Below are positions 1 to 64,000 of a DNA stretch of 64,000 nucleotides, piece after piece. The notes below the pieces were generated by a model. It worked only from the letters and a program-made list of their open reading frames with translations. It made no database searches and was not told where the DNA came from. The position numbers and the translations under genes were made by a program. This stretch comes from Macrostomum lignano. Its lineage: Eukaryota. The stretch is from contig NIVC01000104.1 in NCBI GenBank assembly GCA_002269645.1, forward strand, positions 897,179 to 961,178. The letters are read 5' to 3'. The number at the start of each line of letters is the position of its first letter. Position 1 is the stretch's first letter.

Positions 1-1
1 C

Positions 2-185
<184 letters not shown>

Positions 186-3158
186 CGTTCGCGATCAGAT
201 TTCTTCTTAACAAGGACACTCTCAGGCAGATAGAAGGACGGAAGACTATACGTTTTTTTCGGAAAAATTTTAGGAGGCAGCATGCAGATTTTACAATAAA
301 AAATGCATTATGGAGTTTTTTAACTTCAGGGCAGGCAGGCTGTTAAAACAAAACTGTTATTGCTTTTGATAGGAGACAAACCGAAGTATTCATAGTTTTT
401 TTCTGTTTTTCATTTCTCACACATGTAGCTCTGTTGATATTAATAAAGTTTTTTTGTGTAGAAAATTAGGATTCTATGTTAATTTTACATCCTACCTACA
501 ATCGTGCATATTCTGTGCCTAAAAAAGAACACAACTCGAAGAACCATTCATGGTTTTATCATTCTTAGCTGACTGGTAAAAATTAAATATGTGTAACAGA
601 AAATACTAAGAAGGTGATCAGTTCATGGTCAAACAAGGACCTTGGTGCCAAGAATCCTCTGCGCAAGACTTAGGAGGCCTGCCTCAACACCCACGGGATG
701 AATTGTCTTCGAAGTGCGTTCTGTAAGTAAGGCTGTAGGAGACAAAGACTTTTTGAGCTAATCATCACGTCAAAAGATCGAGGCAGGTGTGAGAATCGCT
801 GGCTGAAAAAAATGCCTGCCAAACAGACATATAGTGCACAGATAAGATCACTACGCCATGCTACTGAGGGGCAACAGCCCTGGCCTTACAGTTATTATAC
901 TTTTATACAATTCGAAATAAAAATGAATAAATATAACGTTATAATTTAGAACCTTATTCTGTAAAGAAAAATAGTTAACAAAAACAGTGGACTACTTTTT
1001 GTTTTCACCTATTGAAACAATTTTTGAAGTCATGATATAATACCGATTATTAGGAAGCTGCATGTTTTGTTTTAAATATTGGCTGACAAGCAATTTTAAT
1101 TTGATTTCCTAGCAATGACCTCATTTTATAATTAACCGAGTGCATGCATGGCGTGTCGTAAAATGTTATTGAGTTTCACCGTTTCCCTAATTCATTACCT
1201 TAGTTTTACGCCTATGTACGCCGTTAAATAATAAAGAAAGTAAGAAATTAAGAAAGTAAGAAATGAAAAACATACAGTATGTTGGTAGGCCTACAAAGTT
1301 ATGCTAGTCCAAGTCTATCGAAGCGTGTGCCACACATTAGCATTTCATTTTTTAAGTTTAAGATTGTTACATTGCAACAATGAATAATGTAAATTTGTGT
1401 TTTTGAGATTTGTGAACTGGGAAGAACTGTCATAAGGACCCTTTGTTTTTATCAGCAGACTTAATTTTATGGTTCTCTTTTGAAGAGAGATCTCTTTTGA
1501 AAGAATCTTTTTTATGTTATTTCCCCAGTTCACAAGTTAGGTATATATTTCTATATTACTAGTTAGTAGTTCTTAAGTCATCAAATCATCAAATGGTGCT
1601 GTTTTCTTTATCGCCTTATGTACCCACTACCCAGTACCTTCACATTTGTTATTTATCCTACACTACACCTATACAGTAGCACAAATATTGAAATAAGGCG
1701 AAGGGTAAGAGGCTATCCTTTTTGGCAAATACATATAGTCAAGGACTCAAGGTGCTAGGCTGGGCCTACTTATGATGTTATAGATTGTCTCTACTAAACT
1801 AAAAAAAAACATTTTAGAGGACAACTTGGTCTATACATTATCTGCACATGGTTTCTTGCCCTAATCCTAACCTTGTAAGAAAGTTGTAGTAGGCCTAGCC
1901 CTAGGCCTATTGAAAAACAATTAGGCCTATCCCATATTAGCCTTAGCCCTAAGCCTACCCCTAGTGCTTAATGCTTGATATCTAGGCTAGGGACCAGGGT
2001 GTACTTCATACATCAAGTGATCAAAAAATTGACCAAGAAAGGCACAAAAAGTAGTTTATTTTTTGTTAGAAAAATGTGTATAGTATAGGCCTATTGTTAG
2101 ATTTAAATATAGCAATAGTGTGCTCTAGTGCCAATGCCAAGCCAATAATAATTTACTAGGCCTAAACTAAAGCTCTTTCAGTTCAAAGCCAAAAAAAACA
2201 AAATTAATAAAGTTTTGCCTACATGTGTATTTAATTTTTTACTTTCTGTGTAAAATGCATTATTTTTAAGATAATTTTCACCTTGGATTGGTATAGGATA
2301 TATTATGATATGAATAGGCCCTATTAATTATATGCTATAGTGTAGGCCACTGTCAAGCAAGTGTCTAATATATGCCAGAATTTTCTAGGCAAAATTTTAG
2401 GTACATGCCAAGTATACCAAAAATAGAAAATAGCCTATAACTTTGTTATATATACCAAAATTTTAGAATTATATAATCTCATTTTCTGCTATAATAATAA
2501 AGGAAATTTTTTCCACTTTTACATTTAATATTTATATTTACTTTATAACAAGACAAATTTCATGTAATCATGTCTATTATTCCTTTATAAAAAAACTTGC
2601 AATTACTCAAGTTCTAGTATCTAAATTCTTTAAAACAACACTATTATTTTTAGTTAATATATTTATTAATTTTGGTTTACAATCCCATTATCTCTTAAAA
2701 CCACTTATTTTTTTCTTAGAAATGTTCCACCTTTTGTTATAGAAACTAGAAATACTTTTCCTATTTTCAAATTGCTTTTCATACCACTTTGTATACCAAA
2801 TACAACTTTTTAAGATTTAAACATGCCAAATATGTATGCCAAGGAACTATGCAAGGCTAATGCACACCAGAAAATTCTGGTGTATATATACCAAACAACA
2901 GTCAAAAGTTTCACCCACCAAGCAAGAATATTTTTATTCACTTTTTACTGTGCATTTTAAATGAGAAATTTTCTCTCTATGCCTGATTTATATAAGGTGG
3001 AACTTTTGACTATTGCTAAGTATAGGACACCTTCTTGACTATGGGTTGTAGGCCTTTTTTGGTTTGCTCTAAAATAAATCCTACAAATGCCACAAAGTTA
3101 TTATAGGGCTACTATATAATATCCCAAATTTATTATTAAATTACTTACTAAGTATAGG

Positions 3159-3328
3159 CATACATGCGCAACCTTGGGAATCACTTGGCCATTTCTATTG
3201 GCAACACACATGTAAGTCACTATTAGCTAAGAGTAGTCACATGACTACTGTTCTGTCCAATAGCAACTTACATGTATGTGTTGCCAATAGAAATAGTCGG
3301 GTGAATCCCTAGGTTATACCCAAGCATA
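3159..3328. mobile_element. hAT-type MITE, decayed copy
   Basis: 170-bp fold-back element flanked by the 8-bp direct repeat AGTATAGG (3151-3158 and 3329-3336). Aligns end to end with the reverse complement of 24133-24304. An 8-bp TSD with CAT termini is typical of hAT. Confidence 0.85.
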
Positions 3329-4995
3329 AGTATAGGCTACCATCATGATTTACCTTTGAAAGCTTTAGTGCTCAAGTGGCAAGACATTGCTTATTACTAT
3401 AATAGTAAAAAATAAATTCCAAAATGGTGTTACTAATGATTGAGGGGTTTCTAGCTTTTATTATAGTCTATCACAACTTAATATTGCATCATGTTTCTTT
3501 GCTTGCAATAGTGAGCAGCATGCTTGTACTTCTTGGGAATTCCTTCCCTTTTTTACTTGGCAGCCCTTTTATCTTACAAAATTACTTTTTTTAATAATCA
3601 TTGTTTAACTGGCAAAATGCCTCTTTTTTACCCAAATGGGTTTATTTTATAATCTTGCTTTATTTGACAAACACTATTTTAAAATCTTCAATTTTGCAAG
3701 CATACATCTAATAACTAAGAGAGTATAAAAGATATTTTAAGCATTTCAAAGTATTAAGGTTGAATTGGCAAACTCCAGGTTAAAGCTTCTCTTGCTTTTT
3801 GTATCCTATATTAATTTTATATTAGTCAAAGTGGTTTCTAATTGGATCAATATCTATACCAATGAAATTGAGCATAGAAAAACAAAACTTTAATAAAACA
3901 AGTTATATAGGCCATAGTAAAATAAAATTATTGTGCTAATAATTACTTAATAAATAAATAGCTTTGATGAGAATTTCAGTTAATATATATTTATCCTATA
4001 ATATAGGCCCAGGCCCACAACTAAGTAAGTTACTTGTGACTCATAGTTGTGTTATATATAGACCTCAATATATACTTTGATTATGGGCAATCATTATTTG
4101 CATATTACCATGTAAATATTGCCTATGTTATTTATATTATAATATAACTGAAATAAATAGCTTATAAATCTTATCAGAAACTGCTCAATATTTGTCCCTG
4201 TATTTTTATTTTTATAATGAGTTTTAGCTAACTAACTAAAGCCAATAAATGTAGTTAGGATTAGGATTTGGGTTACTAATACCATAGTATACATTTTTTA
4301 TTTATTGTTTGCTAATCTTTTTGAGGATAATTGGTTTTGGCAATAATTTTATATCTAATTTATAGAATCTTAAAATCATATTAGGAGATTGTTTTTTGTC
4401 TTGTCTAGACTAGGCCTATATATTGCAAGATATTTAGGGTCAAATAAGATCAAAATTTGTGCTATATCTAACTAATATGTTCAGTTTATGCCCTGATTAG
4501 TTTTTTAATTTTTGTCCTATATAAATTGGCAAAATTATCTAGAGCTATCAAGATGAATAGATAGATAGACTAAGTAAATTTATATCTAAACTGTTTATGT
4601 TATCGTAACTGCCTTTTTAAGATATGTTGTAAAATCAGTATTGGGTCTATCCCAGTTCTAAAAAATATTGGAATTCAGATCTAATATACCTCTAAAGATA
4701 AAATTTTTTATAATAACTCTATAAATAAACTATTAAAGTATATAGAAATGCATTAGAAACAATGATACACTTTAGAAAAGCATAAGGAATAATATTATTA
4801 GCATTGGGTAGGGTAGTAGAAATAAAATATTTTTTTCCAGTTTCATAGCTTTTGTTAAGAGAACTCTTAAGTCCATTGGGCTGGGAACTCAAACAGCAGA
4901 GATTTTTTATTCTACATGCATATTTTTTGATTGAATACAAGTAATAAAAACGCTCTCAATTAAATTCTTCTGCGCCTGAAATACACTGAGCCAAA

Positions 4996-7900
4996 ATGCC
5001 AACCAGCAGAGGCAGCGTCTGCGAAGATGAAGATGGCATTTCCCAGCCGCGTATTGTTGCCAATCGCTATGAAGTTGTCCGTCGCCTTGGCAACCTTGGA
5101 TTGGATGGTGTGGCCTATCTGGTCCGGGATCTGCAGGCCGACAGCTGTCCGCTGCGCACCCTTAAAGAGATTCACGTTGGCCAGCTGTCGCCTTCTCAGC
5201 TGCGCCAGCTACTTGATGAAGCTGAGATGCTGAGCCAATTAAACCATCTGTTGTTGTCAACTCCGTTGGAAAGCTTTCTGGATGGCGAGTTTTATTGCTC
5301 GATATCGCACTATTGGGAAGAGGGCGATCTTGGCCAGGTGTTAATCGCCTGCAAACAGGTGAGCAGAAATCGGCCCTCAAATCCTTATAGGCTGAACTGA
5401 AATTCACGGAGTTTTGTGTCAAAAATGGATAATTAAACTTTTGTGGCAGATAAAATCTTTTTTCGGGAGTTTTTTGTAACCTAAAGATCCCAATAGATTT
5501 ATGGGATGCTTTGGACAGACTTTAAAATCCTTATTAGTCCTAGTTGCACTTCAAGATGACTATCAATCTATGGGATATTGTTTACTTTAGTTTCCCTATA
5601 AATTCATTGAACGATTTGCACTTTAAGATCCCTGTTCATATATTGGATTTTTTGCACTTTAAGATTCCTTTGTATATATGGGATTCTTTGCACTTTAAGA
5701 TCCCTATCAATATGTTGGATCCTTTACACTTTAGGATCCCTATGAATTTATTAAATCCTTTGCACTTAAAGATCCCTAATAATCTATTGGATCCTTTGCA
5801 CTTTAAGATCACTATTAATATATGGGATCCTTTGCACTTTAGGATCCCTAATTATATATGGGATCTTTTGCATATTAAGATCCCTAATTATATATGGGAT
5901 CCTTTGCACTTTAAGATCCCTAATTATATATGGGATCCTTTGAACTTTAAGATCCCTAATTATATATGGGATCCTTTGCACTTTAAGATCCCTAATTATA
6001 TATGGGATCCTTTGCACTTTAAGATCCCTGATTATATATGGGATCCTTTGCACTTTAAGATCCCTAATTATATATGGGATCCTTTGCACTTTAAGATCCC
6101 TATTCAGTCAGTAGAATCCCAAATATATTATGATCATATTCAACACCCGCCCACAGGCCGGTCGCTTTCTACCGGAATCGCAAATCGCAGCCTGGTTTGT
6201 TCAGCTCTGCCTGGCCGTTCGCTATCTGCACAGTCGCGGCATCATTCACCGCAATTTGAAATCTAGCAACGTGTTCTTAGATTCTGGCCGGATTCGAATT
6301 GGCGACCTCTGCCCGTCTCTGCTGATGCTCGGGCATCACAAAGCTACTACTTCGATTTTCTATGGTACTCCGCACTACACCAGCCCGGAGGTGCTGCGTC
6401 ACGATGGCGTCACATCACAGTGCGACCTGTGGTCTATGGGCTGCATACTGTTCGAGATGTGCCATCTGCGCTATGCGTTCGACTCGCAGAGCATGATGGG
6501 CGTGGTGAGTGCAGTGTGGCAGTTTTGATTTCGGGACTGTGAGATCCCAAAGTTATTGGGATTTTTCGGGACTGTAGGATTAAGAAATTGTTAGCCTTTT
6601 TGGGACTGTAGGATCCAGAAATTATTGGGATATTTTCGAGACTGAGATCCCGAAATTGATGGGATTTTTCAGGACTGTGAGATCCCGAAATTGTTAGGGA
6701 TTTTTCGAGACTGTGAGATCCCGAAATTGTTGGGACTTTTCAGGACTGTGAGATCCCGAAGTTATTGGGATTTTTCGGGACTGTAGGATTCAGAAATTGT
6801 TGGGACTTTTCAGGACTGTGAGATCCCGAAGTTATTGGGATTTTTCGGGACTGTAGGATTCAGAAATTGTTGGGACTTTTCAGGACTGTGAGATCCCGAA
6901 GTTATTGGGATTTTTTAGGTCTGTGAGATCCCGAAGTTATTGGGATTTTTTAGGACTGTGAGATCCTGAAATTGTTAGGACTTTTCAGGACTGTGAGATC
7001 CTGAGATCCCGAATTTTTTGGGATATTTTCGGGACTGTAGGATCCCGAAATTGATGGGATATTTTCGGGACTGTGAGATCCCGTAATTGATGGGATTTTT
7101 CAGGACTGTGAGATCCCGAAATTGTTAGGGATTTTTCAGGACTGTGAGATCCCGAAATTGTTAGGGATTTTTCGAGACTGTGAGATCCCGAAATTGTTAG
7201 GGATTTTTCGAGACTGTGAGATCCCGAAATTGTTAGGGATTTTTCAGGACTGAGATCCCGAAATTGTTAAGCTTTTTAGGACTGTAGGATCCAGAAATTA
7301 TTGGAATATTTTAAGGACTCGGTCCCGAAATTGATTGGTATTTTTTTCTGGACTGTAGTATCCCGAAATTATTGAGATTTTTCGGAACTCTAGGATCCCA
7401 AAATTGATTGGGATTTCCTAACAATTTTCGGGACTGTAGGATCCCACAATTGTTAGGATATTTTTGGGACCGAAGTATTGGAATTTTTAGAACAGGATTC
7501 TAAGAATCGTGATTTTCATGGCTATTTGATTTGTATAAGCTTTGTCAATTTGACCTAGGAATAAAAAATGACGACCCCCCCCCAATCAACCCAAAGGTGT
7601 ACAACGTTGTACGCGGTCGCAGCAACCCCCTGCCCAGCGGTCCCAGGCAGTACGGTCCCGAGCTGCTGTCCGCCATTGACGCCCTACTCCGCCCCGTGGC
7701 CGAAGATCGCGAGCGCTCCGCCAGCCTATTGGGCAGCAAATATTTTGGCCTACATTTGAACTCGCTGCGCAACCAGCTGCTGGCCAGCGATCCCGACATC
7801 TGCCGTGTACTCGCTCGGCGCGAGGCCGCCGCCCGTGCTGCCGAGGCTCGGGAACGCGCCGCTGAAGCGGCTCGCTTAGAAGAGGAGCGCCTGTTAGCCG

Positions 7901-8850
7901 AAGTCCGCGGCGGCCTAGGCGGTGGTCGGCGACGCGGCGACGGCGGCGGCGAAGATGCCGATTTCGACGGCGACGATAGCGACGGCCCGGGAGGTCCGCT
8001 GATCAATCAGCCGGGAGTTCAGCTGCCGTACAGCGGCAGAGGCGGCGTGTCGCTGACGCTGGCCTGCGAGGCCGACTGGGAGAGGCGAATGCGCGACCTG
8101 CTGGAGGCTGGCAGCGGCGGCAATCGGCACCCGACAGGTCCGGAGCCGCTGCGCTCCAACAGTCGGCTTGTTGGCAACGCTGACGTGCCCGACGGTCAGG
8201 ACGCCATCAGCCGGTGCCTCTACGGCGGCGGCGGCGCTGGCGGCATTCGCGGCCTGTCTGCTGCTAGTAGCAGAAGCAACAATAGGCAGTGGCGGCGCGG
8301 TCAGTCCAGTCTGCACTATGACATCGGCTCGGTGCCGCTGCTGACCGCGGCTACGCCTAGAGACGGTCCGCGCCGAGTCGAACCCGGGACCTTGGGGCTG
8401 GGCTCCGCTGTAGCCAATGGCGACGCCACGGTTGGGCATGCCGATAATCAGGCCGACGATGAGATCAACTCCAACTCCGACGTTGATGTCGACGGCGACG
8501 ACGGTGACGAAGACGACGAAGAGACGGCGGCGGCGCTGCTGCCGCATCCGGGCGCCGATCTTGTCGAGCAGATCGACAATCTGGCCCCGCTGCCCTGCGT
8601 AGCCGACAGCGTCTGCTTCACGCCGGCTTCCAGAGCCGTTCGAATTGAAATGCTTCGCCGACAGGCCCTGGCCCGGCTGCCTAAGGAGACATTCGACCGG
8701 CTGGCCGAGTTTCTACGCGAAGCTCGTTCGACTGCAGGCTGGAAAGAGGCGGAACTGCAGGATCGTTTGGCTTCGATGCATCCTAGGCTAGCTGATTGTT
8801 TCCTAGTTGATCAGCTGGTGTTCTTGGAAGCTTGCCAACGTGAGGAATAA
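4996..8850 (+). CDS. NEK11: NIMA-related kinase NEK11-like, probable pseudokinase (about 654 aa, 3 exons)
   Basis: Exons 4996-5358, 6157-6504 and 7597-8850, joined by phase-0 GT-AG introns, give a continuous frame (..IACKQ|AGRFLPESQI..; ..SMMGV|VYNVVRG..). Kinase motifs: RYEVVRRLG, TLKEI, HRNLKSSN, IGDLC, GTPHYTSPE, DLWSMGC. The C-terminal segment RIEMLRRQAL..ADCFLVDQLVFLE resembles the NEK11 C-terminus as I recall it. Confidence 0.88.
5490..6105. repeat. 36-bp minisatellite in NEK11 intron 1
   Basis: Unit GGGATCCTTTGCACTTTAAGATCCCTAATTATATAT, period 36 (5881 to 5917); degenerate at the 5' side. Confidence 0.95.
6530..7480. repeat. 35-36-bp minisatellite in NEK11 intron 2
   Basis: Unit approximately GACTGTGAGATCCCGAAATTGTTAGGGATTTTTCAG, period 36 (7105, 7141, 7177). 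Confidence 0.95.
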
Positions 8851-10098
8851 TCAGAAACAAATTGTTACACATGCGCTATTGTGCTACTATAAGTAAATAA
8901 AACGAAAATTTTCAGATTTTTTTAGAAATTGCAAGAAATTGTGAACTTTAAACTTTTTTTACTACTATTAGTAGGCGTATAAAATTCTTCTACTAATAAA
9001 CAAAATCTACAGTGTTTTTTATTTTCGTTCTGTATTTGAAAAACAGTTGCGCTAATTTTAGTTTAGTAGATCAAAACATTGTGTAGAATTTCTCTTTATT
9101 GTCCTTTTAAGAGTACTAACATCTTAAATCTATCTGTGATTTTTTTCAATAAACTGCCGTCCTTGTGATAAAAAGTGGGGTTATTTTTTATTATTTCTAC
9201 TCACCAGTAGGCTATCGAGAATCTCGCTCTTATTTTCTGTTTCTGTATCAGTCCCGTCTTCCCGGCTAAAATTCGTGTCTCAGAAGTTTCCCGCTGTGTT
9301 AATTAACGAATTAATTTGTTATAAACTGATTTTAGAATCTCGCCTTAAATGAATTCCGTCCTTTCTTCTCTGCTTTATTTTTATTACTATTTAAGTTTCA
9401 AATATATATATATATATATTTTGTCTCAACTTTTTAGACTCAAGTGACTCCTGTTTTTTTTCATTAATTCTCTTCTGAGACCCTACAGGGCTTCTAGCCA
9501 CACTCAGTGAACAGATAAGTAGCAATATTAGTGTCCTAAAGAGCCTTGTAGTTAGCTTTTTCTGCAAGTAAATGACTACTCTGGGATCTTAGGACAACTA
9601 GAAAGTTGGACTGCTGTAAGCCTGTGCTTTTTCAGTGGTTAGAGCTAGTTGCTAACTAACTGGCTATGTAACAGGTAAATTAAGCTTTTAGAGATTAAAA
9701 TTGCTTGTCATACCTTGTCTACCATTAGCAATTATCACTTGGCTTAATCCCTAGCACAATAGGGTGCTACTTGGGGCGTCTGTTAGGCAGTTTTGCAAGA
9801 GCAAAGGGTAAAATGTAGATGACAGGTTAAGCTCTAGCACTTAGCAGGCGGCTCTATAAAGAATAGAGATATTAGCCGAGGCAACACACCAGCTGCTCAG
9901 GACGTTTGCGATTAAGTTTCTCTATTCGAGCGCACATGCCAAGTTGAATATTTTCCACCCATAGCTATGCCTTTCTATTCTTCCGTCTCTATTCTTTGCA
10001 TGGCATAGGAGACCGGCGTGGCTTCATCGTGTCATAGCTAGTAAATTTCTTCTTCATTCTCTCCCTGCGAGACTCGCCTAGCCGCTATTGAGTCGAAG

Positions 10099-13000
10099 AT
10101 GCAGCGTTTTAACAATAATAGCAGCAGCGGTAACAGCTGTTTAAATAGCAATGGCGGCAAGTTGTCTCAGCAGCGCAGAGCCAATCCGGAATTCTTAGGG
10201 TCGCCGCAATCGTCCGTAGCGACAGATTACAACTTTGACAACGAGGCTGAAGAGGAGGAGGAAGAGGAGGGCGACGAGCCAGCCGACCGGATGTTGTACA
10301 TGCAGCAGGATTTGCGCAGCACTCGAGCCGAAGCGGAACTATTGCGCCAACAGTTGCTAGCGGCTAGAAAAGAGCTAGCTACTAGTCAGAGAGATCGAGT
10401 CTACGAGGCTGGCGAAGCTAATAGGCGCGAATGCGATTTGCGCGCCGAATTAGCTAGAGTGCGCGCCGATGCCGAGAGTAGCGCTGCCGGGGCTAGCGGA
10501 GCCGAATGCGAATTGGCGCGTCTGCGAGCGGAATTAGCCGATCGAGAGAGGGAAAGACGGCTGAGGGAGCAGGAGATAAATGAGATTAAGGCTGCGCATT
10601 CTAGTGAGATTTTACATTAAATACTAACTTTTAATGCTTTGTTTAGGTGCGGGTTGCAGTACTTCCGGTTGTGAAGTGTGAGTTGCAGCGCTTCCGGTTG
10701 AGAAGTGTGAGTTGCAGTACTTCCGGTTGTGAAGTGTGAGTTGCAGCGCTTCCGGTTGAGAAGTGTGAGTTGCAGCGCTTCCGGTTGTGAAGTGTGGGTT
10801 GCAGTACATCCGGTTGTTAAGTGTGGGTTGTAGCGCTTCCGGTTGTGAAGTGTGGGTTCTTCCGGTTGTGAAGTGTGGGTTGCAGCGCTTCCGGTTGTGA
10901 ATTTGAAGTGTAGGTTGCAGCTCTTCCAGTTGGGAAGTATGGGTTGCAGTACTTCCAGTTGTGAAGTGTGGGTTGCAGCGCTTCCGGTTGTGAATTTGAA
11001 GTGTAGGTTGCAGCTCTTCCAGTTGGGAAGTATGGGTTGCAGTACATCTGGTTGTTAAGTGTGGGTTGCAGTACATCCGGTTGTGAAATGTGGGTTGCAG
11101 TTCATCCGGTTGTGAAGTGTGGGTTGCAGTACATCCGGTTGTGAAGTGTGGGTTGCAGTACATCCGGTTGTGAAGTGTGGGTTGCAGTTCATCCGGTTGT
11201 GAAGTGTGGGTTGCAGTACATCCGGTTGTGAAGTGTGGGTTGCAGTACATCCGGTTGTGAAGTGTGGGTTGCAGCGCTTCCGGTTGTGAATTTGAAGTGT
11301 AGGTTGCAGCTCTTCCAGTTGGGAAGTATGGGTTGCAGTACATCTGGTTGTTAAGTGTGGGTTGCAGTACATCTGGTTGTTAAGTGTGGGTTTCAGTACA
11401 TCCGGTTGTGAAGTGTGGGTTGCAGTACATCTGGTTGTGAAGTGTGGGTTGCAGCGCTCCCGGTTCTCATGTTATGCTTGTATTTATTTCCGTCATGGAT
11501 TTCTTCCTGTTTGATTAATTTCAATCAAACGGAAACTCTAATCTATGTGCATATTTTATCCCTATCCAGAGCAGCTGGACAGTCTGCAAGAGGAGCTGGC
11601 CACAGCTAGATCGGCCATACAACAGCGAGCTGCCGAACAGGCAACTAGAGAGAAAGATCTGGCCGATAAAATTCGACATTTGGTTAGCGACTATTAATAC
11701 TACAATATTAGTTTACTAAAATAATTAGGGTAATTATAATGTCGAAGTTTTATTTCACTTTTTAATCCACAATAGGGCGACGTTCTGGATTCGCGAAATG
11801 CCGAATTGGATTCTGTTAAACAGGAGATGCAGCAATGCAACAGTGATAAAAGCGATTTAGAATCGTGAGTGTTTGTTTTAATTTTTGATATATTTATGAC
11901 ATATTCCGTTCGTGATGCCACTTTTAAGTACGCAGCATTAAATCTTCCGCATTCACATACTTTTTTGGGAATGTGAGCTTCGTCAATGTAAATCTCAGGC
12001 AATGTAAACCCTGTGAAATGTGAATCTCAGGCAATGTGAACCCTGTGAAATATGAATCTCAGGCAATGTGAACCCTGTGAAATATGAATCTCAGGCAATG
12101 TGAACCCTGTTAAATGCGAATCTCATGCAATGTGAACCCTGTGAAATGTGAATCTCAGGCAATGTGAACCCTGTGAAATGTGAATCTCAGGCAATGTGAA
12201 CCCTGTGAAATGTGAATCTCAGGCAATGTGAACCCTGTGAAATGCGAATCTGAGGCAATGGGAACCCTGTGAAATGCGAATCTCAGGCAATTTGAACTCT
12301 GTGAAATGTGAATCTCAGGCAATTTGAACTCTGTGAAATGTGAAGCTCAGGCAATGGGAACCCTGTGAAATGCGAATCTCATGCAATGTGAACCCTGTGA
12401 AATGTGAATCTCAGGCAATTTAAACCCTGGGGAATGTGAATCTCAGGCAATTTGAACTCTGTGAAATGTGAATCTCAGGCAATTTGAACTCTGTGAAATG
12501 TGAATCTGAGGCAATGTGAACTCTGTGAAATGCGAATCTGAGGCAATGTGAACCCTGTGAAATGCGAATCTCATGCAATGTGAACCCTGTGAAATGTGAA
12601 TCTCAGGCAATTTAAACCCTGGGGAATGTGAATCTTAGGCAATGTAAACTCTGGGGAATGTGAATCTCAGGCAATGTGAACTCTGAGGAATGTGAATCTC
12701 AGGCAATGTGTATCTCATACAATGTGAACTCTGGGGAATGTGAATCTCAGGCAATGTGAACTCTGAGGAATGTGAATCTCAGGCAATGTGAATCTCATAC
12801 AATGTGAACTCTGGGGAATGTGAATCTCAGGCAATGTGAACTCTGGGGAATGTGAATCTCAGGCAATGTGAACTCTGAGGAATGTGAATCTCAGGCAATG
12901 TGAATCTCATACAATGTGAACTCTGGGGAATGTGAATCTCAGGCAATGTGAACTCTGGGGAATGTGAATCTCAGGCAATGTGAACTCTGAGGAATGTGAA

Positions 13001-16000
13001 TCTCAGGCAATGTGAATCTCATACAATGTGAACTCTGGGGAATGTGAATCTCAGGCAATGTGAACTCTGGGGAATGTGAATCTCATGCAATGTGAACTCT
13101 GAGGAATGTGAATCTCAGGCAATGTGTTGGTGAATGCAAATAAAATCTTCTTCAAACACAGCCGGCACAAAGCAGCGCTGGCCGAGTCAGCCGAGCTCCG
13201 TCAGTCGCTGTCATCAGCGGAGCACACCGGCACTGAGCAGGCCAACGAGTGCCTTTGCCTCGCCGACCGCTGTCGAGAACTCGCCCTGGCCATCGGTGAG
13301 GCCGATCGTCGGATTCAATCGCTGACGGCTGAACTGGCAGCCGAGCGTGAGGCTCGATCAGCTGACCGGCTGCGAGCTGAAGCCAGCCAGCTGGGCTTGG
13401 ACGAGTGCCAAGCTAAATTAGAGTCAGTCATTGCCGAGCGAGCGGATGCCGAGGCTCGGCTAGCCGAATTGGAGTCGCTGCTCAGAGAGGAGCGTCAGGG
13501 ATTGCGATGCTATAGGGAGCAGTTTGAACGGCTGGAGACCGAGGCTAGCGGCCAGCGGTCTTGTCTGGAGGAGGAGGTGATAAGGATTAGTTATTATTTT
13601 ATTGTAGAATACAGATATGGACTGGGTGATGTCTGTAAGGTGTGGGAGTAGACAGGTATGAACTGGGAGTAGACAGGTAGGGACTGGGAGCAAACCGGAG
13701 GGAGAGACTGGGAGTAGACGGGTAGGGACTGGCAGTAGACAGGTCGGGACTGGGATTAGACAGGTAGGGACTGGGAGTAGACAGGTAGGGACTGGGAGTA
13801 GACAGGTATGAACTGGGAGTAAACAGGTATGAACTGGGAGTAGACAGGTAGCAACTGGGAGTAGACAGGTAGGGACTAGGAGTAGACGGGTAGGGACTGG
13901 GAGTAGACAGGTATGAACTGGGAGTAAACAGGTATGAACTGGGAGTAGACAGGTAGCAACTGGGAGTAGACAGGTAGGGACTAGGAGTAGACGGGTAGGG
14001 ACTGGGAGTAGACAGGTATGAACTGGGAGTAGACAGGTAGCAACTGGGAGTAGACAGGTAGGGACTATAGGAGTAGACGGGTAGGGACTGGGATTAGACA
14101 GGTAGGGACTGGGAGTAGATGGGTAGGGACTGGGATTAGACAGGTAGGGACTGGGAGCAAACCGGAGGTAGGGACTGGGAGTAGACAGGTAGGGACTGGG
14201 AGTAGACAGGTAGGGAATGGGAGTAGACAGGTAGGGACTGGGATTAGACAGGTAGGGACTGGGAGTAGACGGGTAGGGACTGGGAGTAGACAAGTAGGGA
14301 CTGGGAGTAGACAGGTAGGGACTGGGAGTAGACAGGTAGGGACTGGGAGTAGACAGGTAGGGACTGGGAGTAGACAGGTAGGGAATGGGAGTAGACACGT
14401 AGGGACTGGGATTAGACAGGTATGAACTGGGAGTAGACAGTTAGGGACTGGGAGTAGACAGGTATGAACTGGGAGTAGACAGGTAGGGACTGGGAGCAAA
14501 CCGGAGGTAGGGACTGGGAGTAGACAGGTAGGGACTGGGATTAGACAGGTAGGGACTGGGATTAGACAGGTAGGGACTGGGATTAGACAGGTAGGGACTG
14601 GGATTAGACAGGTAGGGACTGGGATTAGACAGGTAGGGACTGGGATTAGACAGGTAGGGACTGGGATTAGACAGGTAGGGACTGGGATTAGACAGGTAGG
14701 GACTGGGATTAGACAGGTAGGGACTGGGAGCAAACCGGAGGTAGGGACTGGGATTAGACAGGTAGGGACTGGGATTAGACAGGTAGGGACTGGGATTAGA
14801 CAGGTAGGGACTGGGATTAGACAGGTAGGGACTGGGATTAGACAGGTAGGGACTGGGATTAGACAGGTAGGGACTGGGAGCAAACCGGAGGTAGGGACTG
14901 GGATTAGACAGGTAGGGACTGGGATTAGACAGGTAGGGACTGGGAGCAAACCGGAGGTAGGGACTGGGATTAGACAGGTAGGGACTGGGATTAGACAGGT
15001 AGGGACTGGGATTAGACAGGTAGGGACTGGGATTAGACAGGTAGGGACTGGGATTAGACAGGTAGGGACTGGGATTAGACAGGTAGGGACTGGGATTAGA
15101 CAGGTAGGGACTGGGAGCAAACCGGAGGTAGGGACTGGGATTAGACAGGTAGGGACTGGGATTAGACAGGTAGGGACTGGGATTAGACAGGTAGGGACTG
15201 GGAGCAAACCGGAGGTAGGGACTAGGAGTCGACCAGTAGAGATTGAAAGACAGGTTGTATACTAGAGAAACATTAGAATCGCTCATTTATCCGCAGGTAC
15301 GCACCAGAGAAAAGCAGCGAGCCAGGCTAGAAAGCAAATTGGCCGAAGCGGAAACGGCCCTCAGCCGATTGCAGACTGAAGCTGAGAGTCAAAGCGAACG
15401 TTTGCAAGATTTAGATAAATCTTTTAAAGCGTTTATTCGTCAGGTGCAGACCGCCTGCGATAAGCATTTGGTAAATTTCTAACTTTCTTGTTTAGTCTAC
15501 TTATAGTAATACCATTAGAGTTTTGTTGTTAAAATTTGCTGTTTACGATTTTTTATTCATACAACAGTTCTTTATACGTTTGTTCGAAGTTTTCTTTTAC
15601 TATTATCATGGGTGGCTGACTATGTGGGATGGGGTGGCTGTCTATGGGGAAAGGGGTGCCTGTCTATGGGGGAAGGGGTGGCTGTCTATGGGGAAAGGGG
15701 TGTCTGTCTATGGGGAAAGGGGTGGCTGTCTATGGGGGAAGGGGTGGCTGTCTATGGGGAAAGGGGTGTCTGTCTATGGGGAAAGGGGTGGCTGTCTATG
15801 GGGGAAGGGGCGGCTGTCTATGGGGGAAGGGGCGGCTGTCTATTGGGGAGGGGGTGGCTGTCTATGGTGAAAGGGGTGGCTGTCTATGGGGAAGGGGCGG
15901 CTGTCTATGGGGGAAGGGGCGGCTGTCTATTGGGGAGGGGGTGGCTGTCTATGGTGAAAGGGGTGGCTGTCTATGGGGGAAGGGGCGGCTGTCTATGGGG

Positions 16001-19000
16001 GAAGGGGCGGCTGTCTATGGGGGAAGGGGTGGCTGTCTATGGTGAAAGGGGTGGCTGCCTATGGGGGAAGGGGTGGCTGTCTATGGGGGAAGGGGTGGCT
16101 GTCTATGGGGGAAGGGGTGGCTGTCTATGGTGAAAGGGGTGGCTGTCTATGGGGAAAGGGGTGGCTGTCTATGGGGGAAGGGGTGGCTGTCTATGGGGAA
16201 AGGGGTGGCTGTCTATGGGGGAGGGGGTGGCTGTCTATGGGGAAAGGGGTGGCTGTCTATAGGGAAAGGGGTGGCTGTCTATGGGGGAAGGGGTGGCTGT
16301 CTATGGGGGAAGGGGTGTCTGTCTATGGGGAAAGGGGTGGCTGTCTATGGGGGAAGGGGTGGCTGTCTATGGGGGAAGGGGTGGCTGTCTATGGGGAAAG
16401 GGGTGGCTGTCTATGGGGAAAGGGGTGGCTGTCTATAGTGAAAGGGGTGGCTGACTATGAGTGAGGGGGTGGCTGTCTATGAGTGAGGGGGTGGCTGTCT
16501 ATGAGTGAGGGGGTGGCTGTCTATGAGTGAGGGGGTGGCTGTCTATGAGTGAGGGGGTGGCTGTCTATGAGTGAGGGGGTGGCTGTCTATGAGTGAGGGG
16601 GTGGCTGTCTATGAGTGAGGGGGTGGCTGTCTATGAGTGAGGGGGTGGCTGTCTATGAGTGAGGGGGTGGCTGTCTATGAGTAGGGGGTGGCTGGCTGCA
16701 CACATGGGTAGAAGAAGGCTGCACATACTGGAGAAGGTGTCTAATTCATGAGGGTTGCCATCTGAGAAGGGGGTGGCTGTGCTCGGATGATTTGCAGCCC
16801 AGGCGTACCGCTTTCTTCGCCCTTCAGGAAGCAAGCCAAAAGTCCGGGCCAACTCTTCGCGCACCCAAGATGGTGCTGGACCAGCTGAACAAGCTGTTGA
16901 AATCGCAGCGCGATCGTCAGCAACAATTGGAGCAGGATTTGGCTGGACTGCGAGCCGAGGCTGGCAAGCACAATTCCACTGTGAAACAGTTGAGGGAAAC
17001 CGCCTGGCAAAAGGATAAGAGTTTACAGGTGTGGATTCTGTTATTTGTGTGTGTTGCATCAACGATGTCTATCCTAGAGGTGTCTGTAAAAATATCTAGA
17101 GGCGTTATCAAGGATATCTAAAGGTGACGTTAAATGTGTCTACAGTTGACATCAAAGATATCTAGAAGTATTTTCAGGGATATCTAGGGGTATCATCAAT
17201 GATATCTAGAGACGTCATCAAGGATATCTAGAGGTGTCGTCAGTGATATCTAGAGGTTTTATCAGAGATGTCTAGAGGTGCCATCAAAGATGTCTAGAGG
17301 TATCATAAATGATATCTAGAGGCGTCATCAAATATATCTAGAGGTTTTATCAGAGATGTCTAGAGGTGTCATAAGAGATGTCTAGAGGTGTCATCAAAGA
17401 TGTCTAGAGGTGCCATCAAAGATGTCTAGAGGTGTCATCAATGATATCTAGAGGTGTCATCAATGATATCTAGAGGCGTCATCAAAAATATATCTAGAGG
17501 TTTTATCAGAGATGTCTAGAGGTGCCATCAAAGATGTCTAAAGTATCATCAATGATTTCTAGAGGTGTCGTCAGTGATATCTAGAGGTTTTATCAGAGAT
17601 GTCTAGAGGTGTCATCAATGATATCTAGAGGTGTCATCAAATATATCTAGAGGTTTTATCAAATATGTCTAGAGGTGACATAAAAGATGTCTAGAGGTGA
17701 CATAAAGAATATCTAGGAAGTTTAGCAAGTATGTCTAGAGGGTTTATCAACGGTCTAGCCAGTTCAATTGGTAATCTACATCGGTATACCAAAAATGTCA
17801 AAAACAGAAATCCCCATTCGGTAATCCCAGGCCGCTCGCGAATCCGACACCGCTAACGCAGCCGAGGCGAAGCGGCTACGCGACAAGCTGTCCGAGGTGG
17901 AGCGCCGTCAGGCCAGCATCCGCGGCCTGTACACCGACGCCAAGCGTCAGCTAGAGACCGAGAAGGAGCAGCGACAAGCTCTGCAACAGGATCTGGATCG
18001 GATTGTTCGACTGCGTAGGAATGAAGAATCTGACAGGCTGACATTTCTCAAAGCGCTCTATTTGCAATTGGGCGGCAAGCTAGACGAATGCTCGAAGCGA
18101 TTGACCGCTGGACAGGTGCAGCACTGGCTGACCGAGGCGGTGGCCGCTCTGCTCAAGGAGGCCGAGGGTTGGCGGGGACTGCTTGGTAAATAGCGGTGTT
18201 GATTGTAATTGGATCGTTTTGTTTTATTTTAACAATAAAAGTACAGAATGATTAAGATAGTAAGGCAGTGGGAAAGTTAAGGAAATTAATAAGAAAATAG
18301 GCCAATAGATGGGCAGAGGTAGATAAAAGAGAGATGTATGGAGAGAGAGATATGGGTAGGTAGGGAGAAAGATAGAGAGATGGAGATAGGTGGAGAGGGA
18401 GTGAAATAGGGAGATGGTAGGTGGAGAGGGAGTGAGATAGGGAGATGGTAGCTGGAGAGGGAGTGAGATAGGGAGATGGTAGCTGGAGAGGGAGTGAGAT
18501 AGGGAGATGATAGGTGGAGAGGGAGTGAGATAGGGAGACGGTAGGTGGAGAGGGAGTGAGATAGGCAGATGGTAGGTGCAGAGGGAGTGAGATAGGCAGA
18601 TGGTAGGTGGAGAGGGAGTGAGATAGGGAGATTGTAGGTGGAGAGGGAGTGAGATAAGGAGATTGTAGGTTAGAGAGGGAGGGAGATAGGGAGATTGTAG
18701 GTTAGAGAGGGAGGGAGATAGGGAGATTGTAGGTTAGAGAGGGAGGGAGATAGGGAGACGGTAGGTGGAGAGGGAGTGAGATAGAAAAATTGTAGGTTAG
18801 AGAGGGAGGGAGATAGGGAGATTGTAGGTTGAGAGGGAGTGAGATAGGGAGACGGTAGGTGGAGAGGGAGGGCGATAGGGAGATTGTAGGTTAAAGAGGG
18901 AGAGAGATTGTAGGTGGAGAGGGAGTGAGATAGGGAGACGGTAGGTGGAGAGGGAGGGAGATAGGGAGATGGTAGGTGGAGAGGGAGTGAGATAGGGAGA

Positions 19001-22000
19001 CGGTAGGTGGAGAGGGCGGGAGATAGGGAGATTGTAGGTGGAGAGGGAGTGAGATAGGGAGACGGTAGGTGCAGAGGGAGTGAGATAGAGAAATTGTAGG
19101 TTAGAGAGGGAGGGAGATAGGGAGATTGTAGGTTAGAGAGGGAGGGAGATAGGGAGATTGTAGGTGGAGAGGGAGTGAGATAGGGAGACGGTAGGTGGAG
19201 AGGGAGGGAGATAGGGAGATGGTAGGTGGAGAGGGAGTGAGATAGGGAGACGGTAGGTGGAGAGGGCGGGAGATAGGGAGATTGTAGGTGGAGAGGGCGT
19301 CAGGTAGGGGCGAGATTAAGAGAGATTTTTACCGACTACTGCTGGTAAAGAGGCAGCAGTTAGTAGTCTCAGAAGGTCACATCCAGCTGTTGTCAGCAGA
19401 TCGCCTCATTAATTATTCAGCCGACTCTCGAACGGAGCTCAGCCGGCGCGATCGAGCTCTAGCCGACGTTGACAATGCTGTCGCCGAGGAGAAGTCCCGC
19501 CGGGCCGCCGCAGCCGAGGAGCTTCGCCGTCAGAAACGGGAGCTGGCCGAGCACTACGAGGCGATGCTGCAGCAACAGCGAGACCAGATGCAGAAGCAGC
19601 AACAGCTGCAGCAGCATGAGCTACAGAATTCCGACGGATCTAGAGCTGCTGAAGCATCGACATCATCAGTGTCGGCGACGTCCCCGGCGGAGCTGTTGAC
19701 GGGTCTACATGTAGCATTGGCCGTGTCAGCTCTGGTGCCGCTCAGCCGGCGTTGGCGCTCTCTGCAGCGACAGAAACGCTGCCTGATGAGCCTGCTGGCG
19801 GTTAGCGAGGCTCGAGCGGCCAAGCTGCGAATGCTGGCCGACACTCTGGATGGTCAGGACAGTCAAACTGGTCAGCAGCAGCTTCATCAGCGATGGCGCC
19901 GGCTGTACAGATTCCGTTCGGCTGTACTCGCCGTCATCGCTGCCAGACGTCTGCGTCGATTGATCAGCGTCTGTCATCAGAGTCGCGACAGTCGGATCTC
20001 GTCGACGCTTTGGCTGGGCGAATCGGCGCTAACAACGACGTCGTCGGATTTCGACGCCGAACAACAGTCGAACAACGCTCGGCTGACTGCGTGGCTGTCC
20101 AGCGATCGGCTGGCCTCGGCTGCCAGGGCTGCTCACGCCGAACTGAGTAGGAAAAGTCAGCATAGATTGGATTTGCGGGTCGCTGCCAGACAAGCTGCCG
20201 GTCATCTTATTGACGAATTAGACGCCATGTTTCCTCCGGCGTCCGCTGCCGTTCTGCTGTCCGACGGTGAGCCGTCGAGATTCCTTGGCACTGGCGTAGG
20301 CGGGGGCGGCATCGCTGAGCGGCTGCACCGCGGCGCCTTGGCGCTCTGTCGTCGCCTGTCGATGGCTGAGTCGGAGAGGGACCGGGCGGTGGCGGAGCTG
20401 GCGCAGGCTGAGGCCGAAGCGGTGAGCCCGCTGTGGGTTGTGCGATCTGATCATGTCACTCTGGAACCGGCTCTGTTGCGCTGCTTCCTGTTGTCCGTTT
20501 CTACCCTGGCGTCACTCTACCATCCGTCATTCTTGTCACTCTGTACTCTTCATCACTCTCTTTTCTTGTCACTCTCTACCCCACACGCACTCTTCTTGTC
20601 ACTCTCTTCACCTTCCGTAACTTTTATCCCGTCACTCTTAATCTCGTCACTCTATCTACCGTCAATATTTTTTGTCACTCTCTATCCTTCGTTACTTTTC
20701 TTGTCACTCTTTACCCCCGTTACTCTTGTCACTCTTTACCCCCGTTACTCTTGTCACTCTACCTACCGTCACTCTTTCTTGTCCCTCTATGTTAGTCACC
20801 CTATACCCTTCGTCACTTTTATCACGTCACTCCTATTTCTTGTCACTCTCTAATCTCGTCATTTTTATCATTCTACATACTGTCAACTCTTTCTTGTCAC
20901 TCTGTATGCTCGTCATTCTTGTCACTATTCACCGTCAGTCAATTTTTATCCTGTCACTCTATGAATTCCGATCCTCTTCCGATGTCACCCTGCAGGAGCG
21001 CCTTCGCCGCGAGACCGCTCCCCTGGAGGAGCACCGCGCCCTGGCCGCCCAGCTTGCTTCGTCGCGCGATCGCGAACGTTGCCAAGGCCGCCAATTAGCC
21101 GCCCTGACCGCCCGGGTCCAGTCGCTGGCTGGCGAGGACGCCGATCGAGACCGGACACTGGCCGAAGCGCTCTCGGCTGTCCGGGAGTCGCGCGATCGAG
21201 TTGAAGCCACGGACGGCAGGTAATTCGTTAATAAATCGATAGTTGATATTTTAGATCCGTTAATTTATCGATAATTATTATGTTTGATGACGTGTGACAT
21301 CAGTCCGTTTATTTGTCGATAATTGACTTTATCGATCCGTTGATTCATGGAAGATTAGCATTATCGATTCATTAATTTATCGATAATTGACATTGTGGGA
21401 TCCGGTAATTAATCGATGATAGACATTATCGTTATCAATTCGTTAATTTATCGATAACTAATATAATCGACCCGTTAATTCATCGACGATTGACCTTATC
21501 GACCCGATAATTCATCAATAATTTATAGTATCGATCTATTTATTCATTTATCGATAATTTACATTATGAATCTTGTAATTAATAGACAATTTGCATTATT
21601 CATTAGTTGATTTATCGATAACTGATATTATCGACACGTATATTCTTTGATAATTTGAATTATTGATCCAGTAATTAATCGATAGTTGGCATTATCTATC
21701 CATTTATTCATCGACATTATCGAGTCGTTGACATTAACGACTCGTTAATTAATCAATAATTTACAGCATAAATCCAATTATATATCGATAATTGAGATTA
21801 TCTAACTGTTAATTCATCGATAATTTACATTATTGATCCGTTAATTCATTAATAAATTACAGTATCGATCCATTTATTTATCGATAATTGGCGTCGCAAT
21901 TTGTTGATTCATTGGTAATCGATATTATCGATCCGTTAACGCAGAGAGCGCATGCTGACCGAACGGGCCGCCGCCCTGGAGTCCGCACTGGCAGCCTCCG

Positions 22001-22413
22001 GCCAGCGCCTTGCCGAGGCCAATCGCGATCAAGAAGCCGTCGCTGCCTACGCCGACGCCATCTGCCGGCTGGCCGATCGTCTCGTTGCCGACGGCGCCAT
22101 TGACACCGGCGTCGGCGGCTCCGGCGACGGTGGACCGCAGGCGGCCTCCGATCTGCTGCAGAGTCGACAGCTGCTGCCCCCGGCCTCGGCTGGCGGTGGC
22201 ACTGTTCTGGCTCGCTGCCAACGAGCCGTGGCCGGCGTCTGCGCCCTGCTAGCCGGGGCGGAGCGTCGAACAGCCGAAGCGCAGGAATCGCTGCTGGCTC
22301 ATAGGAAAATGCTTGTACAGCTGCGCAGAACTGCGGCCTCTGCGACCACGGCGACGGCTTCGGGGACAGCCAAATCTGGAAGTGCCGCTTCGCGGCGGAA
22401 GCATCGCGTCTGA
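10099..22413 (+). CDS. CCDC171: CCDC171-like long coiled-coil protein (about 1191 aa, 10 exons)
   Basis: Exons 10099-10603, 11570-11682, 11776-11864, 13162-13576, 15297-15470, 16798-17028, 17831-18185, 19421-20421, 20996-21219 and 21945-22413. All introns are GT-AG with matching phases; total 3576 nt in one frame. Heptad-rich throughout. The motif RFRSAVLAVIAARRLRRL resembles the conserved CCDC171 motif (recalled, not searched). The gene model is more certain than the name. Confidence 0.75.
10640..11460. repeat. 29-bp minisatellite, CCDC171-like intron 1
   Basis: Unit GTGAAGTGTGGGTTGCAGTACATCCGGTT, with recurring longer variant blocks. Confidence 0.95.
11990..13125. repeat. 32-bp minisatellite, intron 3
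   Basis: Unit AATGTGAACCCTGTGAAATGTGAATCTCAGGC, period 32 (12129 to 12161). Confidence 0.95.
13640..15235. repeat. 21-bp minisatellite, intron 4
   Basis: Unit GGGATTAGACAGGTAGGGACT with an interspersed 24-bp variant GGGAGCAAACCGGAGGTAGGGACT. Confidence 0.96.
15625..16695. repeat. 22-bp G-rich minisatellite, intron 5
   Basis: Unit AGGGGTGGCTGTCTATGGGGGA, switching to GTGAGGGGGTGGCTGTCTATGA after about 16440. Confidence 0.96.
17065..17760. repeat. About 22-bp TCTAGA-core minisatellite, intron 6
   Basis: Unit approximately TCTAGAGGTGTCATCAATGATA. Confidence 0.93.
18360..19320. repeat. 31-bp purine-rich minisatellite, intron 7
   Basis: Unit GGTAGGTGGAGAGGGAGTGAGATAGGGAGAT, period 31 (18422 to 18453). 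Confidence 0.95.
20450..20965. repeat. Degenerate pyrimidine-rich repeat, intron 8
   Basis: Recurring CTTGTCACTCT core at irregular spacing. Confidence 0.8.
21225..21935. repeat. Degenerate ATCGAT-core repeat, intron 9
   Basis: Recurring TTATCGATCCGTTAATTTATCGATAATT-like units. Confidence 0.8.
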
Positions 22414-22439
22414 CAGCTACGTGTTATTTTGGCTACTGT

Positions 22440-23140
22440 TTGTTTGGCACCGATTCACCAGCATTGGCGCCCCTTTGGCGCCCCAAGTTCACCAAGGTTG
22501 GCACCTCTGATTCACCAATATTGGCGCCCCCGATTCACCAATTTTGAGGCCCCTTATTCACCAATATTGGCGCCCCTGATTCACCAATATTGGCGCCCCC
22601 GATTCACCAATTTTGAGGCCCCTGATTCACCAATATTGGCGCCCCTGATTCACCAAGATTGGCACCTCCTGATTCACCAATATTGGCGCCCCTGATGCAC
22701 CAATATTGGCGCCCCTGATTCACCAGGATTGACGCCCCTGATTCACCAGGATTGACGCCCTGATTCACCAAGATTGGCACTTCCTGATTCACCAGGATTG
22801 ACGCCCTGATTCACCAATATTGGCGTCCCTGATTCACCAAGATTGGCACTTCCTGATTCACCAGGATTGACGCCCTGATTCACCAATATTGGCGTCCCTG
22901 ATTCACCAAGATTGGCACTTCCTGATTCACCAATATTGGCGCCCTGATTCACCAATATTGGCGCCCCTGATTCATCAATATTGGCGCCCCTGATTCACCA
23001 ATATTAGCACCAATAATTCACCATGATTGGCACCTCCTGATTCACCAATATTTGCGCCCCCGATTTAGCTCGTACCAGTATTGGCCCCCCGAATGCACAA
23101 TATTGACGCCCCTGATTCACCAATATCGGCGCCCCCTTAT
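22440..23140. repeat. 23-bp GGCGCC-core minisatellite
   Basis: Unit GGCGCCCCTGATTCACCAATATT, starting about 30 bp after the CCDC171-like stop codon. Confidence 0.93.
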
Positions 23141-23844
23141 ACCAATTCGCTACACCCTCTTTATTACCCCCATGACTGACTGGTAACTAATAAATAAATC
23201 AATTCTGCGAGTATTAAAACTAAGATAAAACTGGATCTTGTGTTTCTGTCATAATGCCCTTGCCTAAGTAATGTTATTTTCCGTTGTAAGCTTACTATTC
23301 TAAGCTTACCTATTCTCAAATCTGAAGCACGCTTGCCTATTCCTTCACTGTCAACAATTATAGACATCATTTTCGCTTTGTCCTACTCAGTAGTAGCATC
23401 TAGTGCTTGTTGGTGTTTTGCTATTTTAACCACTGCCGTCCGATAAACAAAATCAATATATTGTTATATAGTTTATTTACTATTTCAATTGCTATATCTG
23501 TCTGTGACATTCCAAATTTTAAAGCGTACCAGGTATGTTTTACATTATGAGTAGCATTTTGAGTAGGAGTAGCAGGTTCTGTGTGCTCATCTTTATTACA
23601 CGCGCGTTACGTCGTATTCTGCTGGTCAGATTTAGAATTTTAATGCTCTTTTTATTTCACCGTACTTGCAACATTGCAACAGAGCTCTTTTGTTATATAT
23701 TTACATATAGCTCCTATATATACATATATACATACCGGGAAAATGTTTCCGACTGCCTACTGACTAGCAGTAGTGTATATTGATCTGTGCTGTTTCTTCT
23801 GATTTGTTTTTATTCTTAACTTAAATATGGGGGCATATGACTCC

Positions 23845-24345
23845 AGGGTTCTAGGGGGGGGGGGGGGATGACTCCAAAGTTCTATAGGTGGATAACCCAG
23901 GGTTCTAGGGGGCGGAAGATTAGATTTCTAGGGGCGGAAGATAAGAGTTCTAGGGGGCGGAAGATTAGAGTTCTAAGGGGCTGGATGAGGGTTCTAGTGG
24001 GCGGAAGATTAGATTTCTAGGGACTGGATGAGGGTTCTAGTGGGCGGAAGATTAGATTTCTAGGGGCGGAAGGTTAGATTTTTAGGGGGCGGAAAATTAG
24101 GGTTCTAGGGGGCGGAAAATTAGATTTCTAAGCATGCTTGGGCGCAACCTAGGGATTCACCCGGCCGTTTCTATTGGCAACACACACATGTAAGTCGCTA
24201 TTGGACGGAATAGAAGTCACGTGACTGGTCTCAACCAATAGCGACTTACATGTGTGTGTTGCCAATAGAAACGGCCGGGTGAATCCCAAGGTTGCGCATG
24301 TATGTTTCTAAGGGGCGGGAGATTAGGGTTCTAGTGGGCGGATTA
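23845..24345. repeat. About 22-bp GGGCGGAA minisatellite, interrupted by a MITE
   Basis: Unit approximately GGGCGGAAGATTAGATTTCTAG; the MITE is inserted at 24133. Confidence 0.88.
24133..24304. mobile_element. hAT-type MITE, well-preserved copy
   Basis: 172 bp with long, near-perfect inverted arms (GCGCAACC..GGGATTCACCCGGCCGTTTCTATTGGCAACACACACATGTAAGTCGCTATTGG and its complement). 8-bp TSD TTTCTAAG at 24125-24132 and 24305-24312. Confidence 0.9.
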
Positions 24346-24617
24346 ATAAAGTTCTAGTGGGTGGTTGTCTCGGTGGCTTTAGGAGGCGGCTTATCTCCAC
24401 AGTCAACTTAGTAGTTTAGACTTCTCTTATTAAATATTCTCTAAAAATAGTCAAATGAATGCATAGGCTGATATTATATGGGTAGCTCGTACCTTTTTTA
24501 CAACCTGACACAATCTCAATGTACTTTTATTGTTTTAATGTCGGTGCAGCGTGACTTCGCCCCACATCGGCTCTAGAAGTAATTATATAAATATCGCCCA
24601 TCCAATAACTTAGTATC

Positions 24618-26520
24618 ATGGATGACGATTTGTTCCTATCTTCCTTTGATCTGCCGCCAATGTCCGACATAGACAAGCTGGACCTGTCCGGCCTGTCCGG
24701 CGGCTTCTCATCGTCATCGGTTAACGGCGAGTTGGAACAGCTGCAGCGACTGCTCGACCTGCCTATGGACGATCTGCACGAGTTGAACAAATTTGCCGCC
24801 TCGGTTGACGCTTTCGGCGCTAACAACGGCATCGACATTCACGCCGGGGCTGGCGACGGCGGGGACGGCGACCCTGTGTTGCTGTCTGGCTACTCCACAG
24901 CGCCTGCGCCGCCACCACCGCCGACGCCCCGCCGCCGCCGACGCCCCCACCGCCGCCGATGCCGCAAAAGGCGTCAAGTTTAGTTCAATTGCAACTGCAC
25001 CGTTTTGCCCCTCCTCCGCCTCCGCCGCCGCCACCGCTGCAGCAGCCGCCGGTTTCGCGTCCGCCAACAACAAAAGGTCACCAAGTGATTTGGTTCGATC
25101 AGCCGGATGTCTGTCACGATGAACCGCAACCGGCGCTGCCACCTGCCGAGAGAATGCCCAGAAGTTTGCCAGAGACCGGATCGACTCCGACTATCATTAT
25201 TGGACAGGCGTCGCAGCAACCGGCGGCTCCAGCACCGCCGCCGCCTCCGCCGACACCTCCGCCGCCGCCACCTCCCCCTCAGCCGGAGTCGCCGTCGCCG
25301 CCCCAGCCCCAGCAAGTATTCGCCTGTTCCACGTGTTTTCGTTCGTATCAATCAAGGTCGGCGCTTCGGGAACACCGAGAGGCTGCTCACATGTGAGCCT
25401 TTTGTGTGATTATATATTTGCAGTAACAGAGTTGAAGCTCGATTACTTCAGGGTAGCTGAAGCTGAAGTTCTATCGCTTCAGAGAAGCTGAAGTTCTATC
25501 GCTTCAGAGAAGCTGAAGTTCTATCGCTTCAGAGAAGCTGAAGTTCTATCGCTTCAGAGAAGCTGAAGTTCTATCGCTTCAGAGAAGCTGAAGTTCTATC
25601 GCTTCAGAGAAACTGAAGTTCTATCGCTTCAGAGAAGCTGAAGTTCTATCGCTTCAGAGAAGCTGAAGTTCTATCGCTTCAGAGAAGCTGAAGTTCTATC
25701 GCTTCAGAGAAGCTGAAGGTCTATCGCTTCAGTGAAGCTGAAGTTCTATCGCTTCAGTGAAGCTGATGTTCTATTGCTTCAGAGAAGCTGAAGGTCTATC
25801 GCTTCAGTGAAGCTGAAGGTCTATCGCTTCAGTGAAGCTGAAGGTCTATCGCTTCAGTGAAGCTGAAGGTCTATCGCTTCAGTGAAGCTGAAGTTCTATA
25901 GCTTCAGTGAAGCTGAAGGTCTATCGCTTCAGGAAAGTTGAAGGTCTATCGCTTCAGATAAATCAGAAAATCTAATTTCTATGACTAGCTGTGGCACTTA
26001 TCTTTACTATAATCATCTAAAAAACTCCAGAAACAGCCCGGTAATCTGCCTGATCTGCGCTCGCCAGCTGCGCTCCCGACACGCTCTGGTGCGCCATCTG
26101 GAGACTCAGCACTGCCGGATGACCTCGCGCGGCCTCTGCCTGCCGTTCGCCTGCGACCTGTGCGGCCGGGATTTTCCCAGCGCCGATGCGTTGCTGAGGC
26201 ATCGCCGACGAGCTCCGGTGTGCTCGGTGGCTGCCACCTGTCCGGTCTGTTTGCACAAGTTTCTGAACTCGGGCGCTCTGGCGAGGCACAGAGCTGATTG
26301 TCAGAAAAAGCTGGATAAAGTGAGCACACCAACTGCTCCCCTGCCGGCTAAATTGAAGTGCCAGGTGTGCAAACTGTTGCTGCCCAATCCCGATGCTTAC
26401 CGCTTCCATATGCACTATAATAAATGCCGGGACTCGGCTAGCGCGTTGGCCACCGCAGGCGCTGTGAAACGGGATCGGCCGGCGGATTTGGCTTTCATGA
26501 GGAAGCTGAATCGGTTATGA
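24618..26520 (+). CDS. Proline-rich protein with five C2H2/C2HC zinc fingers (2 coding exons; one -1 frameshift near 24930)
   Basis: Exon 24618-25392 (donor GTGAGC) splices in phase 2 to 26031-26520. Fingers: CSTC..HREAAH, CLIC..HLETQH, CDLC..HRRRAPVC, CPVC..HRADC, CQVC..HMHYNKC. Adding one C to the CCCC run at 24927-24930 fuses the ORFs at 24618 and 24959. Confidence 0.78.
25455..25955. repeat. 25-bp minisatellite in the zinc-finger gene intron
   Basis: Unit GCTTCAGAGAAGCTGAAGTTCTATC, period 25 (25501, 25526, 25551); internal CTGAAG..CTTCAG hairpin. Confidence 0.96.
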
Positions 26521-26564
26521 CTTTTGTTCCTGTAATCTATTCTATGTTTCAGTTAATTTTATTC

Positions 26565-27365
26565 AGAGTGAGAATCACTCCTAACGGATCTGTGAGAATC
26601 GCCCCTAATAGCTGTGTGAGAATCGCCCCTAATAGCTGTGTGAGAATCGCCCCTAATAGCTGTGTGAGAATCGCCCCTAATAGCTGTGTGAGAATCGCTC
26701 CTAATAGCTGTGTGAGAATCGCCCCTAACGGATCTGTGAGAATCGATACTAATAGCTGTGTGAGAATCCCCCCTAATAGCTGTGTGAGAATCGTCCCTAA
26801 TAGATCTGTGAGAATCGTCCCTAATAGCTGTGTGAGAATCGCCCCTAATAGCTGTGTGAGAATCGCTCCTAATAGCTGTGTGAGAATCGCCTCTAATAGC
26901 TGTGAAAATCGCCCCTAATAGCTGTGTGAGAATCGCCCCTAATAGCTGTGTGAGAATCGCCCCTAATAGCTGTGTGAGAATCGCCCCTAATAGCTGTGTG
27001 AGAATCGCTCCTAATAGCTGTGTGAGAATCGCCTCTAATAGCTGTGAAAATCGCCCCTAATAGCTGTGTGAGAATCGCCCCTAATAGCTGTGTGAGAATC
27101 GCCCCTAATAGCTGTGTGAGAATCGCCCCTAATAGCTGTGTGAGAATCGCCCCTAATAGCTGTGTGAGAATCGCCTCTAATAGCTGTGGGAGAATCGCCC
27201 CTAATAGCTGTGAAAATCGCCCCTAATAGCTGTGAAAATCGCCCCTAATAGCTGTGTGAGAATCGCCCCTAATAGCTGTGTGAGAATCGCCCCTAATAGC
27301 TGTGTGAGAATCGCCCCTAATAGCTGTGAAAATCGCCCCTAATAGCTGTGAAAATCGCCCCTAAT
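26565..27365. repeat. 24-bp minisatellite
   Basis: Unit GTGAGAATCGCCCCTAATAGCTGT. Confidence 0.96.
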
Positions 27366-27949
27366 CAAATTGCAGTACGATTGTATTGACATCAACTATA
27401 TTATGCTTATTTAAAGGCATTACAAATGCACATTAGCTTCCATGAGATTGAGTACAAGCACTGTTTACTTATATAATTTCTAACTTTCTTTGTTGTGCAT
27501 TGAATATAATAATATATAGCTATTATAATGTAGTTTATCCGTGAAAAAAAACTAATCATGCTTATTTACTTGTAATTTTATTGTATTTCAAGTTCAACTC
27601 ATACCGGTAGACTAATTTGACTACTGCCAAAATAGCGTACTAGATTTTATAGTTAAATTATAGTTCTATACATTTTTAGTATACTGGATATACTGGTATC
27701 GCTACTATTTAGTAAGCTAATTCTCTTAGTTTTGACCAAATCAAAAATGGCATTTCAATGCGCCGCCCCTTGCGCGCAGCGTAAATTCAATACGTTGGAT
27801 TGAAGTCTGCCAATTTTTGTTGATTTTGCATTTTTATTTTGGGTAAATTAAGTCTGATCTGTACTCTTAACTTGTACTTTTACGAGTACATAGCTGCTTG
27901 TTATCTTAATTACAGTCGGTCATATGTTTTATTAACACAGGAGCATTAA

Positions 27950-28250
27950 GAAGTAGACACTGAGAAGTAGATAAAGAGTGGAAGAAGAGAGTAGCTTCAG
28001 GAGTAGGCACTGAGAAGTAGATAAAGAATGGAAGAAGAGAGTAGCTTCAGGAGTAGACTGAGAAGTAGATAAAGAATGGAAGGAGAGAGTAGCTTCAGGA
28101 GTAGGCACTGAGAAGTAGATAAAGAGTGGAAGAAGAGAGTAGCTTCAGGAGTAGGCACTGAGAAGTAGATAAAGAGTGGAAGAAGAGAGTAGCTTCAGGA
28201 GTAGGCACTGAGAAGTAGATAAAGAGTGGAAGAGAGTGGCTTCAGAAGTA
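27950..28250. repeat. 50-bp purine-rich tandem repeat, about 6 copies
   Basis: Unit TGAGAAGTAGATAAAGAGTGGAAGAAGAGAGTAGCTTCAGGAGTAGGCAC, period 50 (27961 to 28011). Confidence 0.92.
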
Positions 28251-28699
28251 GACAGAAAGGGGTATTCTAATGACATGACAATAATTAATTAAAGCAATTA
28301 AAGCAATGCGCCAGCTATTCCTGTTTCATTTGCTTTTGTGCTGTTTTTGCTAATGTTAAAATAAATATTCAGATATTGGCTCTTGCGAATGCCGAATAAA
28401 ATTGCCAACTTGAATTACCGCCCAATTATTCCACAAGTAAAACACTGTGCTTCATCTACTTGGTCTTACTAGTCGTTGCCATAGATATTCTGTGTAGCTA
28501 TGCGAAAATGAGTTATTCCTTGTCAATAAATATTTAACTGGTTGTTGAAATTCCAACTATTATTAATATTGTTATTTAAAAATAACAATGCTGCAATGCT
28601 CGATTCCAACCGTGCGTTGGCGAGTTTTTGTCTGTTCAAGCGCGTGCTAATAATGACTATTGTTTGGTAAGCGAAAGTAATAATATTATACAAAAGAGT

Positions 28700-29465
28700 T
28701 TTGCTGGGCCAGTCTCCCAGATCCTCAGTTACTGGGCCAGCCTCCCAGATCCTCAGTTGCTGGGCCAGCCTCCCAGAGTGCCAGTTGCTGGGCCAGCTTC
28801 CCAGATCCTCAGTTGCTGGGCCAGCTTCCCAGATCCTCAGTTGCTGGGCTAGCCTCCCAGAGTGCCAGTTGCTGGGCCAGCCTCCCAGATCCTCAGTTGC
28901 TGGGCCAGCTTCCCAGATCCTCAGTTGCTGGGCTAGCCTCCCAGAGTGCCAGTTGCTGGGCCAGCCTCCCAGATCCTCAGTAGCTGTGCCAGCCTCCCAG
29001 ACCCTCAGTTGTTGGGCCAGCCTTTCAGAGTGCCAGTTGCTGGGCCAGCTTCCCAGATCCTCAGTTGCTGGGCCAGCTTCCCAGATCCTCAGTTGCTGGG
29101 CCAGCCTCCCAGATCCTCAGTAGCTGTGCCAGCCTCCCAGACCCTCAGTTGTTGGGCCAGCCTTTCAGAGTGTCAGTTGCTGGGCCAGCCTCCCAGATCC
29201 TCAGTAGCTGTGCCAGCCTCCCAGATCCTCAGTTGCTGGGCCAGCCTCCCAGATCATCAGTTGCTGTGCCAGCCTCCCAGATCCTCAGTTGCTGGGCCAG
29301 CCTCCCAGATCCTCAGTTGCTGGGCCAGCCTCCCAGATCCTCAGTTGCTGTGCCAGCCTCCCAGATCCTCAGTTGCTGGGCCAGCCTCCCAGATCCTCAG
29401 TTGCTGGGCCAGCCTCCCAGATCCTCAGTTGCTGGGCCAGCCTCCCAGATCCTCAGTTGCTGGGC
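28700..29465. repeat. 28-bp minisatellite, same family as 60763-64000
   Basis: Unit CCAGCCTCCCAGATCCTCAGTTGCTGGG. Confidence 0.96.
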
Positions 29466-30184
29466 CACTGTCGACCTCCCACAGCCTACATTAGCTCAAA
29501 ACAACGTTTTTCATGCATCATGCCGCATATAATTACTACAGACAACATGCATAAAGTAGTTGTTTGTTTGAATTACAAATGACTAGACGATGGTTCCACC
29601 CCTAGCAACAGTATTTTTGTTTCTATTTTTAGAAGCACTTGAAGCGAAGAGCAGAAAAAATGCGCGCCCTAAACGAGGACAATTCGCTAGTAGCTAAATG
29701 ACGCACAAACTAAGTTTGTGTTTGGGCAGACGATGACTCATGCACGCCTATACTAATGTAGCAATAACAATGGTCAGGATCTAAAAAATGTTGCTTCGAA
29801 TAAAACTATCCTCGATTCCCAGAGCCGGCTCGTTTTCTTCTGTCACCTGATCTGACGGAATCAGTCCTTTATCTTATCTGCTAGTGTCGGGTCACGAGGC
29901 TCTTTACACCACTTTAACTTCCCCAGGGCCATCCAGTGGCCTGGAATCCTTGTTGTTCATTTGTAACTTTTGTCCAAAGGTTCGCGAGACCTCAATCAAA
30001 GCCAATCCGATCCAGACGACTGAAGATAAAGAAGCTTCAAGAGGTCTTCATATTGGAAAGCTCGATTGCAAAGATGATCAAATGTGTGCTTGTTTAATTA
30101 CCATTGGCATAATTATCTGCATACGTTTCAGCCTAGCGTTATTACAATCATATTGGTCTTTCATCATGTTGCTTTTTATAATTC

Positions 30185-31710
30185 ACAGCTCTTTTGGCGC
30201 CTTCCTTCACAGCTGATTTGGCGCCCCCTTCACAGCTCTTTTGGCGCCTCCCTTCACAGCTGATTTGGCGCCCCCTTCACAGCTCTTTTGGCGCCTCCCT
30301 TCACAGCTGATTTGGCGCCCCCTTCACAGCTGGTTTGGCGCCCCCTTCACAGCTGATTTGGCGCCTCCCTTCACAGCTGGTTTGGCGCCCCCTTCACAGC
30401 TGGTTTGGCGCCCCCTTCACAGCTGATTTGGCGCCCCCTTCACAGCTGATTTGGCGCCCCCTTCACAGCTGGTTTGGCGCTCCCTTCACAGCTGATTTGG
30501 CGCCCCCTTCACAGCTGATTTGGCGCCCCCTTCACAGCTCTTTTGACGCCTCCCTTCACAGCTCTTTTGGCGCCTCCCTTCACAGCTGATTTGGCGCCCC
30601 CCCACACAGCTGGTTTGGCGCCCCCCTCACAGCTGGTTTGGCGCCCCCTTCACAGCTGATTTGGCGCCTCCCTTCACAGCTGGTTTGGCGCCCCCTTCAC
30701 AGCTGATTTGGCGCCCCCTTCACAGCTGATTTGGCGCCCCTTTCACAGCTGGTTTGGCGCTCCCTTCACAGCTGATTTGGCGCCCCCTTCACAGCTGATT
30801 TGGCGCCCCCTTCACAGCTCTTTTGACGCCTCCCTTCACAGCTCTTTTGGCGCCTCCCTTCACAGCTGATTTGGCGCCCCCTTCACAGCTCTTTTGGCGC
30901 CTCCCTTCACAGCTGATTTGGCGCCCCTTCACAGCTCTTTTGGCGCCTCCCTTCACAGCTGATTTGGCGCCCCCTTCACAGCTAATTTGGCGCCCCCTTC
31001 ACAGCTGATTTGGCGCCCCTTCACAACTGACTTGGCGCCCCCTTCACAGCTGGTTTGGCGCTCCCTTCACAGCTGATTTGGCGCCCCCTTCACAGCTGAT
31101 TTGGCGCCCCCTTCACAGCTCTTTTGACGCCTCCCTTCACAGCTCTTTTGGCGCCTCCCTTCACAGCTGATTTGGCGCCCCCTTCACAGCTCTTTTGGCG
31201 CCTCCCTTCACAGCTGATTTGGCGCCCCTTCACAGCTCTTTTGGCGCCCCCTTCACAGCTAATTTGGCGCCCCCTTCACAGCTGATTTGGCGCCCCTTCA
31301 CAACTGACTTGGCGCCCCCTTCACAGCTGGTTTGGCGCCCCTCCCCTTCACAGCTGATTTGGCGCCCCCCCCACACAGCTGGTTTGGCGCCCCCTCACAG
31401 CTGGTTTGGTGCCCCCTTCACAGCTGGTTTGGCGCCCCTCCCCTTCACAGCTGATTTGGCGCCCCCCCACACAGCTGGTTTGGCGCCCCCTTCACAGCTG
31501 GTTTGGCGCCCCCTTCACAGCTGGTTTGGCGCCCCCTTCACAGCTGGTTTGGCGCCCCCTTCACAGCTGGTTTGGCGCCCCCTTCACAGCTGGTTTGGCG
31601 CCCCCTTCACAGCTGGTTTGGCGCCCCCTTCACAGCTGGTTTGGCGCCCCCTTCACAGCTGGTTTGGCGCCCCCTTCACAGCTGATTTGGCGCCCCCTTC
31701 ACAGCTGGTA
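30185..31710. repeat. 23-bp GGCGCC-core minisatellite
   Basis: Unit GGCGCCCCCTTCACAGCTGATTT, with TGGT and CTTT variants. Confidence 0.96.
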
Positions 31711-33191
31711 ACTTCGTGTTTATTTGATATTTTGCTACACATGCAGCTCTCTAGTGCTTGCGTATCCATGGTTATGTTTATACAATTGCAACTCTGTACG
31801 CTCTCAGTTCCAGTGTACAAATGTGAAAATGTAAATGTACGTGTGCGCGTTTGTCTGGGATCTAGAATCTAGATTGAGCTAATTGCAAACAATTGGAGGC
31901 TAGGAGGCTAGGAAATGGTCGTGCGTATATTTCAAGGTCGACTGTATCGTCATTGGTCACACCCACTTTGCACAATCATGCCCTCTGTTTGTTGCCCGCC
32001 CTGTGGCCCTTGTTGTTCTGTCTAGATTAGCTTAGGAAAAGGGAGACAATAATTTCGTCAGCTTTAGTTTTAAGGGGGTGGGGTCTCATTGGATGGCGTA
32101 AACAGGTAACAGTGCACTTGGTTTGCTAGAATCTTTCCAGAAAAGTTTTGGACTCCGCCCTATTGAACTGTGTTTTCGGGTGCAATTCTTTGCCCTAAGG
32201 GGCCATCGCGGGGACGAGGGTGGTTCAAGAAAAAATACAATCACACATTTTGTCGCTTCATTTGGGTAAAAAATAGGGTCAGACAAGGTCAGGACTGGGT
32301 GTTGGGGATCATTGGGATGAATTATAATATTTTCGTGAATTCTTAACATAGGCTATGTTTATGAATTTATGGATTTTTTCCCATGGTCACGCGCACCGGC
32401 TGCAAGTATAAAAAGCGTGGGCGTTAGCAACTATGCTTAAAGGCTGTGTGCTATATTCCTTTGATTATACGTTGCCTAGGGGAGGGAGGCTTCTCGACCA
32501 AGGCATCTCGATCCAGTAGCAATCAGCTGGAGTCGGAGAGGAGGGGAGTTTGAGTAGTGGGGGGGGGAGTTGTGCCTTATGAGAACTTGTCGTCAGTGTA
32601 GGGTTAGGAAAATTCCACGCTGGAAAGTTCCATGCCGGTCGTTTTCTTCCCCCCCCCCAGATGCTGGATAGCCGGATGAGGCCCGAGAAGCAGGAGTTGC
32701 GGTGTACATTGTAACATTGGTTGAGTCCTGTGATCCGTCTAGTTGAGTTGCTGTACAGAAGCGGGAATGATTATTAGAAGGCTTGCTTAGCCTTAGGCCC
32801 GTTGTCCAAAATCCCAGCTGTGGGATCAAGTTCTATTCCCCAAATCCCCATTGACCATCGTTTCTGCCTTGCTTTTCTTGCCCATATCTCTGTGTACAAT
32901 TTGCACAGGCATTTTTCTTTGAACCACCCCGAGCCAAGGCAACGATAGATAGAGAGTTTGCTGGGTGGAGAGGAGGCAAAGAAAGCGCAGCGAGCCAGCC
33001 AGAACCAGATCGCTCCGGAGGGGGGGCATGCAAGAGAACCGGTTTTGAACGAAAGGCGCTGACGAAAAAAGGTCGGCCCATTCGACCTTGAGAATTTCTA
33101 GAGGGGGTAGAGAGGAGGGCCAGGGTGGGTGAAGCGCTGGAATTCCGGGGCAGGAGGGGGGGTGGGTCTGGCCGGCCGCCGGCAACCCCCC

Positions 33192-33197
33192 TATAAA
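33192..33197 (+). promoter_or_regulatory. Candidate TATA box of the UCP-like gene
   Basis: CTATAAATG in a GC-rich context, about 210 bp upstream of the ATG at 33402. Confidence 0.5.
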
Positions 33198-33401
33198 TGC
33201 AAGCCCGATTCCGCGCCTCAAAGGCCCTCTCAACAAACAGCTGAGCCTGACTCGGAACCAGTTTGTGCAATTAAGCCGCCTAGAACTTCGAATGTTGACA
33301 AGATTATCGCGGCTTCAAGCCAACAACGAAACCAACAAGAAGTCATTACCGCCGGATTTAATAGGTTCCTCTTCTAGTCAGTCCAGTTCCTCTCTACTAA
33401 A

Positions 33402-34385
33402 ATGTCTTCGTCAACGTCGTCAAGTAGCAGCGTCGGTAGCGGCGTCTCCAGCCCGGTAGGCAAGCTGCTCCTAGCTGGTACGTGCGCCTGCGTCGCCGAC
33501 GCCCTGACTTTTCCCATGGACACCGTGAAGGTGCGTATGCAGATGGCACCAGCCGGCAGCGGCTTCCTCGCCACCCTGCGTCACGTGGCCGTCAGCGAGG
33601 GCCCGGCCGGCCTGTACGGCGGCTTGGGCGCCGGACTGCAACGTCAGTTCGCCTTCGCCTCGATTCGAATCGGATTCTACGAGCCGGTAAAGCAAGCCTA
33701 CATGGGACAGCTGGGGATGCGGCATCAGGACGCCTCCACCACGGCCCTGATGGGCGTCCGACTTCTGGCCGGCCTCACCACGGGCGCCTTGGCCGTCTGC
33801 TGCGCCCAGCCAACCGACGTCGTCAAGGTGCGCATGCAAGGCTCGGCCGGCCGCTACCCCGGCTGCGCCGCCGCCTATTCAACAATCTGGCGATCTGAGG
33901 GCCTCGCGGGCCTGTGGAAAGGCACCGGGCCCAGCGTCGCTCGCAACGCCATCGTCAACTGCGCTGAGGTCGTGTCCTACGACACCATCAAGACCTACAT
34001 GGTGGCCCGCCTGGGCATGCCGAACGCTGTCGGCACGCACTTCCTGGCCGGCCTGTGCAGCGGCTTCATCGCCACCCTGGTCGCCTCCCCGGTGGACGTG
34101 GTGAAGACCCGCCTGATGAGCGCCAGGCCGGAGGAGCGCGCCGGAGTCGTCAGCGTCACGCGCGGCCTCTACCAGCAGAGCGGCCTGCGCGGCTTCTACA
34201 AAGGCTTCGGGCCGAGCTTCGCCCGCATCGCCGGCTGGAACATCCTCATGTTCGTGCTGTACGAGAAGGCCAAATCCGCGCTAGAAGTCGCCCCGGCGCT
34301 GCCGTCGCCTCATCTGGTGGCGGTGGCGGCTGTCGCGGCCTCCACGGGTGCCCCGTCTGTGCAGCCCAAGAAGCTGCAGCTTTGA
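33402..34385 (+). CDS. UCP2: Mitochondrial uncoupling protein UCP2/3-like (SLC25 carrier), intronless CDS, 327 aa
   Basis: Three carrier signatures: PMDTVKVR, PTDVVKVR, PVDVVKTR. UCP-type segments LQRQFAFASIRIGFYEPVK, VARNAIVNCAEVVSYD and SFARIAGWN retain the three nucleotide-binding arginines. High GC3. Confidence 0.93.
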   Translation: MSSSTSSSSSVGSGVSSPVGKLLLAGTCACVADALTFPMDTVKVRMQMAPAGSGFLATLRHVAVSEGPAGLYGGLGAGLQRQFAFASIRIGFYEPVKQAYMGQLGMRHQDASTTALMGVRLLAGLTTGALAVCCAQPTDVVKVRMQGSAGRYPGCAAAYSTIWRSEGLAGLWKGTGPSVARNAIVNCAEVVSYDTIKTYMVARLGMPNAVGTHFLAGLCSGFIATLVASPVDVVKTRLMSARPEERAGVVSVTRGLYQQSGLRGFYKGFGPSFARIAGWNILMFVLYEKAKSALEVAPALPSPHLVAVAAVAASTGAPSVQPKKLQL

Positions 34386-35037
34386 ATACTGGAATCCTGG
34401 AAGCCCCCCCACCCCCTTCCAATGAAAATGTTGTCAACCTGACTCTGGAGATCTCTGACAGCTGTTTTATATTCATGCATGATGATTGATTGGTTTTGCT
34501 TCTATGCTGCTTTAATCCACAAGTTCGGCAACTGTAATCGGTAGATGTGTTTTGTTTCTTGCCTGACCTTGGGGCGGCAGTCCTACTAGTCTGCAGGTTA
34601 ACTGATGCTTAGGAGCTTAGAAACATAAGCAAATTGAAATGTAATTATTCCTTTGTTATATTTGAGATGCTTTTAACTCGACAAGAAATCCTTTGCAATG
34701 CATATATAGTCTGATGTATAATGTATGTGTAAATGTATTCAGATTGCTCTACCAATTGTTTAATGTTGTCATCAATTCACTACAGATATACTAATTGAAA
34801 GACTGTCTTCAATTATAATATGTGTGAAAATGCAAATATAATCATTGCAAATCCGACTGTGTTTAAAACTTTCAAATGCAACTCGTTTCTTCATCATTTT
34901 ACCAACAAAAAGGCTTCGATCAACCAAGTCTACCAAAAACGTATGGAATTAGCGATTTTTTCAGCTAGCTACTTACAGTACTACTTTTTGTGAATATTTG
35001 CTGTTTAAATTAACAGTTTTTTTCTACATTCATATCT

Positions 35038-35470
35038 GGCGTAGCTGGAGCCCCCTTCTGTAGCTGGCGCCATCCTTTCTAGTTGGCGCCATCCTCTGTA
35101 GCTGGCGCCATCATCTGTAGCTGGCGCCATCCTCTGTAGCTGGCGCCATCCTTTCTAGTTGGCGCCATCCTCTGTAGCTGGCGCCATCCTTTCTAGTTGG
35201 CGCCATCCTCTGTAGCTGGCGCCATCATCTGTAGCTGGCGCCATCCTCTGTAGCTGGCGCCATCCTTTCTAGTTGGCGCCATCCTCTGTAGCTGGCGCCA
35301 TCCTTTCTAGTTGGCGCCATCCTTTCTAGTTGGCGCCATCATCTGTAGCTGGCGCCATCCTTTCTAGTTGGCGCCATCCTCTGTAACTGGCACCCCCTCT
35401 GTAGCTGGCGCCCCCTCTTTAGCTGGCGCCCCTCTGTAGCTGGCGCCATCCTCTGTAGCTGGCGCCCCTC
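35038..35470. repeat. 19-bp GGCGCC-core minisatellite
   Basis: Unit GGCGCCATCCTCTGTAGCT. Confidence 0.93.
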
Positions 35471-36168
35471 AATAAGTATTCAGAATTTGCAAGAAAATCT
35501 ACGGCCAAAACTCCGGCTGGAGATAGTTTCTCTTTCTGGGCAAGCTTCGGGGGCACAAATAATAATAATAACTGATTGCACCTGACCAATTTGGGCCAGA
35601 TGCGCAACCGACAGCTCAGCTATTGCTCGGCGCATCTGAAGGCTGCGTACGGCTGTTCAGTCCAAGGACTGGGGGGTCGCCACACACCCTCAATTACTTA
35701 CAGCTGGGTGAACTGAAGCAATGCAGATTTAAGTGTCTTGCTCAAGGACACGAATCGTTTCAGTGTCCTTGTACACCGCAATGTACACCGTGGGAAATCC
35801 AAATTCAATTCGTGAGCCCGACGCTCTAATCCCTAGGCTGCAACCCGTGAAGGAATTTCCAATATTACTCGTAGATTTTAAAATACCCTTCTGAATGAGT
35901 TTTGGAGGGCAATTGAGAGGTGCTTTCACTGGGAAAAATTTGTACTTTAAAATTATATCCAATCAAAATTTTCAATTGGCATTCTTTTGTATTGGATATT
36001 GCTGATTAATGTTCTCAATGCCAATCATTGAAGTTTCAGTCATTTTCAGCAAACATTATTTGCTCTTGAACCAGCTCATCTTGTCGGATTTGTATTTCTC
36101 ATAAGTCTTCTATTTCAGTCCTGTCATATGTTGGAATTGGAATTTTGTCTGACACAGAGAACACAATT

Positions 36169-36190
36169 ACAGACAGACAGGCCGACAGGC

Positions 36191-36227
<37 letters not shown>

Positions 36228-36326
36228 CACAGACAGACAGACAGACAGACAGACTGACAGAGAGACATAGAGACAGACAGACAGACAGACAGACTGACAG
36301 AGAGACATAGAGACAGACAGACAGAC

Positions 36327-36387
<61 letters not shown>

Positions 36388-36388
36388 T

Positions 36389-36479
<91 letters not shown>

Positions 36480-36542
36480 AACAGACAGACACTAAGACAC
36501 TAAGACAGACGGACAGGCAGACAGACAAACAGACAGACACTA

Positions 36543-36579
<37 letters not shown>

Positions 36580-36580
36580 G
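36169..36580. repeat. (GACA)n microsatellite
   Basis: GACA tetramers with CACTAA and CATAGA interruptions. Confidence 0.97.
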
Positions 36581-36589
36581 GCAGGCAGC

Positions 36590-38750
36590 TCAGCACAGCC
36601 CCGGCACCAGCTGCAGCACCACCCGGCCCTGCTGGCTGCCGCTGTTGCCGCCGGTGACGCCGCTGCAGTCGAGGCCGTCGCAGGCGGAGCCGCCGCCCCT
36701 CCGGCGTGATTCAGGCCGAGACCCGCGCCGCCTCCGCTGAAGCCGCCGCCCGCGCCAGCGGCGCCTCGACGGCCACCGCCGCTGCCGCCGGCGCCGCCGC
36801 CTCCTCCAAAGCCGCCGACGCCGGTGTTGCCGGAGCCGGCAAGGCCGCCAGTCCAGCCTTCGGCGGGACCGCCGCCGCCGTCTCCATCATCAGTGCTCAG
36901 TCTCTGATTTATTGGCCCGCCCAGCCAGCCGGCGCCGCAGCCTCCGTGGTGGCTGTTTCTTGGGTCCTGCTGGGGTCGTTGAAGCCCGGGCCTCCGTTGG
37001 TGCCACCAAAGCCGGCGTTATCACTATAAGAAGTTGAGTCGCTTCCGTTGGAGCCTGACTGACCGGAAATGCCTGGTCGATGAAAACATTGGCAAGGAAA
37101 ACCCGTAGAAGCGTCTCGAACTAATTATAAATGCCCGGCGGGAAATTCGAGGGCCGTGTGAGCTTTCTGTGTGAGCGTGTGTAGGAGCTTATATGTAATA
37201 TGTGTTTGGGAATAAGGGAATGCACAGATGGTGGGACGATGTCGCCGAAGGCGTTGCACCAGGGTGTCCAAAGCCCACCTGCAAGCTGCAGATGTTACTT
37301 TTATTGGTTGGTCACTTTCTCATTCTGCTTCTGACACTCGATCCCTGCAGCAGGAATATCTTAAAACTTTATTTCAGTATGTTTAATTATACTTAAGTGG
37401 AGTAAGAGCGTTCATGTCACTGGCACAGCAAATTTTCATAGATCTATCTTACATTTCATAAACAGTTTTAGTATTTTTCCTGAGTTCATTCAGTGCGTCT
37501 GGCTGTAGTGTAGAGTAGAGGTCAATAAGTGCCGGCAAGCGATAATTCAAAGCCGTTTTCTTTGGGTTGTGTCTCGACTAAAGAGCACCTGGAGCTGCTC
37601 ATGCATTCCACATTGGGAGGCCAGTTCAAAGCAATTTCACTTGCCATTTCGTCTAAGGGACGCCCCGCCGCCGCCTCCCGCGGCGACCAGAAGGCGACCG
37701 TCGGCGCCGCCGACGAACACGAAGCTGCCGCCGCCACCGCCTCCGCCGCAGTCGCCGTTGACGGCCGGTCCGCCGGCCTGACCGACCAAAACCGACAGCC
37801 GGACGCCGGCAGTCAGGTTGAAGCGGCCCGACATCGAGGCTCCGCTACCGCCAGCTGTGCCTGCGAAGCTGTTGGAGCCGCCTGCAGCGCCCGGGCCTCG
37901 ATTTGGTAGCAGCCGGTCAGCTCGACTGTCAGCTGCTGGATGGAGCCGTCGCGGCCCGAGCTCGAGTCTGGGAGTCAGTGAGGGTCAGCGGGGTCAGCTG
38001 AGTTGCTGTGAGAATGAGCTGGCATGAGAATGAGCTGGCATGAGAGTGAGCTGGTGTGAGAATGAGCTGGCATGAGAATGAGCTGGCATGAGAATGAGCT
38101 GGCATGAGAGTGAGCAGGCGTGAGAATGAGCTGGTATGAGAATGAGCTGGCATGAGAATGAGCTGGCATGAGAATGGGCTGGCATGAGAATGAGATGGCA
38201 TGAAAATGAGCTGGCATGAGAATGAGCTGGCATGAGAATGAGCTGGCATGAGAATGAGCTGGCATAAGAATTAGCTGGCATGAGAATGAGCTGGTATGAG
38301 AGTGAGTTGGCATCAGAATGCGCTGGCATAAGAATTAGCTGGCATGGGAATGAGCTGGCATGAGAATGAGCTGGCATGAGAATGAGATGGCATGAGAGTG
38401 AGCTGGCGTGAGAATGAGCTGGCATCAGAATGAGCTGGCATGAGAATGAGAACTTGAAACTGCGCCGGCGGCACGCACTTGAGAACTTGAGAACGAGTTC
38501 TCACGCACTTGAGAACTCGTGCGTGATGTTGAGCCTCCTCGACTCGATGACGCTGTCGATGTCGACCGCCTTCCACACCTCGGCGCCGGCCTCGGATCCC
38601 AGCGACCTCCACGCGTGACTGCGCGGCGGTCCGGCAGTCCGCGAGGCGTCCTCGACGAAGAGCAGCTGGCAGACGCGGCTGGCCTGCAGCAGGCTGACTG
38701 CCGCACAGCGCCTCGACCAGCAGCTGAGCAGGCAGTCTTGGATGGATGAG
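36590..38750 (-). pseudogene. Truncated paralog (copy A) of the PAN + ALK/LTK glycine-rich gene
   Basis: Exon remnants about 38750-38509, 37967-37645 and 37072-36590 are homologous to copy B. It lacks the signal-peptide exon and the 5' part of exon 2, and has single-base frameshifts near 37892, 36955 and 36690. Confidence 0.75.
37990..38450. repeat. 16-bp minisatellite (intron 2 of copy A)
   Basis: Unit GAGAATGAGCTGGCAT. Confidence 0.95.
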
Positions 38751-39702
38751 TGGCTGCGTGAGGGAGGCTGGGACTGGTGGGGCGGGTTTGGGATCAGCGG
38801 CTGCGTGAGGGAAGCTGAGACTGGCGTGGGGGGGGGGTTGGGATGAGCGGCTTCGTGAGGGAGTCTGGTACTGACTAATACATAACTTTAAATTTTCATA
38901 AATTAGATTCTTCTGATTGACTCAGTCTGCAAGATAAAAATTTCAATGCGAACTATATCATATCAGTTCAGAGCTCACCAGTCAAGATCCCGCAGGCAAT
39001 GATTATAATTACTGGTAGGGCTCGCATTCTGCACCTGCTAGTTGCTATTCACAGTTTGAGCTTCTGCTTAAACTTTTCTGTCAGCAACTGGGAAAAGTTA
39101 TAGCAGGCATATCGCAATTTCCTAATCGTTCCATCATTGGATGCCGGATTCATTGGACGAAATATTTCTGGCAGTTGTTAAATTCCCAACGTTACAGTCC
39201 GGGGTACTTTTTTATAGCAAACAGTCTAAGGAAATGACTGCTGAGACGCAAGGAGGCCTCAGAATTGGAGCCTACATTCACAAATCTGTTCCCATACTTC
39301 GCACATTGTTGCAGTTCTGAATGTGCAGTATTTTCTCTCTTTGGATAAAGCATTTTTCTCAGTTTTGTGTAAATAAGAAGCGCTCTTCCCAACATTAATT
39401 AGCAGCTCCACCGATTTTTATTAGGAACACGTGTGTCTTCCCTAACATAGCATCTTCTCCAGCAATCAACGAAGACCGGAGGGGTGCTCTATCCTCCAAG
39501 CAGACGATGGAGATTACACTTCAATAATTCTGCTTCTGTTCCTGAATCTGCTTGGGCTTCTGCTTCTCTTACTCGAGGCTTCGCGACCCTCGGGATTCTT
39601 TCTGCTCTCACAAGGTCTATGGTATTGGTATACGGCATTGGTATATTCCCACCAGATTTACGGGGCAGAAATGTCACAGAAATCTTCAGTCTTCATTAGT
39701 AT

Positions 39703-40263
39703 CGCTTTTGACTATCGAAATGGGAATTTGGACAATCAAAACGGGACGCCATAGACATTAAAGCCACGCCACAGACTCGGGCCGCTTGGGAATACACAAC
39801 CAGAATGTGGAATGAACAATCAAAATGGGAAAAATCCATTCGCCCAATTTAATGTATTTTTATATCTCAGGGCCACTGGAATATTTAGAATTGAACAAAG
39901 TGTACCGGAAGCAAAACAAAAGTAATTCAGAACTCCTTGAGCGTCTGGAAATAATTTTCATCGAGTTTCTCAACCAATTGAAATGGGCTGTAAATTACAG
40001 AGGGCTGTAAAATCTCAGTCCGATTCCCGTTTTGAATCGCTTCTTTCCATATTGAATTTCCAAAGTTTTAGTCTATGGCCAAGTCTCCCTAAGTAGACTT
40101 TGCTCAAGGAGTTCTATAATTAGGAATTAGGATGCTCATTATGGAACTCCTTGACTTTGCTAAACTGCTTAAGTCCATGACTAGGGTGTGATCTGTGGCC
40201 TGGCTTGAATGTCTATGGCGTCCTGTTTTGAATGTCCAAATTTCCATTTGATTGTCAAAAGCG
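39703..40263. mobile_element. Inverted-repeat pair, possible MITE or TE end relic
   Basis: 39703-39775 matches the reverse complement of 40192-40263 (about 7 differences in 73 nt). No TSD identified. Confidence 0.4.
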
Positions 40264-41169
40264 ACAGCAAATTGGATCATAAACAAAGAGTTTATTTTTA
40301 GAACGGCTGAACTTCAAAGTAATCACGGACTTATTAGATGCTGAGATGAAGATTTCCATTGAAGCCCAAATTCGGGATTCGACATCATCTAAAAGCCATA
40401 GACTAAAACTGCGAAAAATAAAGCTTGGAACTTGGCTAAGTGCTTCTTTTTGCGGGCATTATGGCGGCTACATCATGCTCGATTCGTGTTATAAAGAAGA
40501 CGTCTGCAACTCCGTTATCACGTGACCTCATCAGCCAACTATACTTATGACTAGAAGTTGAAGCTGCAGTTGTTAACGATCCCGACCAGCTGATGAGGCT
40601 GGCCTGTCACGGCTCCTGTTGTGGCTTCTGACAGGATTAACGCGATCAATTGGTGGAAGAGACAGTTACTCCGAGATCCGCAAGATCTTCAAGCAAATTT
40701 TCCAATTCTGGATTCAATGCGTATAGCTGCATCCAACGCCAGGAGCCGGTAATCCAGTCCATCGGTAACACTAGTCTGAGTTGCCAGCAAAGAAAGATAT
40801 AGAAAGCCCATCTCTTCGCGATGCAAACCTGCTGATATCACCACCAAAGTATGCAGTTCATGTCGAGCAAAGGCATGGCAATTTGCGTCGGATAAACAAC
40901 GCAGAGAAATGTTGAAACACGACCCTAAATATACTTCTCTCAACTGACGAGCTGCAAATGAACCAGAAACTCTACCATAGCCTATGAAAATGATTTCATA
41001 GACTTAACAGTTATCCAATTTATATGTGTGCCAAGAGTTTCAGTCGTATTGACTGGAGTATCCACACTCAGTTTCAGAATATTGGCTCTATAACTTGAGC
41101 GGATTCTCCTGAGAAAAGCGTACCTTCGAGCAACTTCTCAGTTCAATCATACCAACCTGAGTAAATTCT

Positions 41170-41425
41170 CAGTGTCAGGAGGTGGGCTCATGCTCAGTGT
41201 CAGGAGGTGGGCTCATGCCTCATGCTCAGTGTCAGGAGGTGGCATGTCAGTGTCAGGAGATGGGCTCATGCTCAGTGTCAGGAGGTGGCATGTCAGTGTC
41301 AGGAGGTGGCATGTCAGTGTCAGGAGGTGGCATGTCAGTGTCAGGAGGTGGCATGTCAGTGTCAGGAGGTGGCATGTCAGTGTCAGGAGGTGGCATGTCA
41401 GTGTCAGGAGGTGGCATGTCAGTGT
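41170..41425. repeat. 21-bp minisatellite
   Basis: Unit GTCAGTGTCAGGAGGTGGCAT, immediately 3' of the copy B stop codon. Confidence 0.93.
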
Positions 41426-41440
41426 CATGAACTGCCTGCC

Positions 41441-43381
41441 TCAGCACAGCCCCGGCACCAGCTGCACCACCACCCGGCCCTGCTGGCTGCCGCTGTTGCC
41501 GCCAGTGACGCCGCTGCAGTCGAAGCCGTCGCAGAAGGAGCCGCCGCCCCCTCCTGCGTGGTTCTGGCCGGTACCTGCGCCACCTCCGCTAAAGCCGCCG
41601 CCCGCGCCGCCCGCGCCAATCAGGCCCTCACCGCTGCCGCCGGCGCCGCCGCCTCCGCCGAAGCCGCCCAAGCCGGTGTTTCCCAGGCCAGCGAGGCCGC
41701 CGACCCAGCCTTCGGCAGAGCTGCCGCCGCCGTCTCCGTCATTGGCGCTGCGCCGAGCGTTGACCGGCTTGCCCAGCCAGCCGGCGCCGCAGCCACCGTG
41801 ATTAACCAACCGGAAGGTTTTCTGCGGCCTGTTGGAGCCGGGATTTCCGTTGGCACCGCCGATGCCCACAGCCACGGCGGCGGCTGTGGAGTCCGTGCCA
41901 TTGGGGCCCTGCTGCCCGGCGACTCCTGAAGAGCGACATTTGCCAGTTCCTCATTTACAAGCCAACTGCAGTGCGCCTACCTGTGGCATCGATCAGCATT
42001 GAGGAACCGTTCGCACCTGACTGGCTGTAGGACGCCCCGCCGCCGCCTCCCGCGGCGACCAGAAGGTGACCGCCGGCGCCGCCGACGAACACGAAGCTGC
42101 CGCCGCCGCCGCCTCCGCCGCAGTCGACGTTGACGGCCGGTCCGCCGGCCTGACCGACCAAAATCGACAGCCGGACGCCGGCAGTCAGGTTGAAGCGGCC
42201 TGACATCGAGGCTCCGCTGCCGCCAGCTGTGCCTGCGAAGCTGTTGGAGCCGCCTGCAGCGCCCCGGGCCTCGATTCGGTAGCAGCCGGTCAGCTCGACT
42301 GTCAGCTGCTGGATGGAGCCGTTGCGGCCCGAGCTCGAGTCTGGGAGTCAGTGGGGGTCAGTGGGGTCAACTGAGTTGCTGTGAGAATGAGCTGGTATGA
42401 GAATGAGCTGGCGTGAGAATGAGCTGGCATGAGAATGAGATGGCATGGGAGTGAGCTGGCATGAGAATGAGCTGGCATGAGAATGAGCTGGCATGGGAGT
42501 GAGCTGGCATGAGAGTAAGCTGGTATGAGAATGAGCTGGCATGAGAATGAGCTGGCATGAGAATGAGCTGGCATGAGAATGAGCTGGCATGAGAATGAGC
42601 TGGCATGAGAATGAGCTGGCATGAGAATGATCTGGCATGAGAATGAGCTGGCTTGAGAATGAGATGGCATGAGAATGAGATGGCATGAGAATGAGATGGC
42701 ATGAGAATGAGAAATTGGGACTGGTCTCACTTGAGAACTCTTTCGTGATGTTGAGCCTTCTCGAGTCGATGACGCTGTCGATGTCGACCGCCTTCCACAC
42801 CTCGGCGCCGGCCTCGGATCCCAGCGACCTCCACGCGTGTCTGCCCGGCGGTCCGGCAGTCCGCGAGGCGTCCTCGACGAAGAGCAGCTGGCAGACGCGG
42901 CTGGCCCGCAGCAGGCTGACTGCCGCACAGCGCCTCGACCAGCAGCTGAGCAGGCAGTCTTGGATGGAGGCTGAGCTGGGCTCGCTGATGATGAGGCTGC
43001 TGACGGTCGGGTCGAGCAGGACTGGGCCGGAGGAGTTGATGAAGCGGCTGCAGCTGGCGAGCGCCTGTGTGAGGGAGGCTGGGACTGGCGGGGCGGGTTT
43101 GGGATGAGCGGCTGCGTGAGGGAGGCTGGGACCGGCGGGGCGGGTTTAGGATGAGCGGCTGCGTGAGGGAGGCTGGGACTGGTGGGGCGGGTTTGGGATG
43201 AGCGCCTGCGTGAGGGAGGCTGGGACTGGCGGGGCGGGTATGGGATGAGCGGCTGCGTGAGGGAGGCTGGGACTGGCGGGGCGGGTTTAGGATGAGCGGA
43301 TGCAGGTGGCGACTTAGCAACAGAGCTTTTCAGCTTACCTATCGTCAGCAGGCAGAAACAGGCAAGAGTTATTGGTGCCAT
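41441..43381 (-). CDS. Secreted protein: signal peptide + PAN/apple-like Cys domain + ALK/LTK-type glycine-rich domain (copy B, about 399 aa, 4 exons)
   Basis: Exons 43381-43339, 43078-42731, 42340-42017 and 41925-41441, all phase-1 GT-AG, 1200 nt in frame. N-terminus MAPITLACFCLLTIASLTQALA, then QDCLLSCWSRRCAAVSLLRASRVCQL, then [60 protein letters not shown]. No TM or kinase segment. Confidence 0.82.
42380..42715. repeat. 16-bp minisatellite (intron 2 of copy B)
   Basis: Same GAGAATGAGCTGGCAT unit as in copy A. Confidence 0.95.
43070..43305. repeat. 47-bp repeat spanning the intron 1 acceptor of copy B
   Basis: Period 47 (GGATGAGCG at 43102, 43149, 43196), about 5 copies; about 3 degenerate copies in copy A at 38745-38865. 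Confidence 0.9.
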
Positions 43382-44495
43382 TTTGATTTACAAGATCTTA
43401 AATATTTTTCTTAAAAAGCGACTCTTTCCGAAGTAATCCTAGCAACTAAGCTGTTTGATGGAGACCATTATAAATTCAGTGTTATAATTTTTTCGGCCAA
43501 GCCCAAGACTAATCTTCTCAAAGAGACCCCTGACTTTTATGGTGATGCCTCTGTTGTGGGGAAAACTAAGTTTCACCCCTCATCACATGCTAAAACAGAA
43601 GTTGTATACAGATAATTACTTTTAACTTAATTGGCCTTTTCTGAGAGCCTGGGACAGCCCCGCCTGCCGATAGGTAAAATGCGAATTTTCATTTAGCGCT
43701 TACTTGGGATCGCTGAGAGGCTTTGAGGGATTCGATGCATTGGCAAGAGGCTGTATCTGTGACAGTTGGGCAATTCGGTTGCCATGGCAACTGCCTACTG
43801 AGCACTCAGCGTAGGTTATTGTCTCAGCTGGTCATATAAGGTATCGAGGTGTTGAGCAGAAGAGTAAAAAGTTAGTTTGATTAATCTTTTTTATTTACTC
43901 TGCAAATTTGTAGACTGATAGACAAACAGAGAGAGAGAAAGAAAGAAAGACGCTAGCGAAGGCGTATTCAGCCCACCAGTGAAGTATGAGACAGGCCAGG
44001 TCTATGGGCTACGGTCTGCGATCGCTTCACGCCTGCCCCTATCTTCAGCAGGTGGGGGCCGGTATGAGGTCTGCACCACCAGCACTATTAATACTTAAGG
44101 CGATTTTTAGAGCTGGGTTTTTAGATGTTTTTTTCGCAAAAAAACAAATTATACTGACACATATACAGACACTGTCACTATACTACTGACAAGAAATATG
44201 CAAGTAGCGTGGTAATTTCTATTTGTACTTCCAGATGTACATCTCTCAATATACTAAAACTGACGCGATGCTTCAGAGGCGCGCGGGCTGTACAATATCA
44301 CTCTCTCCAAGCAATGGGGTGGTAGTGGTTGCGTCATCCCCCAAGTTCGACCCTCCAGACTGTATGAAGGCAATGCTTTCTATTTCTATTGAAAGTGTAG
44401 ATGATAAAAGACGCCATGTCGCGCTTTAGGTGAATGAGGACTTAAATATGCGGACTTCACTACTTCATGGGTAAAAGTGTCAAGTTTGGCAATAC

Positions 44496-47400
44496 TGAAG
44501 CGGCTTGCGAGCGGTAGCTAGTTGAAAAGTAGCAAGCAAGCAAAAACAGTTTTCCGAGTACATCTGTTAGGGGCATATGAGCGTAGTTCTTTGTATTCTT
44601 TATACGTAGTTCTTGGTCGCAAAACCGGCGTCGGGACTGGGTCTTCCGCGTCGATGACGACTGGCTTCAGCCTCTCGACTGACACCTGGTCGCTGCGAGT
44701 GCCCAGGTCCAGCAGGAAAGCTTCATGGCGTCCCGCTCGAGGACCTTGAACCGGCCGTCGTAAGGTCGCTGCAGTGGAGGGCGGTGGCCGTCGCGCCGGA
44801 TTAAGACGAACTGGCAGGCGTCGAGGGCAGCGGGCCAGGCTGTGGGGCGGCTGCCGTGACGGGACGTCAGCGTCGGCTGGAATGCCTGGACGGCACCGCG
44901 GAGCCGGGCGGGGAACTGGTCGTGGTCGCCGGGCGGCGGGCTGGGCTGCAGGCACTCGCCGGGCACGCAGAGGGGCGCACCGTAGACCAGCTCGGCCGAC
45001 GAGGCCGGCAGGTCCTCCTTAGGGGCTGCCCGGATGCCGAGCAGCACCCAGGGCAGCTCGCTGACCCAGGCTGGTCCGGTCAGCCGCGCCATGAGGCACG
45101 GCTGCCGGTGGAAACGCTCGACCAGCCCATTCGCCTGCGGATGGAAAGCCATGGTCCGGTGCAGCTGCATGCCGAACAACCGGGAGACGTTGGACCACAG
45201 CTGCGACGTGAACTGCGAGCCGCGGTCCGAGGTGATATCGCTCGGCACGCCGAGCGTGGCGATCCAATGGGCGATGAAGGCGGAGGCGCATGCGGCCGCG
45301 GAGGTGTCGGTCATCGGTATCGCCTCGGGCCACCTGGTGAAACGGTCCTTGATGGTCAGCAGATGCGTGAACCTTGCGAAGGCAGCAGCGGCCCCACCAG
45401 GTTGACGTGCACCTGGGCGAAGCGCTGGTCCGGGACGCGGATATTGTCAACCGGGGCGGAGACGTGCCGCTGCACCGTGGCCGTCTGACAAGCGACGCAG
45501 GACCGGGCCCACTGGCTGACGTCCTTGTTCATGCCGGCCCCCCCCCCCACGAACTTGGCGGCCACGAGGCGCCGCGTGCTGCGGATGGACGGGTGGGCGA
45601 GGCCGTATGTGGCGTCGAAGACGTTGCGGCGGAAATCCGGTGGCACTAACGGGCGCGACCGGCCCGTGGAGATGTCGCAGAGCAGGTCGACACCGGGGCT
45701 GAACTGCAGCGGGCTCTAGTTGTATGCTGGCGTCGGCCTGACTGGCCGTATCGGCCGCCTGCGCCTGCGCCATTGCCGCAAAATCCACTGCAGCAAAGAA
45801 ACCGTGCAGCGAAACAGCGCGTCTGCGACCGAGTTGTCCTTGCCCGCCACGCGCTGGATGTCCGTGGTGAACTTGGACACGTAGGCCAGGTGGCGCTGCT
45901 GCCGGGCGGACGTCGGACATCTTGGACATGGCGGTGACCAGTGGCTTGTAGTCCGTGAAAGCAGCGAATGTGCGGCCCTCGAGGAAATAGCGAACCGCCG
46001 CCAGGTACAAGGCGAGCAGCTCGTGGTCGAACGCGCTGTACTTCTGCTCGGGCCGGAGGAGCTGCCGGCTGAAGAAGGCAAACGGCTGTCAGGCGCCGCC
46101 AACCCGCTGCTCGAGCGCCGCACGGACTGCGGTATCGGAGGCATCGTATGGCCGCGGGTGCGCCAGCATGGCGGCAGAGGCCAGCGCCCGCTTCGCTCCG
46201 TCGAAAGTGGCGGTCAGCTCAGGCGTCCACCGGACGAACTTCTTGCCGGCCATGGCCGCATGGATGGGGCGCAGCAGCTGGGCGGCGCGCGGAACGAAGC
46301 GGTGGTAGAAATTCACCATGCCGGCGAACTCCTGCAGGCCCTTTAGCGTGCCGCTGGCGACTTTAGCGGGCAGCGGCACGGCCCCTTGGGCGCTGATCCG
46401 GTGGCCGAGGAAGTCGATCTCGCTGCGGCCGAACCCGCACTTTGCCGGATTGACGATAAGGCCGTTGTCGGCCAGGCGCTGGAACAGCGTCCACAGGTGC
46501 TCCAGGTGCTGCTGCGGGCTGCGGCTGGCGACCAGGAAGTCGTCGATGTAGTCGAAAACGAAGTCCAGGTCTTGGCAGACGGAGTACACCAGCCGCTGGA
46601 AGGCCTGGGCGGCGTTCTTGAGGCCGAACAGCATTCGCAGGAACTCGAGAAGAGGCCAAACGGGGTGGTGACTGCGGTCTTGGCACGTCAACTGTGGCCA
46701 CGGGCACCTGGTGGTAGCCGCGGACCAGGTCGATCTTGGAGAAGATCGAGCAGCCGGCCAGGCGCGCTGAGAAGTCCTGGATGTGCGGCACCGGGTAGTG
46801 GTCGGGCACCATGGCATCGTTGAGCCGCCTGAAGTCGCCGCAGGGCCGCCAGAGGCCTTTGGCACCATATGCAACGGCGAGGACCACGGGCTGTTGGACC
46901 GGCGCACGATGCCGAGCTGCTCCAGGAGCCGGAACTCCTCCTTGGCCACCGCCAGCTTGTCCGGCGGGCCCTGCGTCGGGATTTGGTGCTCCAACACGTG
47001 TCGTGGCGCAGCCCGCTGGAAACTGGGCTCGGTGAGGGCGGGGAACTCGGCCAGCAGCTGGTTGTATGGGTCCGCAGCGGCGGCTGCGGCGAGCTGCAGT
47101 CCGGGCCCCGCGCCGTCCAGCAGGTGCACGCTGGCGAGCGAGCGGGCGTCCAGGTGGCGTCGGTGCGACAGGTCCACCAGCAGGCGGTGGTGCCGCAGGA
47201 AGTCGGTCAGCCGGCCGGCTGTCCCAGAGCTTGTCCGCCTGCTGCGCTGCTGCCCGGGGGTCCGCGAAACTGACGGTTGTCATGGCCATGCGTACCTCCG
47301 GTGGCAGCTGTTGGCGGAACAGTTCCTCGAACAGCAGGCAGGGGCGGTGGTTCCCCAGCAGGGCGAGCATCTCGTCTATCAACTCGGACGGCCGCCGGTC

Positions 47401-47844
47401 GCCAAGGCCGGACATGCTGAGCAGGCGGCTGGCCCGCTGCTGAGGAGTCAAATCGAACGTGCTATTGAGGCGCTCCTTTAGCTGAGCTTCTTTACTTGTT
47501 CGCCTCTGGAGGAGCCTCGAGCACATCGAGGAGGCGCTCTGCTGTCTGCTGGTCAAGAGCTGCGACCAGATGGGCGTACTTGGTCTTGTCCTGAGTGATG
47601 CCTCTCTGGGTAAACTGAGCCTCGGCTTGGATAAAGCAGGCTCGAGGCTGGGCCGCCCAAAACGTGGGCAACTACGGGGACACAGCAGAGTCGATTTGTG
47701 GGGCCATTGCACGAAATGGCTGCGTCGGACTCACCAATGAAGCGGCTTGCGAGTGGTAGCTAGTTGAAAAGTAGCAAGCGAGCAAAAACAGTTTTCCGAG
47801 TATATTTGTTAGGGGCATACGAGCGTAGTTCTTTATACGCGACA
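44496..47844 (-). mobile_element. Decayed Ty3/Gypsy LTR retrotransposon, CsRn1/Kabuki-like
   Basis: Minus-strand order: gag relic (..QAQFTQRGITQDKTKYAHLV.., LGDRRPSELIDEM), RT (YPVPHIQDF, FSKIDLVRGYHQ, RMLFGLKNAAQAFQR, YIDD), RNase H (DASD, YSAFDHELLA), integrase (HPSIRST..CVACQ, ITSDRGSQFTS, HPQANGLVERFHR, PYDG). 5' LTR 47844-47738 is TG..CA; 3' LTR at 44496-44605 is damaged. Many frameshifts; no protease recognised; no matching TSD. Confidence 0.93.
47720..47736 (-). other. Primer-binding site, tRNA-Trp-like
   Basis: TGGTGAGTCCGACGCAG immediately inside the 5' LTR, close to the TGGTGACCCCGACG Trp-type PBS used by CsRn1-clade elements. Confidence 0.65.
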
Positions 47845-48059
47845 AAGAATAGGGAGGTGCGAGTCAACTATCGAGAGGGTTTTTGTTAAATTAGGCTCAT
47901 TATAATTGGTCTGTGCTGTTAAAAGATCCGCTTGCAGAATGTAGATTGGAAATGGACGGTAAGAATTCGTTAACTGTTAGAAATGGAAATGTTTGGTCAG
48001 AGATAACAGGGAAATTATGTGAATACGAGTCTGCTGACCATTGGATAGCCGTGCTAGTG

Positions 48060-48592
48060 TCTAATGCCTAAGGTGTTTGACCTAGCCGATGGGCTGGAGG
48101 GCCGGGGAGTAGTCTGGTCGCTAGCGGCCCCCCTCCTGATGTCGGGCCAGCCTTTAGGGTTATTTTGGCCTACTGCCCGCCCGGTCAGGTGGAGCGGCAA
48201 AGAGGGTACTGCGCCCCTTCGAGGGTAGCCCACCAACATTTATCATGGCCTTCGAACCGACTATGGATAAAAAAGCTTTACCTAGGGACGGGGACCTTTC
48301 TAAACCCCAACCTCAGTCCGAAGGATCGGCCGGCTGTGCTGGCATATCCAACGGGAGCCATCGAAACCAAGGTGCGGGGGCCAAAGCGGCGGCGCCCATC
48401 AAGGGTGTTGAAGCAACCGGCTCCTCAAAGCAAACAGACGGGACGACCGGTGGAGGCTCCAGCAGTTCAGCGGCGGTGCTCTCTGGAGATGCTGCTGCGA
48501 CTGCTGAGGCTGAAACCACGGCGCGGCAAATGACCACGACCAACAAAGAGATTCCTTCTCGAGCTACCTTTGCCGCAAAGGCCAGAATCTAG
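48060..48592 (+). mobile_element. Possible 5' fragment of a non-LTR retroelement
   Basis: GC-rich structured leader followed by a low-complexity Ala/Gly/Thr ORF (48245-48592) that ends at a GACA tract. No diagnostic domain seen. Confidence 0.25.
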
Positions 48593-48603
48593 AAGACCAG
48601 GAC

Positions 48604-49072
<469 letters not shown>

Positions 49073-50138
49073 AGACTCAGGGTAAGACTGCGATGTGCCG
49101 ATTAGACCAGCTGTATTGTGGTAGTGTGGTACAATTCCTCGAGATTTCGCTCTCTCCAGCCAGTCTCAAAATTCTGCCACCCTCCCCAGATCTGACAAAT
49201 ATGAAACTCTGATATTGATGAAGGTCAAAAATAATCAGTTAAGTCGAGAAATGGATGACGTGGAAACAAATTCAGAACTATCAAGAAGTTTGTTTGCAGC
49301 TCCATCAGCGAATTTCAAGCCGCATCGGACAGTGCTGATCCCGACCAAGTGGCCGAAGGAACCGTGAACAGAGCTAAATTTACACACACATTGACCTGTT
49401 TTAGGAGTTGCATGCGTTTATCTTTGGTGTGCAGGACCTGGGGCATCCCGGGAGAGGTCAGTGCCAATGCCAAATCAGACCCAAGTTTGTCTCCAATGAG
49501 TCAGTCCCAGGGCCTTCTGAAAGGCGTTCGGCATCGACCACCAATAGACTGCACTCTGTACTTCTCAAGGCAATTGTCAAGCAGTAAAACAGTATCTGAA
49601 CTGTTGCACTGAACTGTCATTTAAACTGCCAAGAATGCCTGTTTAGCCATCTCTGTCCATTCCAGTGAGCGCAATCGCTAGTGTTTGGGAGTGGAGTTCA
49701 AAAATATCCCTGAGCCGGAATAAAATTCCTTTTTGACTGCTCATTTGACATCATTTATGCCACACCCCGTTAGTCACAATTACCTGAGAGACTGTCATTA
49801 AGCTAGCGAAGTGTCAATCAAAGTCATAAAAAGGTCATAAGAGTCAAATAGACTATTCAGCTGCATACACTTGCACTGACAAAACTCTGCTAAACACACT
49901 TTTGATTGCTGAGCTGTCATGAAGCAAACAATGCTGCCTAATCTTCACAGACAAGCAAGCCATGCAGTCTCTGCTCCGCCCTGCTCACATGAAGGCTTTC
50001 AGCTCAACCAACGTCGCCGCTCCGACCGGAAACACGTGCCAATCCGATGTGCATAAATTCGCATCTGCCGACTGCTCAAGATAACAAGCTCAGACTCGAC
50101 TCAGCTCAAACACTCGAATCGATCCTACTCAAGCAATC

Positions 50139-50327
50139 ATGAAGTGGCAACTCGCTCTCGGACTTTTGCTGTGCGCAGCCCTGGCTGTCGCTGTGCCCAC
50201 CCAGGAGGAGAAGGCTGAGGCCATGGCCGTTCTGGAGGCTCTGTCCAACGTGGACGAGTCCAGCATGTCGGAGGAGGCCGTCGACCACGCCAAGAAGTTC
50301 GTCAGGGTCAGGGTTAGGCTTGGTTAA
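50139..50327 (+). CDS. 62-aa secreted prepropeptide (signal, acidic pro-piece, KK, FVRVRVRL-G), copy 1
   Basis: ATG in CAATCATGA context, hydrophobic signal MKWQLALGLLLCAALAVA, nine acidic residues in the pro-region, a dibasic site and a terminal Gly. High-GC3 codons; CATAAA about 75 bp upstream; duplicated at 53445. Confidence 0.8.
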   Translation: MKWQLALGLLLCAALAVAVPTQEEKAEAMAVLEALSNVDESSMSEEAVDHAKKFVRVRVRLG

Positions 50328-50974
50328 ATGCTACCATAGCCACACCTGACATCCAGCTCACTTTACCGAAGCTTGAGACTCGCTGGCACTGACGACAACT
50401 CACAAATGACCTTTGAACTTTGAATCCCGACCGCAAAATCACGGTTGTATTGACTGATCCGTTTTACAAAATATACCATCGAGAACACAGATTAAGATCT
50501 CAGCAGCACCTTAAGCTTTGTCTTATTGAACATTTTCAATTTCGCCCAGTCGCCAGTCCAGTCTTTGCGTAGTGAACTGGTACTTGAAATTATTTGAAGA
50601 TAATCATTGATTGTAACTTAATAGTTACTACTGGAAGGTTTTGATTTGCTAAATCTCCTTATTAACGGCTACAAAGCATTGGGGAAAAAGTGTAAGGCAG
50701 GAAAAATGCGTCGCGGGCAAGTCTCGTGCTCCCGAGCGCAAAATGGTGGCATTGCGCAAGGCAGTGGTCGACACCGTCAAGCAGTATTGCGCTAAGACAC
50801 AGGAAGCTCTGACTAACTCCCTGGAGAACCTACGAGTAGTTGACGCATTTCACGCTGAGGTATGGTGCCATACCTGCAAGAACAGGCACGATTCTACGGT
50901 TCGTCGACAGCCCGGGCTCTGAGCTTCATTATCTGTATTTTGTGCGGCCGAGAGATTCCCAGAGAGATTACTGC

Positions 50975-52012
50975 TGGAGTGTTTCTGCCGATGTAGTCGA
51001 CTGCGCAGCATGTAACATGTCCCTCGGCCCATTTACTGCAGGAGTGTTTCTGCCGATGTAGTCGACTGCGCAGCATGTAACATGCCCCTCGGCCCATTTA
51101 CTGCAGGAGGGTTTCTGCCGATGTAGTCGACTGCGCAGCATGTAACATGTCCCTCGGCCCATTTACTGCCGGAGTGTTTCTGCCGATGTAGTCGACTGCG
51201 CAGCATGTAACATGTCCCTCGGCCCATTTACTGCCGGAGTGTTTCTGCCGATGTAGTCGACTGCGCAGCATGTAACATGCCCCTCGGCCCATTTACTGCC
51301 GGAGTGTTTCTGCCGATGTAGTCGACTGCGCAGCATGTAACATGTCCCTCGGCCCATTTACTGCCGGAGGGTTTCTGCGGATGTAGTCGACTGCGCAGCA
51401 TGTAACATGTCCCTCGGCCCATTTACTGCAGGAGTGTTTCTGCCGATGTAGTCGACTGCGCAGCATGTAACATGCCCATCGGCCCATTTACTGCCGGAGT
51501 GTTTCTGCCGATGTAGTCGACTACGCAGCATGTAACATGCCCATCGGCCCATTTACTGCCGGAGTGTTTCTGCCGATGTAGTCGACTGCGCAGCATGTAA
51601 CATGTCCCTCGGCCCATTTACTGCCGGAGGGTTTCTGCCGATGTAGTCGACTACGCAGCATGTAACATGCCCATCGGCCCATTTACTGCCGGAGTGTTTC
51701 TGCGGATGTAGTCGACTGCGCAGCATGTAACATGTCCCTCGGCCCATTTACTGCCGGAGTGTTTCTGCCGATGTAGTCGACTGCGCAGCATGTAACATGC
51801 CCATCGGCCCATTTACTGCCGGAGTGTTTCTGCCGATGTAGTCGACTACGCAGCATGTAACATGCCCCTCGGCCCATTTACTGCCGGAGGGTTTCTGCCG
51901 ATGTAGTCGACTACGCAGCATGCAACATGTCCCTCGGCCCATTTACTGCCGGAGGGTTTCTGCCGATGTAGTCGACTGCGCAGCATGTAACATGTCCCTC
52001 GGCCCATTTACT
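50975..52012. repeat. 65-bp tandem array, about 16 copies
   Basis: Unit CTGCCGATGTAGTCGACTGCGCAGCATGTAACATGTCCCTCGGCCCATTTACTGCCGGAGTGTTT, exact 65 periodicity (visible in the ORF track), a few variant sites. Confidence 0.97.
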
Positions 52013-53444
52013 TTAGGCGTCAACGAGTAAAGGTAGGTGCTTGTCCCTTGAAAGGTCCAGCGTAGTAGTCTGGGTGCACTAGGCACCACTTCCCGTGCTC
52101 TTGGCCGTCCCTGCCACAGTTCCATTGATTTCACTTCCCATGAGACTGGAATGCTTTGTGATCCTTGTGTCGCGCATCCAGCTTGCATTGTGGGGCTGTC
52201 TTATTGATTAACAAAGCGTCACTTCCTTTTATTTCTCCTTCGCCGCACGGGACAGCTTCACATGCACTGACCAGACTTCACCTTCTCCCAAGTGATGTCC
52301 TTCAATTTTTCCTTCAGGAGCTTTCTGACAATCTACTTGATGGCCAAGCCAAATACAAACTGGTGGCGGAGCCTATCGTTCAGGCCTGTCAATTCGAAGC
52401 TCTCGACCGCCTGATGAAGCCTTCTGGAGTAAGCAGCAGGTGTGTCTTCGCTATCCTCTTGCTTCAGATAGTGAAAGACGTACCGATAGACCAGTCCTGA
52501 CCTTTATCGCCTTTGATTCTTTAGAAGTTCGTTCATCTCGTCGAAAGTTTTGTCTTGTGGTTTGTGAGGGAGTAAGGCCAGCAGGTTAAAAGCTTTTTTA
52601 CCGAGCTGATCGATGAATGCGTGTCTTCAGGACGTCCTCCTCATACTTATTAACTTCAGCAATTGTCTCCAATGGTTGAAGGCATCGGCTCACTTCAGCC
52701 GAGACGTCTATCTCCAGGGTTTGATCGCAATCGTCGGCGGTGTTGTTTTCCGTTGGAACGGAAGGCGACAAGCAGCTTCATTGGCGATGTAGCAAGCAGC
52801 TACAAATTAAATCCTCCTGTTGAGCAGCTCATCACTGTTACGCTTGTTCTATTTTGAGCCCTGTGGCTCACACGTTTTTGGCAATCGAAGACTAACTAGG
52901 TCGGGAGAATAACTTAAACAGCTTTCCTGTAAGCACACAATCTATATATTCGTATGAGGCGGCTAACAGGGATTATATTGGCTAGATCTGATATCGAAGT
53001 CGCTTAATCAAAGACTGAGGCTGACTGAACTTGACAGCTCGCAGCTGACCGAACTGTGGCTTTTCGTGCAATTCTCGCCAATGGCCCAAAACGATGAGAA
53101 CTTCAGAGTCGATAAAGTGTCAATCAAAGTCATAAAAAGGTCATAAGAGTCAAATAGACTATTCAGCTGCATACACTTGCACTGACAAAACTCTGCTAAA
53201 CACACTTTTTATTGCTGAGCTGTCATGAAGCAAACAATGCTGTCTAATCTTCACAGACAAGCAAGCCATGCAGTCTCTGCTCCGCCCTGCTCACATGAAG
53301 GCTTTCAACTCAACCAACGTCGCCGCTCCGACCGGAAACACGTGCCAATCCGATGTGCATAAATTCGCATCTGCCGACTGCTCAAGATAACAAGCTCAGA
53401 CTCGACTCAGCTCAAACACTCGAATCGATCCTACTCAAGCAATC

Positions 53445-53633
53445 ATGAAGTGGCAACTCGCTCTCGGACTTTTGCTGTGCGCAGCCCTGGCTGTCGCTGT
53501 GCCCACCCAGGAGGAGAAGGCTGAGGCCATGGCCGTTCTGGAGGCTCTGTCCAACGTGGACGAGTCCAGCATGTCGGAGGAGGCCGTCGACCACGCCAAG
53601 AAGTTCGTCAGGGTCAGGGTTAGGCTTGGTTAA
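53445..53633 (+). CDS. 62-aa secreted prepropeptide, copy 2
   Basis: CDS identical to 50139-50327 by eye; offset 3306 bp. Confidence 0.8.
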   Translation: MKWQLALGLLLCAALAVAVPTQEEKAEAMAVLEALSNVDESSMSEEAVDHAKKFVRVRVRLG

Positions 53634-53992
53634 ATGCTACCGCAGCCACACCTGACATCCAGCTCACTTGATCGGAGCTTGAGACTTGCTGGCACTGACG
53701 TATGCACTCTGAACTCTGACTCCTGACGGCATAATTATTGACTGATCAGTTTAACAAAATATGACAACATGAACTCTGTTTCTCAGCAGAACTATAAGCT
53801 TTGTCTGATTTATCAGTTTCACCAAGTCGCCAGCAGTAAAGTAAGCGTAAGTACCTAGGGCTTATCTGAGCAGATATTCATTGATTATAACTTATTTAAG
53901 CCTAAATTCTGATGCTGACTCGATAACATATATAGACGCTAGAGAGCCTCGAAGTTCTAAGGAAAACATCGACGGCTGAATTTTTGAAGTAT

Positions 53993-56900
53993 CCCTATGA
54001 AAAATTGGCCCGAATTTTCGCCCGAAAACATATGAAATTGGGCCCGGAACTTTAAATTTGCGGGTGAAAACTAAAAAGCGGTCGATTCACCCGGAAAGCA
54101 CGCCGACAAAACGGTTGAAACTAAATCGGGCGAAAAAGCGGGACTCTCGCCCGGAAAGCGGGGAAAGCAGAAACGGCCCAGACGTGCGGGTCTCTAGCCC
54201 GTTTTTTTCTAAAAGCGTGTCCTGAGGGACTTTGACGTGACGATGCAGATTAAAAATGGGTTTAAATCAATATAGCTAAACGAGTAGGAAGCTAGGTGCC
54301 CAGGTTCCAAGATTCAACCGTACATGTAGGTTTATTATTTTAAAAAGTACTATTATAGGAGTTTATATATCGATCACAAATGGTGGGAAATAATGTGTCG
54401 AAATCATTACTTCCATGCCCTTTTGGGGAATCTTTTTGCATGCTAATCTTTAATTTTTTACACGAGCTGCGTCTGGGGACTGCGTTTAAAATTTTGACGC
54501 GGCTGAGATGCGGCTGGCGACATGGAAGTGAAATCATTTACAATCGCTTACTATAAATACCTGTTTCTGAATAAGCTATTCACAGGCTAAAATCTATTTT
54601 TATTAAGTATTTGCTGTGCTTTTCACTCTTTCATTGCGCTGACCAATGTGAAAAAAAGCTAGGAAACTATTTTGTTTGTTTTTGTTACTCGAAAAATATT
54701 TAAATTTCAGACGCCACGTTTTCAGAACTTCGATATTTTATGTGCTAGCTAGTGAAGCGTGTTTTGTTACTTTTGTATTAATTTATCATAATCTAACAGA
54801 CAAAGTTTATTTAACTTCAAAAATAGTCAATGTGAATTATTTCACTAAATGAGTCAATAGCAAGGACTGACCCCCTGCCCCTGCCCTGGTTCAGGAATTG
54901 GCAGTCACATAGTTAATTATAATTTAATTAAGTCCAGTAATTAGCCTATTTATTTATTTCTTAAAGTTAGTAAAAATAGAAAATAATTTAGAAAACTTAT
55001 CCTGATTAATATTTCACCTATAATGAAGATAGTATTGTATATGAGCACAGAGAGCTTGCTGAATGGTAAAAAGTTTTAGAACATAAGTAACAAATCAATT
55101 TTAAAAACCATTTATAAAGTCCAAATATAGCTCGTAAAACTCTGAGTAGCATTAATATAATTTTTGCTTTTTCAAGTTTGTATAGTCTATATAGTACTTT
55201 TTAGAAAGCTATGTATTCACATTATTTTTTAATCTGTATGCTTTTTGTATTTTATTTAATATAATTTTGATAACTTATTATATTCTAAGGGAACCTAAAG
55301 CCTAGAACTGAGCATTTTTCAAGGAAGCTAATAACTTGAAAAAGTTTTGCAATTTAACATATTCCCAGAGATAAAGGCCCTTTATATCTTATAAATAAGC
55401 CTTCTTTTTGCTCTTATATGAATGTTTTAGATCTAATAATCTGAATATGTTTTGTAGAATAAACATTTACCATCAGATTTAACATTCCAAGCACTGTACT
55501 TATACCATTATAATTAAAGAAAAATTATTAATAATCAATTTTGTTGCCTTTTAATTTAGGTTTAGATTTTATTGCTCAATAAACAGAATTTTAGCATCAT
55601 CATACCATGCTCCTAAGTCATTTATGCTATGTATACATGCCCCTCAGCCAAGTTTTCCTCTGGCCATTAATGTCTGATGACATTGGACTGCTAAGCGTCG
55701 TCGCCGGGATTATGCCGTGCACTACAGGACTGGTGTTAGGCGACATACTCCAGCCCAAACAGTCTATTTTAAAGTCATGTAAAATCACAAAATCCGAGCT
55801 GCAGTGTGCCTACTCCCGATGCCGAGAGGGCCAACTACCGAGAAAGACCAGCGTCGCTAGAAAGGCGACGAAGACCAAACCAGGTGATGTTTTCATTTTT
55901 TTGTATTGTAGTGTTGTTTAAAACGTTATTGACGCTTTTCTGCAACTGCGCCCCCTTCTACTCCAGGTGCGCTGCTTCGATTAGCTGGTGCTGCAGCATC
56001 TCAGCTGCCAGAATCTGCTGTTACGCCACCCAGCACCAGGCTCACAACCAGTGACACTGCTAACATGTTCAATCAAGCGCAGTATCGCATCCTGTCGCTC
56101 GCTGAGTTATAAATCTATACCTAAACTTTGAACTTATGAATTTCTATCGCATTTGCTTTTGTTCTACACTGATTTGTTTTTTTCATTGCTTCGTAATGTG
56201 GCTGCGACTGGGAGGGAGGGATCTCGAAGTCACCTTAATTTGCACCAGACCCCATTACTGATCTCGGTTCTTCCTATCCTTCCGAATGTTGCTATTTCCC
56301 CCTCACATCGTTTCTCTCCTTTCTCCGTGGTCGCGCTAATACTTTCCCTATCTTAGCTATTTCACATGTGCATTCTGTGTGCACCCCTCTCCTTGCACTC
56401 TGTGCCTTAGATCTACCTCTTTTCAGTTGCAAACGTACTAGTATATTTGGTTATTTCTTAGCTGCAAATGCCCTATAAATAGTTAGTTATTTCTCCTTTT
56501 TATGGTTTTCTTCAGAATTTCTCTACGTCAAGCCCCTTCATGTTATCTTCTTTACAACTTTGTTTGTTTCTGTTTCGATTCTTTTCTTAACCCTCCTTTG
56601 CTTTTATTACTTTAATGCTTTAATGCTTTTGCTTACTGAACGTATTGAATGCATACATTAAATATTTAAATAAACTATCGCTCACACTTTTTCTTATTAT
56701 GTGGCCAAGCTTAAACATTTCTATCTAGATCTAGATTTCTTATTGAATCCCTCCAGAATTGCCTTATTTTTCTTCTCGATACATGTAGCTCTCTTGGAGG
56801 GGGTCATTTAGCTCGTACATGCAAAATCTTCCTATTCAACTAGATACAAGTTTTATTACAGTATGAAAAGTGGCAGTCACCGTAATTAAGTTTATGCCCT

Positions 56901-57208
56901 CTAAAAACTTACTATAATATCGTGCACTATCACTAAGACCAAAAGCAGGAAATATGACCAGCTCTTCGGGCCGGATTTGCAAGCAAAATATCGGTTAACT
57001 GGCCCGGATTTTTCGGCGCAAAATAATTCTGGGTGAATCGCCCGTAAATATTCGGGTATAAATGCGGTTGCATGCACGGGTGCATCGCCCGAAAAACGAA
57101 CTTTTCGTAACGATTCCGGGCCAGTAGCCCGGCAATTTTTACACCCGCAAAGTGCTGACGATTTCGGGTGAAGAGTAGGGTGAAAATTCGGGCCAATTTT
57201 TCATAGGG
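53993..57208. mobile_element. Non-autonomous CMC (EnSpm/CACTA-like) DNA transposon, 3.2 kb
   Basis: Perfect 27-bp TIRs CCCTATGAAAAATTGGCCCGAATTTTC (53993-54019 and 57182-57208) fit the CMCWR terminus. 2-bp TSD AT. Clustered subterminal GCCCG/CGGGC repeats at both ends. No transposase recognised. Confidence 0.8.
55670..56112 (+). CDS. Spliced ORF inside the CMC element, unknown product (about 119 aa from this ATG; may be a fragment)
   Basis: 55670-55883 joins 55967-56112 through an 83-bp phase-1 GT-AG intron without a stop (..KATKTKPG|ALLRLAGAAASQLPES..ILSLAEL*). Confidence 0.4.
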
Positions 57209-57259
57209 ATGTTTCGAAAAGGTAAGAAGTTATTAAGTGATTTATCACAGGTATAACGC

Positions 57260-57396
57260 CCATTCTGCCTCTCCGTGTTGAGAATGTGGAGCACTTCATC
57301 CGTGAATGCCCCGGCCTGCCTTTACTCAGGACAGGTGCACCTTCCTCGTGGCCAAGACCGGATCTTTCTGATGTTTTCAGGCCAGAGAATTTCTGC
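57260..57396 (+). mobile_element. Possible LINE ORF2 C-terminal zinc-knuckle relic
   Basis: ENVEHFIRECP, with a frameshifted upstream FCLS, resembles the C-x2-C..E-x2-E-H-x4-C-P motif; it runs into the GACA tract. Confidence 0.35.
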
Positions 57397-58182
<786 letters not shown>

Positions 58183-60219
58183 TGCAGCAAGGACCACTTC
58201 GTTATAGAAGGATGTTTCCACTCTCGATTCGTGTAAAAATAGTGGAAGGGGAATGAAGGCTGATTTTCGTTGTCGTATACTTTGCTGGGCCAAGCCGGTT
58301 TTGTAAATAGCGTCTAATTTTTTTGACCAATTATAGCACAATAATTCTAGTCTAATTTCGATCGCGTACTTTGAGAATAATTAAAATAGCAAATTAAATA
58401 GTAAATTAAAATAGCAGATAACAAATAGAAATACAGTGTAAAAACATGCATGAAATAGCAACAAGTCTCGGTTCTCGACAGAGAATTTCTATGAAAAAAA
58501 TCGACATTCGACGCCGCGTACAATATTTTCTTATAAAAAATCTAGATAGTGGAGTGCAGCTGTATAATTCCATGTATATTTCAACATCTTGTAAGTAATT
58601 AAATAGACAAAGATAAGATTAAATCGAAATTTCCATCTAAAAATCGAGAGCTATTTTGCGGAGATTAATTAGCTTCTGGGGTTTAACTAATACAGTCGTG
58701 TAGTATCATCTAAGGAATGAGGGTTAGTTTAATAAAATTGATAAAAGTGTAAGTTAAAAAAAGTGGTTAGTTAGCTTTTATTAATTACTAGACATAATTC
58801 GTTGTATAAGCATTTGTGTGGTTTTGTTTTAGTGTTATACCTCTAGCTGTTACTGTCGACAATTATTTTAACACGATACATTAAAAAAGTTTTACAAAGC
58901 GTTCCCTAGCCTAGACTTATCTAAATATCTTTCAAATTAACAAGTCATCTCACAGAAATTTTGATTGAAGGCGAAGCAGCCCAGTACAAATTTCATTGAA
59001 ATTCTAAGCAATCATAGAACATTTACCAGACAAAATAATCCATAATCTAAATATACTAAATCTCTAAGGTTTGTATGCTTGAATTCTTTTCTAAATAAGT
59101 TAAAACTAACCATTATCACGAATCCTGATACTCACATAAAAGTGAGTATGATCATTAATCCATGGTCATGATTTTTACTTAAACATGATTGTAATTTAAC
59201 GCCTCACGGTCACGGATTGTATTAGTGACTTTTAATTGTGATTAAAAATGTCATGTATTTTTTTGATCGTAAATAAACGTTTCTAAGCTTTTTAAATGTC
59301 CAAGTGCATATTAATCTCAAAGTACATAGGCGTTGTTCTTTTCGATATCGTATTTTTCATTTTAAGCCTGCTGTCAGTAATTTTCGAGCGTACACAATTA
59401 CACAAAGAATGTAAAATGGTCTGTCAGTATCTATCATTATCTGTCAGTATCTATCATATTAACTAAAGTGCCAGACACTGTCAGCTATATAGTATATTCA
59501 AAAAGTTTACATTGTGTAAGATGCACTTTAAATTAAATAAGTATATAATTGACGTCTGAAAGAGTATGAATGAATAAACTTGAAATATGCTTATATGAAT
59601 AATTTATCTTGAGAAAAAGAAAATTAAGTGTATCTAAAAGTAACCTAAAAGTAAAGCATAGCCTTTTCTATAGCCAAACTAATAAATATATGCTTTTAAA
59701 AATTGGTTTAAGCCAAAATGTTTCTTGCAATATTTCAAATAAAACATAAAAGATGCAGAAGAAGCTAACTTTGAAAAAAGAAGAAATCCATATACTAAAA
59801 GTGAAAATATCTTTGCTATAACAGTTTTATCAGATAGACTTTCTTTTTTGTAATTCTAATATTTGTCCACTTTTATAAAGAATTCTGATCAGATAGAGTT
59901 ATATTTCTTCTCCACCATTCTTACCAGAAAAAACCAACACTAAAAATGTTTTTGTACTTTAGACAATCATTTAAACTATATTATACTAACTAAAATTATA
60001 GCATAGATGAGTTAAATTGTATTTGATTTTTTAAGAACAAAGGTATCAAAATATTTTATATCTTTCTATTTAATAACTATTATATTATGCTATACAACAA
60101 TTTACCTCTATAAATCTTAAACTATTAATTACGATTCAATTTATTGCATGCTTAGAATCTAGCTCACAATCACAATCTAAAAGCAATCGCTTTGTAAGCA
60201 GGGCAGACACAAGTCGGCC

Positions 60220-60694
60220 ATGTCAGCAGAGCATCAGGAGCAGCAAGATATGCAGCTTGCGCTGCAGGTGACGTCATCATTGTCGCCTAGGACCGATCCG
60301 GCAACCGAGGAGGTGCGCCGATTCCAGCGTCGCCTGGTGTCGCCGATGTGGCGAACTGCCGCTACTGACGGCGACTCCAGCTATTTTCGTCGGCAGATGG
60401 CGCTCAGACGGAGCCTGCCGCCGCGACTTCAACAGCAGCAGCAGCAGCAGCGACAGCGGGGGCGGCAGGCCACGCCGGGGGGGCCGACCCGCTCCTTCAC
60501 CGAGTTCATTTCAGACGTGATTGTGCCGGTAGGATTGACGGGCGCTTTCCATTCAGCAGAATTGTCAGTATAGTTTTGAGCCAGTCTGAATTTGCTTCAT
60601 GCACCCACCAAATCTTTGAACTCCTGCAGATACCCGTGCAGATTCCGCAGGACGAGTACAATTATCAGCGCTCTGTGACGTCGCAGTCATTTCA
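60220..60694 (+). CDS. First two exons of an unidentified gene continuing beyond the window
   Basis: Exon 60220-60528 (donor GTAGGA) and exon 60630-60694 (acceptor CTGCAG, donor GTGCGT) are in frame: ..SFTEFISDVIVP|IPVQIPQDEYNYQRSVTSQSF. A repeat-filled intron follows. Confidence 0.6.
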
Positions 60695-60762
60695 GTGCGT
60701 TGTGTTTATTGCTTTTCTTTTCGAAACTTCGAATGAAAAGAAATAGGATTAAGCTTCCGCCC

Positions 60763-63700
60763 TCCCAGATCCACAGTTGCTGGGCCAGCCTCCCAGATCC
60801 TCAGTTGCTGGGCCAGCCTCCCAGATCCTCAGATGCTTGGCCAGCCTCCCAGATCGTCAGTTGCTGGGCCAGCCTCCCAGATCCTCAGTTGCTGGGCCAG
60901 CCTCCCAGATCCTCAGTTGCTGGGCCAGCCTCCCAGATCCTCAGTTGCTGGGCCAGCCTCCCAGATCCTCAGTTGCTGGGCCAGCCTCCCAGATTTCCAG
61001 TTGCTGGGCCAGCCTCCCAGATTTCCAGTTGCTGGGCCAGCCTCCCAGATTTCCAGTTTCTAAGCCAGCCTCCCAGATCCTCGGTTGCTGGGTCACCAGC
61101 CTCCCAGATCCCCAGTTGCTGGGCCAGAATCCAAGATCTTTAGTTGCTGGGCCAGCCTTCCAGATCTTTAGTTGCTGGGCCAGCCTTCCAGATCCTCAGT
61201 TGCTGGGCCAGCCTCCCAGATCCTCAGTTTCTGAGCCAGCCTCCCAGATCCTCGGTTGCTGGGTCACCAGCCTCCCAGATCCCCAGTTGCTGGGCCAGAC
61301 TCCCAGATCTTTAGTTGCTGGGCCAGCCTTCCAGATCCTCAGTTGCTGGGCCAGCCTCCCAGATCCTCAGTTGCTGGGCCAGCCTCCCAGATCCTCAGTT
61401 GCTGGGCCAGCCTCCCAGATTTCCAGTTGCTGGGCCAGCCTCCCAGATTTCCAGTTGCTGGGCCAGCCTCCCAGATTTCCAGTTTCTGAGCCAGCCTCCC
61501 AGATCCTCGGTTGCTGGGTCACCAGCCTCCCAGATCCCCAGTTGCTGGGCCAGAATCCAAGATCTTTAGTTGCTGGGCCAGCCTTCCAGATCTTTAGTTG
61601 CTGGGCCAGCCTTCCAGATCCTCAGTTGCTGGGCCAGCCTCCCAGATCCTCAGTTTCTGAGCCAGCCTCCCAGATCCTCGGTTGCTGGGTCACCAGCCTC
61701 CCGGATCCCCAGTTGCTGGGCCAGAATCCAAGATCTTTAGTTGCTGGGCCAGCCTTCCAGTTCCTAAGTTGCTGGGCCAGCCTCCCAGATCCTCGGTTGC
61801 TGGTCCACCCTCCCAGATCCTCAGTTGCTGGGCCAGCCTCCCAGATCCACAGTTGCTGGGCCAGCCTCCCAGATCCTCAGATGCTTGGCCAGCCTCCCAG
61901 ATCGTCAGTTGCTGGGCCAGCCTCCCAGATCCTCAGTTGCTGGGCCAGCCTCCCAGATCCTCAGTTGCTGGGCCAGCCTCCCAGATTTCCAGTTGCTGGG
62001 CCAGACTCCCAGATTTCCAGTTTCTGAGCCAGCCTCCCAGATCCTCGGTTGCTGGGTCACCAGCCTCCCAGATCCCCAGTTGCTGGGCCAGACTCCCAGA
62101 TCTTTAGTTGCTGGGCCAGCCTTCCAGATCCTCAGTTGCTGGGCCAGCCTCCCAGATCCTGAGTTGCTGGGCCAGCCTCCCAGATCCTCAGTTGCTGGGC
62201 CAGCCTCCCAGATCCTCAGTTGCTGGGCCAGCCTCCCAGATTTCCAGTTGCTGGGCCAGCCTCCCAGATTTCCAGTTTCTGAGCCAGCCTCCCAGATCCT
62301 CGGTTGCTGGGTCACCAGCCTCCCAGATCCCCAGTAGCTGGGCCAGAATACAAGATCTTTAGTTGCTGGGCCAGCCTTCCAGATCTTTAGTTGCTGGGCC
62401 AGCCTTCCAGATCCTCAGTTGCTGGGCCAGCCTCCCAGATCCTCAGTTTCTGAGCCAGCCTCCCAGATCCTCGGTTGCTGGGTCACCAGCCTCCCAGATC
62501 CCCAGTTGCTGGGCCAGAATCCAAGATCTTTAGTTGCTGGGCCAGCCTTCCAGTTCCTAAGTTGCTGGGCCAGCCTCCCAGATCCTCGGTTGCTGGTCCA
62601 CCCTCCCAGATCCTCAGTTGCTGGGCCAGCCTCCCAGATCCTCAGTTGCTGGGCCAGCCTCCCAGATCCTCAGTTTCTGAGCTAGCCTCCCAGATCCTCG
62701 GTTGCTGGGTCACCAGCCTCCCAGATCCCCAGTTGCTGGGCCAGACTCCCAGATCTTTAGTTGCTGGGCCAGCCTTCCAGATCCACAGTTGCTGGGCCAA
62801 CCTCCCAGATCCTCAGATGCTGGGCCAGCCTCCCAGATCCCCAGATGCTTGGCCAGCCTCCCAGATCGTCAGTTGCTGGGCCAGCCTCCCAGATCCTCAG
62901 TTGCTGGGCCAGCCTCCCAGATCCTCAGTTGCTGGGCCAGCCTCCCAGATTTCCAGTTGCTGGGCCAGCCTCCCAGATTTCCAGTTGCTGGGCCAGCCTC
63001 CCAGATTTCCAGTTTCTGAGCCAGCCTCCCAGATCCTCGGTTGCTGGGTCACCAGCCTCTCAGATCCCCAGTTGCTGGGCCAGACTCCCGGTTCTTTAGT
63101 TGCTGGGCCAGCCTTCCAGATCCTCAGTTGCTGGGCCAGCCTCCCAGATTTCCAGTTGCTGGGCCAGCCTCCCAGATTTCCAGTTGCTGGGCCAGCCTCC
63201 CAGATTTCCAGTTTCTGAGCCAGCCTCCCAGATCCTCGGTTGCTGGGTCACCAGCCTCCCAGATCCCCAGTTGCTGGGCCAGACTCCCGGATCTTTAGTT
63301 GCTGGGCCAGCCTTCCAGATCCTCAGTTGCTGGGCCAGCCTCCCAGATCCTCGGTTGCTGGTCCACCCTCCCAGATCCTCAGTTGCTGAGCCAGCCTCCC
63401 AGATCCTCAGTTGCTGGGCCAGCCTCCCAGATCCTCAATTTCTGAGCTAGACTCCCAGATCCTCGGTTGCTGGGTCACCAGCCTTCCAGATCCTCAGTTG
63501 CTGGGCCAGACTCCCAGATCTTTAGTTGCTGGGCCAGCCTTCCAGATCTTTAGTTGCTGGGCCATTTCCCAGATCCTCAGATGCTGGGCCACCCTCCCAG
63601 ATCCTCAGTTGCTGAGCCAGCCTCCCAGATCCTCAGTTGCTGGGCCAGCCTCCCAGATCCTCAATTTCTGAGCTAGCCTCCCAGATCCTCGGTTGCTGGG

Positions 63701-64000
63701 TCACCAGCCTCCCAGATCCCCAGTTGCTGGGCCAGACTCCCAGATCTTTAGTTGCTGGGCCAGCCTTCCAGATCCTCAGTTGCTGGGCCATTTCCCAGAT
63801 CCTCAGATGCTGGGCCAGCCTCCCAGATCCCAGTTGCTGGGCCAGCCTCCCAGATCCACAGTTGCTGGGCCAGCCTCCCAGATCCTCAGTTGCTGGGCCA
63901 TTTCCCAGATCCCCAGTTGCTGGGCTAGCCTACCAGATCCTCAGTTGCTGAGCCAGCCTCCCAGATCCTCAGTTGCTGGGCCATTTCCCAGATCCCCAGT
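60763..64000. repeat. 28-bp minisatellite with higher-order structure, runs off the window
   Basis: Unit CCAGCCTCCCAGATCCTCAGTTGCTGGG; variant units (TTTCC, TTTCTGAG, GGGTCACC, CAGAATCC) recur in fixed order. Confidence 0.97.

What the first reader, a model, noticed from the sequence alone, without database searches (positions are those of the whole stretch)
50139..50327. Candidate new ultrashort amidated cationic beta-strand peptide, FVRVRVRL-NH2
Seen: signal (about 1-18), acidic pro-piece (nine D/E), KK, then FVRVRVRLG-stop, in two identical gene copies. Established: signal + anionic spacer + dibasic site + Gly amide donor is the standard layout of antimicrobial, toxin and neuropeptide precursors, where the acidic piece neutralises the cationic product. 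Strict Val/Arg alternation gives an amphipathic beta-strand, as in arenicin's VRVR segment and in designed self-assembling RV peptides. Inference: a Cys-free 8-10-mer antimicrobial or fibril-forming secreted peptide. I do not recognise it as a described family. KK is a weaker convertase site than KR, so KKFVRVRVRL-NH2 is an alternative product.
Basis: partly seen in the sequence, partly recalled or inferred. Interest (0 to 1): 0.85.

Follow-up and report, generated by a model that had tools for sequence, protein, structure and literature searches.

The report
Flatworm cationic amidated peptide gene family
The two small genes are real, expressed members of a large gene family, found so far almost only in the flatworm Macrostomum lignano, whose precursors keep a constant secretion signal and acidic spacer but end in very variable, positively charged, probably amidated peptides (here FVRVRVRL-NH2); this is the layout of host-defence peptide families, which are essentially undescribed in flatworms.

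Summary
ORF 50139-50327 encodes MKWQ…AKKFVRVRVRLG-stop, and an identical copy lies at 53445-53633. Each copy sits in a duplicated block with its own promoter-like sequence and 3' flank.

The window is Macrostomum lignano, a free-living flatworm. These genes belong to a clustered multigene family (about one gene per 3 kb in the arrays) that GenBank annotates only as "hypothetical protein", from transcript-based models.

The tail is coding sequence, not intron or satellite read-through:
- Paralogue tails differ at 9-10 of 30 nucleotides yet keep the same hydrophobic/basic alternation, ending Gly-stop.
- Arg is encoded by AGG, AGA, CGT or CGC in different copies.

A profile search found a wider superfamily with the same signal, acidic propiece and KK junction. 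Its C-termini are unrelated but nearly all cationic: Trp/Arg-rich, Pro/Arg-rich, His-rich or two-Cys. Of 23 tail types, 20 end in G, GK or GKR.

This is the dermaseptin/temporin-style layout, reached without sequence homology. The best reading is a secreted, KK-cleaved, C-terminally amidated membrane-active peptide. Processing, expression site and activity are untested.

The main rival is a signalling peptide, because the product resembles flatworm FVRL/FVRI-amide neuropeptides.

One distant paralogue already appears in a bulk computational list of AMP-like peptides. The family itself is undescribed.

The parts
50022..50058 (+). Copy 1: conserved promoter-like block CCGACCGGAAACACGTGCCAATCCGATGTGCATAAAT (E-box CACGTG, CCAAT, TATA-like CATAAAT)
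   Evidence: Conserved across paralogues at four other loci while the flanks diverge. A similar block lies upstream of the related gene in L006. Motif coordinates. Promoter function is inferred.
50088..50138 (+). Copy 1: inferred 5' UTR. Transcript-derived 5'-partial ORFs begin 30-51 nt upstream of the ATG, about 30-35 nt downstream of the TATA-like box. There is no upstream ATG, and A lies at -3.
   Evidence: P0002, P0016, P0019 and P0020 start points. The annotation is transcript-based. Sequence.
50139..50192 (+). Copy 1: signal peptide, residues 1-18 (MKWQLALGLLLCAALAVA), with predicted cleavage after A18
   Evidence: Nearly invariant across the superfamily. pN/pS 0.32 and pS 0.107. Cleavage site judged by the -3/-1 rule only.
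50193..50291 (+). Copy 1: acidic propiece, residues 19-51 (9 D/E, 1 K)
   Evidence: Stays acidic but varies in sequence among paralogues, pN/pS 0.88.
50292..50297 (+). Copy 1: Lys-Lys junction, putative processing site
   Evidence: K53 is invariant and K52 is at least 90% conserved across the superfamily alignment. Cleavage is not shown.
50298..50321 (+). Copy 1: predicted mature peptide FVRVRVRL, encoded by TTC (GTC AGG)(GTC AGG)(GTT AGG) CTT
   Evidence: The hydrophobic/basic alternation is kept in paralogues despite 9-10 of 30 nt differences and Arg codon-family switches. Hydrophobic moment is maximal at 180 degrees.
50322..50327 (+). Copy 1: Gly62 (putative amide donor) plus TAA stop
   Evidence: GGT followed by TAA or TAG in all 16 distinct paralogue CDS examined.
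50328..50475 (+). Copy 1: inferred 3' UTR ending in the conserved block TGATCCGTTTTACAAAATATA (50455-50475, contains an AATATA poly(A)-signal variant)
   Evidence: The only block conserved in all paralogues downstream of the stop. Coordinates. The poly(A) site itself was not observed.
53328..53364 (+). Copy 2: the same promoter-like block
53445..53633 (+). Copy 2: identical 62-codon CDS (signal 53445-53498, propiece 53499-53597, KK 53598-53603, FVRVRVRL 53604-53627, Gly 53628-53630, stop 53631-53633)
   Evidence: 0 differences in the CDS.
53634..53763 (+). Copy 2: inferred 3' UTR with conserved block TGATCAGTTTAACAAAATA (53743-53761)

Best explanation
Each copy is a small, intronless, TATA-driven gene of Macrostomum lignano that encodes a 62-residue prepropeptide.

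**Proposed mechanism**
1. The signal peptide (1-18) sends the precursor into the secretory pathway.
2. The acidic propiece (19-51, net about -8) neutralises the basic C-terminus during transport.
3. A convertase-type cut at the invariant Lys-Lys, followed by carboxypeptidase trimming, releases FVRVRVRL-Gly.
4. Peptidylglycine amidating enzymes convert this to FVRVRVRL-NH2. The product has net charge about +4 and strict hydrophobic/Arg alternation, so it forms an amphipathic beta-strand on anionic surfaces.

**Family context**
The genes belong to a clustered superfamily, so far seen only in Macrostomum and one unidentified related genome. Signal, propiece and KK are kept, while the C-terminal peptide is hypervariable but almost always cationic and amidation-ready. 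That pattern points to a secreted membrane-active (host-defence or offensive) peptide arsenal. Slippage of the GTC-AGG (Val-Arg) hexamer provides length variation.

**Shown:** ORF, duplication, family, protein-level constraint on the tail, transcript-based gene models.
**Inferred:** signal cleavage, KK cleavage, amidation, beta-strand membrane activity, biological role.
For: - **ORF and duplicate.**
- **Organism and family.** All homologues are M. lignano transcript-derived models. The GenBank annotation is built only from RNA-seq-guided transcripts plus TransDecoder.
- **Single uninterrupted ORFs ending GGT-stop.** Found at five other loci, roughly one gene per 3 kb in the arrays.
- **Constraint on the tail.** Tails differ at 9-10 of 30 nt yet keep the pattern two hydrophobic residues, three basic/hydrophobic pairs, then Gly-stop. 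Random mutation keeps that pattern in about 0.1% of trials. Arg is encoded by AGG, AGA, CGT or CGC, with His as the only alternative at basic positions.
- **Rates.** The signal evolves slowly (pN/pS 0.32, pS 0.107). KK plus tail evolves fast (pS 0.387). Among near-identical A-type copies, the tail carries a Val/Ala-Arg unit indel and 1-2 substitutions, against a single replacement (H/N at residue 50) in codons 1-53.
- **Superfamily.** A profile search of 1.84 billion representatives found only Macrostomum-type proteins (plus one contig of unknown species, L006). They share signal, acidic propiece and KK, with unrelated Trp/Arg-rich, Pro/Arg-rich, His-rich or two-Cys C-termini.
- **Junction and ends.** K53 is invariant. 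20 of 23 tail types end in G, GK or GKR.
- **Gene signals.** A conserved promoter-like block and a conserved 3' block flank the ORF. Transcript 5' ends lie about 30-35 nt after the TATA-like box.
- **Peptide properties.** The hydrophobic moment of FVRVRVRL is 1.34 at 180 degrees against 0.49 at 100 degrees.
- **Synthetic analogues.** Designed 8-mers of this type, [IR]4 and IRIKIRIK, are antibacterial.
- **Independent prediction.** AMP predictors scored a distant paralogue (BOX15_Mlig024774) as an AMP-like peptide.
Against: - There is no direct evidence of processing, amidation, tissue of expression, inducibility or activity.
- Expression of these two particular copies, as opposed to near-identical paralogues, is not established.
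- KK is a weaker convertase site than KR (general knowledge).
- Some paralogues (FIHIHF, GFHVHFH) carry no Arg or Lys after the KK, so they would be cationic only at acidic pH.
- The product resembles flatworm FVR(L/I)-amide neuropeptides.
- Three tail types lack an amidation-type end.
Confidence: 0.5

Rival explanations
1. Signalling peptide, either a neuropeptide/hormone or an allohormone transferred to mates or prey. F(VR)3L-amide would be an expanded relative or mimic of the flatworm npp-1 peptides (A/G)FVR(L/I)-amide, acting on a receptor through its C-terminal VR(L/I/F)-amide.
For: - MS-confirmed planarian and predicted schistosome peptides ASFVRL-amide, GFVRL-amide, GFVRI-amide and AVRLMRL-amide.
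- Short family members end in VRL-, VRI- or VRF-amide donors.
- FVRLG plus two extra GTCAGG units gives exactly the window tail.
- The layout (signal, basic site, Gly) meets the prohormone criteria used for planarians.
Against: - The mature region is hypervariable and includes 20-34-residue Arg/Trp-rich and Pro/Arg-rich peptides that look nothing like neuropeptides.
- There are dozens of tandem copies.
- The profile search found nothing outside Macrostomum-type sequences.
- There is no precursor similarity to a multi-copy FVRI-amide precursor.
- Each precursor carries one peptide at its C-terminus rather than repeated copies.
Confidence: 0.17
2. A secreted small protein that is not cleaved at KK. 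The 44-residue acidic-plus-basic polypeptide, or KKFVRVRVRL-NH2, would act as a structural or assembling component of mucus, rhabdites, adhesive or egg-shell material through charge pairing or beta-sheet self-assembly.
For: - KK is a weak convertase site (general knowledge).
- Alternating Val/Arg sequences self-assemble in designed hydrogel peptides (listing; abstract).
- His-alternating paralogues would be pH- or metal-switchable.
- The propiece stays acidic in all members.
Against: - The propiece evolves almost neutrally, pN/pS 0.88, which is more like a disposable spacer than a functional partner.
- The KK junction is strictly invariant while neighbouring basic residues vary freely.
- G/GK/GKR ends point to classical trimming and amidation of a released peptide.
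Confidence: 0.15
3. Not a genuine C-terminus. The VRVRVRLG-stop would be read-through into a (GTYAGG)n intronic or satellite repeat that starts at a splice donor, with the true product continuing in a downstream exon; or the ORF is non-coding.
For: - The tail is a hexamer repeat, GTCAGG GTCAGG GTTAGG, with three GT sites.
- The window is extremely rich in minisatellites.
- Ab initio ML2/MAKER models P0005 and P0028 splice out of the tail.
Against: - Paralogues encode the same amino-acid pattern with CGT, CGC, CAT or CAC codons that destroy the GT-AGG motif.
- Gly-stop sits at the same position in all copies.
- The pattern survives 30% nucleotide divergence, about 0.1% by chance.
- Transcript-based models end at this stop.
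- P0028 is visibly chimeric and even contains the antisense translation of another family copy.
- Downstream conservation is limited to a short 3' block.
Confidence: 0.03

Closest known systems
Amphibian dermaseptin-superfamily / temporin precursors (preprodermaseptins)
   Same: - Conserved signal, then acidic spacer, then dibasic site, then a single C-terminal hypervariable cationic peptide with a G or GK amide donor.
- A multigene family with a slow-evolving prepro region and a fast-evolving mature region.
- Products as short as 8-13 residues.
(The frog facts are from general knowledge. The Macrostomum side comes.)
   Different: - No sequence homology. Profile searches hit only Macrostomum-type proteins, and Pfam and PDB give nothing.
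- The junction is KK, not KR.
- The gene is intronless.
- The product is a linear alternating beta-strand rather than an amphipathic helix.
- The host is a flatworm.
Designed alternating [XZ]n beta-strand peptides: [IR]4, IRIKIRIK (IK8L), and VK/VR hairpin gel peptides of the MAX1 type
   Same: 8-residue, C-terminally amidated, strictly alternating hydrophobic/cationic sequence. These bind membranes as amphipathic beta-strands and are antibacterial.
   Different: - Those are synthetic. The review notes that linear beta-stranded AMPs are uncommon in nature.
- Val/Arg versions are reported as weak.
- The natural peptide has two hydrophobic residues at its N-terminus (FV) and ends in Leu.
Flatworm npp-1 / lophotrochozoan FVRI-amide neuropeptides, (A/G)FVR(L/I)-amide
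   Same: N-terminal FVR and a C-terminal VR(L/I)-amide donor. Same phylum. Amidated short peptides confirmed by MS in planarians.
   Different: - npp-1/FVRI-amide precursors carry several 5-6-residue copies flanked by basic sites (example P0064).
- They show no precursor similarity to this family.
- They are conserved across phyla, whereas this family is hypervariable and lineage-restricted.
BOX15_Mlig024774g1/g2 'AMP-like peptide' in Irvine et al. 2023 (PMC10414684, supplementary file 5)
   Same: A distant member of the same superfamily (MKWQLALGLLLCTALAAAAP…AEKW RRRRR FRWRKAIRIAGKVAKAVL). AMP predictors gave it a score of 100.
   Different: - It is listed only as one of more than 16,000 computational candidates.
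- A different 18-residue peptide is predicted from it.
- The family, its arrays and the ultrashort RV/His members are not described there. None of those short tails was found in the stored part of the file, which was cut.
Cathelicidins, and Hydra arminins (from general knowledge)
   Same: A conserved N-terminal pro-region (anionic in arminins) with a variable cationic C-terminal effector. Arminins are also lineage-restricted.
   Different: No cathelin domain and no sequence similarity. The precursors and products here are much shorter.

Membership tests
Secreted, convertase-processed, C-terminally amidated peptide precursor (generic class) | N-terminal signal peptide | tested here: met
   Basic n-region, 13-residue hydrophobic core, A-x-A before the predicted site. 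Nearly invariant in all members. Judged by rule; no SignalP run.
Secreted, convertase-processed, C-terminally amidated peptide precursor (generic class) | Basic cleavage site immediately before the product | tested here: met
   KK at 52-53. K53 invariant and K52 at least 90% conserved across the superfamily. Actual cleavage not shown.
Secreted, convertase-processed, C-terminally amidated peptide precursor (generic class) | C-terminal Gly (with or without basic residues) as amide donor | tested here: met
   GGT-stop in all 16 distinct CDS of the RV/His group. 20 of 23 superfamily tail types end in G, GK or GKR.
Secreted, convertase-processed, C-terminally amidated peptide precursor (generic class) | The processed, amidated product exists in the animal | not testable with these tools
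   Needs peptidomics. No M. lignano peptidome paper was found.
Antimicrobial / host-defence peptide | Cationic amphipathic mature peptide | tested here: met
   Three Arg plus the free N-terminus. Hydrophobic moment 1.34 at 180 degrees.
Antimicrobial / host-defence peptide | Multigene family with conserved prepro region and a diversifying mature region | tested here: met
Antimicrobial / host-defence peptide | Demonstrated antimicrobial or membrane activity, and barrier-tissue or inducible expression | not testable with these tools
   No expression-site data found. Six supplements searched without a hit. Literature on synthetic analogues is mixed.
Frog dermaseptin/temporin superfamily | Homologous signal and propiece sequence | tested here: not met
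   Profile searches return only Macrostomum-type proteins. No Pfam family above a meaningful score. Analogous, not a member.
Flatworm npp-1 / FVRI-amide neuropeptide family | Precursor with multiple FVR(I/L)G copies flanked by basic sites, conserved across flatworms and lophotrochozoans | tested here: not met
   One C-terminal peptide per precursor. No similarity to an FVRI-amide precursor. No relatives outside Macrostomum-type sequences. Only the FVR…VR(L/I)-amide resemblance holds.
Intron / minisatellite read-through (artefact) | Repeat or splice-donor motif conserved at DNA level without protein-level constraint | tested here: not met
   Arg codon-family switches and a preserved amino-acid pattern. 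Transcript-based models end at the stop.

The most novel reading that the evidence does not exclude
The family is a neuropeptide-mimicking or self-assembling secreted arsenal.

- **Mimic reading.** F(VR)nL/I-amides arose from an FVR(L/I)-amide-type C-terminus by expansion of a coding Val-Arg hexanucleotide repeat. They are released outside the body, in mucus, gut or ejaculate, to act on the nervous or muscular system of prey, predators or mating partners.
- **Self-assembly reading.** Alternatively, they form pH-switchable (His variants) antimicrobial beta-sheet fibrils in mucus. That would be a natural counterpart of designed VR/VK hydrogel peptides.
Probability: 0.12. Interest if true: 0.85.

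Novelty: new variant of a known kind. Interest (0 to 1): 0.6.

Why it matters

- **Immunity in flatworms.** If the peptides are active, this would be the first family-level description of a gene-encoded, clustered, diversifying cationic-peptide arsenal in a free-living flatworm.
- **Experimental access.** The host is a transgenic, RNAi-tractable model, so the function can be tested directly.
- **Convergent evolution.** It would be a clean case of convergence on the frog-skin "conserved prepro / hypervariable amidated peptide" design.
- **Peptide design.** It would provide natural 6-10-residue linear alternating beta-strand peptides, a class known mainly from synthetic design. These are cheap starting points for structure-activity work.
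- **Diversification mechanism.** Tail length varies by whole Val/Ala-Arg units, consistent with slippage of a coding hexanucleotide repeat.

Tried and rejected
- **Pfam on four members.** Only a borderline PF22991 hit (27.1 against a cutoff of 27) on P0001, caused by its duplicated acidic segment. The other members scored 12-17 bits. Rejected as chance.
- **PDB profile search.** Nothing.
- **Full-text searches for 12 Mlig gene ids and for the motifs FVRVRV / RVRVRL.** The ids and FVRVRV gave no hit. RVRVRL hit one unrelated paper, and VRVRVR hit mostly papers on designed peptides.
- **Supplement searches for expression data.** Six M. lignano papers covering neoblast/germline, ageing, gut, seminal fluid, positional RNA-seq and ploidy. 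No id found. Several stored files may be truncated.
- **Search for an M. lignano npp-1/FVRI-amide precursor with a synthetic repeat query.** No M. lignano hit, so common ancestry with npp-1 could not be tested.
- **Splice-donor reading of the tail.** Rejected on codon evidence.
- **Ab initio models P0005 ('SERPIN domain-containing') and P0028 ('Neur_chan_LBD').** Rejected as chimeric predictions.
- **Not run.** Structure prediction (uninformative for an 8-mer) and bacterial promoter/terminator scans (the window is eukaryotic).
- **Organism of the Logan contig SRR31628392 (L006).** Could not be identified with the tools.
Full report
**1. The observation**

Window 50139-50327 (+) translates without interruption to MKWQLALGLLLCAALAVAVPTQEEKAEAMAVLEALSNVDESSMSEEAVDHAKKFVRVRVRLG-stop.
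- A signal-like N-terminus: K2, hydrophobic L5-V17, and A-V-A before the likely cut.
- A 33-residue spacer with nine D/E and one K.
- Lys-Lys, then FVRVRVRL, then Gly, then TAA.

The 30-nt tail occurs a second time at 53604-53633, against 0 expected in shuffles. The whole CDS is repeated without a single difference at 53445-53633. The duplicated block is 49809-50394 versus 53115-53700, 586 bp at 98.5%. Weaker similarity continues to a conserved 3' motif. Each copy therefore carries about 330 bp of upstream sequence and its own 3' flank.

**2. Where the window comes from**

The window is eukaryotic, with 36 minisatellite arrays and genes split by repeat-filled introns.
- The window is colinear at 94-98% identity (mostly about 97-98%) with contig NIVC01000104.1 of assembly Mlig_3_7 (L002). 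It differs in repeat copy numbers and by one 3.2-kb insertion. It is thus another haplotype, subgenome copy or assembly of the same locus.
- A second, more diverged paralogous region (L001, NIVC01002033.1) also carries two copies. Their tails are FVRARVRVRLG and FVRVRARIRLG.

**3. Is the tail really coding?**

The DNA of the tail is a hexamer repeat, (GTC AGG)(GTC AGG)(GTT AGG), with GT dinucleotides that could act as splice donors. In a genome this full of intronic satellites, read-through is a serious rival. Comparative evidence rejects it.

- **Same layout at every copy.** In five fetched M. lignano loci I found 17 further copies (16 distinct CDS in all, counting the window). All are uninterrupted ORFs of 62-72 codons ending GGT-TAA or GGT-TAG.
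- **Codon switches.** The tails include FVRLRVRIG, FVRVHVRFG, IFRVRVRIG, IFRVRVHIG, FIHIHFG and WLRVRARVRVGSRRRSRSG. Arg is encoded by AGG or AGA in some copies and by CGT or CGC in others. The only other residue at 'basic' positions is His. These changes destroy the GT-AGG motif but keep the amino-acid class.
- **Simulation.** Four paralogue tails differ from the window tail at 9-10 of 30 nucleotides and still read two hydrophobic residues, three basic/hydrophobic pairs, Gly, stop. Random substitution at that density keeps the pattern in 0.05-0.13% of 200,000 trials.
- **Transcript support.** GenBank's annotation of Mlig_3_7 derives only from a genome-guided RNA-seq transcriptome (StringTie/TACO/TBONE) with TransDecoder ORFs. 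The family's proteins there all end at this stop.
- **The models that do splice are junk.** Only ab initio predictions on the older ML2 assembly (P0005, P0028) splice out of the tail. P0028 is an evident chimera that even includes the antisense translation of another family copy.

**4. Gene anatomy**

- **Promoter-like block.** About 80-115 nt upstream of the ATG lies CCGACCGGAAACACGTGCCAATCCGATGTGCATAAAT (50022-50058), with an E-box, a CCAAT motif and a TATA-like element. It is conserved among paralogues whose other flanking sequence has diverged. A similar block sits upstream of the related gene on contig L006.
- **Transcript start.** Transcript-derived 5'-partial ORFs for the copies on this contig start 30-51 nt upstream of the ATG. 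That is roughly 30-35 nt beyond the TATA-like element, as expected for TATA-directed initiation. This is inference.
- **Translation start.** There is no upstream ATG in that leader, and A lies at -3.
- **3' end.** The only block conserved in all paralogues downstream is TGATC(A/C)GTTT(T/A)AC(A/C)AAATA, 128-146 nt after the stop (50455-50473 and 53743-53761). It contains an AATATA poly(A)-signal variant.

I infer an intronless mRNA of about 400 nt. Reads were not available to confirm the ends.

**5. A superfamily with a constant front and a hypervariable, cationic, amidation-ready end**

A profile of the family was searched against 1.84 billion representative proteins. It returned only ten hits. 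Nine are M. lignano proteins and one comes from a 929-nt genomic contig of an unidentified sequencing run (SRR31628392). A second profile search in the 5.8-billion-cluster database gave 29 clusters, again all M. lignano apart from that contig.

The distant members keep the signal peptide, an acidic propiece and the KK junction (K53 invariant, K52 at least 90%). What follows varies widely:
- WRRRRRFRWRKAIRVAGKVAKAVL
- FLRVRLPRVRMPRVRLPRVRLPRLRVRFRWSKK (Pro/Arg-rich)
- WRIKSACKIFRRLLHLARKCYAKKG (two Cys)
- WRIRFRRIRIRWRRVYRVVRTAYRIYRHLPFPGK
- FRIRIRWGRVARNVLRLLGK
- GFHVHFHG
- FHLHLPGK

Of 23 distinct tails, 20 end in G, GK or GKR. These are the classical substrates for carboxypeptidase trimming and peptidylglycine amidation. 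Grouping the tails into about 11 sequence classes, about 8 end this way. Against a background of roughly 8% for such ends, that is very unlikely by chance; this is my rough estimate and assumes the classes are independent.

Rates fit the same picture:

| Region | pN/pS | pS |
|---|---|---|
| Signal | 0.32 | 0.107 |
| Propiece | 0.88 | 0.214 |
| KK + tail | 0.64 | 0.387 |

Among near-identical A-type copies, the tail differs by a Val/Ala-Arg unit indel and 1-2 substitutions, while codons 1-53 show a single replacement (H/N at residue 50).

The genes form arrays. Five members lie in the 20-kb locus L003 and six in L004. At least 10 and 8 members fall within runs of 19 and 18 consecutive GenBank protein accessions on two contigs.

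**6. Most likely mechanism**

- **Shown:** the precursor architecture and its conservation.
- **Inferred from established secretory-peptide biochemistry:** co-translational signal removal near A18; transit with the acidic spacer masking the basic end; endoproteolysis at KK; removal of the basic residues; conversion of the C-terminal Gly to an amide.

The product would be FVRVRVRL-NH2 (1042.69 Da). If KK is retained, it would be KKFVRVRVRL-NH2 (1298.88 Da). Flatworms make amidated peptides through a PC2-dependent route.

The strict alternation gives a maximal hydrophobic moment at 180 degrees: 1.34, against 0.49 for a helix. That is an amphipathic beta-strand, the design principle of the synthetic antibacterial 8-mers [IR]4 and IRIKIRIK.

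A conserved prepro region, hypervariable cationic ends, tandem arrays and Trp/Arg-, Pro/Arg- and His-rich variants together make up the signature of host-defence or offensive membrane-active peptide families. An independent computational screen scored one distant paralogue as AMP-like.

I put about 0.9 on 'real gene encoding a secreted precursor whose C-terminal peptide is the selected part'. I put about 0.6 on KK cleavage plus amidation, and about 0.45-0.5 on a host-defence or membrane-active role.

**7. Rivals**

- **(a) Signalling peptide.** Planarian and schistosome npp-1 peptides are (A/G/AS)FVR(L/I)-amide. The window tail is exactly FVRLG with the GTC-AGG unit triplicated, and paralogues end in VRL-, VRI- or VRF-amide donors. 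Against this stand the hypervariability, the copy number, the long Arg-rich paralogues, the single peptide per precursor and the absence of precursor similarity. A derived or mimicking relationship remains possible, and it is the most novel reading.
- **(b) Uncleaved or assembling secreted protein.** This is plausible because KK is a weak site and alternating VR/His strands self-assemble. It fits less well with the near-neutral propiece and the amidation-type ends.
- **(c) Read-through artefact.** Essentially excluded (section 3).

**8. Comparison with known systems**

- **Works like:** frog preprodermaseptin/temporin genes in functional architecture.
- **Member of:** no known family. Pfam, PDB and two profile searches find no relatives outside Macrostomum-type sequences.
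- **Peptide class:** it matches designed [XZ]n peptides. A specialist review states that linear beta-stranded AMPs are uncommon in nature, and that RV/KV versions are the weakest. That last point is a real caveat for activity.
- **Literature:** none of 12 gene ids appears in any paper's main text. FVRVRV gave no hit and RVRVRL hit only one unrelated paper. A helminth-wide study says the flatworm AMP repertoire is undescribed. Its supplementary list does include BOX15_Mlig024774g1/g2, a distant member, as one of more than 16,000 candidates.

**9. Verdict**

It is a new variant of a known kind.

Limits:
- No read-level expression data, so transcription of these two particular copies, rather than near-identical paralogues, is not established.
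- No tissue localisation.
- No peptidomics.
- No signal-peptide or cleavage-site predictor was available.
- The taxonomic breadth beyond M. lignano rests on one unidentified contig.

Noticed in passing
window 53981-57220: A segment of about 3.24 kb bounded by 43-nt terminal inverted repeats (53981-54023 / 57178-57220, 91% complementary), with no long ORF. It is absent at the colinear position of Mlig_3_7 contig NIVC01000104.1 (L002). It looks like an insertion polymorphism of a non-autonomous DNA transposon, about 350 bp downstream of gene copy 2.
   Followed up: partly
window 50298-50321; L001 3350-3379 and 6160-6189: Tail length varies between near-identical copies by whole GTC/GCT-AGG (Val/Ala-Arg) hexamer units, giving 8- versus 10-residue peptides. 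This suggests slippage of a coding hexanucleotide repeat as the diversifying mechanism.
   Followed up: partly
L003, L004 and other M. lignano contigs (proteins P0032, P0045, P0060): Paralogues whose predicted products contain His instead of Arg (FIHIHF-, GFHVHFH- and FHLHLP-amide donors). After the KK they carry no Arg or Lys within the predicted product. They would be charged only at acidic pH, or could bind metals.
   Followed up: no
L006 (Logan contig SRR31628392_42504) 541-813: A genomic contig from an unidentified sequencing run carries a family member with a similar promoter block and a Pro/Arg-rich tail, FLRVRLPRVRMPRVRLPRVRLPRLRVRFRWSKK. It is probably another Macrostomum species, which would mean the family predates M. 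lignano.
   Followed up: partly
window 50968-52012: A 65-bp minisatellite (16 copies, 96% matches) fills much of the spacer between the two gene copies. Its copy number differs from the Mlig_3_7 contig, which accounts for much of the 3306 versus 2862 bp difference in spacing.
   Followed up: partly
window 44496-47837 (-): A degraded retroelement with a reverse-transcriptase ORF (RVT_1, 46092-47177) and an integrase-like ORF with no Pfam hit. It is flanked by 100-nt direct repeats at 44496-44595 and 47738-47837 (94%).
   Followed up: partly
window 4996-22413, 24618-26520 and 33402-34385 (+): Neighbouring genes: a protein-kinase gene whose introns are filled with minisatellites (Pkinase exon 6130-6525), a C2H2 zinc-finger gene, and an apparently single-exon mitochondrial-carrier gene of 327 aa.
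   Followed up: partly
UniProt-derived models P0005 (A0A1I8G6Q8) and P0028 (A0A1I8ID49): Ab initio ML2-assembly models fuse family members to unrelated exons and carry misleading names ('SERPIN domain-containing', 'Neur_chan_LBD domain-containing'). These are database annotation errors that hide the family.
   Followed up: yes
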